A stretch of DNA of 64,000 nt from an uncultured Gammaproteobacteria bacterium (lineage in GTDB: Bacteria > Patescibacteriota > Patescibacteriia > UBA9934 > CAZDDW01), in contig CAZDDW010000004.1 of NCBI GenBank assembly GCA_964504365.1, forward strand, positions 14,214 to 78,213, given 5' to 3'. How positions within the stretch are numbered: position 1 is the first letter of the stretch; the number at the start of each line of letters is the position of its first letter. Made by a program: the position numbers and the translations under genes. Below, one piece after another: positions 1-64,000 of the stretch. The notes under the pieces were generated by a model that saw nothing but the letters and a program-made list of their open reading frames with translations, was not told where the DNA came from and made no database searches.

Positions 1-444
1 GGTGAGGTTTTGAAAATCCTAATGATTGCAGCCATTGCAGTTTTCTTCGGCTCTTTGACTGGTCACGCCATTGTTGCTCTGGGCTTACAAAAACCCATGA
101 CCTTGGGATATGCTATCACGGCTGTTGTAACAGTAATTGGTTATGTGCTGGTAATTCCAGAACACGGCATGTGGGGCGCGGCCTGGATGACCGTGGTTGC
201 TGAGGTCTTGATTGCCATCTTCACCTTCGCTGTGGTTACCCATAAGAGCAGATTCTTCCCAAAACTAACCACGCTTGGAAAATCAATCATTGCCTGCGCA
301 GCTATGTATTTGGTCCTAATTGGATTACCCCCAATGAATGTGCTTATTCAGATATTAGTCGGCTGTATGACCTTCGGGGTAGTTATCTTTGCTATTGGTG
401 GTGTGCGTATGGAAACAATTAAAGACATGATGCGTCGCGAATAG
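1..444 (+). CDS. C-terminal fragment of a multi-TM polysaccharide-biosynthesis/MOP-family flippase-like membrane protein (gene continues upstream of window)
   Basis: ORF open to window edge; product is entirely hydrophobic TM helices, consistent with the C-terminus of a Wzx/MurJ/MATE-type exporter; next gene is O-antigen-ligase-like. Confidence 0.4.
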   Translation, partial: GEVLKILMIAAIAVFFGSLTGHAIVALGLQKPMTLGYAITAVVTVIGYVLVIPEHGMWGAAWMTVVAEVLIAIFTFAVVTHKSRFFPKLTTLGKSIIACAAMYLVLIGLPPMNVLIQILVGCMTFGVVIFAIGGVRMETIKDMMRRE

Positions 445-445
445 T

Positions 446-1684
446 ATGTTTACCGCATTGATAATACTTTTCACAATCGTTTTCACTGGCCTGGCCTGGG
501 TCAATCTCCGAACGGCCTGTTTTTTCATTTTAGCCACCCTACCACTTTATCTGATTCGTTTTGCAATCGGACCTTTGCCTCTGACTCTGCTCGAACTAAT
601 GCTATTGGCTGTAATCTTGATCTGGCTGATTCGACATCAAGGCTACAAAAAACTTACAACCGACTTTCGTATCCCGATCGTAATCGTCTTAGTCGCAGCA
701 ACAGTGGGTATTTTTGTTGCCCCTGACACAGTGGCCGCACTTGGTGTTTGGAAATCTTATTTTGTCGAACCAATTCTGTTTTTCTATATTCTGCGATCAA
801 TTATCAAGACTCGACAGGATGTCTACCGAGCAGTCTGGGCCCTTGGTCTTGGGGCCGGTTTTGTTGCCTTGTTTGCCTTCTTTCAAAAAATTACTGGCTT
901 AGCCCTCCCAGAACCCTGGGACCTGGCTCGACGGACAACTAGTATTTTCCCTTACCCAAATGCCGTCGGTCTATACCTGGCCCCACTAATCGCTCTTGGC
1001 TTTGCTGCAATATCGCACACAATAAAGCGTCTGCGGCCGGTTTCTAGCATCTTCTGGGCTACAACAATCATCCTGTCAATTCTAGCAATCATTTTTTCAG
1101 AAACCGAGGCTGTCTGGGTTGCTCTGCCAATCGTGCTTTGGATAATGAGCTGGTTCTCAGCCAGACTGCGCCGCTGGTCTGTGCCATTGGGCCTGATCAC
1201 AATCCTTGTGATCTTAGCTGTGCCCTCGATCAACCAGCCACTGTTCGAAAAAATAACTCTGCAAGATTATTCTGGGGGTGTGCGGTTGACACAATGGGAC
1301 GATACGATCGAGCTTCTCAAGGACACACCCCTGCTCGGAGCCGGACTATCTGGTTACCCAATTGCAATTGTGCCGTACCATCAAAATGAACACATTGAAA
1401 TCTTCCAATACCCACACAATGTTTTCCTAAACACCTGGATCGAGTTAGGACTACTCGGCCTGCTTGGCTTGGCTTGGTTATCTATCGAGGTCTTACGCCG
1501 ATCCTGGGCAAGATTCAAAAATCATCCAAAACAACGTTGGCTGATCATCGGCTGCTTAGGAGCCCTGACTGTCATGTTCATTCATGGCCTGGTCGATGTA
1601 CCATATTTCAAAAACGACCTGGCTGTAATGACCTGGTCACTCTTAGCACTTTTATCTGTTGCAACAAACAAATATGAAACTTAA
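446..1684 (+). CDS. O-antigen ligase / Wzy_C-family polytopic membrane protein
   Basis: about 10 TM helices with periplasmic loop motif YPHNVFLNTWIELGLLGLLG resembling the Wzy_C H-x-H-N...E-x-G signature; ATG overlaps previous stop (ATGA-type junction). Confidence 0.55.
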   Translation: MFTALIILFTIVFTGLAWVNLRTACFFILATLPLYLIRFAIGPLPLTLLELMLLAVILIWLIRHQGYKKLTTDFRIPIVIVLVAATVGIFVAPDTVAALGVWKSYFVEPILFFYILRSIIKTRQDVYRAVWALGLGAGFVALFAFFQKITGLALPEPWDLARRTTSIFPYPNAVGLYLAPLIALGFAAISHTIKRLRPVSSIFWATTIILSILAIIFSETEAVWVALPIVLWIMSWFSARLRRWSVPLGLITILVILAVPSINQPLFEKITLQDYSGGVRLTQWDDTIELLKDTPLLGAGLSGYPIAIVPYHQNEHIEIFQYPHNVFLNTWIELGLLGLLGLAWLSIEVLRRSWARFKNHPKQRWLIIGCLGALTVMFIHGLVDVPYFKNDLAVMTWSLLALLSVATNKYET

Positions 1685-2288
1685 AGACGCCGTCGCTGTT
1701 ATTAGTATTTTAATCCTTGTTGCTGTTTCTGGTTGGTTATATTATCGATTTTACTGGACCGATCAATTACCAGAAGCCCCAACCTTTGGCACAGAAGTAG
1801 AGCAACCATTGGCTGATCGTGAATATCACAACGAAACCCTTGGCTTTGGTTTCCGTTATCCAAGCAGTTATGAAATCACCAGGGAACAACTAATTGATTA
1901 TTCTGATGTCCGAGAAATCCGACCCTACATACTCACCCTGACCCTGGAACACAGAGACAATGTTGCCCGACCAAAACTAATCCTGCATGTAAACAAAGAA
2001 CCAACTAGCGAGCGAGCTGAACGAACACTGACTCTTCTACAAGACGATATAGGGGTCTACCTTGCTGATGTTTATGAAGATGACACTTTAGAACGAGATT
2101 ATGTGCGCACGATTGGATCACTTGTGATGACCGACAATAACGTCTACACTTGGGAGTACACTTTCCGCCGTGGTCGGGATGATTATCAACCACACCTTGA
2201 GGCGATGATTAAGTATTTTGGCATTTATCAAAATTTAGAAGCCGGGGAGCAGACAGTTGACACTGAAGAAAAAACCGGGCAAGATTGA
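1659..2288 (+). CDS. hypothetical membrane-anchored protein (single N-terminal TM, soluble acidic C-domain)
   Basis: ORF with N-terminal hydrophobic anchor AVAVISILILVAVSGWLYY; alternative ATG at 1674; no recognisable domain. Confidence 0.45.
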   Translation: MQQTNMKLKDAVAVISILILVAVSGWLYYRFYWTDQLPEAPTFGTEVEQPLADREYHNETLGFGFRYPSSYEITREQLIDYSDVREIRPYILTLTLEHRDNVARPKLILHVNKEPTSERAERTLTLLQDDIGVYLADVYEDDTLERDYVRTIGSLVMTDNNVYTWEYTFRRGRDDYQPHLEAMIKYFGIYQNLEAGEQTVDTEEKTGQD

Positions 2289-2297
2289 TCATCAACT

Positions 2298-2387
2298 GGT
2301 GGAGTGGCCGAGTGGACTAAGGCGCAGCACTCGAAATGCTGTGTGCTCGAAAGGGTACCGTGGGTTCGAATCCCACCTCCACCGCCA
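2298..2387 (+). tRNA. tRNA-Ser (anticodon CGA), CCA encoded
   Basis: GGTGGAG acceptor stem pairing CTCCACC, anticodon stem CAGCA/TGCTG with loop CTCGAAA, long variable arm, T-loop GGTTCGAATCC, 3' GCCA. Confidence 0.8.
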
Positions 2388-2433
2388 AAAACCGCTCGGG
2401 ATATTTCTCGTTTACGGATAAGTTAAAATAAAG

Positions 2434-2466
2434 TATACTAATATCGATATTAATCGATATTTTTTA
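2434..2466 (+). promoter_or_regulatory. -10-like TATACT followed by overlapping ATCGAT palindromes (ATATCGATATTAATCGATAT) upstream of galU
   Basis: sequence aagtatactaatatcgatattaatcgatatttttt immediately 5' of galU ATG at 2473. Confidence 0.3.
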
Positions 2467-2472
2467 GTATTT

Positions 2473-3339
2473 ATGAGCGTAAAAACCGCCATAATTCCTG
2501 TGGCTGGAATGGGAACCAGAATGCTCCCGGCAACCAAGGCCCAGCCCAAAGAAATGATAACCGTGGTAGACAAGCCGGTTATTCAATATATCGTTGAGGA
2601 AGCGGTTGATGCCGGAATTGAAAATATTGTCTTTGTGACAGCAATTGGGAAGCGGGCAATTGAGGACCATTTTGACCGAAACTTCGAACTCGAATATCGA
2701 TTGGAACAAAAAAAGAAAGTTGAGGCACTAAAAGAAGTTGCTGCCATTGGCAAATTAGCCAACTTCTCTTTTGTTCGCCAAAACAAACCGCTTGGTGATG
2801 GGCATGCAGTTTTAACTGCTGTGCCTTTTGTTGATCGGCACGAGCCAGTGGCTGTGCTTTTCGGTGACGATATTATTGATGCCAAGAAACCAGGTATTAA
2901 GCAACTGATCGATGTGTACAACCGATATGGTGATCCGGTAATCATGGTTACTGCCCTGCCAAAGAAAGAGGTTTCTAAGTACGGCGTGATCGACGGAACA
3001 GAGCTTGATGATAGGACATGGGAAATTAAGCGTTTTGTTGAAAAACCCGCACCAGAAAAAGCACCTTCAAATCTGGCTGTAATCGGGCGCTATGTGCTCA
3101 CTCCGGACTATCTTGAAGAACAGTTAATCAATGCCAAGCCAGGGAAGGACGGGGAGATTCGATTAGCTAATGGTTTTGTCGACCGGCTAAAAGCCAAGAA
3201 ACCGGTCTATGCCGGTGTCTTAGACGGTGCTTGGCGACAGTGTGGAGACAAGCTGAACATTATTAAAACCTCGGTTGAGCTTGGCCTGAAAGACCCTGAC
3301 ATCAAAAAAGAACTCAAAAAATACTTGAAGTCCTTATAA
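2473..3339 (+). CDS. galU: UTP--glucose-1-phosphate uridylyltransferase
   Basis: N-terminal AIIPVAGMGTRMLPATKAQPKEMITVVDKPVIQYIVEEA matches the GalU nucleotide-binding signature; length 288 aa. Confidence 0.9.
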   Translation: MSVKTAIIPVAGMGTRMLPATKAQPKEMITVVDKPVIQYIVEEAVDAGIENIVFVTAIGKRAIEDHFDRNFELEYRLEQKKKVEALKEVAAIGKLANFSFVRQNKPLGDGHAVLTAVPFVDRHEPVAVLFGDDIIDAKKPGIKQLIDVYNRYGDPVIMVTALPKKEVSKYGVIDGTELDDRTWEIKRFVEKPAPEKAPSNLAVIGRYVLTPDYLEEQLINAKPGKDGEIRLANGFVDRLKAKKPVYAGVLDGAWRQCGDKLNIIKTSVELGLKDPDIKKELKKYLKSL

Positions 3340-3341
3340 AT

Positions 3342-4736
3342 ATGAAAACAAAAATAATAGGTATTGCTCTGCTCTTGGTTCTGCTGGCTGGCACAGGCCT
3401 GGGTTGCCGCGGCGGTAGCAGCGAAGCCCAGCAAGCAGCTTTAGAAAACGTCACTCTTTATTACTGGCGAGTGTTTGATGATGACGATGATCTTGACGGG
3501 ATTATCAGTGAATATAGAAAATTACATCCAAATGTATCTATCAGGGTGGTTAAAAAACGTTTTGAAGAATTTGAAGAAGAATTGGTTCAAGCCTTTGCCG
3601 AAGACCGTGGCCCGGACATGTTCTCGATTCACAACACCTGGATCGGCCAATATGAACCACTAATCACACCAATGCCTGATTCTGTAGAATTGGTATATCA
3701 TGAGGTCCAAGGAACACTAAAACAGGAGGTTGTTGCGGTTATTCGTGAAAACGATTTAATGAGCCTTGGGGAGTTAGACGATGATTTTGTTGAGGTTGTT
3801 TACGATGATGTGGTTCGTACATACAAAGCCAGCTCATCCAGCAAGAGTGAGAATAGAATCTGGGCTCTTCCATATTCAGTAGACACTTTGACCTTGTTCT
3901 ACAACCAAGACTTGCTTGACGCGGCTGGAATTGCTGAGCCACCATCAAACTGGGAAGATTTCCAGGAGCATGTTCAAAAAATAACCTTGTTGGATCTGGA
4001 GGGTGACATAGTTCAATCAGGAGCAGCCCTAGGCACCACGGAAAACGTTGAACGCGCCTTTGATATTGTTTCTTTGTTAATGATGCAGAACGGCACTCAA
4101 ATGACCACTGATTCAGGATCAGAGGCCACCTTTGCTGAAGCTCCGGAAGGGTCATCAAGCCGGGTTTCTCCAGCCATATCAGCAATCGAGTTCTACACTG
4201 ACTTTGCCAATCCAATAAAAGTTGTTTATTCGTGGAATGAAAATCAACCAAGTTCCTTTGATGCTTTTGCTAATGGTACTGCCGCCTTTTTCTTGGGCTA
4301 CTCTTACCATATCCCAATGTTGCGCGCCCAATCACCAAAACTTAATTTCGACACCGCACCAGTACCCCAACTATCACAAAGCAAAACTGTGAATTATGCC
4401 AACTACTGGGTTGAAGTGGTTTCAAAGAACTCCGAAGACTCAGATTATGCTTGGGACTTTATTAACTTCGCTGCCAGCGCAGAACAAGTTGATTCATACT
4501 TGAGTCGAGCAGACAAGCCAACCGCTCTGCGTGGTTTAATCAGCACCCAACTCGATGACTTAGACCTTTCTGTTTTTGCCAGCCAGGTCTTAACTGCTGA
4601 AAGTTGGTACCGTGGTGATGATGCTTCTGTGGTTGAAGAAGCAATTCTGGATTATGTTGATGACTACTTGTCTGGTATTGAGAGTCCGGAAAGAGAACTG
4701 GGCGTGGCCCAAAGTAAAGTTAATCAAACCTTATGA
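3342..4736 (+). CDS. extracellular solute-binding lipoprotein (ABC-transporter SBP family 1-like), orphan (no adjacent permease/ATPase)
   Basis: signal peptide with Cys (LLAGTGLGC), overall SBP-like length and motifs (YYWRVF..., HNTWIGQY...); no transporter partners in window. Confidence 0.55.
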   Translation: MKTKIIGIALLLVLLAGTGLGCRGGSSEAQQAALENVTLYYWRVFDDDDDLDGIISEYRKLHPNVSIRVVKKRFEEFEEELVQAFAEDRGPDMFSIHNTWIGQYEPLITPMPDSVELVYHEVQGTLKQEVVAVIRENDLMSLGELDDDFVEVVYDDVVRTYKASSSSKSENRIWALPYSVDTLTLFYNQDLLDAAGIAEPPSNWEDFQEHVQKITLLDLEGDIVQSGAALGTTENVERAFDIVSLLMMQNGTQMTTDSGSEATFAEAPEGSSSRVSPAISAIEFYTDFANPIKVVYSWNENQPSSFDAFANGTAAFFLGYSYHIPMLRAQSPKLNFDTAPVPQLSQSKTVNYANYWVEVVSKNSEDSDYAWDFINFAASAEQVDSYLSRADKPTALRGLISTQLDDLDLSVFASQVLTAESWYRGDDASVVEEAILDYVDDYLSGIESPERELGVAQSKVNQTL

Positions 4737-5365
4737 AAAAAGTACTACTAATTGTATTCTTGTTACTAACACCTTCTGTGGCCTTGGCAGCAGACCCTCG
4801 TTGTGCAAGTCTTGTTAGTTGGGAAGAAGCTGGGTTGCTTATGGCAAACATTTGTGAAGAGTGTTGGACCCAAGGCAATTGCCAGCTTGAAGACATTCTA
4901 CAGGTCTTTGCAAATGTTTCTATGTATATTCTAACTATTGTTGGAAGCTTGGCCTTGCTTTTATTTGTTATCGGTGGCTTTTATTGGCTAATCGCCTCTG
5001 GGTCCAGTGACAGAATCACAAAGGGTAAAAAATATATGACTGGGGCAACTGTTGGCTTATTAATTGTTTTCGTTGCATACCTTGGCGTACAAACACTGGC
5101 CACAGCTCTGCAAACCGGGGAGCTTGTAGGAACCTCTGATTTTGACGTTTGTAGTGGTGCTAATGATGGAGTGTCATGTGCCACGCGCAGTCAATGCTAC
5201 CAAGGTATGTGTGTTTCAATTTGTGGTGCCAATTCAGAAATGGCTAGTTCATGTTTTGATCCAGAAAATATTCCAACTGGTATAACCAGCTGCGGCTCCG
5301 GAGCAACCTCTTGTCCTAATGAAGAATATCAGTGCTGTGTTGTTTACACTCCGCCATCAACATAA
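4733..5365 (+). CDS. TrbC/VirB2-like type IV secretion pilin paralog 1 with C-terminal Cys-rich extension
   Basis: signal peptide, then hydrophobic helix-loop-helix with motif IGGFYWLIASGSS shared with the next four ORFs; extra about 75 aa C-terminal domain with many Cys. Confidence 0.6.
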   Translation: MKKVLLIVFLLLTPSVALAADPRCASLVSWEEAGLLMANICEECWTQGNCQLEDILQVFANVSMYILTIVGSLALLLFVIGGFYWLIASGSSDRITKGKKYMTGATVGLLIVFVAYLGVQTLATALQTGELVGTSDFDVCSGANDGVSCATRSQCYQGMCVSICGANSEMASSCFDPENIPTGITSCGSGATSCPNEEYQCCVVYTPPST

Positions 5366-5381
5366 TAGTAATACTTAGAAT

Positions 5382-5717
5382 ATGAAAATAACAAAATACA
5401 TTCTACCTACCGCATTCATGTTTTTCTTGGCAACGCCAACCTTGGCTGTGACACTGTTTGATCCTTTAGGCGGTGCTTCTATACCTGAATTAATTGGTCG
5501 AGTGATTAAGGCGGCGCTTGGACTAAGCGGATCAGTGGCTTTGCTAATGTTTATTTATGGCGGCTTTCGCTGGCTTACTTCAGGCGGAAACAGCAAGAGT
5601 ATCGACGCGGGAAAACAAACTATTACTTGGGCAATTCTTGGTCTAATTATTATTTTTGCCTCTTACCTTATCGTAGACCTTATTATCCGAGCCATTACTT
5701 CTGGAACCACAACTTAA
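5382..5717 (+). CDS. TrbC/VirB2-like pilin paralog 2
   Basis: signal peptide + LLMFIYGGFRWLTSGGNSKS loop + second TM helix; 111 aa. Confidence 0.65.
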   Translation: MKITKYILPTAFMFFLATPTLAVTLFDPLGGASIPELIGRVIKAALGLSGSVALLMFIYGGFRWLTSGGNSKSIDAGKQTITWAILGLIIIFASYLIVDLIIRAITSGTTT

Positions 5718-5796
5718 ATAAGGCTTGTGGATAGTGTTTAGGCTTAATTGTGATATACTTTACTTAAATTAATAAGTTAATTAAATCAATTTATCT

Positions 5797-6231
5797 ATGA
5801 TAAATAAACTAATCGCTTCTGTTGTCGGTCTATCTCTTTGTTTGAGCTTTGCTTTGCCAGCAGTTCCGGCTTTTGCTCAGGACCCAGATCCAGACGAAGA
5901 TGATGCGGACTACATTACTGCAACCGAGCTTTTACAGGCAGGAGATGAGGGGACTATTGGTCAGGTTGCTGGTCTTGGTGAAGAGGACCTAACAGCAGTT
6001 GTTGCCAGAATCATCCGTGCCATTCTCGGATTCCTGGGTATTGTGGCTGTGATAATTATCCTTTGGGGTGGATTCCTTTGGATGACTTCAGGGGGTAGCG
6101 ATGAAAAAGTGGGCAAGGCCCGCAAGTTCATCATTATGGGTATTATCGGTCTAGCTATTGTTCTTGCTGCTTACGCTATTGCTAGTTTCGTTATTACTGC
6201 TCTTGTTGGTGCGGTTACACCGACGGTTTAG
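5797..6231 (+). CDS. TrbC/VirB2-like pilin paralog 3
   Basis: signal peptide (AFA-QD), acidic spacer, IILWGGFLWMTSGGSDEK loop, second TM helix. Confidence 0.65.
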   Translation: MINKLIASVVGLSLCLSFALPAVPAFAQDPDPDEDDADYITATELLQAGDEGTIGQVAGLGEEDLTAVVARIIRAILGFLGIVAVIIILWGGFLWMTSGGSDEKVGKARKFIIMGIIGLAIVLAAYAIASFVITALVGAVTPTV

Positions 6232-6300
6232 TTATAGAAAAATGCCCCTGCCAATGCAGGGGCATAACGTGAGTTGATCTGCCAAAGGTCATTTCACGTT

Positions 6301-6678
6301 ATGCAAAGACTTATTTTAATCATAGCCGCTGCTGTATTGATTCTGTTTCCAGTTTTAACCATGGCTCAAATCGATCCTTCAGCAACTGGTTTGGTTGAAA
6401 CCGCCCAAGAGGCCGGATATGTTGAAGCAGACAATCCACCAACATTAACAGGATTCATTGCAACACTTGTCAACGTGGTTCTTGGTTTAACTGGTCTGGC
6501 TTTAGTGATTCTTTTGATCTATGGTGGAATTAGATGGATGACAGCCATGGGTAATGAAAAAACAGTAACTGCTGCAAAACAAATCATTACCAATAGTATT
6601 ATTGGAATAATCATTATCGTTGCTGCCTATGCTATTGCCAATTATATTATTGTCGCTCTGATTGAAGCAGCTACTTAA
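6301..6678 (+). CDS. TrbC/VirB2-like pilin paralog 4 (start taken at internal ATG 6301; ORF track begins 6274)
   Basis: MQRLILIIAAAVL signal peptide; LLIYGGIRWMTAMGNEK motif; second TM helix. Confidence 0.6.
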   Translation: MQRLILIIAAAVLILFPVLTMAQIDPSATGLVETAQEAGYVEADNPPTLTGFIATLVNVVLGLTGLALVILLIYGGIRWMTAMGNEKTVTAAKQIITNSIIGIIIIVAAYAIANYIIVALIEAAT

Positions 6679-6716
6679 ACTATAAATTAATAAATAGATA
6701 ATTAATTAATTCAACT

Positions 6717-7121
6717 ATGCGAAAACTAATCAAAGGCATCGCAGCCTTGGTTCCCCTCTACTACATCAAAGCCAGTTTGGTATTTGCTCAGGAGCAAGAT
6801 GTTGGTGAAGGATTGACCGGAGCTGAGGAACAACTCGGTGAAGTTGGAGGACAGGTTGAAGGAGGAGCTTTGGCTTCTCAGACCCTACCACAGCTGGTTG
6901 GTAACATTATCAACATTGCCCTGGGTATTCTTGGTATTATCCTGGTTATCCTGATTGTTTACGGAGGGATTCTCTGGATGATAGCTATGGGTGATGAGAA
7001 AAAGATTGACAAAGCCAAGGCTATTTTAACCAATGCTATTGTTGGTCTGGTAATCACAGTTGCTGCTTATGCCATTTCTAGCTACGTCATTTCTGCTTTG
7101 ATCACAGCTGCAACAGGCTAA
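6717..7121 (+). CDS. TrbC/VirB2-like pilin paralog 5
   Basis: signal peptide, LIVYGGILWMIAMGDEKK motif, second TM helix; near-identical architecture to paralog 4. Confidence 0.65.
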   Translation: MRKLIKGIAALVPLYYIKASLVFAQEQDVGEGLTGAEEQLGEVGGQVEGGALASQTLPQLVGNIINIALGILGIILVILIVYGGILWMIAMGDEKKIDKAKAILTNAIVGLVITVAAYAISSYVISALITAATG

Positions 7122-7183
7122 TCGATATTTCGGAAAAGAAAAGGGCGCACCGCGTGCAATCGCGATGCGCCTTTTGAGTTGCC

Positions 7184-7858
7184 TTAGCTCCCGATCAGGA
7201 CGGAGATGTCCATCGGGTCGTTGCCCTGGGGGAGGACCCTGACGAAGCGTCCAGAACGAAGCGTCCGGTACCGCGGAGGCTCATCCGGAGAGAGGCGCGG
7301 CAGCTCGACTAGTAGGTCGACGTAGATCGTGGCCGTGTAGCGCTTCGAACCGCGCTCGTAGGCGTCGTCGAAAACGACCGTGAACAGGCCCCCGTTGGGG
7401 ATCGGTGTCGGCAGGCCGACGTTGATGTCGTGCCCGAGATCGTTCCGGTAGACACCGGCCACACCAGCGTCCAGGAGGTGTCCGATACCCATCCCAACCG
7501 GCTTGCCGTAGTACACGGTGTAGCCGTAGGAGGGCGTGACCATGGCCAGCAGGGGCTGCTCGACCTGGGCCGGTTCACCTTCATGCAAACGGATGGTGAC
7601 CACCTCGTCGTCCGCACGCGGCGGTGCGCTCGGCTCGGCAACTCGCTCGAACTCCATCGTGGCCATGCGGGCCTCGGCGTCGACGTAGAGGTCGCTGTAG
7701 AACAGGATGGCGCACTTCTCGGCATTGCGCTTGCCAGCCAGGCCGTGTTCGGCACAGAAGGCGTCATCCGGCGTGGGAATGCCGGACATGTCCTGTGCTG
7801 TTGCGACCGGAGCCGCAATCAACACGATCAGTACGAAAATGATTCGAATCGTATCCAT
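7184..7858 (-). CDS. hypothetical secreted protein, GC-rich island 1
   Basis: long ORF in about 65% GC DNA; N-terminal signal peptide IIFVLIVLIAAPVATAQD; no recognisable domain. Confidence 0.5.
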   Translation of the reverse strand: MDTIRIIFVLIVLIAAPVATAQDMSGIPTPDDAFCAEHGLAGKRNAEKCAILFYSDLYVDAEARMATMEFERVAEPSAPPRADDEVVTIRLHEGEPAQVEQPLLAMVTPSYGYTVYYGKPVGMGIGHLLDAGVAGVYRNDLGHDINVGLPTPIPNGGLFTVVFDDAYERGSKRYTATIYVDLLVELPRLSPDEPPRYRTLRSGRFVRVLPQGNDPMDISVLIGS

Positions 7859-7860
7859 TT

Positions 7861-8502
7861 CTATTCCTCGAGCAGTTCTCCCAGGCTCCGCAGAGTCCGG
7901 GCGGTTTCGTGGTCTGTGGTTCGCAGTTCACCGTCTGTGTCCTGCAGCTCTTCGATCTCCCGATCGTGTGCATCGAGTCGCTGGAGCACTCCGCTGACGT
8001 CGGTCGGTTCGACCGACAGATGGACACTACCACCCTCTTCGACGTCAGGCGCCACATCCTCGCTGATGTAGATCCGGAAGATCTGCTCCCCAGGACTCAC
8101 ATCCTCACGCTCGACCCGCACTTCCTGGCCACCAAAGGCAGCACTGGTAGTGTAGGCGGCAGCGGATGGACCGGTCACACGTGTGCCCTGGGCGTTTCCG
8201 ACCATGGCACCATTGACCAGGACCTGACCGTTGACACCAACGATCGCTGACCCTTGGCTGAAGCTTGCATCCGAATTGACCGGATCCACATGACTGACGA
8301 ACTGGCAGTACTGCCACTCGCCGGTTTCCCGACAGAGCTCGGCCATCTGCGCGATGTTCGTTGCTGCCCCAGCGTCCTTGCCAACGAGCTGAGCCTCTTC
8401 CAAGACCAACTGACCTGTGTCATTGGCCCTGAGTTCCGCTCGGCTCAGGCAGCCTGTTACGGCGAGCACCAGGCTCACCAACATGATCAAATTCACTCTC
8501 AC
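7861..8502 (-). CDS. hypothetical lipoprotein, GC-rich island 1
   Basis: signal peptide with lipobox-like LAVTGC; 3-nt gap to downstream ORF (operon); no recognisable domain. Confidence 0.5.
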   Translation of the reverse strand: MRVNLIMLVSLVLAVTGCLSRAELRANDTGQLVLEEAQLVGKDAGAATNIAQMAELCRETGEWQYCQFVSHVDPVNSDASFSQGSAIVGVNGQVLVNGAMVGNAQGTRVTGPSAAAYTTSAAFGGQEVRVEREDVSPGEQIFRIYISEDVAPDVEEGGSVHLSVEPTDVSGVLQRLDAHDREIEELQDTDGELRTTDHETARTLRSLGELLEE

Positions 8503-8660
8503 TGTCTTTCCTCTCCCGACATAAAGTCGATTTGTCCGTAAGTCTGTTGGTTTAGTTCTGAAAAGTTCACTATTTTATTTCTTTTTTGACGCTTAAATAT
8601 AGCACGTTTTTGGCTTTTTGTCAACCAGAATAGGCTTATTTTATGTATATTTAAGCTTAG

Positions 8661-8732
8661 GGGGTAGAAAGTAGAAGGTTAATAGTAGAAAGAGTCTGAA
8701 TCTTTCTACCTTCTACTTTCTCCTTTCTACTA
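8661..8732. repeat. cluster of 8-mer GTAGAA(A/G)G repeats (3 forward, 3 inverted copies) forming a complex palindrome in the AT-rich spacer inside island 1
   Basis: ggtagaaagtagaagg...tagtagaaagag...tctttctaccttctactttctcctttctac. Confidence 0.6.
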
Positions 8733-8740
8733 AAGTAAAA

Positions 8741-8781
8741 GACGGCCACCAGATGGTGACCGCCGTTGAGCGTATACGAGT
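8741..8781 (-). terminator. intrinsic terminator after the 856-aa ORF
   Basis: minus-strand ACGGCGGTCACCAtcTGGTGGCCGT hairpin followed by CTTTTACTTT directly after stop. Confidence 0.5.
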
Positions 8782-11352
8782 CTATTCCAGACTGGCCTCG
8801 AGCCGCTCCAGATTGCTCCAGAACTGCTTGGCCTTGTCCGAACGCTCGGGCAAAGAACCCGTCTGTGTGGGGGAATCCGAGGCGACGGGGGTGTTGTCCT
8901 CGGTTTCGTTGTTGGTGGGATCGATCGTCTCGTCGACGTTCGCGTCCTTTTCCCTCTCTTCCAACCACTCTGCGTAGTCTTCCGAGGCCGTGTCGTAGGT
9001 CCAGTTGGCAGCCACGTAGATGTTGGCCAGGAGCGGGTAGAAAACCATGACGCAGACGAGGAGAATCAATGCAACTACACCAGCAACGGTTCCAGCGCCA
9101 CCTGCAACACCCTTTACCCAGGCATTGTCATCGTTGGAGAGCAGACCCCAGGCCAGACTGACCAAGGACCCCCCAAAGAAGAAACAAAGGACGATCAGGA
9201 CGATCAGACCAAGAACGAAGATGCTCCAATGGACATGAAGTCCTTTGAAGACTGCTCCGAACACGGACTTGGGCCCGTGCTCCTTGACCTTGGCTGTCAG
9301 CACCGCTGCACCAACATCATCGACCTCGAGATCCTTCGGGGTGCTCACCACCGGTGTACCGTTCCAGCGCACCTTCCACTTGCGACCCTGCTCGTCGACT
9401 GACAGCACTTTCGCGCCGCGTGGCAGACAAACCGTGCCCACACCTCGTGCGTCATCGCAGGGAACCAGGGTTCCTGCCGCCTGAGCCTTTGCTGCTGGCG
9501 ACTCACTGACCCAGACTCTGTCCTGGTAATCCGTCACCAGGAAAGCGCGCTCCTCGTCGCTCAGGCCGTACTGCGGCGTGTAGCCGAAGTTCGAAGCCGG
9601 AGTATTCGGAAGCATGGCGTAGATCGGAACCAGCGCAACCGCGCCACCGACCATGGCCACCCGAGCCATCACCGCGAAGAACCTGGCCGTTCCACGAGCC
9701 TGCTTGAAGGCGAAAATGGAACCATACCAGCTGTTCGGGTCTCGATCGACCCAACCAGAGGCAGCCACCGTGCTCGGCGCTGCGTAGAAGAAGAACAGGA
9801 AGGCGCTGGCCATTGCGACCATGCAGATGTGATCGTAGCCGAGAATCCAGTTATTGAACATCGCTGTCAGAATCAGCCCAGTCTCGACCAGGATGATCAA
9901 AGCAATGCCAATACCAGTGTTGCGAGCGTGTTTGCCTCGCTCCTGCTCCGACCCCAACTCACTGTCACCTGTCAGCTTTTCCAGCTGTACATAAGCCACC
10001 TGACCTAGCTTGGTGCTAACGTCAGCGACGTGAGCAGCCAGATCGATTCCGCCCTGGATCAAGTACCCCAAGGACCACGGAATTATGGCCATGAACAGAC
10101 CACCGAACGCGTTGGCGCCGATGGAGATCAGCGGATGAAGATCGGTTGCGAAGAGCAAGACGATCCCACTGACCCACATGGAAAAACCGATGACGAACAA
10201 GGCAATAAGGCCAAAGACCACGCTTCGACCGTCGCCTCGAGCGAACTGGACCAGCTTGTCGCCGGCACTGTCAGACGCACCTCGACTGAAATTGACCACC
10301 CGAGTCCAGATGTTCATCCGGTCGGCCACGTCTGCCACTCTTGCCGTGTTCAGCGACCCTTCAGGCTCGAGAAGACCACGGAAACTCTGGACCACCAGAC
10401 CGATGCGGTCAGGGTTGTCCACGCCGGTGTAGCGGCGCTGAATTCCGTCCTTGTCTCCATCTTTGCCAACCAAGTTCATTGTTGCCAAGTGGTCTTCGAT
10501 GGCCTTGATCACCTTTGCCGGCGCGGGCCTGTTCATGCCGTTGCGGATGAAGAAGGAGTCCTCATGACCACCATCATCACGCCACCTCAGCTCTTCTAGA
10601 ACCGCGTGCAACTTCGTGTGCGCATCTCTGGAGAGTTGCTCGAAGGCCGCCTTGACCTTCTTGCTCGGCTCAGGCAGGACACCCATGCAGTGAGGGCACG
10701 GCTGCAGGCTGAGCTGATTCATGGCCGTGTCGTAGTCGATGTAATCGACGGAGTGACCAAACTGCGGAGTATCCGGGATCTGAGGTGCGTTTCTGCCCCT
10801 CTTCGGTGCATTACGCTTCGACAGGAAGTCCATCACCTTGTTCGTGAGCAGACTCTCATCGATGTGCTCGTGCACGGCTGGGCAGGTGCAGGCAGCCTGA
10901 TCGTCTACGCGCACTGCGGTGTGTACGTAACGACCAAGATAGCCAAGCCCCTTGACCCGAGCCACCACCGGAACCAATCCAGTGAAGTCGTCAGGCAGGT
11001 CACCGATGTCCGAACCGACCAGCGCGTCGGCACCACCAGAAGAGATGGCCTCGAGCAGCCGGTTCAGCTTTTCCTCGGCCTGGATGCGCTCTTCCGCGCT
11101 AACGAACAGGTCGTCAGGCAACGGAAAGTCGATCGCGCTCCCAAGACCACGCACTCCCCAGCTAAGCCACTTCACGGCTGCCGGGTTTTTCTGCAGCTTC
11201 TCGAGCGCTTCCCCGAACATCGTGGAAGTCATTTTCTCGGAGCCGTCGCGAATTCCGTCCTCAAGGAAAGGCCAGATGGCCTGCCCAGCGAAACTAGTGA
11301 AGAATGTCACCAGCGGAGCAACCAGCCCCTTTACCATGTCGTTAGTAACCAT
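8782..11352 (-). CDS. large hypothetical polytopic membrane protein (856 aa), GC-rich island 1
   Basis: single long ORF in about 60-65% GC DNA; multiple predicted TM segments in the middle and C-terminal thirds, CxxC/CxHC pairs, acidic C-terminal tail; no recognisable family. Confidence 0.55.
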   Translation of the reverse strand: MVTNDMVKGLVAPLVTFFTSFAGQAIWPFLEDGIRDGSEKMTSTMFGEALEKLQKNPAAVKWLSWGVRGLGSAIDFPLPDDLFVSAEERIQAEEKLNRLLEAISSGGADALVGSDIGDLPDDFTGLVPVVARVKGLGYLGRYVHTAVRVDDQAACTCPAVHEHIDESLLTNKVMDFLSKRNAPKRGRNAPQIPDTPQFGHSVDYIDYDTAMNQLSLQPCPHCMGVLPEPSKKVKAAFEQLSRDAHTKLHAVLEELRWRDDGGHEDSFFIRNGMNRPAPAKVIKAIEDHLATMNLVGKDGDKDGIQRRYTGVDNPDRIGLVVQSFRGLLEPEGSLNTARVADVADRMNIWTRVVNFSRGASDSAGDKLVQFARGDGRSVVFGLIALFVIGFSMWVSGIVLLFATDLHPLISIGANAFGGLFMAIIPWSLGYLIQGGIDLAAHVADVSTKLGQVAYVQLEKLTGDSELGSEQERGKHARNTGIGIALIILVETGLILTAMFNNWILGYDHICMVAMASAFLFFFYAAPSTVAASGWVDRDPNSWYGSIFAFKQARGTARFFAVMARVAMVGGAVALVPIYAMLPNTPASNFGYTPQYGLSDEERAFLVTDYQDRVWVSESPAAKAQAAGTLVPCDDARGVGTVCLPRGAKVLSVDEQGRKWKVRWNGTPVVSTPKDLEVDDVGAAVLTAKVKEHGPKSVFGAVFKGLHVHWSIFVLGLIVLIVLCFFFGGSLVSLAWGLLSNDDNAWVKGVAGGAGTVAGVVALILLVCVMVFYPLLANIYVAANWTYDTASEDYAEWLEEREKDANVDETIDPTNNETEDNTPVASDSPTQTGSLPERSDKAKQFWSNLERLEASLE

Positions 11353-11503
11353 TTCGAACCTCCGTACGCACAGGCTTTACCTGCCGCACTTGTTTGTGTT
11401 GAATTTAACGTCCAATTTTCAGACGAGTTATATTGAAAAGATCCAGAGAAGTTTTACCTCCCCCGAATCCGAATTTGAACTAAAGTGCAGCAAAAGCTGC
11501 GGA

Positions 11504-11555
11504 TACGGAGAAGGGAGAAATATACCACTTTTGAGCCTTTTTGTCAACCTTGAGA
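11504..11555 (-). promoter_or_regulatory. sigma70-type promoter for the 856-aa ORF: TTGACA-N17-TATATT (minus strand), immediately after the upstream terminator T-tract
   Basis: minus strand reads ...cgcttattttttgtgtctcaaggTTGACAaaaaggctcaaaagtggTATATTtctc. Confidence 0.5.
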
Positions 11556-11600
11556 CACAAAAAATAAGCGAGGTATCTTAGCCTCGCTTATTCATAGTTC
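11556..11600 (-). terminator. intrinsic terminator after FAD-oxidoreductase gene
   Basis: minus-strand AAGCGAGGctaagataCCTCGCTT hairpin followed by ATTTTTTGTG. Confidence 0.55.
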
Positions 11601-11604
11601 AAGC

Positions 11605-12786
11605 TTATTTAAGCTTAGGTATCCCCCGCTTATTTTGAATTGCTTCGGTTAAAATCCTGCGGTCTTTATTCCGTCCCAAAATAGCCGCCCCAACAACCTT
11701 ATCGTTTCGAACAAAAATCTGAGTTAAAGCACCTTGTTCCACGCTTCCCCAAACAACGACCTCATCCGCGGCCCGCTTGTCCGTGTCTCCGATAAATGTA
11801 ATATCCAGTCCAAGCAAACTAATTGCATATGAAGACACTTGTTCATGCGCCGTTCGTTCACCTGCCAGTGTTTTAGCAACAGTCCGACCCTGCATCATGG
11901 CCCGACCCCAATTACCTGCACAATACTGACGGTCAACAATTGGATCAAAACTCTCAGCAATATCACCAACAGCAAATACGTCCGTAATATTGGTTTCCAA
12001 AAACTCATCTGTTTTAATTCCCTGATTGATTTCGACCCCTGAGTCTTGAACCCAAGATAGTTCTGATGAATTTCCAATTGCCACTCCAAGAATCGAACAG
12101 GGTAGATCACCCTTGGTTGTATCAACGGCTTCCAGATTTTGTTCACCACAAGTATTTGTCATTTCGGCCTCAGACAAAACTTGAACATTCTCTTTTTCAA
12201 GATGATCCTGAATTAACTTACCGGCCTGACGATTTAAAATCTTATTCCAAAAATGTTTACCACGAAAAGCAACAACAGTATCAATATTATAATTTTGAAA
12301 AACATTAATAAATTCGCAAGCAATAAACCCCCCACCATGAACAACCGCTTGGGTGCGCAACGCATCATGCTTCAGGCCGCTAATCACAGGCAGCATATGA
12401 TCAACATCGTCAATGGTCCAAAAGTAAACCACCCCTTTTGGTTCGCCAGACACTGTCCGCGGCTCAGTTCCACCAGCAATTACCAGCTTGTCGTACGGTA
12501 ACTCACGCGCGTTATCGAGTTCAATAAATTTATTTTTTGTATCCAATCGACCAGCTCTCTGTCCAAGTAATAATTCAATATTCTGATCCTGATACCATTT
12601 CTCAGATTTCAAAAAACACTTCTCCCGCTCGACCTTGCCGGTCGCGTAATGAGGAAGCAGTACCCGAGAATATAGTGGGTGATGTTCTTCAGAAATAATT
12701 GTAATATTGGCTTCGGAATCAAGCTTGTGCAGCTCTTCGGCACAGCTTGTGCCAGCAATCCCACCACCAACGATGATAACCTGCAT
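11605..12786 (-). CDS. FAD-dependent pyridine nucleotide-disulfide oxidoreductase (ferredoxin/rubredoxin-reductase or NADH-oxidase-like)
   Basis: N-terminal MQVIIVGGGIAGTSCAEE Rossmann FAD motif, second GG motif (VVHGGGFIACEF); start placed at ATG 12786 (1 nt after ferredoxin stop) rather than ORF-track 12819. Confidence 0.75.
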   Translation of the reverse strand: MQVIIVGGGIAGTSCAEELHKLDSEANITIISEEHHPLYSRVLLPHYATGKVEREKCFLKSEKWYQDQNIELLLGQRAGRLDTKNKFIELDNARELPYDKLVIAGGTEPRTVSGEPKGVVYFWTIDDVDHMLPVISGLKHDALRTQAVVHGGGFIACEFINVFQNYNIDTVVAFRGKHFWNKILNRQAGKLIQDHLEKENVQVLSEAEMTNTCGEQNLEAVDTTKGDLPCSILGVAIGNSSELSWVQDSGVEINQGIKTDEFLETNITDVFAVGDIAESFDPIVDRQYCAGNWGRAMMQGRTVAKTLAGERTAHEQVSSYAISLLGLDITFIGDTDKRAADEVVVWGSVEQGALTQIFVRNDKVVGAAILGRNKDRRILTEAIQNKRGIPKLK

Positions 12787-12787
12787 G

Positions 12788-13135
12788 TTATTTTGGATAG
12801 ATTTGATTTCCCTGGTCATCGTAAACTATCACGGCCAGAACAGGACATGACTCGGCAGCCAAGAGAACATCTGCCAATTCCGCGTCAGTCACTTCCATTT
12901 CCCTTTCGTAGATATTTTCGTTCTTCCCATGATCCAATACGTAAGCTTTATTTTCATCATTCATTTCAAAAGTCCGGGGGTCAACAATGGCACATGATCC
13001 AGCTCCGATACATAAATCTGGATCTACTTTTACTTTAATTTTAGGCATATTATTTGCTACGATAATTTTCAATGGCGTTGCGCAGGGCCTGATGTGCCAG
13101 AACTGAACAATGGACTTTGCGAGCCGGCAAACCAC
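12788..13135 (-). CDS. small [4Fe-4S]/[3Fe-4S] ferredoxin
   Basis: CIGAGSCA...ESCP cysteine motif typical of single-cluster ferredoxins; 115 aa; operon with oxidoreductase. Confidence 0.65.
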   Translation of the reverse strand: MVCRLAKSIVQFWHIRPCATPLKIIVANNMPKIKVKVDPDLCIGAGSCAIVDPRTFEMNDENKAYVLDHGKNENIYEREMEVTDAELADVLLAAESCPVLAVIVYDDQGNQIYPK

Positions 13136-13508
13136 CGAGTCGCTCCATCACATCTTGAGGTTTCAATTTTACAGCCTCATCTAGAGTCATGCCTTTATTC
13201 TCAAGAACCATGACCGAGGCCATGCTCGTTGCGGCAATGGCCGAAGCACATCCAAAGGTCTTCCACTTGAAATCCCTGATTCGACTGGTCTTGGGATCAA
13301 CCTTGATCCAAACCCTCATCACATCACCACAAGCTGATGAACCGGTCTCACCAACCGCATCAAACTCACCCGGATCTGGATCGTCTTGCATAAAATTTTT
13401 CGGATTAAAAAAATGTTCTTTCACTTCATCGGAATACATCCAGGCCTCATCTCCGGCATGGTTAATAATATCACCATCTGTCATACTATTTGAAATATTT
13501 ATCATCAA
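13050..13508 (-). CDS. iscU: Fe-S cluster assembly scaffold IscU/NifU N-terminal domain protein
   Basis: conserved ...SACGDVMRV..., FGCASAIAATSM and HCSVLAHQAL motifs (three scaffold Cys + His). Confidence 0.85.
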   Translation of the reverse strand: MMINISNSMTDGDIINHAGDEAWMYSDEVKEHFFNPKNFMQDDPDPGEFDAVGETGSSACGDVMRVWIKVDPKTSRIRDFKWKTFGCASAIAATSMASVMVLENKGMTLDEAVKLKPQDVMERLGGLPARKVHCSVLAHQALRNAIENYRSK

Positions 13509-14682
13509 CTTTCACAGGGCTGATCTTACGCAACTTCTCAACCAATGACGGGAACACCTCAAGGACATAATCAATATCTTCTTCGACGGTCGAACGACCA
13601 AGAGTGAAACGAACTGAACCATGTGCAACTTCTGACGGCAGCCCCAAGGCCATAATAACATGTGATGGATCTAAAGATGCGCTGGTGCAGGCCGATCCTG
13701 TTGAACAATAAACCCTCTGCGCATCCAGATATAAAAGCATGGCCTCGCCCTCAACATCTCCGATCGACATGTTTACATTGTTTGGCAAACGTTTTGTTGG
13801 ATGACCGTTCAGTCGTACTTTGTCGACCCGATTCTTAATACCTTCAATCAATTTATCACGCAATTTAATCAAACGCTCAGATTCTTTTTTCTTTTCAGAA
13901 TCAGCAATCTCAAGCGCCTTTGCAAAACCAACTATCCCGGCAATATTTTCTGTGCCCGGACGAACACCTGACTCCTGTCCTCCGCCATACATCAACGACT
14001 CAACTTTTAGTGTGCGGCGTTTAAATAGCATTCCAACACCTTTTGGTCCATAGATTTTTGATCCATTCAAAGTCATCATGTCAACATGAATTTTCTCAAT
14101 ATTGATTTCCAACGCCCCAGCAGCCTGACAAGCATCAGTGTGAAAAACCAAGTGTTCGGCCTCGTTATCACGGCGATGCTTCTGAATCAAGTTCCCAATC
14201 TCAGCAATTGGCTGAATAACACCGATCTCGTTATTTGCATAAATAATCGAAACAAGGATCGTATCCGGACGAATGGCAGCCATAACCTTTTTCGGATCTA
14301 CCAGACCGTCAGAATCAACATTCAAATAAGTGACCTCAAAGCCCTCTTTTTCCAACTGCTGAGCCACATGCAACACCGCGTGATGTTCGGTCTTAGTCGT
14401 GATAACATGCTTGCCTTTGTCTTGATTTTTGCGGGCATATCCAAGCAAAGCCAGGTTATCTGACTCAGTTCCCCCAGAAGTAAATATAATCTCATCAGCC
14501 CGACAACCAATTACCTTAACCACGTCGGCCCGAGCCTGATCCAGATCATCTGCCACAGCCTTACCCACGGTATGAAAACTCGAAGGATTACCATATTTCT
14601 CAGTTAAATATGGCTGCATAACCTTGAGTACCTCAGGAGCCAAAGGGGTTGTTGCCGCATGGTCTAAATAAACCTGTTTCAT
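13486..14682 (-). CDS. iscS: cysteine desulfurase (IscS/NifS family, class V aminotransferase)
   Basis: MKQVYLDHAATTPLAPEV...GNPSSFHTVG...FTSGGTESDNLA; PLP-Lys region SGSKIYGPKGVG; active-site Cys in STGSACTS. Confidence 0.9.
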   Translation of the reverse strand: MKQVYLDHAATTPLAPEVLKVMQPYLTEKYGNPSSFHTVGKAVADDLDQARADVVKVIGCRADEIIFTSGGTESDNLALLGYARKNQDKGKHVITTKTEHHAVLHVAQQLEKEGFEVTYLNVDSDGLVDPKKVMAAIRPDTILVSIIYANNEIGVIQPIAEIGNLIQKHRRDNEAEHLVFHTDACQAAGALEINIEKIHVDMMTLNGSKIYGPKGVGMLFKRRTLKVESLMYGGGQESGVRPGTENIAGIVGFAKALEIADSEKKKESERLIKLRDKLIEGIKNRVDKVRLNGHPTKRLPNNVNMSIGDVEGEAMLLYLDAQRVYCSTGSACTSASLDPSHVIMALGLPSEVAHGSVRFTLGRSTVEEDIDYVLEVFPSLVEKLRKISPVKVDDKYFK

Positions 14683-14705
14683 AATAAAGCGAGTCTAACA
14701 AAAAA

Positions 14706-14727
14706 ACGCCCTTATTTCAAGGGTGTC
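14706..14727. terminator. bidirectional-looking hairpin CCCTTatttcAAGGG flanked by A/T runs (terminates tRNA-Cys transcript on minus strand)
   Basis: aaaaaacgCCCTTatttcAAGGGtgtcctttt. Confidence 0.5.
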
Positions 14728-14734
14728 CTTTTGC

Positions 14735-14809
14735 TGGAGGCCGCGGTCGGGATCGAACCGACGCATCGAGGTTTTGCAGACCCCTGCGTTACCACTTCGC
14801 CACGCGGCC
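14735..14809 (-). tRNA. tRNA-Cys (anticodon GCA), CCA encoded
   Basis: reverse complement GGCCGCGT...GGGGTCTGCAAAACCTC...GGTTCGATCCCGACCGCGGCCTCCA; anticodon loop CTGCAAA. Confidence 0.8.
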
Positions 14810-14835
14810 ACCTGGGCTAGAATTTATCATAAAAA

Positions 14836-15366
14836 TTAAAAGATTTCAACCGTAGCAAACTTAAGTCCAAAGTTAATCGCGTCAGGAGTTTCACTCATCC
14901 AAATATCCATATGATATGTATAACGTCGGTTCATGCGGTCCTCAACAATAAAAATCTTGTCGCCATAAAGCTCAGGAATTCGCACTCGGGTTCCAATTGG
15001 CAAAAAGTTTGTAGCCACAATACCGTCTCGAACATGAGTATTCGAAGCTGTAATAAACGGAGTTGAGTCAGTTTGCCAAGGCTCTGAAGAATAGGCAGTA
15101 ATAGGTAGTTCGATCAAATATCGCGGCTCAGCCATGGCAGATTTTGGAAACTCTCCGTACTCACGCCATTCGTTTTTCAATGCATCAAAAACAAGTTCCA
15201 GCTCGCGCACTTCGGTTGAGCTAATATCAATCATTGGCTGGACATCGGTAAAAGCTACTGCTGGAACGGAAAAATTAGCCAGACCAACTGATCCAACCAA
15301 GATAAGTAAGAGTTGTTTAAGCTTGTTTTTCATAGGAAATAAAAAATTGTCCTTCTTTGAGGACAT
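14836..15366 (-). CDS. secreted 3D-domain protein (MltA/YocH-like cell-wall associated)
   Basis: signal peptide; C-terminal region with conserved Asp pattern ...GTRVRIPELYGDKIFIVEDRMN...MDIWM resembling pfam 3D domain. Confidence 0.55.
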   Translation of the reverse strand: MSSKKDNFLFPMKNKLKQLLLILVGSVGLANFSVPAVAFTDVQPMIDISSTEVRELELVFDALKNEWREYGEFPKSAMAEPRYLIELPITAYSSEPWQTDSTPFITASNTHVRDGIVATNFLPIGTRVRIPELYGDKIFIVEDRMNRRYTYHMDIWMSETPDAINFGLKFATVEIF

Positions 15367-15473
15367 AACTATAATACCATATTTCTATTGACTTGTCAAG
15401 CTTATTTTAACCACAAGCCGTCTTGCCAATCACCTTATTTTAGAGTAATCTGGGACTCAGAAACACTATTAAT

Positions 15474-18416
15474 ATGGCTTACAAATACACCAAACAAGGA
15501 CCGAGTTGGCGTCGACATAAAATAAAGCGTCGCCGAAGACTACCAAAAAAATTCAACAAAGACCTGCTTTTCAAAAACGCTATTCTTCTCTTGGTTGCGT
15601 TGTTTGTTTTGGGATCAATATTCACTTTGGGAATTTTTGCTTGGGCAGTGAAAGACCTGCCAAATCCAGACGAACTGATTGATCGCAATGTGATTCAGTC
15701 AACCAAAATCTATGACAGCACTGGCGAACACCTGCTCTACGAAATCCATGGCGACAAGAACCGAACTCTGGTCGAACTTGAAAATATTCCGCAAACCCTG
15801 ATCGATGCCACTATTACTGTTGAAGACCAACAGTTCTACAAGCATTCGGGATTCAATCCATTCAGAATTTTTGAGGGTGTGGTTATTGGAACACTGTTCC
15901 GGGGAAGGGCCACTGGCGGATCAACTATTACTCAACAATTTGTGAAGAATGCTGTACTAACCAACGAGCGTCGAATTAGCCGAAAGATCAAGGAATTAAT
16001 TTTATCAATCGAGTTAGAGCGCCGGTTCGAAAAAGATGACATTTTGCAGATGTACTTCAACGAAATCCCATACGGCTCTACTAACTACGGTTGTGAGTCT
16101 GCTTCCCAGGCATACTTTGACAAACCAGTTACAGAATTAACTCTGGCTGAATCAGCAACCCTGGCTGCATTACCAAAAGCACCAAGCCGATATCTGAACA
16201 ACCCAGACCTGCTCGACGAGCGGCGCGATTTAATTCTATTCATGATGGTTGGGGAAGAGTACATCACACAAGAAGAAGCTGACGCAGCCATGGCCGAAGA
16301 AGTTGAAATTCAGGAAAGCGTTTCTAATATCGACGCCCCACACTTTGTGCTTTGGGTAAAACAAATGCTTGAAGAAACCTATGGTGAACGTTTGGTTGAA
16401 CAAGGTGGACTAAAAGTAACAACAACGATTGATTACGAAAAACAAATGATTGCTGAAGATGTGGTAGAAGAAAAGGTTGACGAGCTAGGACCACAACTTG
16501 GTTTTAGTAATGCCTCTCTAGTTGCTATTGATCCATCAAATGGTCATATCTTGGCCATGGTTGGTTCTAAAGATTATTTTGATGAAGACATCGATGGAGC
16601 AGTTAACGTGGCCCTGCGACCACGTCAGCCAGGATCTAGTTTCAAACCAATTGTTTATACCACAGCTTTCACAGAAGGATACACTCCGAACTCTATTCTT
16701 TGGGACGTGGAAACAACTTTCCCAACTGTCACTGGAGACTACGCACCAAAAAATTATGATCTTGGCGAACGAGGGCCAGTAACTATTCGAACAGCTGTTC
16801 AAGGTTCTTTAAATATCCCAGCGGTAAAAATGGTTTATTTAACTGAGATCGAAGATGCCCTTACCTTTGCCGAAGGATTGGGCTACACCACTTTTGAGGA
16901 TCGCTCACGTTTTGGTTTATCTGTTGTGCTTGGTGGTGCTGAGGTTGAACTACTTGAACATGTTGGGGCTTATGCCACTTTTGCTAATGAGGGTGTTCAC
17001 CACGAGCCGGTTTCCATTCTAAAAGTTGAGGATCCTGACGGCGAAGTTCTTGAAGAATGGGAAGAATCAAAAGGTTCTCAGGCTCTTGAAGAAAATATTG
17101 CACGCATGATTTCTGATGTGCTTTCAGATAACGCTGCGCGTTCATATGTCTTCGGCACTGGTAGTTATCTTCAACTAGAAGATCGACCAGTGGCAGCCAA
17201 AACCGGAACCACAAACGACTATCGAGACGCCTGGCTTCTTGGTTATACACCATCACTGGCTGCAGGAGTCTGGGCTGGAAACAATGATAACAGCGAAATG
17301 GTTCACGGAGCTGGTGGCTCAACTGCAGCTGGACCAATTTGGAATGCATTCATGAGCCAAGCCTTAGCAGGATCTGCTATTGAACCCTTTACTGAACCAG
17401 AAATCCCAGTAACTGGAAACTCTATTTTGGACGGACAACTTCCAGTACAAACCGTGACCCTCGACACAGCCTCTGGAAAATTGGCAACAGACTATACTCC
17501 TGAGTCATATCGGCAAACAACCACTTACGCCGAATACCACACCACACTACATTACATCGACAAAGACGATCCGCTTGGTGGCACACCAAAAAACCCAGAC
17601 AATGATCCGATGTATGAACCATGGGAAAATGCAGTTGTCGATTGGATCGCCCGCCAGCAAGCTGAGACCGGTATTATTATTGAGCAAGGCTCAGCCCCTA
17701 CTGAATATGATGACCTGCACGTGCCTTCAAATTTCCCTGACGTAGAAATTACATCCCCTGAGTCAAATGAAGAAATAACTTCTCGCAACATAGAATTATC
17801 CACTGACGCCAGTGCGCCGCGTGGCTTGTCACGAATCGAATATTATATCGACGGGCTGTATTTAACGGCAGATACTACCCCGGGTTCTTCAACTCATATT
17901 CTTCTGCCAAACACTATCGGTCGTGGCTGGCACGATCTGGAAGCGATTGCCTACGACGACATCGACAATTCCAGCGTCCACGAAATCAGTATCAATGTTC
18001 AAGTTGAACCAGCTGATAGTTCTTTTAGTTTTCAATCACCAACCAATGGACAAAATATTGACCCAATCGATCAAACATTCTCCGTCGTGCTCGAATTATC
18101 AGATTACGAAAATTATCATTCAATATCTCTTTATGGTGAGCCGGTGGGTACGGGATCAAAAACATTTGCTGGCAGCCTGACTGGTCCATCCTCACCATTC
18201 GTGACCATTGACTGGACACTGCCTGTTGCAGGTGATTACATCCTAACCGCGCGAGCCGATGCTCTCAGTGGCCCAGACATCGAAACTCTGGGAATACTAG
18301 TTCATGTTAGCGACGTGGTTCCAGAACCAGAAGAAGACCTCTCCGAGGGGAATGACGCCGGTAACGGCGTTATCGATGAGGAAGAACCTCCACCAAACCT
18401 AAACCCATTTGAATAG
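15474..18416 (+). CDS. class A penicillin-binding protein (PBP1A; transglycosylase + transpeptidase) with about 300-aa C-terminal extension
   Basis: GT51 motifs EDQQFYKHSGFNPF, GGSTITQQFVKN; transpeptidase SSFKP (SxxK), SLN, KTGTT; N-terminal TM anchor. Confidence 0.9.
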   Translation: MAYKYTKQGPSWRRHKIKRRRRLPKKFNKDLLFKNAILLLVALFVLGSIFTLGIFAWAVKDLPNPDELIDRNVIQSTKIYDSTGEHLLYEIHGDKNRTLVELENIPQTLIDATITVEDQQFYKHSGFNPFRIFEGVVIGTLFRGRATGGSTITQQFVKNAVLTNERRISRKIKELILSIELERRFEKDDILQMYFNEIPYGSTNYGCESASQAYFDKPVTELTLAESATLAALPKAPSRYLNNPDLLDERRDLILFMMVGEEYITQEEADAAMAEEVEIQESVSNIDAPHFVLWVKQMLEETYGERLVEQGGLKVTTTIDYEKQMIAEDVVEEKVDELGPQLGFSNASLVAIDPSNGHILAMVGSKDYFDEDIDGAVNVALRPRQPGSSFKPIVYTTAFTEGYTPNSILWDVETTFPTVTGDYAPKNYDLGERGPVTIRTAVQGSLNIPAVKMVYLTEIEDALTFAEGLGYTTFEDRSRFGLSVVLGGAEVELLEHVGAYATFANEGVHHEPVSILKVEDPDGEVLEEWEESKGSQALEENIARMISDVLSDNAARSYVFGTGSYLQLEDRPVAAKTGTTNDYRDAWLLGYTPSLAAGVWAGNNDNSEMVHGAGGSTAAGPIWNAFMSQALAGSAIEPFTEPEIPVTGNSILDGQLPVQTVTLDTASGKLATDYTPESYRQTTTYAEYHTTLHYIDKDDPLGGTPKNPDNDPMYEPWENAVVDWIARQQAETGIIIEQGSAPTEYDDLHVPSNFPDVEITSPESNEEITSRNIELSTDASAPRGLSRIEYYIDGLYLTADTTPGSSTHILLPNTIGRGWHDLEAIAYDDIDNSSVHEISINVQVEPADSSFSFQSPTNGQNIDPIDQTFSVVLELSDYENYHSISLYGEPVGTGSKTFAGSLTGPSSPFVTIDWTLPVAGDYILTARADALSGPDIETLGILVHVSDVVPEPEEDLSEGNDAGNGVIDEEEPPPNLNPFE

Positions 18417-18420
18417 CATT

Positions 18421-19140
18421 ATGAGTGACGCTAAAGAAGGTGTACAAACAGAAATAGGCCCAGCCACTTCTGAATCTAAGGATGCAGGCAATGAGACCGT
18501 TGTCACACCCGAAAGCCCCTCTCAGGCCTTTGAAAATATATCTGAGGCTGAACACCATCTAATGGCCGCAACCAATACATGCAGAGAGTTTGCAGACAAG
18601 GGCCAACATGGATTGGGCTCGCTTGAAAATGTACTTAGTTTTGGAAATGATATGACTGGTGAAATAGTCTTCAGATTTCAGCAAGAACTATCACAAGAGG
18701 TAGGACCAAGACAAATACAGCTTCGCCAAGATCTTGACCAACTAGAAAACATGCACCGTGACACCATGTCAGAAATTAGTGAAGCAATACAAAATATTAA
18801 TGAAACCAATGAATCCGAGGCCGTTGTACAACTAAAAAATAGACTGGGACAGAGAAAAGAAGAGGTGTCACAAGCCTTAGATTCATCTCGTGCTTTGCGT
18901 CTTGAAATTGCCCGAGCCTTTGAAAACAACACAAATCAAGCCATGTTCAAATTACAGGAAGGCGAGCAAAAGTTTGGAGACATGAGCGGTACCATGCTTT
19001 CAGAATTTGCAAATATCTCCAGAAGGCTTTCATCCGAGATGGCAGAAGACAATGTTAAAATTAGCGGCCTCAATGAAGCTTTTCGACGTGAATTAGAAGA
19101 AAAATTATCAAGACTAGAAGCAGCTCTTGGCTCCATCTAG
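18421..19140 (+). CDS. hypothetical acidic coiled-coil protein
   Basis: ORF directly after PBP gene (ORF-track start 18409 overlaps PBP stop; ATG 18421 used); no recognisable domain. Confidence 0.4.
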   Translation: MSDAKEGVQTEIGPATSESKDAGNETVVTPESPSQAFENISEAEHHLMAATNTCREFADKGQHGLGSLENVLSFGNDMTGEIVFRFQQELSQEVGPRQIQLRQDLDQLENMHRDTMSEISEAIQNINETNESEAVVQLKNRLGQRKEEVSQALDSSRALRLEIARAFENNTNQAMFKLQEGEQKFGDMSGTMLSEFANISRRLSSEMAEDNVKISGLNEAFRRELEEKLSRLEAALGSI

Positions 19141-19154
19141 ATTTATACGACAAT

Positions 19155-19192
19155 AAAACCGACACGCATGAAACGTGTCGGTTTTTTAATTT
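19155..19192. terminator. bidirectional intrinsic terminator between convergent hypothetical gene and dnaN
   Basis: aaaACCGACACGcatgaaaCGTGTCGGTtttttaattt. Confidence 0.65.
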
Positions 19193-19204
19193 ACAGTCCA
19201 GAAT

Positions 19205-20344
19205 TTATTGCTTGATCGGCATGACTATATACTGATAACCCTCAACATCTTTTGGACTAACCAAGCACGGATTTGATCCATCAATTGATCGGAACAAAAC
19301 CTGATCCGTAGACATGGCATTCAAACCATCTAAGAAATATCGATAATTAACTGTTATCGTGTTTTCATTTCCAGTTACATCAGCACTACAGTTTGCTGTA
19401 TTTTCACCACGTGTCGCATCAACCGCAGTGACCACCAGCTGTTTACCAGCAGGATCAACTCGCAAGGTCACATCAAACAAACCGGTTCGTGAGAACAAAC
19501 TTGCTGTCTTTACAGACTTAATCAGATCAGCTCGATTTAATACAGCTTCTGATTGAAAATCTTTTGGGATGATCTGAGCGTAGTCTGGATATTCACCTTC
19601 GATTGTTCGAGAAGTTAGTTCTACTGACCCAAAAGTAAAGACCACTTGATTATCAGTTAGCTGGATCTGCACTGTATCTGGTGACTCCACCCCATCTTTA
19701 AACAACGATAATGTTCTAGCAACCTCTCCTAGTGCCCGAGCTGGAATAATCACATCAAACGGCTCTTCGGCTGAGCCCTGACCTAAAGTAACAGTACTCT
19801 CGGCTAATCGATAACTATCTGTTGCCGCTAAAGTTAAATTATTCTTTCCAGCAGCTGGATTATGGAACCTCATAGAAACACCAGCAAGCTCAGGGCGTGA
19901 CTCGTTGCTAGCAACCGCAAATAAAACCTGGCTCAGGGCCATACGGAGAGCCTCAGCAGGCACTGAGTATGAACGACCTCCTGAAACTGGGGGTACCAAA
20001 GGGAACTCTGAAGCAGCCATTCCTTTTATTTTGGTTTTGTTTCCTCCACACTCAATTTGCAATACATCCCCCTCAATCAATAATTCAACATTCTCGTTAG
20101 GTAGCAGGGCCACATAATCAAAGAATAATTTTGATGGTATTGTAAATTCCCCCTCTTCTTCCACTTTTCCTCGCACCAGACAAGAGGTGGCTGTTTCTAG
20201 GTTCGTGGTTGTCATTCTCATTGAACCACCTTCTGTCTTCATCAGAACATTGTTTAATATTGGAAGGTTTACATTCTTACCAGCCAGGCTACTTGTGATG
20301 GCTAATCCTTGGTGCAAGTTATCTCGTGTACAGGATAGTTTCAT
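19205..20344 (-). CDS. dnaN: DNA polymerase III beta subunit (sliding clamp)
   Basis: MKLSCTRDNLHQGLAITSSLAGKNVNLPILNNVLMKTEGG... three-domain clamp length 379 aa; immediately downstream of dnaA. Confidence 0.9.
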   Translation of the reverse strand: MKLSCTRDNLHQGLAITSSLAGKNVNLPILNNVLMKTEGGSMRMTTTNLETATSCLVRGKVEEEGEFTIPSKLFFDYVALLPNENVELLIEGDVLQIECGGNKTKIKGMAASEFPLVPPVSGGRSYSVPAEALRMALSQVLFAVASNESRPELAGVSMRFHNPAAGKNNLTLAATDSYRLAESTVTLGQGSAEEPFDVIIPARALGEVARTLSLFKDGVESPDTVQIQLTDNQVVFTFGSVELTSRTIEGEYPDYAQIIPKDFQSEAVLNRADLIKSVKTASLFSRTGLFDVTLRVDPAGKQLVVTAVDATRGENTANCSADVTGNENTITVNYRYFLDGLNAMSTDQVLFRSIDGSNPCLVSPKDVEGYQYIVMPIKQ

Positions 20345-20599
20345 AGTTAGTAAGTAATTTATATATTTTTATAGTTGTAATAGTAGGGCCTGTGGACGGA
20401 GTTGATAAGTCGGAAAAAAGGCTCAAGTAATAGACGAATTATAAGTGGTCAATGTGGGTTACTTGTTTTTCAAACATGGTGAAATCTGTGTATGAATTTT
20501 GGGTGATATTTTTTGATAATATTATTGACATTGTTCCCTCTTTTTTCACACAACCCTATCCCCTGCCCATCATTCACTTACACACATTCTTTCGACAAT
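20345..20599. promoter_or_regulatory. dnaA-dnaN intergenic region with AT-rich stretch and degenerate DnaA-box-like 9-mers (possible second oriC half / DUE)
   Basis: taatttatatatttttatagttgtaatag AT tract; cctGTGGAcgg, gTTGATAAg, TTATaAgtg. Confidence 0.35.
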
Positions 20600-21970
20600 C
20601 TATGCAGCGTACAAACGTTGTTTGATCAGTTCCAGATCATGTTGTAACTTTTCATCTTCAGTAAGAATGTTAGAAATTTTGTCGTAAGCATGCATGGCTG
20701 TTGTATGATCACGTCCACCAAGCTCCTGTCCGATCTGCGGATAAGAACTCTTCATTTCTTCACGCATGATATACATAATAATCTGTCGTGGAAAAGCCAG
20801 TCTTTTTTCTCGACTCTTGCTAAGCACCTCATCAATAGCAATGTCATAATATGCAGCCACGGTTTGTATCAGTTGTTTTGGGGTAACGTTCTTACGATTC
20901 CGTGATGGTTGGAAACTAGCCAACATTGGTTTTACTGTTTCAATTGTTGGATCAATATTTTTGAACTGATGGAAAGCAATGATTTTATTTAAGGCACCCT
21001 CAAGCTCTCGGATATTTGACTGAACAACCGTGGCCATGTGGTGCAGAATTTCTCTGTCTAATAAATAGCTTTTATCTCTACTTTTAGCCTCAAGAATAGC
21101 AATTCTTGTTTCAAAATCAGGGGTTCCAATGTCAGTCATCATGCCCCACTCAAAACGTGACAATAAACGATTCTCAAGTGCAGGAATAGCTTTTGGCGGA
21201 CGATCTGAGGAAAGAACAATTTGCTTGTTTTCTTGGTGCAGGGCATTAAAGGTATGAAAGAATTCTTCCTGTGTTCCCTCTTTTCCAGTAAGAAACTGAA
21301 TGTCATCAACTAAAAGAATGTCTACGTTTCGATAGACATCCTTAAATTCCTTGGCGTGTCCTGTGCGCACAGCGTGAATAAAATCATTAGTGAATTTTTC
21401 ACAGGTAACATACAAAACACGGGTATTTGGATTTTGTTTGACTCGCTGGTGTCCAATAGCTTGTAGTAGATGGGTTTTTCCAAGCCCTACCCCACCATAA
21501 ATAAAGAGAGGATTGTATACATCGCCTGGTTGAGCAGAAACAGCCTGGGCAGCAGCATGGGCCAATTCGTTTTGTTTTCCAACAACAAACGAACTAAAAA
21601 TGTATTTTGGATTTAAAGAGACATCTTCATTGTTTTTGGTTGATGTTCCTTCGTTATTATCAACAAAACTAACTGGTTCAAAGGTTTCTTCTTCACTTGG
21701 AATAACTTGCGGGGCAGATTGTCTAGTTTCAACACGATAGATTACGGCTTTGACAGGAGTGTTGGCTAGATTCTGTAAAGAAACAAGAATGTCTTTGTGA
21801 TATTTCTTTTCTAACCAGGCTTTGGTAAAAGTATTAGGGACACCGACGGCTATTTCACCACCGTCCAACGATACAATAAAAGTATTTTTAAACCAGGTAG
21901 TAAAATTTGCTTTGCTTAGCTTCAATTCAAGCTCTCCAAGAGCAGCTTGCCAAAGTTCGTCGGTGTTCAT
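20600..21970 (-). CDS. dnaA: chromosomal replication initiator protein DnaA
   Basis: Walker A GGVGLGKTHLL, AAA+ box, C-terminal DNA-binding domain ...ISNILTEDEKLQHDLELI; 456 aa. Confidence 0.95.
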   Translation of the reverse strand: MNTDELWQAALGELELKLSKANFTTWFKNTFIVSLDGGEIAVGVPNTFTKAWLEKKYHKDILVSLQNLANTPVKAVIYRVETRQSAPQVIPSEEETFEPVSFVDNNEGTSTKNNEDVSLNPKYIFSSFVVGKQNELAHAAAQAVSAQPGDVYNPLFIYGGVGLGKTHLLQAIGHQRVKQNPNTRVLYVTCEKFTNDFIHAVRTGHAKEFKDVYRNVDILLVDDIQFLTGKEGTQEEFFHTFNALHQENKQIVLSSDRPPKAIPALENRLLSRFEWGMMTDIGTPDFETRIAILEAKSRDKSYLLDREILHHMATVVQSNIRELEGALNKIIAFHQFKNIDPTIETVKPMLASFQPSRNRKNVTPKQLIQTVAAYYDIAIDEVLSKSREKRLAFPRQIIMYIMREEMKSSYPQIGQELGGRDHTTAMHAYDKISNILTEDEKLQHDLELIKQRLYAA

Positions 21971-22151
21971 AATATTTTTGTTTTAATTCATTTTTCTATC
22001 TCAGTCACTATATACTAAATATCCACATGTGGGCAAGTGGGTGGATAGTGGGAATTTAGGTTGATTTTTTGGGGATAGTGTGTGTATAATGGGGCTCATT
22101 ACCTGATGGGTATGGCCAATCACTTTCATAAGAGCTAAAATATAGACACCT
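21971..22151. promoter_or_regulatory. putative oriC / dnaA promoter region with convergent DnaA-box-like motifs
   Basis: atATCCACA (22019-22027) and gGGTGGATAg (rc cTATCCACC, 22041-22050), ggGGATAGtg (22071-22080) between divergent dnaA and rpmH. Confidence 0.55.
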
Positions 22152-22307
22152 ATGCCAAAGAGAACATATCAACCTAAGAAGAGACGCAGTGTAAAGGTGC
22201 ACGGATTTCGTAAAAGAATGTCGACTAAAAGTGGACAAAATGTCATTAAGAGTCGTCGTGCTAAAGGACGAAAAAAACTCACTGTTTCCTTAAAAGGTAA
22301 AAAATAA
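22152..22307 (+). CDS. rpmH: 50S ribosomal protein L34 (not in ORF track: 51 aa)
   Basis: translation [51 protein letters not shown] matches L34 consensus; immediately upstream of rnpA. Confidence 0.85.
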
Positions 22308-22318
22308 GCCCAGGAGCT

Positions 22319-22660
22319 ATGCTCCCTCGTGAAAATAGGCTAAAAAGAGATAAAGATTTCCAGGCCCTGTTCAAAAAAGGACAGGGCACTTTTGGTTCTG
22401 TTTGTGGGGCTAAATGGCAAAAAAATGGCTTAGATAAGGTTCGAATTGCCGTTGTGGTTGGAACCAAAGTGTCAAAGAAGGCCGTGGCTCGCAATCGGTT
22501 GCGTCGGCAGATTCGGGAGGTTATTAGGCTTAAACTAGACCAATTTAAGCCCGGCTATGATTTAGTGATAATTGTTAATAAGCAGGCCTTGGATAAAAAG
22601 CAAGAAGAACTAGCCAAAGAAACGCTAAAGTTACTTAAAAAGACCCCTGTTTTTAAGTAA
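22319..22660 (+). CDS. rnpA: ribonuclease P protein component
   Basis: MLPRENRLKRDKDFQALFKKG... basic 113-aa protein with RNR-like motif region, canonical position after rpmH. Confidence 0.9.
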   Translation: MLPRENRLKRDKDFQALFKKGQGTFGSVCGAKWQKNGLDKVRIAVVVGTKVSKKAVARNRLRRQIREVIRLKLDQFKPGYDLVIIVNKQALDKKQEELAKETLKLLKKTPVFK

Positions 22661-22661
22661 T

Positions 22662-22928
22662 ATGTTTAAGCTTATTCCCCGGTTAGGGGTGTTAATTGCC
22701 ATTAGGATTTATCAAAGGACAATATCTTTGGATCACGGATTTCCAAAACACCTGTTCCCTAACGGATATTGTCAGTTTCATCCAACTTGCTCAGAATACG
22801 GATATCAAGCGATTGATCAACATGGAATTATCAAAGGGGGCTGGTTAACTGCTTGGCGAGTAATTAGATGCAATCCCTGGTCTCACGGAGGAATTGATCA
22901 GGTGCCAAACAAAAAAACACGCCCGTAG
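22662..22928 (+). CDS. yidD: membrane protein insertion efficiency factor YidD
   Basis: conserved CxFxPTCSxYxxxAI and NPWxxGGxD motifs (CQFHPTCSEYGYQAI...RCNPWSHGGIDQVP). Confidence 0.85.
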   Translation: MFKLIPRLGVLIAIRIYQRTISLDHGFPKHLFPNGYCQFHPTCSEYGYQAIDQHGIIKGGWLTAWRVIRCNPWSHGGIDQVPNKKTRP

Positions 22929-22938
22929 GCGCGATTTT

Positions 22939-23046
22939 TTATTTTGTGCAGGTGCATTTGCACTCTTTGCAGTCTGAGCACTGAGTACAGTCACACTCAC
23001 CGTCTTTGCACTCAGGACAAACATCCTTACCTTCACAACATCCCAT
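22939..23046 (-). CDS. putative 35-aa cysteine-rich (metallothionein-like) peptide, unannotated small ORF
   Basis: ATG 18 nt downstream of yggU stop, same strand; translation MGCCEGKDVCPECKDGECDCTQCSDCKECKCTCTK (11 Cys/35 aa); followed by hairpin + T-tract shared with yidD. Confidence 0.4.
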   Translation of the reverse strand: MGCCEGKDVCPECKDGECDCTQCSDCKECKCTCTK

Positions 23047-23063
23047 AGAACAATTTTCAATTG

Positions 23064-23327
23064 TTAATTATCAATTTTTAAAATATCACGGACTTGGTCT
23101 TCGGGCAGGTCAATTTTTATTTGTTTGACTCGGCCGGTTAGGCCCCTGTTAATTTGAATCAACGTTTTGGCCACTCCAAGCTTTTTGGACAGAAAGTCGA
23201 TTATGGTTTTGTTGGCCCTTCCTTCTGTTGCTGGTGCAGCAATTCTCATTTTTAGATTAGTTTTATCAATCCACTTAACAATTTTATTCTGTTTGGCATT
23301 CGGTTGTACATGAACAGTTATTGTCAT
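23064..23327 (-). CDS. DUF167/YggU-family protein
   Basis: 87 aa; ...KIVKWIDKTNLKMRIAAPATEGRANKTIIDFLSKKLGV... matches UPF0235 (YggU) pattern. Confidence 0.7.
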   Translation of the reverse strand: MTITVHVQPNAKQNKIVKWIDKTNLKMRIAAPATEGRANKTIIDFLSKKLGVAKTLIQINRGLTGRVKQIKIDLPEDQVRDILKIDN

Positions 23328-24160
23328 ACACGGAGGCCTTTTAATGCCTTCAGGTCCTTGGTAATTTTCCCGGCGGCATGCGGGGTTTCCAGGATCATGT
23401 CAATGTTCTTTAATTTTGGATGTTTGACAATGGCCTTGAATCCTTTTCTACCAATTTTTCCTTTACCAATATTTTCGTGACGATCCTTGTGAGAACCAAG
23501 ATCAGACATTGAATCGTTGGCATGGATTACTACCAAGTGTTTGAGACCAACTATTTTAGCAAACTCTTTTAAAGTTTTATCAACCGAAGCTTTGTCACGC
23601 AGATCATATCCAGACGCAAAGGAGTGCTGGGTGTCCAGACAAACTCCAATTTCCTTGCCTCGCTTTGCGCCCTTAATAAAAGTTGCAATCTCTTCGAATG
23701 TATCGCCCATAACCATACCAGCGCCAGCAGAGTTTTCAATTAGGAGCTGAGTAGATCCAGAGTAGCCATTCATAATTTTGTTTAGACCCTCAATAACAAA
23801 AGCCTCGGCCTGCTCTTGGTTAACATCGCGAGCGCTGCCGATATGAAACATTAGGGCCTTGGCTCCAAGCAAACTGGCTCGTTCCAAGTCCTCACGAACC
23901 ACTCGGGCTGTAGAAGAACGAATCGATTTTTTTGAAGAGGCCAGATTTAAATAATATGGCGCGTGTACATAAACACGAGCCATATTATTTTTTTTCTTTT
24001 CTTGTTTAAATTTAGCCAAGATTTCATCAGTCAGCTTTGATGCCGGTCCGCCCTGTGGTGAACGAGTGAAGATTTGGAAAACCTCGCAACCAATCTCAGC
24101 CGCGTTAGCTGGGGCATTGAACACCCCACCAGCAATTGATACGTGAGCTCCAAATAACAT
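23324..24160 (-). CDS. nfo: endonuclease IV (AP endonuclease family 2)
   Basis: MLFGAHVSIAGG...; His/Asp/Glu metal-ligand pattern of the xylose-isomerase-like TIM barrel (HAPYYLNLAS, VIHANDS). Confidence 0.9.
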   Translation of the reverse strand: MLFGAHVSIAGGVFNAPANAAEIGCEVFQIFTRSPQGGPASKLTDEILAKFKQEKKKNNMARVYVHAPYYLNLASSKKSIRSSTARVVREDLERASLLGAKALMFHIGSARDVNQEQAEAFVIEGLNKIMNGYSGSTQLLIENSAGAGMVMGDTFEEIATFIKGAKRGKEIGVCLDTQHSFASGYDLRDKASVDKTLKEFAKIVGLKHLVVIHANDSMSDLGSHKDRHENIGKGKIGRKGFKAIVKHPKLKNIDMILETPHAAGKITKDLKALKGLRV

Positions 24161-24164
24161 GACT

Positions 24165-25454
24165 TTATTTTACCATGGTCTGTCGTAGAAGGTCGATTAC
24201 CTTTCGGTTTTTAAGCATTACCTCGATATATTCTCGGTTTGCAGGAGAGTAAATATTTTTCTTGGCCTCCTCGTCTTCGTACTGTGAGGCCATCTTGTCT
24301 AATTCAGCATCTACCTCATCTGAGCTAGCGGCAACTCCTTCATCTTTGGCAATAGCCCGTATGACCAAAGCTACTTTAATTCGCAGAAGTGCTTCAGGAG
24401 TGAAATCTAGACGCAGATCACCAAGTGTTTTATTAATTGATTTTAGATAATCGTCAAACACCCCACCTTGATTCTCGACAGTGTGTTCTAGTTCGTGAAC
24501 CATTTTATGAACCTCTTCGTCAACTAATGAATCAGAGATTTCTTCAAATGTTGTTTTACTAGCAATTGTGTCCAGCATGCTGCGTTCCTGTCGTACACGC
24601 TCCTTCTGTTCACCTTCCTTTTCCATGTTGGCCTTTAGCATGTCCTTCATGGTTGCCAAATCCTTCATTCCCAAAGACTTGGCAAAGTCATCATCCATGG
24701 TTGGGCTTTCTAGGCGGTAGATTTCTTGAAGGGTAATTTCAAACTCTACGTCCTGTCCAGCTAAATGTTTTTGATAATGTGTTTCTGGAAATTTTAAAGT
24801 GAAAGTTTTTTTGTCTCCTTCTTTAAGTCCAATAATCTCATCACAGAATCCAGGGATGTAATGGTCCTCACAAAGGAAAATGGCATTTCCCTGTGCCTGG
24901 CCACCTTCTACTGGTACCCCTTCTTTTTTCATGTTCATATCAATCATGGCCTTGTCTTCTTTGGTGGCAACATGGCCTTTTTCCTCACGGATTTCCTTGG
25001 TCTGCATTTTACCTAGTCCTTCCAAAGCCTGATCTAAATCTTTATCAGCCACCTCAACTTTTTTGGATTCAACAGTCAGTGTTTTCCAATCAGCAAGCTT
25101 TGTGATTTTTGGCATCAAGGCCACCTCAACTGTATATTCTAGATCATTATCCGGAGCCATTTTTTCAACTTTGATTGCTGGCTCACCTGCGGTTTCCAAC
25201 TTTTCATTAGTCACTGCCTCGATATAACTTTTGCGAACAATTCCGTCCAAGGCTGCTTCGTAAATTTTCATTTCGCCAACACGATTCTTAACAACATCAT
25301 AAGGGGCCTTTCCGGCACGAAATCCCTCGATTGAGCTTTGTTCAGATAGTTCTTGGGCGGCTCGTTCAAGCTCAGGTCGCATTTCTTCAACCGGAACAGT
25401 GATGGTTAGTTTAACCGTGTTTTTAGGTAAATTTTCAAGTTTTACTTCAGACAT
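24165..25454 (-). CDS. tig: trigger factor
   Basis: N-terminal ribosome-binding region with GFRAGKAPY (GFRxGxxP signature); central PPIase-like and C-terminal domains; 429 aa. Confidence 0.9.
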   Translation of the reverse strand: MSEVKLENLPKNTVKLTITVPVEEMRPELERAAQELSEQSSIEGFRAGKAPYDVVKNRVGEMKIYEAALDGIVRKSYIEAVTNEKLETAGEPAIKVEKMAPDNDLEYTVEVALMPKITKLADWKTLTVESKKVEVADKDLDQALEGLGKMQTKEIREEKGHVATKEDKAMIDMNMKKEGVPVEGGQAQGNAIFLCEDHYIPGFCDEIIGLKEGDKKTFTLKFPETHYQKHLAGQDVEFEITLQEIYRLESPTMDDDFAKSLGMKDLATMKDMLKANMEKEGEQKERVRQERSMLDTIASKTTFEEISDSLVDEEVHKMVHELEHTVENQGGVFDDYLKSINKTLGDLRLDFTPEALLRIKVALVIRAIAKDEGVAASSDEVDAELDKMASQYEDEEAKKNIYSPANREYIEVMLKNRKVIDLLRQTMVK

Positions 25455-25512
25455 AATAGGTTTAAAAAATTAGGTTATGGGCCGAGTTTAATGTAATTTT
25501 AGCAAGATGTCA
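25455..25512 (-). promoter_or_regulatory. promoter for tig: TTGACA-N17-TAAACT fused to upstream terminator T-tract
   Basis: minus strand ...tctttttaTTGACAtcttgctaaaattacatTAAACTcggcc...ATG. Confidence 0.5.
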
Positions 25513-25519
25513 ATAAAAA

Positions 25520-25545
25520 GACCCCTGATACAACAGTGTCAGGGG
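25520..25545 (-). terminator. intrinsic terminator after DGQHR gene (CCCCTGA/TCAGGGG stem + TCTTTTTATT)
   Basis: minus strand cccctcaCCCCTGAcactgttgtaTCAGGGGtctttttattgaca. Confidence 0.7.
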
Positions 25546-25559
25546 TGAGGGGTTGGAGG

Positions 25560-26732
25560 TCAGGGCACGAGAGAAGTGGCCTGCAAAGGCGGTTCTTCCG
25601 GCGTGGCCTGGTTGTCTTCCGGTTTGCTTTCGGGGTCGCCGGGGTAGGTCGCTTCCTCAGGGGCTGGTCGAGAAGAGACCTCGACCTTCCAGAGGTAGTC
25701 ATCCAGTCGCAGAGACAGTGTCCCTGGATTCACAGATGCTGGGTCAGCACGAGTGACCCACTGGAACTTCTTGCCCAAGCTAAGGACTCGCTCCATGTTT
25801 TCTCGGCTGTGATCACGTCCGATCATGCCTGAGAAACGCGGCTGTCGAGACAGCAGGACTAGCAACGTGTCGATTCCGAGGGGTCGGGCCAGCGGGTGTC
25901 CGTCTCGTGTCCAGAAGGCAGGCCAGACCGCAGCCGCGGCCACGAAGAAGTTGACGATGATCTCCACCTGCTCTTCGATCGAGTACCCATGCAAGGAGCT
26001 GGTCTTGCCAACCGCTTGCTTGATGTACTGGAACAAAGACATCAGGTTGTGCCTGTCTCTGGGAAGGCGTCCACGAGTTGCCTGGTCGAAGAAGATCTTG
26101 TTGAGCAGAGGGGAACGCGGGTCCCGGTTCAGCTCAAGAGCGGCCAGGTAGGCTGCTTTCTCAGCGCGATTCTTGAAGCGGTCCACACGGTGAGCCTGAG
26201 CCAGACGAAGTCGTGGGTCAAGCTTCTTGCGCTTGCCCTGCTGGCCGAAGATGGCGATCCGTTGCTTTACCGGCAGGTTCACTGTGGTGGTCACTGGAAA
26301 GGACCAACGACCACGCTGTTCACCATCGAGCATCTCACAGGCAGCCAGTCGATGCTGGCCGTCGTCCACGAGCATGCAGCAGGCGTCCATCAGTTTTTCC
26401 GGATCGTCCTCAACCATGCCGGTCAGGGTGTGGCGCACCTCGTCGTATTCCCAACTGTGAACATCGTCGCCAGAACGCACATCTCCAAGGATGGAATCGA
26501 GCATGACCCCGCCCTCTTCCTTTTCCATGTGCAAGGCAATGCCGATGGCGTGATTGTTGGTCAGAGCCCTGTTCACACCTTCCGGGTGTTCGCCAAAGCG
26601 CAGGACAACAGCGATCTTCATCAAGAGCTCAGCTGAGAGCACGAAGGTGTAAAGGACGGTCTCCTTCTGCATGAACCGAGTAACGTTTGGAATTTCCACT
26701 TTTTGAAGGGCCATGTTTCCTCCCAACAGCAC
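25560..26732 (-). CDS. DGQHR-motif (DndB-like) protein, GC-rich island 2
   Basis: motif LVDDGQHRLAA (the DGQHR signature of DndB/DpdB-like ParB-fold proteins); about 58% GC DNA; 390 aa with acidic/Pro-rich C-terminal tail. Confidence 0.7.
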   Translation of the reverse strand: MLLGGNMALQKVEIPNVTRFMQKETVLYTFVLSAELLMKIAVVLRFGEHPEGVNRALTNNHAIGIALHMEKEEGGVMLDSILGDVRSGDDVHSWEYDEVRHTLTGMVEDDPEKLMDACCMLVDDGQHRLAACEMLDGEQRGRWSFPVTTTVNLPVKQRIAIFGQQGKRKKLDPRLRLAQAHRVDRFKNRAEKAAYLAALELNRDPRSPLLNKIFFDQATRGRLPRDRHNLMSLFQYIKQAVGKTSSLHGYSIEEQVEIIVNFFVAAAAVWPAFWTRDGHPLARPLGIDTLLVLLSRQPRFSGMIGRDHSRENMERVLSLGKKFQWVTRADPASVNPGTLSLRLDDYLWKVEVSSRPAPEEATYPGDPESKPEDNQATPEEPPLQATSLVP

Positions 26733-26790
26733 CGGGCATCACCAGCGTGCCCACACTGAAGAGAATTAACTTAACAGAATAAGCTTATCC

Positions 26791-26830
26791 TGTCAAGTAA
26801 CTGTATAAAAAAAGACCCGAGATTCGGGTC
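26791..26830 (-). terminator. terminator hairpin GACCCGA/TCGGGTC + T7, followed by TTGACA-N17-TAAGTT promoter for the DGQHR gene
   Basis: minus strand ccacttGACCCGAatcTCGGGTCtttttttatacagttacTTGACAggataagcttattctgtTAAGTT. Confidence 0.55.
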
Positions 26831-27203
26831 AAGTGGAATTATCCTGTTGATCAAGGAACTGACGAAGACTGGCTTCATCAGAATGGTCTTGACGTAGCCG
26901 GTCAAGGAAGGAGCCCAGAGTATCGCCTTGCTTGGCGGTCTGTTGGTAAACTTCCAGTATACGAGGCAGGTGACGCTGCAAATCTCCAAGCGGCAGAAGC
27001 TTCTTGGGCTCTGGTTTGCCAACATCCAAAGCTCTTCGCACTTTGGCTGCGAGCCGCTTTTTTATCTCAGGCAGGCGGTCAAGGATTTCCAAAGTACTTT
27101 TGTCGTCCTTGTCCAGGAATTGGCAAAAGGTTCCAGGCTTTCCCGCATCTACCCAGTCTTCGAAAGATTGTTCGATGCGGGGTATGATCAGGTCAGCTAA
27201 CAA
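26829..27203 (-). CDS. hypothetical protein (124 aa), island 2
   Basis: GC-rich ORF, 11 nt downstream of previous ORF stop; no recognisable domain. Confidence 0.4.
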   Translation of the reverse strand: MLADLIIPRIEQSFEDWVDAGKPGTFCQFLDKDDKSTLEILDRLPEIKKRLAAKVRRALDVGKPEPKKLLPLGDLQRHLPRILEVYQQTAKQGDTLGSFLDRLRQDHSDEASLRQFLDQQDNST

Positions 27204-27213
27204 ATTCCACCTC

Positions 27214-27822
27214 TCAGGAGTCCAGCCAGGCCCTGAGCTCGGCTTCGGTTGGGTGGTCTGTGGCTATACGACTGAGGTAATTGTCGAAGCTTTCGTCAGG
27301 AGTTGCCTCTTCGGTGAACCTTGTTGTGATTTGTCCCAGATACTGCTGAAGCACACTGCTTGGAAGTTGTTCTGCTGCTGCCGGCTTTTCCGCAGGCATA
27401 CCACTTGAAGCAACGGTTCCAGGGCTGAGAATACCATCGACCTGCAGCTCCAGGCCGCTACTGTCGGTTTCTTTGATTCGGCCGGTAAGACCATGCTCAT
27501 CGAAACCAAGCACCGTTGACACCCGACCTGCTCCACGTATCTCCTGGTCATCGAACTTGATCCCCTTGATCAAGACACAGCCGCCACTGACCCCTTGGTC
27601 AAGTGCAACAACCAAGAACAGGAACGAGTTTCGCGAACGAGCTACGTACACCTCACCAGGTCGCATTTCCAGCACTGGTTTGTAGATACCAGTGTCGTTA
27701 TCGCTTCGGCGATAAGGAACGGTCTGGGTAATGGTCACCATTCGCCCGTCAGGCAAGGAAAGGGTCAGTCCACGCAAGGTTGTTACCAACTCTTGTACGT
27801 CTTGGGTAAAGATCGAGGTCAT
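27214..27822 (-). CDS. hypothetical protein (202 aa), island 2
   Basis: GC-rich ORF with own TTGACA-N17-TATGGT promoter downstream of helicase terminator; no recognisable domain. Confidence 0.45.
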   Translation of the reverse strand: MTSIFTQDVQELVTTLRGLTLSLPDGRMVTITQTVPYRRSDNDTGIYKPVLEMRPGEVYVARSRNSFLFLVVALDQGVSGGCVLIKGIKFDDQEIRGAGRVSTVLGFDEHGLTGRIKETDSSGLELQVDGILSPGTVASSGMPAEKPAAAEQLPSSVLQQYLGQITTRFTEEATPDESFDNYLSRIATDHPTEAELRAWLDS

Positions 27823-27925
27823 GACTTCATCTCCTTTATGAAGGTAATTACCATATCAGACAACAAAGAGGCTGTCAAACCATATCGTTTGTGTTTACTT
27901 ATTAAAAAAGAGGCACTCAAGTGCC

Positions 27926-30900
27926 TCAAGTTGTTAGAGCAATTGCCCCACGGCTGGCCAGCTTTTGCAAAGTGCGCCAATCATGAGCAAAAAGGTCTAG
28001 TGCAGCCTGGTCTGGCGTCAAAGGTCCTGTGTCCGGACGAGCACCCCATCGTTGGAATTCTCTAAGGATGGTCCTTTTAACTGCCTCGTTATCCAAGACA
28101 GTGCCAGATCGACTGGCTAGCGGGTTGACCACTTCGAAGTCGTTATAGACAACTGTGCTTTGGTTACCAGGCTCAGGTCCTTTTCCTTTGCCGTTACGAA
28201 CGTTGATGTTTCGGGCAAGCTCAAAGGTAAAACGGAAAGCCTCATGGTCTGTAAACCGCGGCTTGTTTCCGTTTAGCGAGAACAGAATGGACCAGAAAGC
28301 AAACTTGGGCTTTGTTTTGTGGCCCTCTCCCTTTGGTACGATCAGACCAGAAAGAGGTAGTACATCACAACCCTCGCTGCGTAAGGCACTTACCCAACAC
28401 TCATAAAGCGTTTCATCAAGAGCCTGTCGGTTAAAGGTCAACCAGATCAAGCCGTATGATTCAGTAACGCGGACGAGTTCACGTAGAATCCGAATGCGCT
28501 CTGGCTCTTGTTGGTCTGCTTCCAGATTGGTCCAATCAATAGCCAAAGAACTTACAGTCAATCGGAACCTGTCTGTCCAATCACTGGGTAGCTGAGAAAG
28601 GCGTCCAACCTCAGCATTAGTGCCTTGGTGTGGGGAAAGGGTTCTGCCAAGATCAACGATCGTTGGGTTGATGTCAATCCCGTAGATCGGTTGGTCAAGG
28701 TAGCGTTCCATGGTCAATGGGCCACAGCCAGCATCAAAGATCAGTTCTGGGCGATCCAGGATCCCTGCTGGGATCAATCCACTGGTTAGCGACCGGGTCA
28801 TGAAACGGGCTATGTGCCCGGAAGCTCCAAAGTCCTGAACTTGGACAAAGCTTCTGGCAAATATCTCCGCATTGGTCCGTATGCCAAACTCGGTTGACAG
28901 TCGACGAATGACGCCGTCCTCACCAGCACCGCGCATGTCAGAGGCGATGAGGTTGACATGGTCGGTTGGAGAGCGGGTTAGGCGCTTTAGTCGAGTACTG
29001 TTGGGAGTAGTGTATTCGTTCCACTCCTCTTCAGTCGGTGGAACACGAGCCCTGAAACGAACCAAGTGTTCCCACTTGCGCTTGACCAGCTCATAGCGAC
29101 TCTCATCAGCAGTATCAACAATGTTGTCGTCTCCGACAAGCACTAGTGACAAGTACTCCACAGGCACAGTCAGACCTTCTCTCCAGAAACGACCAAGGAA
29201 CTGTTTCCAAGGCAACCATCCCTGGGCATAGGCGATCACCTTTACCCCTTGGACAGTTGGGTCGTTTCTGACCAGGACAGACAGGTTGATGCTGTCCGGA
29301 CAGGTCTTCATAGAAACCAGCAGGATCCTGGCACGTGGGTCAGTTCGCCAGCGAGCGATCAAAGAATCTCTCGCGTGACTACCAACGCCAACACTGCCAT
29401 CGAGCAACAAAACAGCTTCGTCGCCGTACCACTCCTTCAAGAGCTTGCCAACCCACACCCCGTCATCATCACCTTTGTAGGGCTGGGTTACCCCCTGGAC
29501 ATAAACGCCGGTAGCAACCACCACCTTATGGTTGTGGAGGCATTCGTCTAGCTGTCTTTTTAGCCAGACAAGCTTGGTTGACAGTCGCCAGTCGCTGAAA
29601 CGCTCAGCCATCTCGTCAGGCCAGTCGTAGGCAGTGTTTCCAGTCAGCACGTGCGGCATGTCCGCTGCATGAAGCAGGTGACGCACCTTGGCACTGGCAT
29701 CGATTCCAATTCCGTTACCATTTCCATTCTCTTGCTCAAGGTCAGGTTCGTGATCCTGAACAAAGCGGTACAACTCAGCATGATCCGGATTCATTTCAAG
29801 TGGCACTGGCCCGAACAGGTCCTCCCACGGCTGTGGGTTGATTGTTGGCAGGTCGCGCACCTCTTGAAGTTCTATGTCCAGGATACAGGTCCCGAAGATG
29901 GCTCGGAGCAAGCGGGGGCTGGCAAACACACCAGAACTGACAAACCGTTCTGGGTCTGGGAACAGGTCTGGTCTCAAGATCGTGGCCAAAGCAGCGCACT
30001 CAACAGGAGAATTCTCCCAAGGAGTTACTGAAAGGGCCAAAACCTTTTTCAGACGTGCCTCAGCACCCTTAATGATCGTCAGACAAGCAAGGGCTCGTTG
30101 TGCCGCGCTTTTTCCAAGGACATTTTTTCCGTATTGACACTCATCCCAAATCACACCATCGAAAGCCAGTTTGCTAAGAGCACTGACAATTTCAGGCCTG
30201 GTAAGGTTTGAATAGCCAACAACGATAAATCTGGCATTCCTTGGAATAAAGGCAACATCACGAATGCCTCGAATTACATGTACCACACCAGGCCGCCTAG
30301 CCCAGGGGAAGTAAATCTTTAGCTCGTTTTCCCAGTTGTCTCGAGCGCCAGGCGCACAAAAGACCAGGGTCTGTTGACAGCCAGCCTGAAGAACGTCAAG
30401 GGCCGCGTAACTGGTTTTGTACGTACCAGTATCTCCAATGTTGAGAACTCGCGACTCGTCTTTGGAACGAGCCAGCCACCAGCGCACATGAAGAGCTGGG
30501 AACATCCGGCTGTTGATCGTTTCGATCGTGTCCGGATAGGTCGTGGTCAAAAGGGCTTCGATGCGTTCGTGAGCGATTTGCCACACCTTACGTTCGTAGT
30601 CGTTGTTTGCTGCGGCCCGCTCTTCTCTTACGAAGTCATGGCCCAAATCAACGTCACGACTGAACCAGTAAAGCAACTCGCGTATACGACAATCAACATC
30701 CAGATCCAGAACCTCGGTTGGAATTCCTTTGATGATTTCCGGGTCGATCACTACCTTGGCGCCTGAATCGGTGCGGTTGGTGTTGAGTGGTCGTACCGTA
30801 ACCACACCCAGATTGGCCCGAAGTTTCATGTCTGCTTGGAGCTTGAGCACCAGGCGCGTCATCCATTCCACGTCTCCGTAGAAGAATTCAGGACAAACAC

Positions 30901-31147
30901 GGACAATCGCGTGAGCCAGGGCTTCGGGGAATGCTTCGAACCGTTCCCAGATAAAACGAAGTAAATCGTTTTTGTTGATTTGCTCAGCAAACAACGACGA
31001 CTTGTTTTCTACAACCTCAGCCAAACACTGATCAAGGTCCTTATCAGTCAGGTCACCACGTTGGTGGAGGAAGCGCAGGAATTCGTACTTCTTCTCGTTC
31101 TCTGGCATTTTGGCTAGCAGCGATACTATTTGTTGATGACTAAGCAT
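27926..31147 (-). CDS. SNF2-family helicase/ATPase fused to C-terminal class-I SAM-dependent methyltransferase domain, island 2
   Basis: helicase motifs IGDTGTYKT (I), VIWDECQYGKN (II), ALSVTPWEN (III), LLVSMKTCPDSINL and QGWLPWKQFLGRFWREG (V/VI); MTase motif I LIFDAGCGPL and IYGIDINP; start set at ATG 31147 (GGAGAGG SD) since the ORF-track GTG at 31240 lies inside the terminator/-35 element. Confidence 0.7.
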   Translation of the reverse strand: MLSHQQIVSLLAKMPENEKKYEFLRFLHQRGDLTDKDLDQCLAEVVENKSSLFAEQINKNDLLRFIWERFEAFPEALAHAIVRVCPEFFYGDVEWMTRLVLKLQADMKLRANLGVVTVRPLNTNRTDSGAKVVIDPEIIKGIPTEVLDLDVDCRIRELLYWFSRDVDLGHDFVREERAAANNDYERKVWQIAHERIEALLTTTYPDTIETINSRMFPALHVRWWLARSKDESRVLNIGDTGTYKTSYAALDVLQAGCQQTLVFCAPGARDNWENELKIYFPWARRPGVVHVIRGIRDVAFIPRNARFIVVGYSNLTRPEIVSALSKLAFDGVIWDECQYGKNVLGKSAAQRALACLTIIKGAEARLKKVLALSVTPWENSPVECAALATILRPDLFPDPERFVSSGVFASPRLLRAIFGTCILDIELQEVRDLPTINPQPWEDLFGPVPLEMNPDHAELYRFVQDHEPDLEQENGNGNGIGIDASAKVRHLLHAADMPHVLTGNTAYDWPDEMAERFSDWRLSTKLVWLKRQLDECLHNHKVVVATGVYVQGVTQPYKGDDDGVWVGKLLKEWYGDEAVLLLDGSVGVGSHARDSLIARWRTDPRARILLVSMKTCPDSINLSVLVRNDPTVQGVKVIAYAQGWLPWKQFLGRFWREGLTVPVEYLSLVLVGDDNIVDTADESRYELVKRKWEHLVRFRARVPPTEEEWNEYTTPNSTRLKRLTRSPTDHVNLIASDMRGAGEDGVIRRLSTEFGIRTNAEIFARSFVQVQDFGASGHIARFMTRSLTSGLIPAGILDRPELIFDAGCGPLTMERYLDQPIYGIDINPTIVDLGRTLSPHQGTNAEVGRLSQLPSDWTDRFRLTVSSLAIDWTNLEADQQEPERIRILRELVRVTESYGLIWLTFNRQALDETLYECWVSALRSEGCDVLPLSGLIVPKGEGHKTKPKFAFWSILFSLNGNKPRFTDHEAFRFTFELARNINVRNGKGKGPEPGNQSTVVYNDFEVVNPLASRSGTVLDNEAVKRTILREFQRWGARPDTGPLTPDQAALDLFAHDWRTLQKLASRGAIALTT

Positions 31148-31224
31148 CAAACCTCTCCGTTCCTTGTATTGCACAAGAAAATATTGAAAAGACCAAGGGA
31201 CCTTTTTAACAGATATAAGCCAAA

Positions 31225-31258
31225 TTGTCAATAAAAACACCCATCCAAGTGGATGGGT
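31225..31258 (-). terminator. intrinsic terminator after sigma-factor gene (ACCCATCC/GGATGGGT + GTTTTTATTGACAA)
   Basis: minus strand ctctaaACCCATCCacttGGATGGGTgtttttattgacaa. Confidence 0.65.
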
Positions 31259-32527
31259 TTAGAGTTCTGTTTCTTGGTTGACAATGGTGTGCAGGTCGCT
31301 GAACCACTGGCCTGGTGGCGCAACCTGATCATCGAGCTCGATTATTGCTTGGCCTCCACCATTGCAATAACTGAATCGGCAGAATTGAGCAGCTCCTGTC
31401 ACCAGTATGGTTTTTTCTTCTTTGTCTATCTTATCAGAGAACAGTAGTCCACAAGCAACTAGTTTCTGATAAAAAGCTTGACCCAGTTGATCCCTGATAC
31501 CAGATACACCATATTCGGCATCGGCTACATGCAATAGTGTTGCGGCTTGAGCGAGGCTGACAGAAATCTCCCAGAACACGGGTGCAGACCCGTTATTTTC
31601 TAGAGGCCGCCTGTCAACGTCTTGTATATCATCCAACTCATCTAGGCTGTTGGCACCTAAGTCAACCAACGCCTGTTTCATTTTATCTTTGGCTCTGATT
31701 TCGAGCTGTCTTATTCTTTCGCGACTGATACCTAGAGATTTTCCAAGTACTCGTAGCGACACTTTTTGCTCTAGGTAGCGGTGCTCAATAATGAAGCGTT
31801 CTCTTTCACTCAAGACGCCCAAAGCCAGTTCGGCTAATGCACGTTGATGCTCATTTTCCCGTGTAGAATCAACAGAATCTTCAGGTGAAGGGGTGTCTTC
31901 ATCTTCCAGCAGATCGATGAACATTACCTCAGAGTCATCCGAGGCTTTGTTGTGCAACGAAAGATCCTGGCCACTTAGACGCATGTCCATTTCGCGCACT
32001 ACTTTTTCATCTACACCGAGCTCGACGGCTATCAAAGACAGGCGCTCGTCTCCTGTTAGATCCAGATTTTTGTACTCTACCTTAGCCCGGGCTCGTCCGA
32101 GCCCACTGAAAACCTTTCTCTGTTTTTGGGTGGTTCCCATGCGGACTTGAGATCGGCTTCTGAGAATGAATTCCTTTATTTCGGCCTTCATCCAGTACTT
32201 GGCGTAGCCCAAGAACCTGACACCGCGGTCTGGATCAAAGCGCGTAATGGCTCGACATATACCAATCAAGGCCTGTTGAAGCAGTTCTTCCGCAGGAACA
32301 TGCCTGTTTGCATAACGCTTTGATAATTTAACAGCGTATTTGATATTTGCATCAACCAGGGCTGAGACAGCCTCTTTGTCTCCTGATTTGGCCAGGGCAA
32401 CCAGATCAAGTTCTTCATTTCGTTTAAGAATACGTACGGTTGGATTGCTAAGGTGCTTTGTTATGATCGGGGACAGGTCTGGTCTTTTGACATAACCCAA
32501 TCTATTCTCCCTTTCAGGTCGGAGCAT
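31259..32527 (-). CDS. sigma-70 family RNA polymerase sigma factor, RpoH (sigma-32)-like, with about 130-aa C-terminal extension of unknown function
   Basis: region 2 FLGYAKYWMKAEIKEFILRSR; RpoH-box-like MGTTQKQRKVFSGLGRA; region 4.2 HTH LGISRERIRQLEIRAKDKM; GC-rich. Confidence 0.75.
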   Translation of the reverse strand: MLRPERENRLGYVKRPDLSPIITKHLSNPTVRILKRNEELDLVALAKSGDKEAVSALVDANIKYAVKLSKRYANRHVPAEELLQQALIGICRAITRFDPDRGVRFLGYAKYWMKAEIKEFILRSRSQVRMGTTQKQRKVFSGLGRARAKVEYKNLDLTGDERLSLIAVELGVDEKVVREMDMRLSGQDLSLHNKASDDSEVMFIDLLEDEDTPSPEDSVDSTRENEHQRALAELALGVLSERERFIIEHRYLEQKVSLRVLGKSLGISRERIRQLEIRAKDKMKQALVDLGANSLDELDDIQDVDRRPLENNGSAPVFWEISVSLAQAATLLHVADAEYGVSGIRDQLGQAFYQKLVACGLLFSDKIDKEEKTILVTGAAQFCRFSYCNGGGQAIIELDDQVAPPGQWFSDLHTIVNQETEL

Positions 32528-32544
32528 AACTTGCTATATCGTTT

Positions 32545-32590
32545 TTGTCAATCAAAAAGCGGGGTCAAGGGACCCCGCCTATTCTATATT
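32545..32590 (-). terminator. intrinsic terminator after hppA (GCGGGGTC/GACCCCGC + CTTTTTGATTGACA)
   Basis: minus strand aggcGGGGTCccttGACCCCgctttttgattgacaaaaac. Confidence 0.65.
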
Positions 32591-32595
32591 CTGTA

Positions 32596-34587
32596 TTAAA
32601 CAATCAGAGCCACAATCAGCAAGGCAACAATGTTTAAGATCTTGATCATTGGGTTAATTGCTGGGCCAGCAGTATCCTTGTAGGGATCACCAACTGTATC
32701 TCCAGTAACCGCGGCATCATGAGCCGCAGATTTTTTACCACCAAAATTACCCATCTCAATGTACTTCTTAGCGTTGTCCCAAGCACCACCACCAGTGGTC
32801 ATGGAAATAGCTACGAACAGGCCAGTCACAATAGAACCGATCAATAGACCACCAAGAGCTTCGGGGCCAAGCAGCCAACCAACTAAGATTGGGGCAACTA
32901 CAGGAATTAACGCAGGCACGACCATTTGACTAATAGCGGATCGGGTTACGATATCTACCGCTTTTCCATATTCAGGCTTTGTTTCACCTTCCATGATTCC
33001 TTTGATCTCACGGAACTGGCGGCGTACTTCTTCAACAACCTTACCAGCTGTTTTTCCAACCGCTTCCATGGCAAACGAGGCAAACAGGTATGGGAGCAAT
33101 CCACCAATAAACAAACCAGCAATAATACGAGGATCAGAAAGCTGGAAAGCAAAGTCGTGTCCCAGGCGCAGTAGCTCTTCTGTATACGCACCAAAGAGAA
33201 CCAAGGTGGCAAGTCCGGCTGAACCAATAGCATATGCCTTGGTTACAGCTTTGGTTGTGTTTCCAACAGCGTCGAGTGGGTCAGTAATCTCGCGCACTTC
33301 TTTTGGTAATCCAGACATTTCAGCAATTCCACCAGCATTATCTGTAATTGGTCCGTAAGCATCAATGGCCACAATTACGCCAGTCAAAGAAAGCATTGCT
33401 ACAGCAGCAATAGCTACTCCATAAAGACCAGAGAAAAAGAAAGCAGCCAAGATTCCCATGGCAATCAAGAATACGGGCAAAGCGGTTGATCGCATTGACA
33501 AGGCCAGTCCGGCAATCACGTTAGTACCATGACCACTCTGGCTTGCTTCAGCAACCTTTTGTACCGGTTTGTACTGAGTTCCTGTGTAGTATTCAGTTAA
33601 GAGAATCAGTGCGGCAGTAACAACTAGTCCAACCAAAGAGCTATAAAATAGATTCATTGGATTTAGATCTACAATACCGCCCATCATCCAGTTTGTAATA
33701 AAGTAGAAACCAATCGCTGACAGAACACCAGAAACAACAAGTCCTTTATATAATGCACCCATGATATTTTTCTTTGGTCCAAGTTTGATAAAGAAAACAC
33801 CAATGATACAAGCAATGATGGCTAAAGCACCAATGGCTAAGGGGTATTCAAGAACAGCAGTTACATCACCGTAAGTCAGCTTCCCTAGGAACATTGTGGC
33901 TACTATGGTCACAGCGTATGTTTCAAATAGGTCAGCGGCCATACCAGCACAGTCACCAACATTATCACCAACATTGTCAGCAATTACAGCCGGGTTGCGC
34001 GGGTCGTCTTCTGGAATTCCTGCCTCTACTTTTCCAACCAAGTCTGCTCCAACGTCAGCGGCTTTGGTAAAGATACCGCCACCAAGCCGAGCAAATACAC
34101 TAATTAATGATCCACCAAAACCAAGACCGATCAAAGCTTCGACGTTATGGGTCAAAGCAAAGAAACCAGCCACGGCCAGCAAACCAAGGCCAACTACAAA
34201 GAAGCCTGTTACAGCCCCACCACGAACGGCCACGGCTAAGGCCTCAAGCATTCCTTTCTTAGCAGCTTCGGTTGTGCGCACGTTGGCACGGACAGAAACG
34301 GCCATTCCAATTGCTCCGGCAATTCCAGAGAACACTGCTCCGACTAAGAAGCCAAGAGCGATAGTCCAACCCAGCCCAAAACCGAGTAGTAAAAAAACAA
34401 CCACCCCGATCCAACCGATCACGGTGTATTGACGCGTCATATAAGCATTAGCTCCTTCCTGAATGGCAAGAGCAATACCCTTCATCTTTCCCTCTCCTGC
34501 TGGCTGACGTAGAATCCAGCGGGCGAGCACCGCACCATATAGGATGGCAATCACTGCGGCAAAAATCGCATAAACTGTTATGCTCAT
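32596..34587 (-). CDS. hppA: membrane-bound proton/sodium-translocating pyrophosphatase
   Basis: conserved [28 protein letters not shown] and EYYT motifs; about 15 TM helices; 663 aa. Confidence 0.95.
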
Positions 34588-34656
34588 AGAGTGAAGTTAT
34601 GTATTAATTGATTTATAAGTTACAAGCGGTTAATATGATATTAGGAATAAGATCTT

Positions 34657-35274
34657 ATGTCAATCCGAAAATCCCCAACCTTTAAAGAAGAGCGAGCCTT
34701 GCTTGAATCTGGTTATACGGCAATTGTTGGTGTTGATGAAGCGGGTTGTGGGGCATTGGCCGGGCCAGTTGTGGCTGCGGCTGTTATTTTTCCGCTCAGT
34801 TCTCGATTGGCTCAGGTTAAGGATTCCAAGCTGCTTAGTCCAGAAGCTCGTGATAAGTTATATAATTTAATCATAGGCAAAGCTGAGGCAGTGGGGGTTG
34901 CCCAGGCCTCAGTTGAAGAAATAACTAAGCACAACATTCGTCAGGCTACATTTTTGGCTATGCGCAGGGCAATTGATCAGATTGATCAGGTCGATTATGT
35001 TTTGGTTGATGGTTGGATGTTGCCTGGTATTCCAGTGCCACAAAAGCGAATTATCAAGGGCGACCGGACCGTAAAGTCAATTGCTGCTGCTTCGATCATT
35101 GCTAAGGTGACTCGGGACCGAATCATGGTACAATATGCTGAGGCACATCCGGAATATGGGTTTGATCAGCACAAGGGGTACGGTACTGAAGGGCACCTAA
35201 AGACGATTGCTAAGCACGGTCCATGCCCGATCCACAGGACCAGTTTCAAACCATTCCATCAGACCTTATTTTAG
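34657..35274 (+). CDS. rnhB: ribonuclease HII
   Basis: VGVDEAGCGALAGPVVAAAVIF active-site region (DEAG), ...DSKLLS..., ...GYGT... motifs; 205 aa. Confidence 0.85.
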   Translation: MSIRKSPTFKEERALLESGYTAIVGVDEAGCGALAGPVVAAAVIFPLSSRLAQVKDSKLLSPEARDKLYNLIIGKAEAVGVAQASVEEITKHNIRQATFLAMRRAIDQIDQVDYVLVDGWMLPGIPVPQKRIIKGDRTVKSIAAASIIAKVTRDRIMVQYAEAHPEYGFDQHKGYGTEGHLKTIAKHGPCPIHRTSFKPFHQTLF

Positions 35275-35408
35275 TCAAAAATTGGGGGTTAGGGGTTGAC
35301 ATTTTAGCCCTTTTATAGTATCCTCTTGGCACTAAATCTTGTAAATTGTCGGTTTGGAAAAGGCCGTAATTCAGGAAAAGGAAGACGTCAGCCGCTCCAG
35401 TTTGCAAG

Positions 35409-36740
35409 ATGTGCGAGGTTTATATAAGTATTACTATCAAACAATTCGGAGTACGATTTCTGCTCGTAATTTTGCGCGGGTTAGTTGTTGTAAAACAGAA
35501 GATTCGACCTACCTGCCGTGTGGTTTTTTGGCCAGTGGCGTTAGTAGGGCGATTTTTGTTTCGTTTTGTGGTTGTGCAGCTATATCGTCTTGGGTTTTTG
35601 ACAAAACGTCAGCTGGGCCGTGTTTACAACCCGGCAAAGAACCGGATCGTATATTTATTTTCCAATCGTTATGCAATTCACTTTGCAGTGATTGCTATTA
35701 CTGCCGTGGTTAGTGTGGTTAACTTTTCTGGTTCTGAGGTGCGAGCTGAAAATTTTGGTGAGCGCAGTACTTTGTATGGATTAGTGGCAGGAAACAAAGA
35801 CAATCTTTCAATTGTAGAAGAAGTTTCTATTGAGGAGGTGCGTGTACCAGAACCATCAAGTTATCTTGGTGAAGGTTTGGTTGTAAATGAGGCACGGATT
35901 TTTTACGGAGAGGCCGAAGGCTTGCTTGTAAAGACCACTGCCGGTGGTGGTGCGTTAGTTGCTCCGACCATGGCCGAGTCTGCAGAGAGCATTGCCCCAA
36001 GAACCGAGGTTGAGTTGTATGTTGTTCAGCCCGGTGATACAGCCAGTGGAATTGCTGAGGGCTTTGGTATTTCAACATCAACCTTGCTCTGGGCCAATGA
36101 CCTTTCATATTGGAGCTACATCCGTCCTGGAGACGAGCTGAACATTCCTCCAGTCAGCGGTGTCTTACACACCGTGGCCAGTGGAGATACGGTTTCAAGT
36201 ATTGCCAAGAAATATGAGGCAAATACAGAAAAGATTATTGCTTTCAATAAATTAGCCAGTGCTGATGATCTGGTAATAGGTGAAGATATTATCGTGCCAG
36301 AAGGAAAAAAGCGTACGGTTGTACCAACAACCACAAGTACGTATTCTGCGCCGTCAAGCTCTTCGTCTGCCCCATATTCTGGTGGTGGTTGGTACTGGCC
36401 AACTGACTGGCGTGTGATTACTCAGTACTATGGATGGCGCCACAATGGTCTTGATATTGATGGTAACTATTCGACCAACAACTATGCAGCTAAGTCTGGT
36501 GTGGTTAAATATGCTGGCTGGTTAGGTGGTTATGGGTTATTGGTGACCATTGATCACGGGGGTGGAATCGAGACTCGATACGGACACTTTAGTTCCATTG
36601 CTGTATCTCCTGGACAATATGTTGATGGCGGTCAGTACTTAGGAAAGGTTGGTACTACTGGACGATCAACTGGAACCCACCTTCACTTTGAGATCCGTGT
36701 TAATGGACAAACCAGAAATCCACTTGAATATATTCGATAA
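35409..36740 (+). CDS. LysM-domain M23-family metallopeptidase (start uncertain; long structured leader 35300-35700)
   Basis: two LysM repeats (YVVQPGDTASGIAEGFGIS..., HTVASGDTVSSIAKKYEAN...), M23 motifs HNGLDIDG and GTHLHFEIRVNG; N-terminal region has no clear start/RBS. Confidence 0.75.
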   Translation: MCEVYISITIKQFGVRFLLVILRGLVVVKQKIRPTCRVVFWPVALVGRFLFRFVVVQLYRLGFLTKRQLGRVYNPAKNRIVYLFSNRYAIHFAVIAITAVVSVVNFSGSEVRAENFGERSTLYGLVAGNKDNLSIVEEVSIEEVRVPEPSSYLGEGLVVNEARIFYGEAEGLLVKTTAGGGALVAPTMAESAESIAPRTEVELYVVQPGDTASGIAEGFGISTSTLLWANDLSYWSYIRPGDELNIPPVSGVLHTVASGDTVSSIAKKYEANTEKIIAFNKLASADDLVIGEDIIVPEGKKRTVVPTTTSTYSAPSSSSSAPYSGGGWYWPTDWRVITQYYGWRHNGLDIDGNYSTNNYAAKSGVVKYAGWLGGYGLLVTIDHGGGIETRYGHFSSIAVSPGQYVDGGQYLGKVGTTGRSTGTHLHFEIRVNGQTRNPLEYIR

Positions 36741-36797
36741 GATGTAAGGGCCGACCAATGTGTCGGCTCTTTTTGATTTCTGCTATAATGCTTTTAT

Positions 36798-37250
36798 ATG
36801 CGAGATAAGTACACTCCACCTGAAGCCCGAGGCGAAGCTGAGTCAATTGTTATTCCGGAGAGTGAAGTTGATGTTACATTTGTTAGATCTAGCGGTCCTG
36901 GAGGCCAAGGCGTGAACAAGACTAATTCAAAAGCTGAGCTGCGCTGGGATCTTAAGGGCTCTGGTTTATTAACGGAAGATCAGAAAGCCCTGGTTCGTGA
37001 GAAATTATCGACACGAATTAATAATGATGGCGTGCTAGTGCTTCATGTTCAGAAAACCAGATCGCAAATTAAGAATCGTGGAATTGCTTTGGAGCGTTTA
37101 AATGATTTGGTAAATGCGGCGCTTGAGGTTCCGAAAGAGCGGATGGCAACTAAAAAGCGTCGCGGCACCCAAGCCAAAGAACGCAAGGCCCGCACATACT
37201 TGAAAAAGAAAAAAGAAATGAGGCGCAAACCAACTCGAGATGATTATTAA
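36798..37250 (+). CDS. arfB: alternative ribosome-rescue factor ArfB (peptidyl-tRNA hydrolase, RF-1 domain)
   Basis: GGQ motif in VRSSGPGGQGVNKTNSKAELRW and basic C-terminal tail KKRRGTQAKERKARTYLKKKKE; 150 aa. Confidence 0.8.
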   Translation: MRDKYTPPEARGEAESIVIPESEVDVTFVRSSGPGGQGVNKTNSKAELRWDLKGSGLLTEDQKALVREKLSTRINNDGVLVLHVQKTRSQIKNRGIALERLNDLVNAALEVPKERMATKKRRGTQAKERKARTYLKKKKEMRRKPTRDDY

Positions 37251-37650
37251 TATGGCCCAGAAGAAACCAAAACAATCTTGCCCGGACTGCAAGGCTCGAG
37301 TTCGAGAACTTCAAGAACAATGCAAGGGCTGTGGGTTTAATATTATTGTTGAACCAAAAGAAGCAGCCCGCGCCAGATATCTGCGCGGCCCATCACTTGG
37401 GGCCTTGTTTTTTACTCAGGGCTGGACACTTGGTTCACGACAATATCTCTGGTTCATTGCTTCGCTGATTCCGGTTGTTGGTATTGCTGCCTTGATTATC
37501 TGCACCCTGTTTGGCCGCCGTTTGGCTTGGAAGTTTGGTGGCTGGGGGTCTTGGGAGGAATATCATCAACGGATGAAATTGCTTGATATCGTTGGTGTGG
37601 TTTGGATTTTAATTCTAATTAGTGCCTATTTAATAGCACGTTACTTATGA
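37240..37650 (+). CDS. hypothetical zinc-ribbon membrane protein
   Basis: N-terminal CPDCKARV...CKGCGF zinc ribbon followed by about 3 TM helices. Confidence 0.45.
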   Translation: MIINMAQKKPKQSCPDCKARVRELQEQCKGCGFNIIVEPKEAARARYLRGPSLGALFFTQGWTLGSRQYLWFIASLIPVVGIAALIICTLFGRRLAWKFGGWGSWEEYHQRMKLLDIVGVVWILILISAYLIARYL

Positions 37651-38654
37651 CTTATTTAATAGTTATTGTTCTGATCATGATGTCGGCCCTGTTTTCTGGG
37701 TTGACCCTAGGTTTCTTTAGTTTGAATAAAGACGACCTTGGTCGTAAAGCGGAGCTTGGTGACAAACAGGCCAAAAAGGTGTACAGCGTGCGCAAGAATG
37801 GGAATCTGCTCCTTTGTACATTGTTGATTGGTAACGTTGCAGTGAACTCTGTCCTGGCCATCTTTTTAGGATCGATTGCCTCTGGTGTTGCTGCTGGATT
37901 ACTGGCCACTGGATTGATTGTTATCTTTGGCGAAATTGTTCCGCAAGCCGCATTTTCTCGATATGCGCTAGCTCTGGGATCAAGGTTGGTTTGGTTGGTT
38001 CGAATTTTCTTAATCATTTTGTTCCCTATATGTTGGCCTTTGGCCTGGATCTTGGACAAGGTCCTTGGCGACGAGTTGGATACTGTTTATTCTAAACGTG
38101 AATTGATCAAAATGATTGAAAAACACGAGGATTTGTCTGAGAGTGAGATTGATGAGGACGAAGAAAGAATTATTAAGGGCGGGCTTTCATATTCTGAAAA
38201 GACTGCACAGGACATCATGACTCCACGTGTGGAAATGGTGGCCCTGAAGAAAGAACAAAGGCTTGATAAAAAAACTTTGGCCAAGGTTGTTGCCACTGGT
38301 CATTCCCGCATTCCTATTTATAAGGAGCGGATGGATAATGTGATTGGAATTTTGTATGTTAAAGATTTGATTGGTGTTGATTTGAAAAATAAGACAGCTG
38401 GATCTCTAGCCCGCAAAAATACTATCTTTGTTGATTCGTTGGCGTTCCTGGATAATCTGCTTGAAGATTTCAAACGAACTCGAAATCACTTGTTTGTTGT
38501 AATAGATAAATATAACAGTGTTGTTGGTGTAGTCACTATTGAAGACGTGCTCGAAGAAATTATTGGTGCAGAGATTGTTGATGAGTTTGATGACAGGGTC
38601 GATTTACAAGAGCAGGCCAAAAAGAAGGCCAAGAAAAGAACCAGAAAATCTTAG
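37647..38654 (+). CDS. CNNM/DUF21-CBS domain transporter-associated protein (CorB/HlyC-like, lacking CorC C-domain)
   Basis: N-terminal 4-TM DUF21 region, then tandem CBS pair (MTPRVEMVALK..., VIGILYVKDLIG...); 335 aa. Confidence 0.8.
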   Translation: MTYLIVIVLIMMSALFSGLTLGFFSLNKDDLGRKAELGDKQAKKVYSVRKNGNLLLCTLLIGNVAVNSVLAIFLGSIASGVAAGLLATGLIVIFGEIVPQAAFSRYALALGSRLVWLVRIFLIILFPICWPLAWILDKVLGDELDTVYSKRELIKMIEKHEDLSESEIDEDEERIIKGGLSYSEKTAQDIMTPRVEMVALKKEQRLDKKTLAKVVATGHSRIPIYKERMDNVIGILYVKDLIGVDLKNKTAGSLARKNTIFVDSLAFLDNLLEDFKRTRNHLFVVIDKYNSVVGVVTIEDVLEEIIGAEIVDEFDDRVDLQEQAKKKAKKRTRKS

Positions 38655-38669
38655 ATGTTTGAAAGAAAT

Positions 38670-38700
38670 AAAAGCACCCGCTGTGAAGCGGGTGTTTGAG
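38670..38700. terminator. bidirectional intrinsic terminator (CACCCGC/GCGGGTG) between convergent CNNM gene and island-3 ORF
   Basis: aaaaGCACCCGCtgtgaaGCGGGTGtttgag. Confidence 0.6.
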
Positions 38701-38701
38701 T

Positions 38702-39805
38702 TTAACTGGTCAGAAGACAGCGGAACGGCTCGTCTTCTCCCAGGCGTGGTGGGTGTATGGCCGCTCCTTCACTAGACAGGACCCAGCGAGCACCCATTCG
38801 ATGTGAGACCCCCATGCTGGTGTATGCTGGCCGTTGGCGTTGGTGTACCTCAAGCATGGGCAGGAAGTTGAAGATCTCAATGTTGATCTGGGCGCTGGTC
38901 TTCTTGTCGCGCAACCGGTCATGGACACTGTCCCAGATCACTGTGGGAATACGCAACTGCCAGGCCCCGAGCAGGCGACGCTCTCTACGGTCCATTCCCT
39001 TGAGAACATCTTTCTGCTCTCCGGGGAACAGGTAGGCCATTTCTCCGGTCCGGCGACCGTTCATTGGTTTTTTCCCTGGTGCGTATGTCTCGATGAACGA
39101 GCCAGGAACCAAGTTCAGCTCCCTGGTGTGCTGCCTGTTGGCTGCCACGTGGAGCGGAATACCGCCAGGCAGGTCGAACTTGGCCAGGATGTCAGCCCCA
39201 TGACTGGAAAGCAGGACATCATCAGCACCAACGCTACCCGGACGGTTGTAGTCGGATCTGAAACGCTGAAGGATCGTTGGGTAGTACTTGAGGAGGAATT
39301 CCGTTTGTGCGTACAACCACGGCACGCGTTCAAGAATTTCGGGCTTGTCCGGGGTTATACCCTCTTCTCTGTACTCGATATGGTCGAAGAGAACACGGGT
39401 TTCTTCGACCCGCATGATCCACTCAAGCAGGATCCAGGTGTAGTCCGCGTTGGGTATGACTATAGTCAGAGGTGTGGTCTGTTCGATCGGCACGGTTTCG
39501 CCGGTGAACAAGAAGTTCGGTTCCCGTAGGGAGCGCAAGAGCTCTTCGACCGCCGTCTGCTGCCCATCTCGATGCAGCTTGGCCAGCATGGTCAACAGAA
39601 CCCGGCCGTCACTTACCAGTTTGTCCCAGCGTCGCAAAGCTTCGCTGGGCGAGCCGGTTTGCTCAAGCAAGAACTTGTACAAACCAACCAGACCTCTGGC
39701 ACGGCCCCGCAACCGGGCAAACACCTGGTTCCCAACCAGCTGTTCGCGCAACGCGGCGATTTGGGTTTCTCTTAAAAGGGCTTCGTTGTTCTTGTCTTCA
39801 GGCAC
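38702..39805 (-). CDS. hypothetical protein (367 aa), GC-rich island 3
   Basis: long ORF in about 57% GC DNA; no recognisable domain. Confidence 0.45.
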   Translation of the reverse strand: MPEDKNNEALLRETQIAALREQLVGNQVFARLRGRARGLVGLYKFLLEQTGSPSEALRRWDKLVSDGRVLLTMLAKLHRDGQQTAVEELLRSLREPNFLFTGETVPIEQTTPLTIVIPNADYTWILLEWIMRVEETRVLFDHIEYREEGITPDKPEILERVPWLYAQTEFLLKYYPTILQRFRSDYNRPGSVGADDVLLSSHGADILAKFDLPGGIPLHVAANRQHTRELNLVPGSFIETYAPGKKPMNGRRTGEMAYLFPGEQKDVLKGMDRRERRLLGAWQLRIPTVIWDSVHDRLRDKKTSAQINIEIFNFLPMLEVHQRQRPAYTSMGVSHRMGARWVLSSEGAAIHPPRLGEDEPFRCLLTS

Positions 39806-39918
39806 TGCTCTTCTCCTTGAGCCATCTGAAGCAGTATCTCCTGGGAGGTACCAAGGTTCGGTCAGCGACCGGTTGTCTCCTGGGAGGCAACGTATCGATC
39901 TTGCCGGAAAATGTTAGA

Positions 39919-39959
39919 TTTGTCAATAAAAAGACCCGACAACAAGTGTCGGGCGAGGT
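39919..39959 (-). terminator. terminator/-35 cassette copy A (CCCGACA/TGTCGGG hairpin + TCTTTTTATTGACAA)
   Basis: ttgtcaataaaaagacccgacaacaagtgtcgggcgaggtt; 40/41 identical to 41166-41206. Confidence 0.7.
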
Positions 39960-39966
39960 TGTTCGA

Positions 39967-41034
39967 TCAGCCGGTGGCAGCTGCGGGCTTGCGTCGGATT
40001 TTGATCAGACGGCTTCGATCCAGTCCGTGAAGTTCCGGGTCGGTCTCTCCGCGGTTGAACCGCTCTAGCACGAGCACCAGCTCGTCGTGTAGCCTTTTGT
40101 CGCGCTGAGATGTCTTGAACTCCGGGCCGAGATAGGCGACCAATTCCTTGATCACGGATTGCAGGAAGCTGGCCCGGTCCACTTCCTTGCCCCACTCAGT
40201 GTCTGCGTGTTCGGTCTGTTTGGTGAACAGGTCGACCAGGTCGCCGTGGGGTCGTAGTCGGACGATCTCTTCGAGCAGATCAAGTCCGTTGGAAGAGATG
40301 CCACCTTCGCCCAAGATCTCCCGGGCGCCACTGTCAGAGACCAGCCAGAACTGCATCCGCATCTGGTCCATGCTCACTTCACGATCGCGAGTGATCTCCA
40401 GATGCCAGCCCATGTTGCCGAGCTCTCGTCCCAACGAGAGTTTTTGTTCCCAGCGTTGGAATGGACAAGCCGGGAAGCGAGAGAGTTCGGTTGTTCCTTC
40501 GGGCGTATTCTCGATCACGTCCAGGCACATCAGGAGCTGTTCGTTCTCTTTCATGCGCACGAGCATATAGGTTTGGTGTCTTAGAACCCAGACCTCTTTC
40601 ACTCGGACGATAGCCAGGATCAGGCGAGCCACCAAGGCGAGACCGATCAGAGCACAGACAAGGATCTGTCGGTACTGATCTACGTTCGGTCCTAGGGTCA
40701 ACGGTTCCGTGATGGCATAAAAACACCAAGCAAGACCAAAAGCCAGAAGTGCGAAGGCCACCACCATGCCAATAAAGATCGTTAGCATGAAGAGTACGAC
40801 GCACATCCACTGGATCCAGAAGAGGAACCCCTTGACCTTTTTGGAAAAGGCCTGGATCCACTTTGGGGAATCCGAGGTGTCCCAGTCGATCCTCTTGATC
40901 GGGTTGGCTCGGCGAAGCCCGCGGACAAGCTTGACCGCACCTCGCCAAAGGGTTTGCTCGAAGCCGAAAGCGATCCAGAAGACCAGTCGCTCCGGCAGGA
41001 GGGAGATGAACTCCCAGGAAAAGAACCACCGCAT
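39967..41034 (-). CDS. hypothetical membrane protein (355 aa; 2-3 TM + cytoplasmic domain), GC-rich island 3
   Basis: ORF with own TTGACA-N17-TAATCT promoter; TM segments FLFWIQWMCVVLFMLTIFIGMVVAFALLAFGLAW; no recognisable domain. Confidence 0.45.
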   Translation of the reverse strand: MRWFFSWEFISLLPERLVFWIAFGFEQTLWRGAVKLVRGLRRANPIKRIDWDTSDSPKWIQAFSKKVKGFLFWIQWMCVVLFMLTIFIGMVVAFALLAFGLAWCFYAITEPLTLGPNVDQYRQILVCALIGLALVARLILAIVRVKEVWVLRHQTYMLVRMKENEQLLMCLDVIENTPEGTTELSRFPACPFQRWEQKLSLGRELGNMGWHLEITRDREVSMDQMRMQFWLVSDSGAREILGEGGISSNGLDLLEEIVRLRPHGDLVDLFTKQTEHADTEWGKEVDRASFLQSVIKELVAYLGPEFKTSQRDKRLHDELVLVLERFNRGETDPELHGLDRSRLIKIRRKPAAATG

Positions 41035-41165
41035 GATTTACCTCCAAGGCCACGCAGTCTCGCCACCAAGCACCCGTTCGGGCATCACCAACACGAACTA
41101 CCGTGCGGATCTAGCTTAGACTTGACTGAAATCATGGAGGGTTAGATTATCATCGTGCCCACGGC

Positions 41166-41206
41166 TTGTCAATAAAAAGACCCGACAACAAGTGTCGGGT
41201 GAGGTG
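41166..41206 (-). terminator. terminator/-35 cassette copy B, then -10 TAATCT 17 nt downstream of TTGACA
   Basis: ttgtcaataaaaagacccgacaacaagtgtcgggtgaggtg; minus strand ...tctttttaTTGACAagccgtgggcacgatgaTAATCT. Confidence 0.7.
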
Positions 41207-42244
41207 TTAGGACCAGTGCCGCTCTGGTACGTAGAACTGCATCAGTTCCTCGATGATTTTTGGGTCACTATCGATGATTTCCAGGCCACGCTGACTTGGA
41301 AATTCCTGGTGGGCTTTTTGGAAGGCCTGGATGACCCGTTCGGGTGTGGGTTCACCACCAGGCCAGCATAGTTGGTTGTGGACTCTGAAAAGCCGGAACT
41401 CAGGGTGCTCGCCCCGGTCGACATGCACGTAGTGGCCAGCCGCCAATCGTTTCAGCTCCTCGTTGGTTGCTCCAGGGATGTGCCAGTAGAGGTTGCTTGA
41501 CCAGTAGGCTGCTTGTCCCAGCCTGCCGTGGGCCCACTCAGGCACCGGGTCTCCCCCTGCGAATAGTGGTTTGAATCCATGAAAGCGCAGGAACCATTCG
41601 ATTGGCGAGGGCCAGTACCGAAGGGCAGGGCCAGTACCACTGTTTGGGATTGGGGTGAAATCATTCCAGTAAGGGGTGAAACGGAAACTGTGGATTGCTG
41701 CCGCACCAAGGACCAGGCTGGTCGGGTAGGCGTCATGGGCAATGCTCCACAAAATCAGTCGCGGTGGATGTTTCTGGTCAAGGGTGTTACGCACCGGCTG
41801 GTTGAGAAGAGCTCTCCCAGCTCTGGTTTGGTCGTGTGGAAGGGGCAGGGTGATGACGATCCGCCCTTCTACGATTTCCAAGAGGTCATTGTCTCTGAGG
41901 CGTCCAATCCATTTGCGGAACATGTCCAGCTGAGGGTGTTCTCCGATTGGGCACGATGCTGATTCCCGAATCCAGGTATCCGGATCGAGTTGAAGGATGT
42001 CGTTGAGCACGATCTGAAACCCAGTCACCTTGTCCGGGCAAACGTGAATGACTCGGCGCAGTCCGGCAAGCCAGTCAGCAAACACGGTCGTGTCACCGGC
42101 CTCAGCCCTCGGGACCACTTGGTTGTTCCACATGTCATTGAACAGCTTGTTGAGGTGGTCAAGGCCGCGCTCGGCAGCGCGCATGATTTTACGATCGAAA
42201 CTACGTAGATTACTTCGATCCCATTTGTCACTTTGTCTACTCAT
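41207..42244 (-). CDS. hypothetical protein (345 aa), GC-rich island 3
   Basis: ORF in about 57% GC DNA, Trp/His-rich; no recognisable domain. Confidence 0.45.
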   Translation of the reverse strand: MSRQSDKWDRSNLRSFDRKIMRAAERGLDHLNKLFNDMWNNQVVPRAEAGDTTVFADWLAGLRRVIHVCPDKVTGFQIVLNDILQLDPDTWIRESASCPIGEHPQLDMFRKWIGRLRDNDLLEIVEGRIVITLPLPHDQTRAGRALLNQPVRNTLDQKHPPRLILWSIAHDAYPTSLVLGAAAIHSFRFTPYWNDFTPIPNSGTGPALRYWPSPIEWFLRFHGFKPLFAGGDPVPEWAHGRLGQAAYWSSNLYWHIPGATNEELKRLAAGHYVHVDRGEHPEFRLFRVHNQLCWPGGEPTPERVIQAFQKAHQEFPSQRGLEIIDSDPKIIEELMQFYVPERHWS

Positions 42245-42317
42245 TGGAAAGTTCTCCGGCTCATACCCGATGAATTCAGGTCGTGATGAGCACAGTCATC
42301 TCATCATTTATGCTTGC

Positions 42318-42356
42318 TTTTGTCAAAATAAAAACCCTGCTGATTACTCAGTAGGG
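42318..42356 (-). terminator. terminator after ABC exporter (ACCCTGCTGA/TCAGTAGGGT + TTTTTATTTTGACA)
   Basis: minus strand aaaACCCTACTGAgtaaTCAGCAGGGTttttattttgacaaaagc. Confidence 0.6.
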
Positions 42357-42358
42357 TT

Positions 42359-44089
42359 TTAGTGTCCGTTCTGGGCGCTAGCCAGGTCGTGGTACAGGCC
42401 GCCATGATTGAAGAGTTGTTTGTGCGTTCCCTCTTCAACAATCTTGCCCTTGTCCAAGACGATAATGCGGTCCGCATTTTGGATCGTGCTCAGACGGTGG
42501 GCGATCAGGATCATGGTTCGGCTGCCTTGCAGCTTAGTGATCGACTCATGGATCAGCTGCTCTGACAATGGATCCAGGTGGGACGTGGCTTCATCAAAGA
42601 TGAGCACGGCTGGGTCGGCGAGAATCGCGCGGGCAATACCCACGCGCTGCCGCTGTCCACCAGAAAGTTTAAGACCGCGCTCACCAACAAAGGTGTCGTA
42701 TCCCTTTTCCAACTGCTCGACAAATTCGTCTACGTTGGCAATCTCAGCTGCCCGACGAATTTCACCCATGGTTGCTTTCGGGTTTCCGTAAGCAATGTTC
42801 TCGGCTACAGTAGAATCAAAGATTTCTACTTCCTGCGGCACGATGGCGATGTGGCTGCGATAGGATGCGAGATTTAGATCACATACATCGTGTCCGTCAA
42901 TCGACACCTGTCCGCTACACACGTCATAGAACCGAGGGATCAGGCGGGCCAGAGTACTCTTGCCTCCACCAGATGGTCCACAAACACCAATGGTTTCTCC
43001 GGCAGCGACATCTAGATCAACTCCGTGCAGACCATTGTTAGTATTTGGGTAACAGAAGTGCACGTTGTCGAAAGCAATACGCCCTTCAGGTGAACGCAGT
43101 TTTTTGGCTGTTGGTTTGGAAGTGATCTCTGTTGGCTCATTCAAGATGTCTGATAGTCGCTCCACGCTTTCTCCTGCATCAACGATACGTTCATACAGAT
43201 GAGAAAAGACGTGTAGACTGTCAAAGAGCTTGTTTGACAACAGGAGTAGGAAGACCAATGTTCCCACAGTGATACTATCTTGAGTTAACTGATATACAGC
43301 AACACCGAGAATGGCTACACGACCAAGATTTACAACACCAGCCTGATACCAGTCGAAGTTAATCATGGTGTACCACTCTTTCAGCTCATCGCCGAAGATC
43401 AATTTTTTCAGCTTGCCAAAGGTGCTGTATTCTCTCGGCTCTTGAGTGAAGGACTGGACACTTTGGACGTTCAGCACCGCCTGAGTCATCATGTGATCTG
43501 CCTTTTCGTAGCGGTCAAAGCGCAGTTGACGCATTGGGCGGATGGTTTTGTCTAGTCTGAATACCGAGTACAGGTAGACAGTAACAACAACCATAAAAAT
43601 TGGTGCGACCTGCCAATCCATGATCAGGAAGATGCCGAAGATGAGAACCATTTCAAACAATACGGGGGAAACATCAAAGAAACACATAATAATGATTTCT
43701 ATTGCCTTCCAAGTGCCTCGGGTTATCTTGCCCATTTTGGCCCCGGTGTTTTCACGGACGTGGTATCCATATGACAGCTCAAGCAGCTTTTTCATACAGC
43801 GCTTTGGAAGATCTCTTTCCAAAATCAAGCTTGTCTTGAAAATGTTTTTGTACTTGATGTTATTCAGTCCAGTAATAATGAACTGAAGTGCCAACATGGT
43901 TGCTGTCAGGATCCAGATCATTTGGACCGACCCCTCGTTCCAGTTTTGGAACTCATCCAGGATCAGCTTGAAGATGTAAGGTCCGATCAGCAGGAAGACC
44001 TGAACAATTCCAATCCAAACGAAAGTGGTAACAATATTTCGTTTGTATGGTTTGATCAATTGCCAGTACTTGCTCCAGAATTCGAACAT
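42359..44089 (-). CDS. ABC transporter, fused permease/ATP-binding protein (MsbA/exporter family)
   Basis: 6-TM N-domain; Walker A GPSGGGKST, signature LSGGQRQRVGIARAIL, Walker B LIFDEATSHLD, H-loop. Confidence 0.9.
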   Translation of the reverse strand: MFEFWSKYWQLIKPYKRNIVTTFVWIGIVQVFLLIGPYIFKLILDEFQNWNEGSVQMIWILTATMLALQFIITGLNNIKYKNIFKTSLILERDLPKRCMKKLLELSYGYHVRENTGAKMGKITRGTWKAIEIIIMCFFDVSPVLFEMVLIFGIFLIMDWQVAPIFMVVVTVYLYSVFRLDKTIRPMRQLRFDRYEKADHMMTQAVLNVQSVQSFTQEPREYSTFGKLKKLIFGDELKEWYTMINFDWYQAGVVNLGRVAILGVAVYQLTQDSITVGTLVFLLLLSNKLFDSLHVFSHLYERIVDAGESVERLSDILNEPTEITSKPTAKKLRSPEGRIAFDNVHFCYPNTNNGLHGVDLDVAAGETIGVCGPSGGGKSTLARLIPRFYDVCSGQVSIDGHDVCDLNLASYRSHIAIVPQEVEIFDSTVAENIAYGNPKATMGEIRRAAEIANVDEFVEQLEKGYDTFVGERGLKLSGGQRQRVGIARAILADPAVLIFDEATSHLDPLSEQLIHESITKLQGSRTMILIAHRLSTIQNADRIIVLDKGKIVEEGTHKQLFNHGGLYHDLASAQNGH

Positions 44090-44118
44090 AGTTGCCTCCG
44101 CGTTAGTTGTGCCCGTTA

Positions 44119-44250
44119 GGCAGGGCGCGGGCGCACCCTGCCACGGACGAATAAGATGCCTAGTCTACAAAAGACCAAGCGAGATTCAACTAAGACGCAC
44201 TTAAACAACCATTTTGGACAAGCCAAAAAGGTTTTGTCTTAAGTTGAATC
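44119..44250 (-). promoter_or_regulatory. structured 5' leader of the ABC exporter gene: two strong hairpins (GGCAGGG/CCCTGCC; 14-bp imperfect IR GATTCAACTTAAGAC/GTCTTAGTTGAATC)
   Basis: inverted repeats at 44119-44142 and 44183-44196/44236-44250. Confidence 0.35.
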
Positions 44251-44279
44251 AAAAAGCCCGACTTGCGTCGGGCTTTCAC
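44251..44279 (-). terminator. intrinsic terminator after comM (GCCCGAC/GTCGGGC + TTTTTGATTC)
   Basis: minus strand gtgaaaGCCCGACgcaaGTCGGGCtttttgattc. Confidence 0.65.
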
Positions 44280-44485
44280 TAAAAAATAAACTTAAATTTA
44301 ACTAAGACATCTATTTTTCAGAGAAAACCCGACCAACCCTGATGCAATTGCAGCAGAGCGGATTACAAAACCGAACACAAGACGTGCAGGGGTTTGTCTG
44401 AAATTGTTCATAGACATCTTATTCATAAAGCTTTCCCGTTATGGGACGCCTTACATTACAATAAGTCACCGGAGCTGTCAAATAA

Positions 44486-46009
44486 TTACACTACGTCCCA
44501 ATTTGGGCGGAAGTTTAGAGCCTCGCCTAGATGTTGTGGTGTAATTTGTTTTGTGTTTTCTAGATCAGCGATAGTGCGTGCAATTTTAAGGATGCGTGTG
44601 TAAGCGCGAGCTGAAAGATGTTTTGAGTTGATTGCTTGGCGGATTAGTTTTGTGCCAGATGTATCGAGCGGACAGAAGCGCTTGATCATTTCAAGTGACA
44701 TCTCGCTGTTTGTAATAATTGGCAGGCTGCTGAATCGGTCAAGCTGTTGATTACGCGCAGACTGCACTCGTTTACGGATTGTTGATGAGGGTTCAGCAGA
44801 ACTGTCTTCAAGCAGTTTGTCAGTTTGCACTTTAGGAACTTCGATCCAGATGTCGATTCGATCCAGTAGCGGACCAGAGATTTTTTTACGATAGCGCACG
44901 ATTCGGGTTGGGGTGCAGGTGCATTGTTTGTCCGGGTCAGTGGCAAAGCCACAAGGGCAAGGGTTCATTGCAGCAACCAGCATGAATTTGGCTGGGAACA
45001 TGAAGGTACCGGCAGCGCGAGCCACAGTGATCGTTCCGTCTTCCAATGGCTGACGCAAGGTTTCAAGTACGTGTCGTGGAAATTCAGGGAACTCATCCAT
45101 GAAGAGTACGCCACGATGGGCCAGACTGATTTCTCCTGGCCGTGGCCAGCTCCCTCCCCCAACAATGGAAACACTGGAAGCGCTGTGGTGGGGGTTGCGG
45201 ATTGGTCGGGTTTTGATTAGTGAATCTTCGGCATTAAGAAGTCCGGCGATTGAATACAGTTTTGAAACTTCCAACGCCTCGCTCATGGTCAGGGCTGGCA
45301 GGATTGAGGGTAGGGTTTTGGCTAGCAGTGTTTTACCAGATCCGGGTGTGCCAGACATGAGTAGGTTATGTGCTCCAGCCGCAGCGATTTCTAAAGCTCG
45401 TTTGATAAACTCTTGGCCGCGCACACTGCTCATGTCCTGAGCGTGCTCTTGGTCCGGTGTGAGATCGTAAGTTGTTGCCGGGATCGGATCAATTGTCTTC
45501 TGGTTTGATAAGTGATCAATTAGTTCAAGTAGTGTTTTGATTGGATACACCTCAAGTCCTTGGACCAATGATGCTTCAGCCGCATTATCAGCTGGAACAA
45601 AGATTTTAGTAAAGCCATTTGTTTGGGCGCCTAGCGCGGCGATCAGTGTACCAGTTACCGGACGGACCGTTCCATCCAAACCTAGTTCGCCAAGGAATAA
45701 ACTTTTTCTTGAATCTCCCAGAGGGATTTCGCCCAGGCTTGCCAATAACGCTAGAGCGATCGGCACATCAAAGTGAGTACCGTGTTTTTTAACGCGAGCA
45801 GGAGCTAGATTAACGATTATCCTGCCTCGAGGAAATGGCAGGTTTGAACGCTTCATTGCCGCTCGAACTCGTTCTCTTGCTTCTTTGACCTCAGTATCAG
45901 GAAGGCCAACAATGAAAAAGTTGGCCATACCAAAGCTGGATGATGCCTCGACCTCGATTGGTTCTGCATCAAGGCCGATGATTGTGGCACTATAAATTTT
46001 TGTGGACAT
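44486..46009 (-). CDS. comM: Mg-chelatase-like AAA+ protein ComM/YifB
   Basis: N-terminal Lon-like domain (IIGLDAEPIEVE...), AAA+ Walker A LMSGTPGSGKT, ...VAAMNPCPCG..., 507 aa. Confidence 0.9.
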   Translation of the reverse strand: MSTKIYSATIIGLDAEPIEVEASSSFGMANFFIVGLPDTEVKEARERVRAAMKRSNLPFPRGRIIVNLAPARVKKHGTHFDVPIALALLASLGEIPLGDSRKSLFLGELGLDGTVRPVTGTLIAALGAQTNGFTKIFVPADNAAEASLVQGLEVYPIKTLLELIDHLSNQKTIDPIPATTYDLTPDQEHAQDMSSVRGQEFIKRALEIAAAGAHNLLMSGTPGSGKTLLAKTLPSILPALTMSEALEVSKLYSIAGLLNAEDSLIKTRPIRNPHHSASSVSIVGGGSWPRPGEISLAHRGVLFMDEFPEFPRHVLETLRQPLEDGTITVARAAGTFMFPAKFMLVAAMNPCPCGFATDPDKQCTCTPTRIVRYRKKISGPLLDRIDIWIEVPKVQTDKLLEDSSAEPSSTIRKRVQSARNQQLDRFSSLPIITNSEMSLEMIKRFCPLDTSGTKLIRQAINSKHLSARAYTRILKIARTIADLENTKQITPQHLGEALNFRPNWDVV

Positions 46010-46060
46010 AAAAAGCTCCTTTCTGGGGGAGCCAAATTTATATTAGTTTTGAGTTGTGAG

Positions 46061-46543
46061 TTAAGAGTTGTGAGTCTTTTGGTGGGGTTGGAAGCGGGCG
46101 ATTAAGAACCAGACCACACCTGCAATAATAACCAGGTCGGATAGGTTGATTGCTGAACGACCAAAGAAGATCAAATAGTCGATTACATATCCGTGGACCA
46201 GGCGATCATACAGATTGCCTAGGGCACCAATAATGATCAGGGCTGAGGCGCCGGTGTACCAAGCGTGTTTGCGATAGGCTTGTAGAAAGATCCAACAGAA
46301 GAACAAGATTAATCCGATCGAGAGCCCAACAATTATATCTCCACCAACAGGGGTGTCAAAAGCAATACCAAAGTTTTTATGTACTCCGAGCTGGAATATA
46401 TTTGGAATCACAAAGCTCCCTTCTGCGGGGAGCTTTTCTAGGGCGATTATTTTTAAGATTTCATCAAGAACAACCAGGAGTGCGGAAATAGTGATGATTA
46501 ACCAGGTTCGCTTCACACTTCTTGAGTCAAGGTCTTTTTGCAT
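46061..46543 (-). CDS. lspA: lipoprotein signal peptidase II
   Basis: 4-TM protein with conserved NxGxAF (NFGIAFD) and GALGNLYDRL...GYVIDY motifs. Confidence 0.8.
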   Translation of the reverse strand: MQKDLDSRSVKRTWLIITISALLVVLDEILKIIALEKLPAEGSFVIPNIFQLGVHKNFGIAFDTPVGGDIIVGLSIGLILFFCWIFLQAYRKHAWYTGASALIIIGALGNLYDRLVHGYVIDYLIFFGRSAINLSDLVIIAGVVWFLIARFQPHQKTHNS

Positions 46544-46845
46544 TTAATACAAGCTGACGAAGTTGGCCGCGCTTCAAGTCGTTGCTCATCAATCTCGTCT
46601 TTACAATACTTACAAACACCATAAGCACCTTTCTCAATTGTAGCCAGAGCAGCTTCAGCATCGCGTAATGACTTTTTTAAGGCATCCTCTAATGATAATT
46701 TGTCACTGTATTGGGCCACCTCGTATGCATTTTCCCCTTCTTCGTCACCAACATCTTCAAAATTAGTACGAGACAACTCTCCTTCTAGCCGCTCTTTATC
46801 AGCCTGAAGTCGTTCTTTCATTTTTTCTAGGAAATCTGGATTCAT
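46513..46845 (-). CDS. DksA/TraR-family C4 zinc-finger protein
   Basis: coiled-coil N-region and C-terminal CKYCKDEI...(17)...CIKCK zinc finger. Confidence 0.75.
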   Translation of the reverse strand: MNPDFLEKMKERLQADKERLEGELSRTNFEDVGDEEGENAYEVAQYSDKLSLEDALKKSLRDAEAALATIEKGAYGVCKYCKDEIDEQRLEARPTSSACIKCKKTLTQEV

Positions 46846-46849
46846 ATAT

Positions 46850-47460
46850 TTGGCGATTCTTATATCTAGAGTATAGGTTAAATTATTCTACTTGGGAAGA
46901 CCCATTCTGTCAAGATATAAGTTTTTAGGCAAACAGAAAAGGGGCATTGCCGCTATATATATAATTTCAAACGGTGCCCCTAAGAGGGACCCGAGTCGCC
47001 CTTGCGGGCACCGGCACTGAAGACAAGTGTTTGTCTGCACTGCTGGTACCCGTTCGGTGTCTCAAAGATCCAAGATTGGACTTGCTACACTACCTTCTTA
47101 TGGTCTTGCCTGCGGATGGCTGCTATAGCCATATAATTGCCGGCTGACCTAGATGTTTGCTTTTGTTTTTGTTTTTGTGACGTGCTATCAAGAGAGTAGC
47201 GTAGTGGGGTGTTTCCCGAAAGAAAGCTCAAAGAGCCGTGGGGACCTTCGGAAAACCTCCCTGTATCCAGGGTGTTTAAAAGAACTACTTGATCGTGTTT
47301 ATAGTTTACCATATTTTAAGCCCAAAGTCAATTCTTGATTATTGACTAAAACTAAATAAAAAATAGACTGTTGATAATGTCTGGTACCGAGCTGTGGGTA
47401 ATTTTTGTGTTCAGTTATCCCCTGAAAAACGGGTTTTTCCCATACTTATCCACAGTTTTG
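46850..47460. ncRNA. about 600-bp ORF-poor, hairpin-rich intergenic region; candidate structured ncRNA(s), identity unresolved
   Basis: nested stems GGTGCCC...GGGCACC (46975-47020), GACAAgtgtTTGTC, CCGAA...TTCGG / CCCTGtatcCAGGG (47215-47275), (TTTTTG)3 tract at 47157-47178; no convincing protein-coding ORF. Confidence 0.3.
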
Positions 47461-48696
47461 TTAAAAACAAGCACGAAAAGTGTTCATATTACCTTCTTTG
47501 TCCAAACCTACCTGGACAAAGCGATTGAATGATTCAATGGGGCTGTTGATGTTGGTGTGTTTCGAGTTCAGGACCTGTAAGAGCGTTAGAAGGTTAACTG
47601 GGTCAATGGTCATGGTTGGTTTGGTAATGCATTCTGTGCTTGCATCAGTGCTGATGCTTTGGAATGGCCCATTTTCAGACTCTGAAGTAATCACAAATAA
47701 AGTTGTGTTGCTTTCTGACATGGTTGTCAAACGATTACTACTCAGAATAGTTGCGTTTCCTAAGGTTGATTCTGATATTTGAATCGATCCGGTGTTTGAA
47801 ATTATTTCTGCTAGTCTAGTGTTATCATCCAGGGTCTTTATCGCTAGATCAGGTTCACTGTATGAAGCTAAGTATTGATGTAGTTGCTTTAGCTCATCAT
47901 TAGGGATTTGGTAGTTAACTGATAAGCTTATTCTCTGCGAATTGGTTTCTTGATTAAGCATAAATACAATTTGGCCACCGTTTGATTGCAAATAATTAAG
48001 TAATGGGGCTGGAACCGAGTTTAAATAGGTGGGCACTTGCGCACCAGCAGAGATTTCTGCGGCCAGAACAGAGTCATGTGGAATAAGGTTGGGTAATGTT
48101 GAGGACTCAAATTTTCCAAGTTTAATATTGAATCCTTGCCCCGTGAGCTTAATTGGAGAAGCACCTGTCTCGTCTTGGTTAACTTCAGTGAGTTGTCCTA
48201 TTGTTCTGGGGTTGATTCGGTTAATCAAGCTTAATTTGTGCTTATAATTTGTTGTTTCATCAATATTTATGTTGATGGTTGTGGTGCTTGAGCTTGGCTC
48301 ATTAACGACAAGTCCATGGGTAAGTAGTGCTTGTTTAACATTTTTAGGCAATTCTCCGTGAAATGCCAGCGATCGATCCCCATTTTTTTGAATAAATATT
48401 GATAATTCACCACGCACGTGTGGGGCGATGGATTGTAAAGATAGGCTGCTGTTAAGTATGGGGGCATGAGAAAAACGATCTAGTAGAACAGGCCAAGTAT
48501 TTTTTGTGGGAGTTAAGTGAATTATGGCTTTGGTGTTTTGTGGGGCATATGCAGCCAAAGTGTCTCTTGTAAACCAGTTATGGATAAGCATACATCCAAG
48601 CAACAACAAAACAACAAAACCAACCATATTCCAAACAGCTCGCCGTTTATGGCGAGCTGTTGTTCTACTATGTAATGGAATGTTTAATCGAGTCAT
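47461..48696 (-). CDS. hypothetical membrane-anchored Ser/Thr/Asn-rich protein (411 aa)
   Basis: N-terminal TM anchor VGFVVLLLLGCMLI; start overlaps pnp stop by 1 nt (operon); no recognisable domain. Confidence 0.5.
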   Translation of the reverse strand: MTRLNIPLHSRTTARHKRRAVWNMVGFVVLLLLGCMLIHNWFTRDTLAAYAPQNTKAIIHLTPTKNTWPVLLDRFSHAPILNSSLSLQSIAPHVRGELSIFIQKNGDRSLAFHGELPKNVKQALLTHGLVVNEPSSSTTTININIDETTNYKHKLSLINRINPRTIGQLTEVNQDETGASPIKLTGQGFNIKLGKFESSTLPNLIPHDSVLAAEISAGAQVPTYLNSVPAPLLNYLQSNGGQIVFMLNQETNSQRISLSVNYQIPNDELKQLHQYLASYSEPDLAIKTLDDNTRLAEIISNTGSIQISESTLGNATILSSNRLTTMSESNTTLFVITSESENGPFQSISTDASTECITKPTMTIDPVNLLTLLQVLNSKHTNINSPIESFNRFVQVGLDKEGNMNTFRACF

Positions 48697-50978
48697 TATC
48701 TCTGATTATTTCGTGGAGGTCTTGATCCGCCACTTCGATTGTTATCACGCCGCGGCTTATCAAAGGACCGTGAGCGGTCTTGTTTTGGGCGTTCAGGATA
48801 AACATTACCAGGAGCTTGTTTCATAGACAGATTAACTCGGCCCATGTTATCAATCTCCATTACCTTAACAGACACCTCATCACCTAGATTAACAATATCA
48901 GTTACTTTGTCAACGTGCCATGGTGCCAGTTCTGAAACGTGTACCATGCCGTCCTTCTTAGGCAGGAGCTCAACAAAAGCACCGAAGTCCATGATTCGAA
49001 CCACTTTACCCTTGAAGATTTCACCAACGGCGATTTCTCTGGTCAGGTTTTTGATCATGGCCAAAGCTTTCTCTGCTGGCTCGCCACCGACTGAGGTGAT
49101 CATGATTAATCCACTATCTTCAATGTCAATTGCTTGTACACCAGTGGTTTCAATAATCTCATTAATAATCTTTCCACCAGGACCAATTACGTCACCGATA
49201 TTTTCTGGATTGATCTTGTGTGTGATAATTCGCGGAGCATACGGAGACATTTCCTTACGTGGTTCAGCGATTGCCTTTGCTATTCCATCAAGGATATCTT
49301 GACGACCTTGCTTGGACTGCTTGAAAGTCTCTTCAACAATGTCGTGCGTAAGACCGTGAGTCTTGGTGTCCATTTGGATTGCAGTAATACCATCCTTTGT
49401 TCCAGTGATTTTGAAATCCATTCCACCAGGACCATCTTCAAGGTCTTGGATATCAGTTATTACTTTCCAGTTACCTTTGTCATCACCAGCCAATCCCATA
49501 GCAACACCAGCCACTGGGTTTTTGATCGGCACACCAGCATCCATCAGTGCCAAAGTAGACGCACATGTAGAAGCCATTGAACTAGATCCGTTTGATTCAA
49601 ACACTTCAGAAACAACACGGATCGCATATGGAAATTCTTCTTTTTCAGGAATCATTGCTGCCAAAGCTTTTTCGGCCAGCGCCCCATGACCAATGTCTCG
49701 TCGTCCAGGACCACGCATGAACTTGGCTTCACCAACAGAGAAAGGAGGGAAGTTGTAGTGGTGCATGTAGCGCTTGGTGCCCATGGTTTCCATGCCATCC
49801 AAAGTCTGTTCATCACCAGGCGAGCCAAGGGTTACTATAGACATGACCTGAGTCTCTCCGCGTTTGAAGTGACCTGAACCATGAACTCGTGGCAGTACAC
49901 CAACTTCATTGACCAGGGTCCGTACTTCAGTCAACTTACGACCATCAACCCGTTTACCTTCTTGAACAATGGCTCGTGACACCTCGGCTTCAATTAATTC
50001 ATAAACTAAACCGCGACCATAACCAAGATATTCCTCATCAATCTCCTTTTCAATTAGGTGTTCAGCAAGCTCATCTTTGATCTGGGCCATAGCAGCCAAG
50101 CGCTCTTTTTTAGCAGCCTTTGGTTTAGAGAAGTAGTATTCTTTGGTTTTTTCAGCTACAAAAGTTTTAGCTAAATCATGCACTTTATCTCGGGTTTCTT
50201 TGGCCGCCTTTTCCTCATCTGTTTTAGGTGACATGACATCAATCTTTTCTGATCCAGCCTTAGTGCGCACCTCTTCCATTAGGTCGATTACTTTCTTTAA
50301 ATGCTTGCGTCCGAAAGCAAAGGCATCAACAACAGTGTCTTCGCTAACTTCTTTTGCGTCAGCTTCGACCATTAAGATTTTTTCTGCGGTTCCAGAAAAA
50401 GCCAGGTCAAGTACAGATTTCTTTCGTGCCTCATATGATGGATTGATCACCCATTCGCCATCGATCTGTCCAACTCGGATGCCACCAAGCGGACCATTCC
50501 AAGGGATATCAGACATGTGTAATACACAAGAGGCACCAATAATGGCTAGGATGTCTGGATCATTCTCTCCGTCAAAAGAGAGCACAGTCAGAACTACCTG
50601 AACCTCGTTACGCATTTCTTGGTCAAACAGTGGGCGAATACCGCGGTCAATTGAACGACCAACCAATACCGCTTCATCAGTGGCTCGGCCCTCACGTTTC
50701 ATAAAACGCGAACCTTTGATACGTCCAGCAGCGTACAGCTTTTCTTCGTATTCAATCATTAGTGGAAAGAAATCAATTCCTTCGCGTTTTTGTTTGCTCA
50801 TTACGGCCGTAGCCAAAAGAACGGTCTCCCCGTACTGAATAGTACAAGCAGCATTTGCTTGAGCGGCATATTTGCCAGTCTCAATGATCAGGGGTTTGCC
50901 ACCCCACTCGATCTCAAATCTTTGTATGTCAGACATAGTGTGATTTGTGTGGTCACACAGAGGCTCAAGACCCTTCAA
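48696..50978 (-). CDS. pnp: polyribonucleotide nucleotidyltransferase (PNPase) with Arg/Gly-rich C-terminal tail
   Basis: two RNase PH domains, KH and S1 domains (GEIFKGKVVRIMDFGAFVEL...); 760 aa. Confidence 0.95.
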   Translation of the reverse strand: MKGLEPLCDHTNHTMSDIQRFEIEWGGKPLIIETGKYAAQANAACTIQYGETVLLATAVMSKQKREGIDFFPLMIEYEEKLYAAGRIKGSRFMKREGRATDEAVLVGRSIDRGIRPLFDQEMRNEVQVVLTVLSFDGENDPDILAIIGASCVLHMSDIPWNGPLGGIRVGQIDGEWVINPSYEARKKSVLDLAFSGTAEKILMVEADAKEVSEDTVVDAFAFGRKHLKKVIDLMEEVRTKAGSEKIDVMSPKTDEEKAAKETRDKVHDLAKTFVAEKTKEYYFSKPKAAKKERLAAMAQIKDELAEHLIEKEIDEEYLGYGRGLVYELIEAEVSRAIVQEGKRVDGRKLTEVRTLVNEVGVLPRVHGSGHFKRGETQVMSIVTLGSPGDEQTLDGMETMGTKRYMHHYNFPPFSVGEAKFMRGPGRRDIGHGALAEKALAAMIPEKEEFPYAIRVVSEVFESNGSSSMASTCASTLALMDAGVPIKNPVAGVAMGLAGDDKGNWKVITDIQDLEDGPGGMDFKITGTKDGITAIQMDTKTHGLTHDIVEETFKQSKQGRQDILDGIAKAIAEPRKEMSPYAPRIITHKINPENIGDVIGPGGKIINEIIETTGVQAIDIEDSGLIMITSVGGEPAEKALAMIKNLTREIAVGEIFKGKVVRIMDFGAFVELLPKKDGMVHVSELAPWHVDKVTDIVNLGDEVSVKVMEIDNMGRVNLSMKQAPGNVYPERPKQDRSRSFDKPRRDNNRSGGSRPPRNNQR

Positions 50979-51022
50979 AGGATCTCATTGTCTCCATGCG
51001 ACCGGAATTAGTTATTAATTAT

Positions 51023-51607
51023 TTATTTTTTTGTTCTTGGTTTTTTAGATTTTGTTTTTCTCTGTGTAACAATCAAGTAGCGCCGCTTGTTTTCTGATAG
51101 GTTGGTATATTTGTCGACCGCTTCGATCAGACGTGAAGAAGTTGTTTCACGAAAAGCTGACACTTCAACTATGCGACCGCGATTTTTCATGTACTCAACC
51201 AATGGAATAAAGTCTCCATCTCCTGAAACCAAGACGACCACGTCGACCATGTCTAGCATCTTGATTGCGTCAACTGCAATCCCCACGTCCCAATCTGCTT
51301 TTTTCAAACCAGACGCGTACTCCATCAGCTCTTTTTCCTTGGTCTCGATTCCAAGATTTTTTAAGGCCTCGAAAAAAGGAGTTTCTTCACCAGTCTTAGT
51401 GCTCACCACATAAGCGATGGCGCGAACCAATTTACGGTCACCAACTGCGTCTTTAACAATGTTTCCAAAATTGACCTTGCGGTTAAAAACATTGCGGGCT
51501 GAATAGTACATGTTTTGGGTGTCGATGAAGACAGCGACACGCTGGTCAGGACGAGAGATCATATTTTTGTTTTTATATGTCAGAACCCGCCTCAAAGAGG
51601 CGGGCAA
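51023..51607 (-). CDS. NYN-domain (LabA/DUF88-like PIN-fold) protein
   Basis: VAVFIDTQNMYYS...VVLVSGDGDFIPLV pattern of NYN/LabA nucleases; sits between rpsO and pnp. Confidence 0.75.
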   Translation of the reverse strand: MPASLRRVLTYKNKNMISRPDQRVAVFIDTQNMYYSARNVFNRKVNFGNIVKDAVGDRKLVRAIAYVVSTKTGEETPFFEALKNLGIETKEKELMEYASGLKKADWDVGIAVDAIKMLDMVDVVVLVSGDGDFIPLVEYMKNRGRIVEVSAFRETTSSRLIEAVDKYTNLSENKRRYLIVTQRKTKSKKPRTKK

Positions 51608-51613
51608 TAAACA

Positions 51614-51889
51614 TTATTTCAATTTCAAGGCCTCTTTTAACTTGGTATACGCTTTTTCATCTTCTCGTTCCAAGTATTTAAGAAGGCGACGTCGCTCTGA
51701 AACCTTTTTAATCAGTCCTCGGCGACTTGAGAAGTCTTTTTTGTGCTCTTTCAAGTGTTTGGTCAGATCAATAACCTCAGCGGTTAGAATAGCGATCTGT
51801 ACTTGAGGAGAACCAGTGTCAGACTCGTGAGTCCGATACTTCTCAATAATCCTCTGCTTCTTTTTTGCAGTAAGCATACTGTGTGACAC
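51614..51889 (-). CDS. rpsO: 30S ribosomal protein S15
   Basis: ...HESDTGSPQVQIAILTAEVIDLTKHLKEHKKDFSSRRGLIKKVSERRRLLKYL... canonical S15. Confidence 0.9.
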   Translation of the reverse strand: MSHSMLTAKKKQRIIEKYRTHESDTGSPQVQIAILTAEVIDLTKHLKEHKKDFSSRRGLIKKVSERRRLLKYLEREDEKAYTKLKEALKLK

Positions 51890-52021
51890 GCAGACCCTAG
51901 AAAACGGAGCTTAAACCACGATCCAAGATATACGTCATTAATTCTTAATACGTCGCTTAATATAGCAGAGCATTGATATTGTGTCAAATATATAAGGCAA
52001 CTAAAAACCGCGAGAGTTACG

Positions 52022-52066
52022 TCCTCTCGCGGCGTGGTTGCTCTACGGTCAGTCTAGCGCAGGTTG
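52022..52066 (-). terminator. intrinsic terminator after island-4 ORF (CCGCGAGAG/CTCTCGCGG + TTTTTAGTTG), followed by TTGACA
   Basis: minus strand cgCCGCGAGAGgacgtaaCTCTCGCGGtttttagttgcc...tttgacacaa. Confidence 0.6.
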
Positions 52067-52068
52067 AG

Positions 52069-53316
52069 CTAGAGGCGCATCGGTCCATTCGGACCGATGA
52101 TGATCGGGCCACCCTCACCCGGGCCGCCGAATCCGGCGAGAGCCTCGGCCAGTTCCGGGGGCATGGAGCCGAGCGCCTCGGCCATGCCAGCGGACATGTC
52201 ACCACCCAATCGGGCTTCCCAGGTCTTGCGGGCCTCGGCCGGAGCCTCGGCGTAGCGTTGCTCTTGGTCATCCTTGTCCAGGGCCATGTCGATGGTCAGC
52301 ATCTGCTGCAGGGCGTGGATGCCCTGTTCTGGCGAAAAGCCGTAGCGCTCCATGAGATCCATGATCATCAGGAGGCCATTGATCACGTTCTCCAGTCGCT
52401 TGCCATTGCCGTGGCTGATGGAGCCGTGCGGCAGCGGGTAGCAGTTTTCGGCCAGGCACTGCTCGAAGCCGAATCCCTCGCCGTCGAAGCCTTCGGGAAG
52501 CTGGAACTCGCGCACGGCTGCCATCAGCACCGCGGTATCCGCGGGCATGGTGACCTTGGTCAAGTCTTCGCGCAGCGGCGCGATCATCTCGTCGCCGAGC
52601 GCCTTGGTCAAGGTGACCAGGTTCCGTTCGGCCTGAGCACCTGTTATCGAGCCGTAGCTCTGGTCGCCGATGAGGATCTGGACGCGACTGAAGCCGACCA
52701 GGCTCAGCAGCGGATCCTTGATGGCCTCCAGGCGCGGCGCGCTCATGGCGGCCTGTTCGCGCAGGTGTGCGTTGAGCGTGTCCGTCCGCTGCCGCTCCTC
52801 CGCGGCCTTGCGGCGGTCCTGCAGCGCATGCGCATCCAGGGCCAGGTCTGCGGCCATGAGCAGCTTGAAGCCGTGGATGCTCTGCTCGGGCGAGATCACG
52901 CCACCCTCGGCCGCCTCGGCCAGCTGTAGCCAGGCCGTGCTCAGGTGCTCGACCGGGATGCGGCCGCCGGGATGGTCCAGGAGACCGTGAGGGATCGGGT
53001 TGCTGCAGTCGCATGGGATGAAGTCGAAGCCTTTGCCATCGAAGCTGTCGGGTAGCTCGATCGCGTTCAGAGCCAGAGCTACTGCTGTGGCGTCTGCGGC
53101 CAAACCGTCGAAGTTGTCGACGGTCGCGCGCGCCTCGGTCAGCATCTCGGTGGTGACGTTGAACTGCGTCATGTGTTCCTCGACTTCGTCCAGGATCGCG
53201 TGCGCTTCGACCTTGTGCGCACCCTTGGCACTGTCACCGGGCACCAACACGACCAGGCGCTTCAGCCCGGCCAACTTGAACATCGGGTCGTTCCCGATCG
53301 TTTCGATTCTCAGCAT
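52069..53316 (-). CDS. hypothetical protein (415 aa) with internal tandem duplication, GC-rich island 4
   Basis: about 65% GC ORF; two homologous halves (LPDSFDGKGFDFIPCDCSNPIPHGLLDHPGG...EQSIHGFKLLMAADLALD vs LPEGFDGEGFGFEQCLAENCYPLPHGSISHGNG...EQGIHALQQMLTIDMALD); Gly/Pro-rich C-terminus. Confidence 0.5.
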   Translation of the reverse strand: MLRIETIGNDPMFKLAGLKRLVVLVPGDSAKGAHKVEAHAILDEVEEHMTQFNVTTEMLTEARATVDNFDGLAADATAVALALNAIELPDSFDGKGFDFIPCDCSNPIPHGLLDHPGGRIPVEHLSTAWLQLAEAAEGGVISPEQSIHGFKLLMAADLALDAHALQDRRKAAEERQRTDTLNAHLREQAAMSAPRLEAIKDPLLSLVGFSRVQILIGDQSYGSITGAQAERNLVTLTKALGDEMIAPLREDLTKVTMPADTAVLMAAVREFQLPEGFDGEGFGFEQCLAENCYPLPHGSISHGNGKRLENVINGLLMIMDLMERYGFSPEQGIHALQQMLTIDMALDKDDQEQRYAEAPAEARKTWEARLGGDMSAGMAEALGSMPPELAEALAGFGGPGEGGPIIIGPNGPMRL

Positions 53317-53526
53317 TCTGCTTTCTCCATCGTTGTGTTCTGTTGCTTTGTTTTCCCTCCAAGCAACAAAACAGTTGTAGGTTCACGAGGGTAGAAAATA
53401 GACTAAATTAGCCTGCTTTCTGCCTTCGTGAACCATGAATTTAAAGAGCAGACAAGAAGAGAAAATATCATGGAAATTATTTTTTGTCAAGCCAAACACA
53501 AAACCCCGAATAAGCTCGGGGCTTTG

Positions 53527-53603
53527 TGGTACACCCGGTAGGACTCGAACCTACAACCTTGAGGTTAGAACCCTCCTGCTCTATCCGGTTGAGCTACGGG
53601 TGC
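53527..53603 (-). tRNA. tRNA-Arg (anticodon TCT), CCA encoded
   Basis: rc GCACCCGTAGCTCAACCGGATAGAGC...GGAGGGTTCTAACCTCA...GTAGGTTCGAGTCCTACCGGGTGTACCA; anticodon loop GTTCTAA (one non-WC pair at base of anticodon stem). Confidence 0.65.
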
Positions 53604-53638
53604 TTGGGTGGCAAAGATACCACTTTTTAGCCTAATTG

Positions 53639-54595
53639 TCAACCTTTCTTCCTGCCTTTGCCGTGAAATTTCTTGTGAATCGTTTTAAGCTGTTTATCCG
53701 TAATATGAGTGTAAATTTGAGTGGTGGTGATTGATGCGTGACCAAGCAGGTCTTGGACAGCTCGCACGTCAGCTCCAGCCATAAGCATGTCAGTAGCAAA
53801 GGTGTGGCGTAAGGTGTGTGGGGTGATCCGTTTGGTGATTCCTGCATCTTTTGCGTAGCGTTGAACTAGGCGTTCGATTGACCGAGGGGTTAGTGGACCA
53901 GATTCTTTGCGGCCCTTTTTTGCTCGGTCGTGTGAAACAAATAAGTATGCTGAGGTGTCAGCCCGCTTTGTTAGGTATTGCTTAACCCACTTCTTAGCCT
54001 CGTCTGACAAAAAGACCACTCGTGGCTTGTCACCCTTCCCACGAACCGTAAATTCGTCACGTTTTAGATTGACTTGCTCGATTTTTAAATTGGCCAGCTC
54101 TGATACACGCAGCCCGGTAGAGAACAACAGTTCTATAATAGCTCGATCGCGCAACTGAACTACAGACCAACCACCAGCTTCCATGTCCTTGCGACGATGT
54201 TTGTTCATTGGCGCGTTGAGTAATCGTTCTAGTTCGTCGTCTTCCAAGAACTCGACCGTACGCACCGGTTGTTTGGCTAGCTCGATCTGTTCCGGGGCCA
54301 GGCTTTGAATGTCACGTTTAGATAAGTATTTCAAAAAAGCACGCAAAGCAATCAAATGATAATTCTGCGTGTTCTTTTTTAGGTTTTCACCAGCGCGTCC
54401 TGGTAACGAACGATTCAGCCATAAACGATATTTACGAACCGATTCTTTTGTAATTTGTTTCGGTGTTGGATTTTTGGCCCACTCTGAAAAACGGCGTAAA
54501 TAAAAATCATAATTACGAATCGTCTTAGGTGAACGACCCTTTTCGATTTCAAGATGTTCGAGAAATTCAGTGATCAGTTTATTTGTGTTCGCCAT
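53639..54595 (-). CDS. XerC/XerD-family tyrosine site-specific recombinase
   Basis: N-terminal core-binding domain (FLEHLEIEKGRSPKTIRNYDFYLRRF), catalytic R...HxxR...Y (LGHASITTTQIYTHI); 318 aa. Confidence 0.85.
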   Translation of the reverse strand: MANTNKLITEFLEHLEIEKGRSPKTIRNYDFYLRRFSEWAKNPTPKQITKESVRKYRLWLNRSLPGRAGENLKKNTQNYHLIALRAFLKYLSKRDIQSLAPEQIELAKQPVRTVEFLEDDELERLLNAPMNKHRRKDMEAGGWSVVQLRDRAIIELLFSTGLRVSELANLKIEQVNLKRDEFTVRGKGDKPRVVFLSDEAKKWVKQYLTKRADTSAYLFVSHDRAKKGRKESGPLTPRSIERLVQRYAKDAGITKRITPHTLRHTFATDMLMAGADVRAVQDLLGHASITTTQIYTHITDKQLKTIHKKFHGKGRKKG

Positions 54596-54671
54596 ATCCT
54601 CCAGAGGTTATCTATTATATTATACGACACAAATCAAAAACACGGAAGCGTTTGCTGTCCGTGTTTTGTTT

Positions 54672-55547
54672 TTATGCTGCTAGAGCCGGTGTTTCTGCTT
54701 CTGGCTTCTCTTTTTCAGCAAAAGCTGCCTGGAACATGTCGATCGGTGGTTCAAGCCCGGTTTCGTTTAAGACTTGTTTCATACCTGAGACAATTGTTTG
54801 ACGCCGTTGTACTGCTTGGCGTTGTCGTTCTATTCCCCACTTAGCTTTTTCTTCACCTGCTTCAGTTGGTTCACCTGGGAGATCAATGTGATCAAAGGCC
54901 TTGTAGGACAAGGTGCCTTCTTTCCATTTGCGGCCGCCATAAGCATGTTCCCCGGCCAACAAGTTAACCGCCTCTTGTGGAGTCTCAAAAACAGTTCCTA
55001 AATATTCTGCTAACCCATCCTTTTGTGCTTCCGGTGGTAAGGTTTGAACAAACTTTTCGAATGTTTTTAGTCTTTCCGTATTGGCTTCTTCAGCCTCTCG
55101 TGTAACTCGCTCTCTAGTTCGTTTTTCCCAACCCGGAGTCCAGCGTTGTATTCTTGTCGGTTCAGGCATGTTGATTTTACGGGTGCGAGCGTACATGGTT
55201 TGTAGTTTCTCAACCTGCGTTTGATCAGGTTCAAATTCAGCCATTGGTTGTGCACGTAATTCAGCTTCTTCTCGAGCGCGCGTGGCCAGCCGCTCTTCTT
55301 TGGCAGCAGTCTTTTGTTTTATTGCCTCAGTCTCAGCTTTTGTCACTTCGGCCTGCTCAATTCGTGCAATCTCTTCTTGAAGGGCAGCCTTTTGTTCAGC
55401 AAAAGACAAAGGCGCCTCAACAACATCCTGAGCTGTTTCAGGGTCTGTTTGAGCTCTAGTCATCTCAACAACATTGTCTGGTGTTGGTTGTTCGTTTTCT
55501 GTCATATTGTTTCCATCATAGCAAAACAAAAACACCTTGCCTAGCAA
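54672..55547 (-). CDS. hypothetical charged coiled-coil protein (moderately GC-rich)
   Basis: long ORF, Glu/Lys/Arg/Ala-rich; no recognisable domain; likely start at internal MTENEQ. Confidence 0.4.
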   Translation of the reverse strand: MLGKVFLFCYDGNNMTENEQPTPDNVVEMTRAQTDPETAQDVVEAPLSFAEQKAALQEEIARIEQAEVTKAETEAIKQKTAAKEERLATRAREEAELRAQPMAEFEPDQTQVEKLQTMYARTRKINMPEPTRIQRWTPGWEKRTRERVTREAEEANTERLKTFEKFVQTLPPEAQKDGLAEYLGTVFETPQEAVNLLAGEHAYGGRKWKEGTLSYKAFDHIDLPGEPTEAGEEKAKWGIERQRQAVQRRQTIVSGMKQVLNETGLEPPIDMFQAAFAEKEKPEAETPALAA

Positions 55548-55593
55548 GATGTTTTTGTGGGTCCGCCATAGCTCCGATAGGAGCGATGGTGGA

Positions 55594-55668
55594 TGGGGCG
55601 GCTAGAGGGAATTGAACCCTCGTGACCGGCTCCACAAGCCGGTGTTCTGCCATTGAACTATAGCCGCC
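55594..55668 (-). tRNA. tRNA-His (anticodon GTG) with encoded G-1 and CCA
   Basis: rc G-GCGGCTATAGTTCAATGG...CCGGCTTGTGGAGCCGG...GGGTTCAATTCCCTCTAGCCGCC-CCA. Confidence 0.8.
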
Positions 55669-55693
55669 ATGTTGTAGAGGAGTTTAGCACGGT

Positions 55694-55745
55694 TTTGAGG
55701 TTGAGTCAAGGCTTTAAGCCATGCCTCAGACGTGATAGAATGCAC
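55694..55745 (+). promoter_or_regulatory. polA promoter with extended -10 (TGaTAGAAT) and -35-like TTGAGT
   Basis: ggTTGAGTcaaggctttaagccatgcctcagacgTGaTAGAATgcactcATG. Confidence 0.45.
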
Positions 55746-55747
55746 TC

Positions 55748-58423
55748 ATGCCTAAGAAGAAAACATTTTTGATTTTAGACGGTAATGCCCTGCTTCACCG
55801 TGCTTGGCATGCCCTACCCCCACTGACTACAAAAGACGGTCGGGTGGTTCATGCTGCCTATGGTTTCACCATGGTCATTGAGAAGCTGCTTGAGACAGTC
55901 AATCCAGAGTACATGGCTGTGGCTTGGGATTTGCCTGGTAAGACTTTCCGGCATGAGAAGTGTGAGTCTTATAAAGGTACACGTAAGAAAAAAGAGCCTG
56001 AGTTATATGAACAGATTCCGATTATCCAAGATATTCTTCTAGCCTTTGGAATCCCGTCGTTGGATGCTGAAGGCTATGAAGCGGATGATGTGATTGGTAC
56101 GTTGACCAAGAAGATAGAAAAGAACAAGGACGTGGTGGTAAAAATAGTGACCGGTGATTTGGACGCTTTGCAGCTTGTTGATACCGACACACACGTCTTG
56201 TTTTTTGTAAAAGGGATTTCTGAGACTAAGCTATATGATGAGAAGGCTGTTAAAGATCGTTATGGTTTTGGTCCTGATCAGTTGATTGACTATAAGGCTT
56301 TGCGTGGTGATCCTTCAGATAATATTCCGGGCGTGCCTGGTGTGGGAGACAAAACAGCAACTGAGATTGTTAAGGAGTTTGGTTCGGTTGAGAGGTTATA
56401 TAAAGACTTGAAGAAGGACAAAGTAGGAGATCTGTCACCACGTATTGTTCAGAAACTACTTGATCACGAGGACGATGCAATGGACTCGTTGGAGCTGGTC
56501 ACGATTGTAACTGATGTGTCAGTAGATTTTCGTTTGACTGATGCAAAAGTGAAAGAGCCAGACGAGGAAGAGTTGGTTGAGATGTATCAGGATTTGGAAT
56601 TTCGAACGTTGTTGAGAAAACGAGGAAAAGAAACCAGACAACTAGAAAATAAGACAACCAGAAAATCCAAGTCCGTGAAAGGGGTTGAATTGATCCGTGA
56701 CAAAAAAGAAACCAAGAAGGCGTTGGAAGCGTTGTCTAAGAAACAAATTGCGTTGTTGGTTGGGCAGAACAAGCAAGTAGATCTTTTTGGTCAAGCCTTG
56801 GCTGTGATTGCTGTGTCGGATGGAGCCAAGACGGTTGTTGTTCCAAACCCCGAAGCTGGTCAGGTTGAATTAATTCTTGATCTGGTTAAAAAAACAGATG
56901 AGGTTGTAATTCATGGGCTAAAAGATTTGATGAGTGTCATTGATGTACAATCCCTGGCCGGCGACATACAATTTATTGATCTCAAGATTGCCTCGTATCT
57001 TCTGCATTCAGGATCACGTTCGCACGATATTGCCTCGATTGCTCACCAAGCAATGAAAACAAAATTGCCAGCATTACCCGAGAGCTATGCTACAGATAAG
57101 GACTATCAAACAATCGGCACTGTTGTGTCAGTCTTCCCTGTCCTGGCAGATGCGATGCAAAAAGATTTAAAAGACAAGGGCATGTCCAAGTTGTTTGAAG
57201 AAATTGAAATGCCTTTAGTGCCGGTTTTATGGGAAATGGAACAAGCGGGAATTAAGATTGATACAAAATTTTTAGATCAGTTTTCTAAGAAACTAAACTC
57301 CAGAATCAATCAATTAACAAAGAAGATATATAAAGAAGCTGGTCAGGAATTTAATGTTCGTTCCCCGATTCAACTGGCTGAGATTTTGTTCGACAAGTTA
57401 GAGCTGCCAACTAAAGGGATTAAAAAAACTAAAACCGGATATTCAACAGCTGCACCAGAACTGATTAAACTGAAAGATACTCATCCGATCATTGTCATGG
57501 TCGAAGAGTATCGTGAATTAGCAAAGCTAGTTTCGACTTATGTTGATGCGCTACCAAAATTGGTGGCAAAAGATGGGCGAGTGCACACAAGCTTCAATCA
57601 AACAGTGACAGCAACCGGGCGCTTGAGTTCGTCGAATCCAAATTTGCAGAATATCCCGATTCGCACTGAGCTGGGGCGTGAGATTCGCAAAGCCTTTGTG
57701 GCTGATCAGGGTAAGGTTTTGATTGCGGCTGATTATTCGCAGATCGAGTTACGTGTGGTTTCGATTATTACCAAAGACAAGGCGTTTGTTAAGGCCTTTA
57801 AAGAAGGTGCTGACATTCATACACGAACCGCGGCTGAGGTTTGGGGGGTTGATGAAAAAGATGTGACCAAAGATCAACGTCGAGCAGCCAAAGCAATTAA
57901 TTTTGGAATTATTTATGGTATGGGGCCACGGGCCCTCGCAGTCTCAACAGGGCTTAGTTTTTCCGAGGCTCAGGATTTTATTCAACGCTATCTTGATCTT
58001 CATGGCGCGGTTCAGAATTATCTTGACGAATCTAAACTAAAGGCACATGAGGATGGTTATGTTGAAACCTTGTTTGGTCGTCGTCGATATTTTCCTGAAA
58101 TTAATTCTGGGGTGCAGATGTTGGTGGCTGCCGCGGAACGCATGGCTGTGAATATGCCAGCTCAAGGAACAGCGGCTGATATGATGAAAATGGCAATGAT
58201 TGCAGTGGGCAAGGAACTGAAGAACTCAAAAACTAAAGAACTGAAGAACATCAAAATGCTGTTACAGGTACATGATGAATTGGTTTTTGAAGTACCTCGG
58301 GCTGATGCAGAAAAGGCTGCAAAACGAATTAAAGATATAATGGAAAATGCAGTTACATTTGAGGTGCCGTTGGTGGTTGATGTGGATGTTGGAAAAAATT
58401 GGGGAGAGATGAAGAGGATTTAA
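55748..58423 (+). CDS. polA: DNA polymerase I
   Basis: 5'-3' exonuclease N-domain (FLILDGNALLHRAWHA), polymerase motifs A (DYSQIELR), B (RRAAKAINFGIIYG), C (VHDELVFE); 891 aa. Confidence 0.95.
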   Translation: MPKKKTFLILDGNALLHRAWHALPPLTTKDGRVVHAAYGFTMVIEKLLETVNPEYMAVAWDLPGKTFRHEKCESYKGTRKKKEPELYEQIPIIQDILLAFGIPSLDAEGYEADDVIGTLTKKIEKNKDVVVKIVTGDLDALQLVDTDTHVLFFVKGISETKLYDEKAVKDRYGFGPDQLIDYKALRGDPSDNIPGVPGVGDKTATEIVKEFGSVERLYKDLKKDKVGDLSPRIVQKLLDHEDDAMDSLELVTIVTDVSVDFRLTDAKVKEPDEEELVEMYQDLEFRTLLRKRGKETRQLENKTTRKSKSVKGVELIRDKKETKKALEALSKKQIALLVGQNKQVDLFGQALAVIAVSDGAKTVVVPNPEAGQVELILDLVKKTDEVVIHGLKDLMSVIDVQSLAGDIQFIDLKIASYLLHSGSRSHDIASIAHQAMKTKLPALPESYATDKDYQTIGTVVSVFPVLADAMQKDLKDKGMSKLFEEIEMPLVPVLWEMEQAGIKIDTKFLDQFSKKLNSRINQLTKKIYKEAGQEFNVRSPIQLAEILFDKLELPTKGIKKTKTGYSTAAPELIKLKDTHPIIVMVEEYRELAKLVSTYVDALPKLVAKDGRVHTSFNQTVTATGRLSSSNPNLQNIPIRTELGREIRKAFVADQGKVLIAADYSQIELRVVSIITKDKAFVKAFKEGADIHTRTAAEVWGVDEKDVTKDQRRAAKAINFGIIYGMGPRALAVSTGLSFSEAQDFIQRYLDLHGAVQNYLDESKLKAHEDGYVETLFGRRRYFPEINSGVQMLVAAAERMAVNMPAQGTAADMMKMAMIAVGKELKNSKTKELKNIKMLLQVHDELVFEVPRADAEKAAKRIKDIMENAVTFEVPLVVDVDVGKNWGEMKRI

Positions 58424-58449
58424 AAAGCGGGGCCAGACCTCGCTTTTTG

Positions 58450-58496
58450 CTTGACAACCTGGGCCAGTCAGATTATGTTGGAAATAGGAGTAAAGG
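58450..58496 (+). promoter_or_regulatory. promoter for pgeF: T-tract + TTGACA-N17-TATGTT
   Basis: cgctttttgcTTGACAacctgggccagtcagatTATGTTggaaataggag. Confidence 0.45.
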
Positions 58497-59246
58497 TTGT
58501 ATATGTCTGATAAACACTGGCAATCAAAGCTCCTTGGCGAATTGCCTTGGGTAACGCACGCTACATCAACGCGGGCTTGGGGTTCGCTTCGTTATCCTGG
58601 TTCTGATGAAGATGAAGACAAAACACTGTCTGATCGTGAAGAGTTTATCCGGTCAGCTGGGATTGATCCAACAACCTCGATTTATTTAGACAACGTACAC
58701 GGAGCCAAGGTCGCTTGTGTTGGGACCAATCTGGCTTCTAATCGAATGAACGGCTGTGATGCCGCTTTTTCTATTATTAAGGGTCGTCACCTGGTGACAA
58801 AGACGGCTGACTGTTTACCGATTTTTATTGTTGACCGACGATTATATTATGTGGGTTTGGTTCACGCTGGTTGGCAAGGTGTGTCACACGGGATTGTTAA
58901 GAATTTAATTGAAGCACTCAAGCAAGAACGTTCATATCCGCACGATTTGTTGGTGGCTATTGGCCCCTCGATCGGAGCTTGTCATTATACGGTTGATCAT
59001 GAGCGCAAGCAAGAAATGTTGCAACGAAGTGGCGGCCTTAGTTCATCAGACTTTACTGGTCAAAAGGATAATCGTCACACCGTTGATTTGCGCGAGGTGG
59101 TTGTTCGTCAGTTTATGGCTCAAGGTGTTCCACAGAAACAAATTGAAAACGCGGCGCCTTGCACCGCGTGTGACAATGATAATTATTTTTCTTATCACCT
59201 AACCCAAGAGCCTGATTGCATGTTGTCCGTGATAGGGATCAAGTGA
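58497..59246 (+). CDS. pgeF: YfiH/PgeF (DUF152, laccase-domain) purine-nucleoside phosphorylase/peptidoglycan-editing family protein
   Basis: TADCLPIFIVD, VHAGWQG, CTACDNDNYFSYH conserved motifs. Confidence 0.85.
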   Translation: MYMSDKHWQSKLLGELPWVTHATSTRAWGSLRYPGSDEDEDKTLSDREEFIRSAGIDPTTSIYLDNVHGAKVACVGTNLASNRMNGCDAAFSIIKGRHLVTKTADCLPIFIVDRRLYYVGLVHAGWQGVSHGIVKNLIEALKQERSYPHDLLVAIGPSIGACHYTVDHERKQEMLQRSGGLSSSDFTGQKDNRHTVDLREVVVRQFMAQGVPQKQIENAAPCTACDNDNYFSYHLTQEPDCMLSVIGIK

Positions 59247-59876
59247 TTATTGAAACTTGTCTCCAACTTTGAGTCGAGTCTCTCCGTTCCAATGCCAGTC
59301 GTGTGGATTAGAACCCTGGATTTCATGCCAGAGTTTTTTTGCTGTTTCAGTATGTAGGCCTTCATTAATAACAATTTGTCGCATCTCAGCAAGCTGTTTC
59401 CTAAGAGAGTGCCCGCGAGCTTCTTGTTCTTTTAGTTCTAGATCACAGTCTAGATTATCAGCATCTTTAACTATCTTGGCTTCAATACTTTCCCGTTTTT
59501 CATACTCTTCCCAAATACTCATCATTTCTTCTTGAAATACAGTGTCGTGCAATATGTGTTTCATGGATTTTTCCTCGTCACGACTAACATACTGACGTGT
59601 TAATTGATTGACATCATTGCTCCTGCTTTCACAAATATCATGAACCAAAGCCATTTTTATTATCTTTTCATGATCACCGACTTTTTCATGGTTGGCAATA
59701 ACTAATGCCAGCCACATTACGCGGAAGGTGTGTTCAGTATTGTTCTGAACATCTGGGTTTAAGAATTGAACCCAATTGCGCTTCTGATTGCGCAAACATC
59801 CAAGTTCATACATTAATTCAAGGTCTCGTTTAATATCCATATTTTGCTTTTTATTAGTACAAGCATTAGAATACAC
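59247..59876 (-). CDS. HD-domain phosphohydrolase
   Basis: H...HD...D metal-ligand pattern (NTEHTFRVMWLALVIANHEK...MALVHDICESR...D). Confidence 0.7.
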   Translation of the reverse strand: MYSNACTNKKQNMDIKRDLELMYELGCLRNQKRNWVQFLNPDVQNNTEHTFRVMWLALVIANHEKVGDHEKIIKMALVHDICESRSNDVNQLTRQYVSRDEEKSMKHILHDTVFQEEMMSIWEEYEKRESIEAKIVKDADNLDCDLELKEQEARGHSLRKQLAEMRQIVINEGLHTETAKKLWHEIQGSNPHDWHWNGETRLKVGDKFQ

Positions 59877-59880
59877 CTGT

Positions 59881-60846
59881 ATGTTGATATTTGTCTATGG
59901 TGAAGACACCTTCCGTGTGCGAGAAAAGGTGCAGGTAATGAAGAAAAAGTTTTCTGAGAAATTCGATAAAGGTGGAATGAACCTGGTTGAATTTTCTAAT
60001 AAGCCGGTTTTAGGTGAGGTGATGCAGGCTATTCAGAGCCCACCATTTTTGGGTGAAAAACGGATGGTAGTTATTCGTGATATCTGTGGAACATTGAAAA
60101 AGGACCAGGTTGAAGTTTGGCAGGATGGATTGTCCAAGGTCCCAGAAACAACGATCGTAATTTTGTGGGAGGAGATTGATCCAAAGAAGCTGGAGAAGCA
60201 TGCTTTATTCAAAGCTCTTTCAAAGCAGTCTGAAGTTCATGCATATTCATTCCCTCTGCTTCAGGGTGCAGCACTAACGCAATGGGTGGTTGGTCGTGTT
60301 CAGGAAATGGGAGCACAGATTGATCAAGCTGCGCTGATGTCTTTGGTTGAGAGGGTTGGATCTGATTTGTGGCAGATGCAACATGAACTTGAGAAGTTGG
60401 TGGCCTATGCTGGATCGAACATGATTACAAATGAGGTGGTTGAGAAACTTGTTCGCGCCAGTTTTGAAGATCAGATATTTCAATTAGTCGATGCCATAAG
60501 TCATCGAAATGCAAATCAGGCTGTTCGTCTGTTGAATGAAGAACGCTGGAGCGGAGCTAGTGATCAGTATATTTTTGGAATGCTTGCACGGCAGGTGCGT
60601 ATTTTGTTGGGAGCACGATCGGTTCTTGATCTGAATGCCAATGCGACAAAAGATTATGTTGCATCAGAGCTATCTTTGCATCCGTTTGTTGCTCAGAAGG
60701 CTGTGGGTCAAGCGCGGTCGTTTGTGACCAAGGATCTGGTGCAAGCACATGAACTTTTATTTGAACTTGATCAGGCTTCAAAGACTGGTCGGTTGGGAGC
60801 TGATCTGGCCGTTGATCTTGTCGTGGCTGAGATGTTGGAAAAATAG
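59881..60846 (+). CDS. holA: DNA polymerase III delta subunit
   Basis: MLIFVYGEDTFRVREKV N-terminus and overall length typical of HolA; start at ATG 59881 (ORF-track 59788 extension overlaps divergent HD gene). Confidence 0.7.
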   Translation: MLIFVYGEDTFRVREKVQVMKKKFSEKFDKGGMNLVEFSNKPVLGEVMQAIQSPPFLGEKRMVVIRDICGTLKKDQVEVWQDGLSKVPETTIVILWEEIDPKKLEKHALFKALSKQSEVHAYSFPLLQGAALTQWVVGRVQEMGAQIDQAALMSLVERVGSDLWQMQHELEKLVAYAGSNMITNEVVEKLVRASFEDQIFQLVDAISHRNANQAVRLLNEERWSGASDQYIFGMLARQVRILLGARSVLDLNANATKDYVASELSLHPFVAQKAVGQARSFVTKDLVQAHELLFELDQASKTGRLGADLAVDLVVAEMLEK

Positions 60847-60849
60847 GAA

Positions 60850-60905
60850 AAACAAAAACCGCGGGCATGACCCGTGGTTTTCTTGTCCACCAAAGCCTTG
60901 GCGAA
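60850..60905. terminator. hairpin (ACCGCGGG/CCCGTGGT) between convergent holA and rpsT
   Basis: aaaaACCGCGGGcatgaCCCGTGGTtttctt. Confidence 0.5.
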
Positions 60906-60911
60906 GGTGGA

Positions 60912-61184
60912 TTATTTTGTCTTTTTCAATTCGTTCAGCCTCTTCATCATTCGTGACTTTACTCGTGCTGCATTGTTGGGGTGAAAGATGTTGTTCTTGG
61001 TAGCCTTATCAATCATTTTACCGATTTTGTGATAAAGTTCCTCAGCTTTTTTTGCATCCTTGGCTTCAATGGCCTTTCGGAAGTATCGCTTGTGTGAGCT
61101 AAGTTCATCTTTCACAATCTTGTTTCGTGCAGCCCGTTTTTCACTTTGACGAAGCGCTTTTTTGGCTTGTCTAAGAATTGGCAT
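60912..61184 (-). CDS. rpsT: 30S ribosomal protein S20
   Basis: MPILRQAKKALRQSEKRAARNKIVKD... basic 90-aa protein matching S20. Confidence 0.9.
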   Translation of the reverse strand: MPILRQAKKALRQSEKRAARNKIVKDELSSHKRYFRKAIEAKDAKKAEELYHKIGKMIDKATKNNIFHPNNAARVKSRMMKRLNELKKTK

Positions 61185-61245
61185 AAATATAGTTGAGCAT
61201 GATATTTAAACTTGGGACGACTGAATTCTAACGGAAACGATAAAA

Positions 61246-62223
61246 TTAGTCAAGGGAGGAGTCTTCTCCACCACCAAGCAGTTTTACCTGCTCGATTTTG
61301 TTTGAAAACCTGTCGTATTGACTATTGGTTGAATCCATCGCACTTTTAGCGTGTGTAAGATGTCGATTAACCAATGATAGACCTTCGCCGAATTTAACGT
61401 TTTCTTTTTGAATTGTTTTTAATAACTCGATTATCCTTTCAGTCTCTTCTTCAATTTTTGCTCGCTCTAGTCCGATCATGATTGTCCGCAGATAGTACAG
61501 GAAGGTATTCGGAGAGACAAGTAGGATGTGTCGGTCGTGTGCGTACTGCAGGAGCTCTTCAGAATCCATAACGATTTCGTAGAATACTTTCTCTGATGGA
61601 ACATACATAACTGCGTATTCAAGAGTTCCCTCACCTGGCAAAATATATTTATTTTGTACGTCGTCAATATGTTTCTTGACTTGTCTTATGAAGTCTTTCA
61701 AACAACGTTTCCGTTCCACATCCGTTTCCGCCTTAGTCATTTGCAGAAAATTTTCCATTGGAAATTTTGCATCAATAGAGATGATCCCGCTATCAGTTTT
61801 AATTACAGCGTCAACTGTTTTTCCTTCTTTAAATTTATACTGTGTCTGATAATGAGAGCTAGGTAGCGTTTGAGATAATGTGTCGTACAATATTTGTTCG
61901 CCCAAGTTACCGCGTAGTTTTGGAGAACTAAGTAGGTTCTGGAAATCTTTTATTGAACGACCAATCTCTGACATTGATCCCAGTTCCTTATTTACTGCTC
62001 CGATTACTTGTGCCGCCTTGTCTAGCCGCTGGTTTAAAGAATCAGTTGTCTTGTCAATTCTGTTTTGCAATCCCTGCATGTTTTGATTCATCATGTGCAG
62101 GGCTTTTGCGTCATCACTTTTTAATTGAAGATCGCGCAGCTCAGAAAGTTTTTTATAAACCAAAAAGATTGATCCAATAATTACAATCGCGAGAATTAAT
62201 AAAATGTATGTGAGAGCTTCCAT
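61246..62223 (-). CDS. rmuC: DNA recombination protein RmuC
   Basis: N-terminal TM + long coiled coil, C-terminal RmuC domain (LEYAVMYVPSEKVFYEI...); start at ATG 62223 (ORF-track extension overlaps tRNA). Confidence 0.8.
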   Translation of the reverse strand: MEALTYILLILAIVIIGSIFLVYKKLSELRDLQLKSDDAKALHMMNQNMQGLQNRIDKTTDSLNQRLDKAAQVIGAVNKELGSMSEIGRSIKDFQNLLSSPKLRGNLGEQILYDTLSQTLPSSHYQTQYKFKEGKTVDAVIKTDSGIISIDAKFPMENFLQMTKAETDVERKRCLKDFIRQVKKHIDDVQNKYILPGEGTLEYAVMYVPSEKVFYEIVMDSEELLQYAHDRHILLVSPNTFLYYLRTIMIGLERAKIEEETERIIELLKTIQKENVKFGEGLSLVNRHLTHAKSAMDSTNSQYDRFSNKIEQVKLLGGGEDSSLD

Positions 62224-62322
62224 GTTGTTTGTCAAAGTTAGATCAGTTATAATCAAGCACGTGTAGTATAGCAGAACAACTGTCTTGAAAGAAGATGAGT
62301 GTTTTACGACACATAATAAAAT

Positions 62323-62397
62323 GCTCCTGTAGTTAAGTGGATATAACAAATCCCTCCTAAGGATTAGTCGCAGGTTCGATTCCTGCCAGGAGCACCA
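62323..62397 (+). tRNA. tRNA-Arg (anticodon CCT), CCA encoded
   Basis: GCTCCTGTAGTTAAGTGGATATAACAAATCCCTCCTAAGGATT...GCAGGTTCGATTCCTGCCAGGAGCACCA. Confidence 0.8.
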
Positions 62398-62410
62398 GAA
62401 ACATACCGTA

Positions 62411-63001
62411 ATGAATCAGACAAAATCAAAAAGAATTTTTATTGTTCACTGCTGGGATGGGTATCCAGAGTATTGTTGGTATTCATGGTTAAAGACAGAG
62501 CTTGAGGTGCGCGGGCACGAAGTTGTTGTTCCTAAGATGCCTCAAACAGAAGAGCCAAGGATCAATAAGTGGGTTCCTGAACTTATCAAGCAAGTCGGTA
62601 AAGTCAATAATAATACATTTTTTGTTGGGCACAGCATGGGCAACCAGGCAATTGCTCGTTTCCTTGAACAATTACCTCAAGATCAGATTGCTGGCGGCGC
62701 GGTGTTTGTAGCTGGTTTTTTCGATAATTTAAGTGGGCTCAAAAATGATACGGTTGTCCGATCAGTTGTGAAGGAGTGGCTGGAGACCAAGATTGATTTA
62801 GACGAGGTTAAACAACACCTATTAAAAAGTGTTGCTATTTTTTCAGATGATGATCCTTACGTTCCCTTAAATAATGCAGATACATTTAGAAATATATTTG
62901 GTGCAGATATACATATATTAGAAAAACAAGGACATTTTAGTGGAGATGATTATCAGCAGTTACCTAAGGCGTTGGAAGAGTTGGAAAAAATGGGGTTATA
63001 A
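62411..63001 (+). CDS. alpha/beta-fold serine hydrolase (YdeN/RBBP9-like)
   Basis: nucleophile elbow VGHSMGN, overall about 190 aa and HCWDG...D...H arrangement of the Ser_hydrolase family. Confidence 0.65.
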   Translation: MNQTKSKRIFIVHCWDGYPEYCWYSWLKTELEVRGHEVVVPKMPQTEEPRINKWVPELIKQVGKVNNNTFFVGHSMGNQAIARFLEQLPQDQIAGGAVFVAGFFDNLSGLKNDTVVRSVVKEWLETKIDLDEVKQHLLKSVAIFSDDDPYVPLNNADTFRNIFGADIHILEKQGHFSGDDYQQLPKALEELEKMGL

Positions 63002-63017
63002 ATTTAAAAACGAATCA

Positions 63018-63047
63018 ATTAAAAAAGCGGCCTTAGTGGCCGTTTTT
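63018..63047 (+). terminator. intrinsic terminator after hydrolase gene
   Basis: aaaaaaGCGGCCttagtGGCCGttttttgat. Confidence 0.65.
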
Positions 63048-63180
63048 TGATATTGAAATTATAAGAACACCCCTAACACTGACACAGTATACCACAAGTC
63101 AGCACTCAGTTCCATAGGGAACCGCAAGATTAAATATCATAAGCATAGATGTCTACACCAGAATGGACAAATAGGCTTGT

Positions 63181-63227
63181 TGTGGATAACGTATAATTTT
63201 TTTGCTCAGTTAAGCTTGATATCCACA
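63181..63227. promoter_or_regulatory. pair of inverted DnaA-box-like 9-mers (TGTGGATAA = rc TTATCCACA perfect; ATATCCACA)
   Basis: ttgTGTGGATAAcg ... cttgATATCCACAgaa. Confidence 0.3.
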
Positions 63228-63258
63228 GAAAAATAGGAAAACTAGTGAAAAATGGTTA

Positions 63259-63320
63259 AAAATTATGCTAAGCTTAGCATAATTTTGGATTGACTAAATT
63301 ATGTATTCATGGTAGAATAA
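63259..63320 (+). promoter_or_regulatory. 28-bp perfect palindrome (operator-like) abutting a TTGACT-N17-TAGAAT promoter for the downstream secreted-protein gene
   Basis: AAAATTATGCTAAGCTTAGCATAATTTTggaTTGACTaaattatgtattcatggTAGAAT. Confidence 0.5.
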
Positions 63321-63339
63321 GAAGGTAGGAAAATAATAT

Positions 63340-64000
63340 ATGCGTGCTTACCTATTAGCCTTATTTTGTATAACGGCATTTTTAGCCGGTAATATTGCAT
63401 TCGCTCAGATGACCTCGACAAATTACGAGATTCGTTGGGATTCTGTTGGTTTCGGTGGTTCTGATACTTCTTCTTCAGCAAGTTATCAGTTAAGGGACAC
63501 TATTGGTAGCATTGGAGCCGGACAAGGCACAAGCACATCCTACATCTTGGACTCAGGCTATCGGGCTGGAATATTCGATCAGATCGTTACATTTGAGCTG
63601 TTTATTCAAGGCACGACTGTTACAACCGCATCGGCCTTATCAAGTACAACAGTAACTGTTGCAGATACTTCTAGTTTTTCTGTGGGAGACAAGATTGTGA
63701 TAATTCAAGATCGTGGAACATCGCAGGTTGCAGGTGTTGGTGAAATCACAGGTATTGCCGGTAGTGATATTACAGTTGATGCGATCGAAGACGGGGCCGG
63801 ATCAGTATCAATTGACGGGACCGATGACTATGTTTATTTGATGGATGCAAGTTCTGTGAATTATGGGGACGTTAGTGATTCCGAGGTTGTTCAATCAATC
63901 ATCGGATGGGAGGTATCTATTGATATGGATGGAGGGTATGCCGTGTCTGTTGTTGATGATGGAAATCTTCGATCAGGTTCAAATGACATAGATGATGTTA
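63340..64000 (+). CDS. hypothetical secreted Ser/Thr/Gly-rich protein, 3'-truncated by window end (not in ORF track)
   Basis: ATG 63340 after AGGTAGGA SD; signal peptide MRAYLLALFCITAFLAGNIAFAQ; open frame to position 64000. Confidence 0.5.
   Translation, partial: MRAYLLALFCITAFLAGNIAFAQMTSTNYEIRWDSVGFGGSDTSSSASYQLRDTIGSIGAGQGTSTSYILDSGYRAGIFDQIVTFELFIQGTTVTTASALSSTTVTVADTSSFSVGDKIVIIQDRGTSQVAGVGEITGIAGSDITVDAIEDGAGSVSIDGTDDYVYLMDASSVNYGDVSDSEVVQSIIGWEVSIDMDGGYAVSVVDDGNLRSGSNDIDDV

Follow-up and report, generated by a model that had tools for sequence, protein, structure and literature searches.

The sigma factor gene and its surroundings

The DNA analysed here (the window) is a stretch of 64,000 nucleotides from an uncultured bacterium whose DnaA is 84% identical to that of a member of Ca. 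Uhrbacteria, with many further Uhrbacteria/Patescibacteria matches at 68-90%. On the minus strand of the window, an open reading frame at 31259-32527 was confirmed in a program-made list, where it spans 422 aa counted from its ATG. Public gene calls place its start differently, giving 413 aa in two entries (P0001 and P0244) and 422 aa in a third (P0243). The TTG at 32500 appears to be the likelier start than the in-frame ATG at 32527, because the TTG is preceded at a distance of 6 nt by a Shine-Dalgarno sequence (AAGGGAG, 32507..32513, minus strand), and the ATG falls within the -10 element of a sigma-A-type promoter, TTGACA-17-TATGCT (32523..32551, minus strand). From the TTG, the gene covers 31259..32500 (minus strand), encodes 413 aa and stops at 31259-31261, an assignment drawn from the list of open reading frames, the public calls, and the geometry of the Shine-Dalgarno sequence and promoter.

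A promoter and terminator scan further delimited the gene. Its promoter lies directly after the terminator hairpin of hppA (32557-32580), and its 3' end is marked by an intrinsic terminator, ACCCATCC-ACTT-GGATGGGT followed by a T run (31239..31258, minus strand), directly after which comes the TTGACA -35 box of the next gene. With its own promoter, Shine-Dalgarno sequence, TTG start and terminators on both sides, the gene is by its predicted signals an independent transcription unit. Contigs L001 and L002, independent and derived from other samples, match the window at 100% identity over hppA, the sigma gene and the SNF2 gene that follows. An assembly chimera was rejected since these contigs are identical across the junctions.

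Outside this transcription unit lies a cluster of four genes on the same strand (25560..31147), described here from domain matches and synteny. The first encodes an SNF2-like helicase/methyltransferase (27926-31147). It is followed by a 202-aa gene (27214-27822), a 124-aa gene (26829-27203) and a gene for a DGQHR-domain protein (25560-26732; TIGR03187, 76.8 bits against a cut-off of 58.85). The cluster also gave weak matches to DpdE, phrog_62 and Methyltransf_11. PADLOC returned for the cluster only marginal matches of the helicase to DpdE (E 0.003) and PDC-M27C (E 0.009), and the DGQHR protein was recognized through TIGR03187 only. Syntenic orthologues were found in five loci (L100, L101, L103, L104 and L105), and the four genes are retained between hppA and tig in several Uhrbacteria; the orthologues came from a protein search, and a metagenome scan with the SNF2/methyltransferase protein found nothing. 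The sequence-only reading had taken these genes for a mobile or defence island. Their synteny contradicts this, as by sequence comparison the cluster is a conserved SNF2-methyltransferase/DGQHR set of the lineage and not foreign. This Uhrbacteria cluster may be of more general interest than the sigma gene. The GC richness of the cluster also persists across genomes.

In the five relatives, the position of the sigma gene, directly upstream of the SNF2/methyltransferase gene, is held by an orphan gene of ~600-660 aa (the ~620-aa gene). It is unrelated to the sigma gene (hhalign probability 0.2%). When searched for likeness to known regulators, it matched Pfam only twice, at chance level and each time in one member, and neither PDB nor PADLOC yielded a credible match.

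An intact RpoH-like sigma module

The sigma-70-family part of the protein, residues ~20-285, is intact and closest to RpoH. Region 2, responsible for RNA polymerase core binding and -10 recognition (32153..32359, minus strand), matches Pfam PF04542 (Sigma70_r2, residues 57-125) with 49 bits against a gathering cut-off of 24 (E 5e-13). Region 4, including the 4.2 helix-turn-helix for -35 recognition (31676..31825, minus strand), matches PF04545 (Sigma70_r4, residues 235-284) with 45.1 bits against a cut-off of 24.1 (E 7e-12) and retains the invariant S/E/R/R/Q/E residues. Region 3 gives a weak Pfam match only. The match to TIGR02937 reaches 90.2 bits (cut-off 42.9). Among NCBIfam models, those of RpoH are the best by ~90 bits, at 204 against 113 for RpoS, and the other sigma classes score at or below 113; the three RpoH scores (204.6, 204.3 and 202.2 bits) all lie under their cut-offs of 241, 323.1 and 315 (NF005143, TIGR02392 and NF005693, respectively).

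Among solved structures, E. coli sigma-32 is nearest to the protein in sequence (8hkc_E, 133.8 bits, query 28-278 aligned with chain 32-282) as well as in fold. AF2 modelled the sigma part, region 2 included, with a pLDDT of 86-97, and the top Foldseek matches of this part are sigma-32, sigma-S and SigA, with E from 1e-11 to 1e-8. RpoH homologues have 49 columns with a conservation of 90% or more; the protein retains 41 of these, and its changes in the others are mostly conservative. Between regions 2.4 and 3.1, where the RpoH box has the consensus Q(R/K)(K/R)LFFNLR, the protein reads QRKVFSGLG (32096..32122, minus strand), within a clade signature, GTTQKQR, that is taken up below. This segment is identical to the E. 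coli box, QRKLFFNLR, at 5/9 positions; the second F is replaced by S and the final R by G.

We read the protein as a member of the RpoH (sigma-32-like, group 3) family; its module of regions 1.2-2-3-4 is intact. The sequence-only reading had proposed an RpoH-like sigma factor from region 2 and the region 4.2 helix-turn-helix, and this is confirmed by the Pfam matches above threshold and the lead of the RpoH models. The RpoH-box-like segment that it pointed out is there as well, in degenerate form.

The C-terminal tail

At 413 aa, the protein is longer than a typical RpoH of ~280-300 aa, and the 119 other homologues among the matches listed measure 270-316 aa. About 130 residues extend past the end of the sigma-32 alignment and of every homologue. 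The alignment with E. coli sigma-32 stops just before an acidic linker (ANSLDELDDIQDVDRRPLENNGSAP; 31580..31657, minus strand), which is predicted to be disordered (pLDDT 42-46, no regular secondary structure). The linker leads into an orphan C-terminal domain of ~105 aa (31262..31579, minus strand), described from searches, AF2 and a coding score.

An exhaustive phmmer search with the tail against 1.84 billion (1.84e9) representatives returned the protein itself and two repeat-inflated matches only. The latter two (P0121, P0122) are giant repeat proteins whose scores are sums of 8-9 weak matches to 40-residue repeats, and they were judged spurious as tail homologues. The tail had no match in Pfam (E up to 10), PDB sequences or PHROG and no paralogue in the window or the fetched loci, and scanning genomes with peptides taken from the protein found no relatives. 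Across phmmer, Pfam, PDB and PHROG, the earlier claim that ~130 C-terminal residues have no sigma-factor counterpart was thus upheld.

The predicted structure of the orphan domain consists of three low-confidence helices, then a hairpin, then a final helix; the three helices were predicted consistently in two independent AF2 runs. The pLDDT of the tail is 41.6 when modelled alone and 56-68 when the whole protein was modelled with an alignment, and the last 40 residues stay below 50. For this low-confidence model, the best Foldseek E was 1.0, a meaningless value. The structure prediction that the sequence-only reading had called for delivered three helices at low confidence and no fold match. 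An impression of a winged helix at residues ~335-375 was dropped, as no tool supported it.

The coding score of the tail is +0.078 in the annotated frame and -0.19 to -0.43 in the other five, the tail and the sigma domain do not differ in codon usage, and the chance of 130 stop-free codons is estimated at ~0.002. By these sequence measures, the tail is genuine coding sequence. It might nevertheless be evolutionary debris with no function, left when a lost stop codon or a rearrangement fused a fragment of an unrecognisable gene to a sigma factor that may now be decaying. Consistent with this, the tail is an orphan seen in one population, its fold confidence is low (pLDDT below 50 over the last 40 residues), and the gene sits at a rearrangement joint where the ~620-aa gene was lost; moreover, the available contigs show no sequence variation of the tail (the population sequences are identical) that could reveal purifying selection. 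However, the stop-free codons, the host-like codon usage and a positive coding score in one frame only argue against debris, as do the recurrence of the three helices and a sigma module that is fully intact. Derivation of the tail from the displaced ~620-aa gene was also rejected, with an hhalign probability of 0.2% and no match by hmmsearch or tblastn, so that no similarity to that family is detectable. We consider the debris reading unlikely.

Relation of the sigma factor to the neighbouring cluster

The gene had been described as GC-rich like the rest of the island and unlike the core genes, and the numbers do not bear this out. It has a GC content of 0.470 and a GC3 of 0.442, which is within the GC3 range of the core genes (0.317-0.475), whereas the four neighbours have 0.496-0.678. 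In synonymous codon usage, its log-ratio of 0.081 is slightly lower than in the core genes (0.10-0.32) and higher than in the neighbours (-0.18 to +0.03). The quantitative codon comparison with core genes thus places it at the edge of the core rather than inside it, and apart from the cluster.

The sequence-only reading had also suggested that the sigma factor could make expression of the island autonomous. The terminator of the sigma gene and a further promoter, TTGACA-17-TAAAAA, separate it from the cluster, and each cluster gene is preceded by a hairpin-plus-TTGACA module, as are core genes such as tig and hppA. The sigma-A-type promoter layout of the SNF2/methyltransferase gene and its leader motif, TCG(C/T)TCTTT(C/T)(A/C)A, are kept in relatives that lack this sigma gene, and the leader of the sigma gene itself lacks the motif. 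A search for cognate promoters of the sigma-32 type, CTTGAAA-N13-15-CCCCATNT, found 2 near-matches in the window against 1.2 expected, counted irrespective of gene position; neither the E. coli-type nor the alpha-proteobacterial sigma-32 consensus exceeded chance in the window, and no chaperone gene is among the annotated window genes. On this sequence evidence, control of the neighbouring cluster by the sigma factor, and with it autonomous expression of the island, has no support.

These results also bear on a reading in which the sigma factor is a dedicated regulator of the SNF2-helicase/methyltransferase-DGQHR cluster (defence-like or DNA-modification-like) that replaced the ~620-aa gene and turns the cluster on when its C-terminal domain senses a signal. 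It has in its favour that the gene occupies the same slot and strand as the ~620-aa gene of the five relatives, with a gap of 112 bp against 115-167 bp, that a defence-system sigma factor has a precedent in MzaA (NCBIfam NF041931, PADLOC), and that the tail might act as a sensor. Against it stand the intervening terminator and promoter, the hairpin-plus-TTGACA modules shared with tig and hppA, promoter and leader conservation in relatives that lack the sigma gene, the lack of enrichment of sigma-32-type promoters, and a codon usage unlike that of the cluster. Furthermore, the match to MzaA is only generic for sigma-70 (55-76 bits against a cut-off of 800), and there is as yet no basis for a regulator-for-regulator replacement of the ~620-aa gene. 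Such a dedicated regulator is improbable. More specifically, the sigma factor might have replaced this first gene of a conserved and fast-evolving cluster functionally, with the orphan domain as a sensor or auto-inhibitory module of a new kind, through which a signal (phage infection or DNA damage, for example) would act on the sigma switch; this version we regard as distinctly improbable. If it were correct, the protein would be the first of the RpoH family with a regulatory domain fused to it, and a CPR bacterium would provide a rare case of an alternative sigma factor.

Distribution and origin

A search of 5.8e9 proteins returned the identical protein, followed by a drop to 46% identity, and among the 120 matches listed no homologue carries a Patescibacteria name. 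The signature GTTQKQR..[FY]S.LGRA was found at 10 loci among 185,579 species genomes (it is present in P0002-P0004 and L010-L019). These loci have a GC content of 0.65-0.72, belong to MAGs labelled Myxococcota or 'Rickettsiales', and encode proteins 42-47% identical to that of the window. The proteins are 291-312 aa long and have no C-terminal tail; two open reading frames (328 and 402 aa) extend only upstream of the likely start. One homologue (P0004) lies on a contig with a GC content of 0.68 that also bears genes for cytochrome c and the mevalonate pathway. In a tree, the window protein forms a long branch that groups weakly with the GTTQKQR clade, at a bootstrap of 53/100.

In the complete genome of a relative, OZ246408.1 (DnaA 79% identical), the syntenic site holds hppA, one 210-aa membrane protein and tig, with no sigma gene. 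A sigma gene at this site is absent in 7/7 relatives examined, the closest relatives (DnaA 88-90%) being represented only by contigs too short to cover it. The description of the gene as foreign-looking therefore holds, in sequence terms, for the organisms that carry homologues, nearest in Myxococcota-like MAGs and with no Patescibacteria homologue seen, and not for base composition. The GC content of the sigma gene is near that of the host (0.47, where its nearest relatives have 0.65-0.72) and its expression signals are of the host type; therefore, any transfer would be old or from an unsampled donor. An old transfer fits awkwardly with the absence of the gene from relatives. Of the two alternatives put forward by the sequence-only reading, a captured regulator is closer than autonomous island control.

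Could the protein instead be the lineage's own RpoH, inherited vertically and highly divergent, as many proteins of CPR bacteria are? In keeping with this, codon usage and GC lie at the margin of the core range, the promoter, Shine-Dalgarno sequence and terminator are of the host type, and RpoH is the best-matching family. However, no orthologue was found in Patescibacteria proteins, including those of OZ246408.1, the best sigma match anywhere is 46% identical, and the syntenic site is empty of sigma in every relative examined. The scores under the RpoH equivalog and subfamily cut-offs and the degenerate RpoH box also speak against vertical descent, which we consider very unlikely.

A phage- or plasmid-borne sigma factor in an integrated mobile element is extremely unlikely. 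Phage sigma factors do exist (phrog_351 is matched with 147 bits) and the site varies between relatives, but no tRNA, integrase or meaningful flanking repeat marks mobility at the sigma gene, its neighbours are chromosomal and conserved in the lineage, and IMG/VR holds no such contig. No viral match reaches the tail, and a phage origin was rejected with the best viral match only 38% identical.

With moderate confidence, we favour an accessory RpoH-family alternative sigma factor in Ca. Uhrbacteria (CPR) that was most probably acquired horizontally from outside CPR, forms its own transcription unit and has a tail that is perhaps regulatory. We infer that the gene would have entered a variable hppA-tig slot near oriC, where it would take the place of the relatives' ~620-aa orphan gene, the first gene of the SNF2-helicase/methyltransferase-DGQHR cluster. 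The sigma module would bind the host RNA polymerase core and direct it to a small set of promoters other than those of sigma-A. The tail, in this proposal an acidic disordered linker and a ~105-residue orphan domain fused in frame, might regulate the attached sigma factor by auto-inhibition or partner binding, a role that we put forward with low confidence and by analogy.

CPR/Patescibacteria genomes are small and are considered poor in transcription regulators. An accessory RpoH-family sigma factor that is missing in relatives would show that even CPR genomes can gain new sigma factors. To our knowledge, no group 3 (RpoH-type) sigma factor fused to an additional domain has been described, and searching the literature gave no example.

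Comparison with known systems

The window protein shares with E. coli sigma-32 (8hkc) the domain order 1.2, 2, 3, 4, an end-to-end alignment over 251 residues, and an RpoH-box-like segment at the equivalent position. It differs from RpoH/sigma-32 proteins, to which it is ~31-46% identical, in scoring under the curated RpoH cut-offs, in its degenerate box, its ~130-residue C-terminal tail and its CPR host, and in that neither a heat-shock regulon nor a sigma-32-type promoter was found for it in the window scan. With the GTTQKQR subclade of high-GC Myxococcota-like MAGs, it shares the signature and the highest-scoring homologies (42-47% identity); these relatives, however, are tail-less, non-CPR and of GC 0.65-0.72, and the window protein joins them as a long branch (53/100).

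MzaA of the MZA anti-phage system is also a sigma-70-family protein with extra sequence that adjoins defence-type genes. In contrast to the window protein, its sigma part is C-terminal in a protein of ~700 aa, the other MZA components are absent from the window, and the similarity is confined to the generic sigma part (75.9 bits for NCBIfam NF041931, whose cut-off is 800, and 54.9 bits in PADLOC).

In function, the tail is best compared with the extensions of ECF41, ECF42 and ECF238 (CorE), with which the window protein shares an extra domain fused at the sigma C-terminus. The C-terminal extensions of ECF41, ECF42 and CorE-type ECF sigma factors modulate activity and replace a separate anti-sigma factor (PMC8103513). 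These ECF proteins belong to group 4 and have regions 2 and 4 only, whereas the window protein has regions 1.2 and 3 and is of the RpoH type. Moreover, the ECF extensions are recognisable domains (SnoaL-like, TPR, Cys-rich), none of which the tail matches. If the tail does regulate its sigma factor, the principle of a fused domain in place of an anti-sigma factor would extend beyond the ECF group.

The sigma gene and its sigma module

The protein encoded at 31259-32527 (-) is an accessory sigma factor of the RpoH family, probably acquired horizontally. An orphan domain forms its C-terminus, and its gene replaced the one heading a conserved cluster. The ORF is real and gives 422 aa counted from its ATG. 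Sequence context favours a TTG at 32500 as the start, which has an AAGGGAG Shine-Dalgarno sequence 6 nt upstream and would yield 413 aa; both forms are present among public gene calls. The promoter (32551-32523 (-), TTGACA-17-TATGCT) overlaps the upstream ATG, an intrinsic terminator (31239-31258 (-)) lies 3' of the gene, and the gene forms its own transcription unit.

Regions 2 and 4, recognized earlier in the sequence-only reading, were confirmed by the Pfam domains Sigma70_r2 and Sigma70_r4, both above threshold, with r3 weak. Three RpoH models from NCBIfam scored 202-205 bits, about 90 bits over every other sigma class, and none of the three reached the curated cut-offs (241-323 bits). Among solved structures E. 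coli sigma-32 matched best (8hkc_E, 133.8 bits), with residues 28-278 aligned to chain residues 32-282; since the alignment extends to chain residue 282, the end of sigma-32 is reached. Sigma-32 was again the top Foldseek match of a full-length AF2 model, which had 46 homologues in its alignment and a pLDDT of 86-97 across most of the sigma part. The previously reported RpoH-box-like segment is present at the equivalent site, yet it is degenerate (QRKVFSGLG vs QRKLFFNLR, 5/9 identical). Among columns at least 90% conserved in RpoH homologues, 41 of 49 are kept and substitutions are mostly conservative; the sigma module is thus intact, though divergent.

Host, base composition and origin

DnaA, encoded 10 kb from the sigma gene, is 84% identical to Candidatus Uhrbacteria DnaA and 79% identical to the DnaA on a 1.0-Mb Patescibacteria chromosome. 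The protein at 4733-5365 (+) has a T4SS_pilin domain (PF18895), from a family widespread among CPR bacteria, and so agrees with placement in Patescibacteria.

The sigma gene had been described as GC-rich like the rest of an island. This did not hold, as its GC3 of 0.442 (GC 0.470) falls inside the range of core genes (0.317-0.475), whereas its four cluster neighbours have 0.496-0.678. A synonymous-codon log-likelihood ratio of the core set against the GC-rich set gave 0.081 for the sigma gene, 0.10-0.32 for core genes and -0.18 to +0.03 for the neighbours; the sigma value is above the neighbours and just under the core, which puts the gene on the margin of the core genes. Three more GC-rich patches of orphan genes (7184-11352, 38702-42244 and 52069-53316, all (-)) are without a Pfam domain and have a GC3 of 0.62-0.84 vs ~0.39 in the genome. 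The most extreme of them, 52069-53316 (GC3 0.84), adjoins tRNA-Arg (53527-53603) and a XerC/D-type integrase (53639-54595), and therefore may be an integrated element.

Among 5.8 billion proteins, matches to the sigma protein fall from 100% identity (the same population) straight to 46%; by contrast, DnaA has many relatives at 70-90%. The gene is known from one Uhrbacteria population, identical in at least three assemblies. Its best matches share the signature GTTQKQR..[FY]S.LGRA, and a degenerate DNA pattern for it, scanned over 185,579 species genomes, found 10 loci, all of GC 0.65-0.72: one in a Myxococcota MAG, nine in MAGs labelled "uncultured Rickettsiales" and none in Patescibacteria. 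Their proteins have 291-312 aa, are 42-47% identical to the window protein and all lack its C-terminal tail; two ORFs exceed this length simply by extending upstream beyond the probable start. One more close homologue shares its contig (GC 0.68) with cytochrome c and mevalonate-pathway genes, and viral contigs reached at most 38% identity. Neighbour joining placed the window protein as a long branch beside the GTTQKQR clade (53/100 bootstraps), the clade itself having 100/100. The nine contigs labelled 'uncultured Rickettsiales bacterium' (GC 0.65-0.72) carry the Myxococcota-like RpoH subclade, and their taxonomic label is questionable; two copies occur in one of the genomes, CAZITQ01.

The cluster between hppA and tig

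The neighbouring genes had been taken for a mobile or defence island. However, PADLOC recognized no known defence system among them, and the cluster is kept between hppA and tig in relatives. Its domains are DGQHR (TIGR03187) plus weak helicase and methyltransferase signals, and no others. In the window the four genes of the cluster occupy 25560-31147 (-). For the SNF2-like helicase/methyltransferase (SNF2/MTase) beside the sigma gene, 36 full-length homologues were found (38-53% identity), and all but one of those with a named source are labelled Uhrbacteria or Patescibacteria. In five Uhrbacteria loci (L100, L101, L103, L104 and L105) the hppA-tig order is a ~600-660-aa orphan, the SNF2/MTase fusion (~1050-1075 aa), two proteins of ~200 and ~124 aa, and a DndB/DpdB-like DGQHR protein. 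The cluster lies near oriC in several Uhrbacteria and is fast-evolving, with 38-53% identity against 68-90% for DnaA. In all genomes examined its GC3 exceeds that of the surrounding genes (in L100, 0.61 for the SNF2 gene vs 0.29 for the PPase gene). Given this enrichment and the synteny across Uhrbacteria, the "island" is a fast-evolving, lineage-conserved cluster and no recent import.

A relative with a complete genome, OZ246408.1, runs from M23 peptidase through RNase HII, H+-PPase and one 210-aa membrane protein to tig and on to dnaA, with the sigma and GC-rich genes both absent from this site. The replication-origin region of the window (19205-25454) holds dnaN, dnaA, rnpA and neighbours, AP endonuclease and tig. 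No more than ~10 kb separates dnaA from the sigma gene and the cluster, and the minimum of cumulative GC skew falls later, near 34-35 kb.

The orphan of the relatives in each case lies directly upstream of SNF2/MTase (L105:456-2330, L100:8072-9874, L101:4439-6418, L103:8001-9830, L104:84-2000). In its family (alignment A2) the N-terminal ~370 aa are conserved, the middle is acidic and variable, and a linker rich in PEPEP leads to a short helix at the C-terminus; no credible match was found in Pfam, PDB or PADLOC. The window's 64 kb contain no homologue of this ~620-aa gene. The sigma gene fills its position, shares its strand and leaves an intergenic gap of similar size, yet hhalign shows the two proteins to be unrelated (probability 0.2%).

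Promoters and the leader motif

Since the sigma gene sits precisely where relatives have a cluster gene, which is suggestive, a role as dedicated regulator of the adjacent cluster was kept as a rival reading, albeit an improbable one. The evidence speaks against the sigma as driver of the cluster, and with it against the autonomous island expression proposed earlier. The terminator at 31239-31258 and then a new TTGACA promoter stand between the sigma and SNF2/MTase genes, and one combination of hairpin and TTTTTATTGACA stands before many window genes, whether core or GC-rich. Moreover, relatives without this sigma share both the layout of the SNF2/MTase promoter and a motif in the leader, TCG(C/T)TCTTT(C/T)(A/C)A (L103:7963-7974, L103:9934-9945, L104:2074-2085, L105:2410-2421), and this motif is absent from the leader of the sigma gene itself. 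The suggested search for cognate promoters found sigma-32-type sites at chance level.

In the promoters of SNF2/MTase and the ~620-aa gene, the leader motif follows shortly after the -10 box. In the window it reads TGGTCTTTTCAATAT at SNF2/MTase (31181-31195 (-)), and a near-identical GGATCTTTTCAATAT (11430-11444 (-)) precedes an unrelated GC-rich 856-aa orphan gene (8782-11352), where ~0.1 would be expected by chance; the motif may be an operator common to these genes, or the match may be due to chance. The compact terminator-promoter module, a GC-rich hairpin followed directly by TTTTTATTGACA, recurs between window genes and precedes both core and GC-rich ones (for example 32523-32580, 31202-31258, 25485-25540, 41140-41200 and 39900-39960, all (-)). 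Two copies, in front of 39967-41034 and of 38702-39805, are almost the same (CCCGACACTTGTTGTCGGGTCTTTTTATTGACAA).

The C-terminal tail

About 130 residues of the window protein lie beyond the end of the sigma-32 alignment, while the other homologues have 270-316 aa (119/119 among the matches listed). The earlier view that these residues have no sigma-factor counterpart is borne out. A HMMER search of 1.84 billion representative proteins yielded nothing beyond the protein itself and two giant repeat proteins, and no match was found in Pfam (E up to 10), PDB sequences or PHROGs. The hits to the repeat proteins were judged spurious, their scores being summed from weak 40-residue repeat matches.

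The tail comprises 130 codons without a stop, and its coding score is +0.078 in the annotated frame against -0.19 to -0.43 in the five others. It matches the sigma domain in GC3 (0.42 vs 0.45) and codon log-ratio (0.079 vs 0.082), and by these measures is coding sequence. It begins with an acidic linker, probably disordered, followed by ~105 residues predicted in two agreeing AF2 runs to form three helices, a hairpin and a final helix. Confidence is low (pLDDT 41.6 alone; 56-68, then <50, in the full-length model), and a fold search with the predicted structure gave nothing usable. Some ECF sigma factors carry regulatory C-terminal extensions, which would be the closest functional analogy to the window tail (PMC8103513).

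Follow-up and report, generated by a model that had tools for sequence, protein, structure and literature searches.

The window analysed here (the whole stretch of 64,000 nucleotides) belongs to an uncultured bacterium with a compact genome, related to a Patescibacteria (CPR) metagenome-assembled genome (MAG), in which at least seven co-directional gene junctions are maximally packed. On its minus strand, downstream of a conserved ABC-transporter gene, lie three genes (C, B and A, in the order of reading), and a 40-nt element recurs in near-identical form after C and after B. The locus comprises:

38675-38694, minus strand: predicted terminator of gene A, CACCCGC-TTCACA-GCGGGTG followed by CTTTTATTT; orthologous hairpins in the related contigs L128 and L129
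38702-39805, minus strand: gene A, 367 aa, GC3 0.67, member of a large uncharacterised family
39806-39897, minus strand: 5' leader of gene A, ~95 nt, three hairpins (two with CUC-CCAG-GAG tips), then UUCAGA
39898-39926, minus strand: predicted promoter of gene A, TTGACA, 17 nt, CAAGAT; -10 block CGGCAAGATCGA invariant across three lineages
39920-39959, minus strand: cassette copy 1, flank ACCTCG; stem-loop 39935-39953 (CCCGACA/CTTGT/TGTCGGG); T-tract TCTTTTTA 39927-39934; predicted -35 TTGACA 39921-39926
39967-41034, minus strand: gene B, 355 aa, GC3 0.70, with a predicted helical N-terminal region
41035-41143, minus strand: 5' leader of gene B, ~107 nt; its 5' CAUGAUUU would pair with AAAUCAUG over the start codon
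41144-41172, minus strand: predicted promoter of gene B, TTGACA, 17 nt, TAATCT
41166-41205, minus strand: cassette copy 2, flank ACCTCA; stem-loop 41181-41199; T-tract 41173-41180; predicted -35 TTGACA 41167-41172
41207-42244, minus strand: gene C, 345 aa, GC3 0.62, ORFan
42298-42358, minus strand: predicted ABC-transporter terminator (42333-42358) abutting TTGACA (42321-42326), then 17 nt and TGAGAT, the predicted promoter of gene C

None of the three genes had a match in Pfam, NCBIfam or PADLOC. The family of gene A comprises at least 251 clusters at 50% identity, with a conserved N-terminal region of ~130 aa and a variable remainder; its profile retrieved no PDB relative, and ten diverse members carried no Pfam domain. 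The sole homologue of gene B outside its own cluster is 37% identical. For gene C, a set of 5.8 billion clusters contained no homologue beyond the gene's own cluster, and the gene is absent from the relatives L128 and L129. AlphaFold models built from two-sequence alignments (pLDDT 43 and 50) were too poor for use. Tandem gene duplication was considered as the origin of the repeat and rejected, as A, B and C share no similarity by blastp, tblastx or permissive blastn, and neither B nor C matches the A-family profile (hhalign probability <1%). Since the genes are mutually unrelated, it appears that the junction alone was copied, and no gene.

The 40-mer TTGTCAATAAAAAGACCCGACAACAAGTGTCGGG[C/T]GAGGT has two exact occurrences in the window (39920-39959 and 41166-41205), with a chance expectation of 0 in 100 shuffles. 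The copies are identical at 39 of 40 positions in register and the bases adjoining them on both sides differ; a weaker similarity continues for ~10 nt further, with one indel, as far as the B and C stop codons (51 nt at 88%). Copy 1 lies 3' of the gene B stop (39967-39969) and copy 2 3' of the stop of C (41207-41209), with gene B between them, and in both the minus strand reads stem-loop CCCGACA-CUUGU-UGUCGGG, UCUUUUUA, TTGACA, 17 nt and a -10-like hexamer. The earlier note had described a 41-bp repeat: the duplication is real, but its first copy begins at 39920 and not at 39919, with an identity of 39/40 in register, and the string given there is that of the plus strand, i.e. the reverse complement of the functional reading, the genes here being on the minus strand. 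Both copies recur with the same flanks in contigs of at least seven separate metagenome assemblies (including JGI 3300009374, JGI 3300009375, ENA SCRA20-1 and ENA SUTE22-1), and hence the repeat is not an assembly artefact. Eight strain-level contigs (99.6-100% identical) all have the identical gene arrangement, and no variant without B or C, or with an empty or excised site, was found among them. A 21-mer search of 185,579 species genomes (the source genome not among them) returned a single match, in the MAG nzgw371, and a cassette search of viral contigs returned none.

The sequence supports the reading of each copy as a fusion of the next promoter's -35 element to a Rho-independent terminator that would serve the gene before it. 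On the coding strand the copies begin 6-12 nt past the stop codons of C and B, their hairpins have an 8-bp stem with five G-C pairs and a 5-nt loop (-12.8 kcal/mol in copy 1 and -12.5 kcal/mol in copy 2), and a U-tract of the length and position expected of intrinsic terminators (~7-9 nt, directly 3' of the stem) is present in both as UCUUUUUA(UU). The stability of the hairpins is moderate only (z about -2.3 to -2.6 versus shuffles). Across the three lineages compared, a number that gives the test little power, the stem pairing is kept in the orthologues, through a compensatory A-U to C-G change in L128 and with differences confined to the loop in L129. A bidirectional terminator was considered and rejected, as the plus strand has neither a T-tract after the hairpin nor a nearby plus-strand gene.

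The predicted promoters follow a pattern that extends over the window. Non-coding DNA, which makes up 15% of it, holds 20 of the 53 TTGACA hexamers (an enrichment of ~2.5-fold), and at 14 of these 20 sites TAnnnT stands exactly 17 nt downstream. Moreover, TTTTTATTGACA with at most one mismatch was observed five times against 0.76 expected, a count reached by none of 100 shuffles, and the window encodes a sigma-70 protein that has regions 2 and 4. Judged by these motif counts, the TTGACA-17 nt-TAnnnT promoter grammar is real in this genome. The -10 of gene A (CAAGAT) is weak, matching the consensus at 3 of 6 positions. In the leader of gene B, sequence conservation starts at CATG, 7-8 nt past the predicted -10. 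An alternative promoter inside the cassette (CCGACA, 18 nt, TATTGA), placed in the register preferred by the composites of Fletcher et al. (see below), was rejected for its poor -10, in which the final T is missing; the promoter that is conserved is the one downstream of the T-tract.

The leaders themselves carry structure. That of gene A is conserved upstream of distant A-family genes with strong covariation, and its Shine-Dalgarno sequence is placed in the loop of a fourth small hairpin. The copy 1 promoter would drive this three-hairpin leader. The leader of gene B is 88% identical to its L128 counterpart, the proteins being only 37% identical, and possibly contains an upstream ORF of 16 codons. 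Searches of the A and B leaders against Rfam gave no relevant match at E up to 1 in 38600-42400, and in the whole window the gathering score was reached by tRNAs only. The A leader is apparently an undescribed RNA, and we put it forward as a candidate for a new regulatory RNA.

Junctions of comparable design occur elsewhere in the window:

25485-25546, minus strand: composite after the DGQHR gene and predicted trigger-factor promoter (hairpin, TCTTTTTA, TTGACA, 17 nt, TAAACT)
31203-31258, minus strand: composite after the sigma-70 gene, predicted from sequence
32523-32578, minus strand: composite after the H+-pyrophosphatase gene and sigma-70 gene promoter, predicted from sequence
58425-58479, plus strand: composite after polA (hairpin, TTTTTGC, TTGACA, 17 nt, TATGTT)

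The window holds ~13 junctions that combine a terminator with TTGACA, and in seven of them TTGACA stands 7-8 nt after the stem (counted from the last stem G/C pair), an offset that recurs at five further junctions in relatives; a rough binomial estimate for this phasing (7 of ~13), assuming the offset to be uniform over ~60 nt, is ~1e-7. Eight related elements had been listed in the earlier note as T-tracts running straight into TTGACA. All eight exist, on the minus strand, but the two parts abut in only four (25508-25546, 31226-31258, 32546-32578 and 42321-42358); in the others (26796, 27878, 51987 and 11547) TTGACA comes 17-31 nt after the stem, as in an ordinary terminator followed by a promoter, and the abutting plus-strand junction after polA (58425-58456) was absent from the list. 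The proposal that one element terminates a gene and supplies the -35 of the next would fit both the sequence and the comparison with relatives, although half of the listed elements have this 17-31 nt gap. The generalisation that nearly every gene is monocistronic fails: it describes only the minus-strand block at ~24-44 kb, and 17 of the 48 co-directional junctions are shorter than 30 nt and operon-like.

The junction after the DGQHR gene shares with the cassette the 17-mer GGGTCTTTTTATTGACA and the CCTCACCC flank. It was considered as a third member of the repeat, for which pairwise alignment looked significant; the covariance model gave no support (~8 bits) and the junction was not counted, so that an association of the cassette with GC-rich genes was dropped as well. 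Scanning with the same 17-mer gave at least 120 metagenome loci; among the matches listed most were chance matches in coding sequences of unrelated organisms and none came from this lineage. About 15 of the matches listed are hairpin-plus-promoter composites in unrelated contigs, and thus this lineage is not alone in having the layout.

Comparison with relatives shows turnover in the slot that the ABC transporter and gene A enclose: in three or four related contigs these same two neighbours are separated by different genes. The window has C and B there, L128 has B', L129 a 125-aa ORFan, and P0015 just one gene, of 433 aa (taken from the gene table of that contig). The ABC transporter itself is 95% (L129) and 82% (L128) identical to that of the window at the amino acid level. 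In L129, CCCGACACTCGTTGTCGGG+TTTTTT follows the different 125-aa gene and precedes the same A promoter and leader, with an extra hairpin and T-tract inserted exactly between T-tract and TTGACA (a 29-nt insertion). In L128 the hairpin at the A junction has diverged (with the A-U to C-G change noted above) and the T-tract abuts TTGACA in the same way. Orthologous junctions keep the arrangement of a stem, a T-tract of 7-8 nt and TTGACA despite differences in hairpin sequence or in the gene next to it. Copy 1 is taken to be the older, because the same hairpin occupies that position in L129, and copy 2 to be derived, because copy 1 has this positional orthologue and C is without a homologue anywhere searched. 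The L129 orthologue has a loop C and TTTTTTAA, against a loop T and the tract TCTTTTTA in both copies of the window. The earlier suggestion of recent copying or a recombination hotspot pointed in the right direction, in that the slot genes differ in each relative and the copies share states that L129 lacks. The direction of copying is drawn from one close relative (L129) and from parsimony, and an insertion of B between C and A would require an equal number of events.

We consider it probable that the repeats are minus-strand composites of a terminator and a -35 element that bound single-gene modules, and that copy 2 is a recent local copy of copy 1. Each composite would consist of a terminator (a G+C-rich stem of 7-8 bp, a CUUGU loop and UCUUUUUA) leading directly into the -35 TTGACA of a downstream sigma-70-type promoter, so that the predicted 3' end of one transcript would fall ~35-37 bp ahead of the predicted start of the next. 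The modules, each with its own promoter, long leader, ORF and terminator, would occupy a hypervariable slot between the conserved ABC-transporter gene and A. Copy 2 may have originated with a gene module inserted by recombination at the T-tract/TTGACA junction, or through later gene conversion between two junctions 1.25 kb apart. That transcription does end and begin at the copies is our inference, as is the route of copying.

It is decidedly unlikely that the cassette belongs to a dispersed REP- or MITE-like family of mobile palindromes, the two copies being two insertions. Such a family could account for the near-identical 3' half (TGTCGGGTCTTTTTATTGACA) that, with the same CCCGACACTT 5' arm, lies upstream of an H+-PPase gene in MAG nzgw371, at a non-orthologous site, for the 17-mer and flank shared by the DGQHR junction, for several other terminators with CCGAC...GTCGG stems, and for the extra hairpin with T-tract set exactly between T-tract and TTGACA in L129. 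Yet only two clear copies were present in the ~73 kb examined, and a covariance model from the four clear hairpins yielded no further significant match (25519 scored ~8 bits; 19148 and 44247 had E ~0.07). The 21-mer matched one contig in the 185,579 species genomes and none in the viral contigs, and the 7-nt stem match in nzgw371 could be due to chance, given (by our own estimate) thousands of Patescibacteria genomes with T-tract/TTGACA junctions; terminal inverted repeats beyond the stem, a target-site duplication and a transposase or RAYT-like gene were all absent from the window. We find it highly unlikely, too, that the palindrome is a DNA operator through which a dimeric regulator controls the B and A promoters, with the appearance of a terminator being secondary. 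Two neighbouring promoters do have the same perfect 7+7 palindrome ahead of them at equal distance, its centre near -53, and terminator palindromes that double as transcription-factor sites have been reported (bioRxiv 10.64898/2026.08.19.745784). Against this, the two promoters in L128 are preceded by two unrelated hairpins, the 29-nt insertion of L129 shifts the palindrome away from an A promoter that is still conserved along with its leader, the stem varies by compensatory substitution without its sequence being kept, and the element always follows a stop codon and is accompanied by a T-tract.

It is very unlikely that the repeats are integron-like or Xer (dif-module-like) recombination sites that make B a mobile cassette. 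Direct repeats bracketing one gene would suit such sites, as would the array around it (unrelated accessory genes in one orientation, with slot content that varies among relatives) and the Xer-type tyrosine recombinase gene 12 kb away, which adjoins a tRNA and a GC-rich ORFan. This recombinase (53639-54595), the only tyrosine recombinase in the window, is however XerA/XerC/XerD-like (250 bits versus the XerA cut-off of 220) and falls far under the integron-integrase cut-offs (137 versus 265 and 80 versus 435). The hairpin is a perfect stem-loop of 19-21 nt without R/L boxes or extrahelical bases, whereas attC sites measure 55-140 nt; its arms are 7-8 bp long and G+C-rich, as opposed to the 11-bp half-sites of Xer; the modules, unlike integron cassettes, each have their own promoter; and the gene arrangement is identical in 8/8 strain-level contigs, none of which has an empty or excised site. 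Effectively refuted is the notion that the copies reflect convergent selection for an optimal terminator and -35, or an assembly artefact. Shared constraints (CCC...GGG clamps, CUUG-containing loops, T-tract and TTGACA) explain part of the likeness, but the 39/40 identity extends to the loop, to the base that follows TTGACA and to the 5' flank ACCTC, which is non-functional, zero chance matches are expected, and both copies occur with distinct flanks in at least seven independent assemblies.

Beyond the preferred reading of a locally copied terminator/-35 composite, we regard as unlikely, though worth stating, a broader scenario in which the stop-to-(-35) junction serves as a handle for inserting, duplicating and swapping single-gene modules in Patescibacteria slots, i.e. 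an integrase-independent cassette system, with the A leader as a new class of cis-regulatory RNA belonging to one module family. Recombination or template switching would here act on the microhomology of the shared T-tract and TTGACA, and its footprints would be the duplicated 40-mer around B and, in L129, the extra hairpin inserted at that same point.

To our knowledge, as Patescibacteria (CPR) are uncultured, their transcription signals have hardly been characterised. Both their promoter grammar (TTGACA, 17 nt, TAnnnT) and the fusion of terminators to promoters are cleanly exemplified by the locus, with support from the comparison of relatives. The duplication suggests that junctions may be copied as units during the turnover of accessory genes, which bears on how streamlined genomes insulate and express genes that are newly acquired or have newly arisen. 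The fusion of terminator and promoter is an already known gene-packing design and the repeat itself is modestly interesting; the conserved, covarying leader upstream of a large uncharacterised protein family is the more valuable by-product.

Promoter-coupled intrinsic terminators have been described as widespread between tandem genes of distant bacteria (Fletcher, Forrest, Cooper, Adams, Kapanidis & Grainger, bioRxiv 2026, 10.64898/2026.08.19.745784), with E. coli, B. subtilis, A. baumannii and several others among them, and promoter-bound RNA polymerase was proposed there to affect termination. As in our case, a terminator and the next promoter share the short intergenic DNA between tandem genes, which saves space. 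In the register that the preprint gives as preferred, recently reported as universal, the transcript end lies ~10 bp before the next start, the stem DNA contains the -35 and the T-tract directly precedes the -10; the fusion described here differs, having the T-tract just upstream of the -35 and not keeping to the ~10-bp register. The definition used in the preprint (an end within 35 bp of a start) places our predicted ~35-37 bp at the threshold; the preprint has nothing on duplicated junctions and, in the parts cited here, no Patescibacteria among the taxa reported.

Further likenesses are partial. REP/BIME elements are likewise short G+C-rich palindromes just past stops, which may affect the 3' ends of mRNAs and be used as substrates for recombination, but REPs occur in hundreds of copies and without a fused -35, in contrast to the two clear copies in 73 kb, with no RAYT transposase gene, seen here. 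With integron attC cassettes the locus shares same-orientation, unrelated accessory genes, similar hairpin-forming separators and a content that varies among relatives; it differs in having no integron integrase, a hairpin too short and too perfect for attC, and genes with their own promoter and T-tract terminator. UP elements, the A/T-rich DNA upstream of the -35 that is contacted by the RNA polymerase alpha C-terminal domain at promoters of the E. coli rrnB P1 type, have their proximal position occupied here by the terminator T-tract; in the consensus, the non-template strand of the proximal subsite is rich in A, but the tract of the cassette is T-rich. The locus also resembles hypervariable slots replaced by homologous recombination, since conserved flanks (the ABC-transporter gene on one side; the promoter, leader and N-terminal region of A on the other) bracket genes that differ in each relative, with the distinction that the right-hand boundary of variation is here a terminator hairpin, and that a copy of this boundary has been made inside the slot.

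The 40-mer TTGTCAATAAAAAGACCCGACAACAAGTGTCGGG[C/T]GAGGT, hereafter the cassette, occurs exactly twice in the window (39920-39959 and 41166-41205), where none would be expected in shuffled sequence. In register the copies are identical at 39 of 40 positions, the bases beside each of them differ, and a gapped, weaker similarity extends for ~10 nt more, reaching the stop codons of both upstream genes. The two near-identical copies described in the earlier note are thus real, although the first one starts at 39920, not 39919. As at least seven independent assemblies (from several samples) contain the two copies in their distinct flanks, the repeat is not an assembly artefact; two short metagenome contigs that begin exactly at copy 2 (L004) and at copy 1 (L141) reflect the effect of a repeated 40-mer on de Bruijn assembly. 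The window itself corresponds, in reverse complement, to the greater part of the 79,963-bp JGI contig Ga0118720_1000314. The repeat is a real, duplicated terminator/-35 junction, and all real genes at its locus lie on the minus strand:

38702-39805, minus strand, gene A
39806-39897, minus strand, conserved structured 5' leader of A
39920-39959, minus strand, cassette copy 1
39967-41034, minus strand, gene B
41035-41143, minus strand, leader of B (~107 nt; counterpart at 1029-1130 of L128, a relative's contig)
41166-41205, minus strand, cassette copy 2
41207-42244, minus strand, gene C
42359-44089, minus strand, ABC transporter

The copies lie 1246 bp apart, one on either side of B. Read on the minus strand, each runs ACCTC(A/G)-CCCGACA-CTTGT-TGTCGGG-TCTTTTTA-TTGACA-A: a stem-loop (predicted energies -12.8 and -12.5 kcal/mol) starting 6-12 nt past the stop codon, a T-tract directly after it and TTGACA directly after the tract, so that the repeated unit spans exactly from the end of one gene to the end of the next -35. 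Seventeen nucleotides past TTGACA lie TAATCT (ahead of B) and CAAGAT (ahead of A), and the promoter spacer, -10 element and leader of B are unrelated to those of A. That one element terminates the upstream gene and supplies the next -35, as previously proposed, is a prediction on which anatomy, phasing and comparison agree, and the cassette as a putative composite signal is well supported by them.

The promoter grammar of the window appears canonical and strong, given that non-coding DNA, 15% of the sequence, is enriched in TTGACA (it contains 20 of the 53 sites), that 14 of these 20 intergenic sites have TAnnnT exactly 17 nt downstream, and that the window encodes a sigma-70 protein in which regions 2 and 4 are present. 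An inventory of hairpin-plus-T-tract junctions gave seven in which TTGACA starts 7-8 nt past the last G/C pair of the stem:

25513, 31231, 32551, 39926, 41172 and 42326, minus strand, TTGACA after a stem
58451, plus strand, TTGACA after a stem, following polA

The tract TTTTTATTGACA (at most one mismatch) occurs 5 times versus 0.76 expected, and 7 of ~13 junctions at one offset correspond to a rough binomial p near 1e-7, assuming a uniform offset over ~60 nt. Four of the eight related elements listed in the earlier note (26796, 27878, 51987, 11547) proved to be ordinary terminator-then-promoter arrangements with 17-31 nt between, and the polA composite had been overlooked; its view that nearly every gene is monocistronic applies to the minus-strand block at 24-44 kb only, as at 17 of 48 co-directional junctions the genes are <30 nt apart. 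Many terminator loops contain CUUG/CTTG, a known stable tetraloop motif (27910-27927, 31239-31258, 32559-32578, 37387-37404, 39935-39953, 41181-41199), and several stems have a common CCGAC...GTCGG core, found also at 19159, 36746 and 44272; the lineage may favour such terminators, or they may share a distant ancestor. Among the chance matches to the 17-mer that were listed, at least ~15 unrelated metagenome contigs (including L031, L033, L034, L076, L079, L088, L097, L104, L109, L112, L114, L120 and L127) have TTTTTATTGACA between a hairpin with a terminal GGGTC and a good -10, and the layout with a T-tract before the -35 is thus found in other organisms too.

For B a single, remote homologue was found and for A a wider set, and the contigs of these homologues revealed the same chromosomal neighbourhood in relatives, with differing content in the slot between the ABC transporter and A. 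Of 5.8 billion protein clusters searched, C matched none but its own.

Gene content of the locus in the window and its relatives
Window: slot genes C and B; CNNM after A
L128: ABC transporter 82% identical (aa) to the window; slot gene B', 37% identical to B; A'' 30% identical to A, then a 27-aa ORF fragment and the contig end, no CNNM match
L129: ABC transporter 95% identical (aa) to the window; slot with an unrelated 125-aa ORFan; A' 38% identical to A, then a toxin-antitoxin pair in place of CNNM
P0015 contig (gene table only): slot with a 433-aa gene; after A, a reverse-strand 279-aa gene, no Pfam match

Slot variation begins directly past the ABC stop codon (the ABC terminator hairpin itself differs between the window and L129), and homology picks up again at the hairpin ahead of the A promoter. 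At this position L129 has CCCGACACTCGTTGTCGGG followed by TTTTTT, i.e. the cassette hairpin with one loop difference, and a 29-nt insertion (within 1088-1124) that separates TTGACA from the T-tract of the first terminator at exactly their boundary; the insertion carries a second hairpin plus T-tract, the new tract again abutting the -35 at 7 nt, and the junction thus appears to accept hairpin units. L128 has the alignable ACACCCGCCACGATGGTGGGTGT+CTTTTAG+TTGACA, in which a compensatory change turns A-U into C-G. As a stem, a 7-8 nt T-tract and TTGACA are kept at every junction of these relatives and at a site in nzgw371 (a MAG called Patescibacteria in a 2025 paper, PMC12455944), the architecture is probably selected, with the stem sequence drifting or being replaced, which is the behaviour expected of a predicted terminator fused to a promoter. 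Downstream of A in L129, the CNNM/CBS gene gives way to the two-gene toxin-antitoxin-like pair (2339-2800; 80 and 71 aa), and gene turnover has thus affected both sides of A. The window also contains dnaA, dnaN, polA, PBP1a, trigger factor and an H+-pyrophosphatase 64% identical to that of nzgw371. The link to this MAG makes Patescibacteria/CPR the probable lineage of the window.

As A, B and C share no relationship at the protein or the DNA level, a gene duplication carrying the cassette along is ruled out. For copy 1, ahead of A's promoter, L129 has an orthologue at the same position; C, the gene that copy 2 follows, is missing from three relatives. Both window copies have loop T and the tract TCTTTTTATTGACA, L129 having loop C and TTTTTTAA. 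In the simplest reading copy 2 would derive from copy 1 by recent local copying, either when a module inserted at the T-tract/TTGACA junction or afterwards, through gene conversion between the two junctions, which 1.25 kb separates; an insertion of B between C and A would be equally parsimonious. Strain variants without B or C were not found among the strain-level contigs examined. The suggestion of recent copying or a recombination hotspot agrees with slot content that differs by relative and with states shared by the window copies and absent from L129; gene turnover in this hypervariable slot has left the duplication as its mark.

That the cassette is a dispersed mobile palindrome seems improbable: its 3' half is matched at the nzgw371 site and the junction between the DGQHR and trigger-factor genes resembles it, but a covariance model built on the four clear hairpins detected nothing else of significance within 87 kb of the lineage, and nzgw371 is the only match to the 3' half among 185,579 genomes, which could be chance as many T-tract/TTGACA junctions are expected across Patescibacteria genomes. 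We give very little credence to an integron attC or Xer module, since every gene comes with its own promoter, the sole recombinase in the window is Xer-like and far under integron-integrase cut-offs, and such a site would be longer and less perfect than this hairpin. An operator for a regulator is disfavoured by hairpin identity and spacing that are not conserved in L128 and L129. At 53527-54595 (minus strand) the Xer-type tyrosine recombinase, which passes the XerA model, adjoins tRNA-Arg(TCT) and the window's most GC-rich ORFan (52069-53316, GC3 0.84), and the region could be an integration site.

The most novel things at the locus, the leaders of A and B, stand beside the cassette finding and are not part of it. 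The A and B proteins evolve rapidly, at 30-38% identity between lineages, yet their promoters and leaders keep 86-88% identity. The A leader also lies upstream of A-family genes only ~30% identical, in other organisms and neighbourhoods (L142/L143, between topA and relA; L144-L146; L147):

L129 1149-1252, L128 2280-2400, L142 3364-3475, L144 3894-4006, L147 2889-3009: A leader

Alignment of six A leaders gave three hairpins, two of them tipped with CUC-CCAG-GAG, then UUCAGA, and a small fourth one with the Shine-Dalgarno sequence in its loop. Compensatory changes affect 15 of 26 pairs (7.8 +/- 1.9 in shuffles, 0 of 500 reaching 15; 2-7 pairs when the partner is moved by 1-3 columns). In 746 kb the covariance model recovered no leader beyond these six, and Rfam gave no match; the leader is a candidate for a new cis-regulatory RNA. 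Far from being an orphan, gene A belongs to an uncharacterised family of at least 251 clusters at 50% identity (proteins of ~340-360 aa, conserved over the N-terminal ~130 aa and variable in the remainder), for which neither a Pfam domain nor a solved (PDB) relative was found. In the SCRA20-1 sample, an indel of ~10 bp is present in A (L007 1739-2832, corresponding to window 38702-39805), for which two ORFs (109 and 237 aa) are called; the gene may be decaying in that population. The B leader is 88% identical between the window and L128, though protein B is just 37% identical; its 5' CAUGAUUU is predicted to pair with AAAUCAUG over the start codon, two pairs are compensatory versus L128, and it may contain a conserved 16-codon upstream ORF beginning at the predicted transcription start.

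Slot genes have GC3 of 0.62-0.70, versus 0.3-0.45 in housekeeping neighbours, and GC3 is likewise raised in three other ORFan blocks:

7184-11352, 25560-31240, 38702-42244 and 52069-53316, minus strand, high-GC3 blocks (0.50-0.84), mostly without family match

This is not simply recent import, as the homologues of A and B in relatives are also GC3-enriched; the related nzgw371 is GC-rich throughout. In 25560-31240 (minus strand) a DGQHR-domain (DndB-like) protein adjoins two small ORFs and a protein of 1104 aa whose matches, Snf2/DpdE-like, are faint. The arrangement resembles a DNA-modification or defence-type cluster, and in TARA contig L136 (81% nt identity) the DGQHR gene is likewise conserved upstream of the trigger-factor gene. 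Five PF18895 T4SS-pilin paralogues form one array at 4733-7121 (plus strand), in keeping with CPR genomes.

The general principle of terminator-promoter coupling is already known: in the accessible part of an August 2026 report (bioRxiv 10.64898/2026.08.19.745784) it is described as widespread between tandem genes, with a dominant register that places the -35 within the stem DNA, the T-tract ahead of the -10 and the transcript end ~10 bp short of the following start; insertions of at least 35 bp abolished the coupling effects. In contrast, the T-tract of the cassette precedes the -35, not the -10, giving a predicted end-to-start distance of ~35-37 bp. Relative to that part of the report, whose named phyla do not include that of the cassette, we are thus dealing with a different register, at the edge of the published 35-bp definition of coupling.
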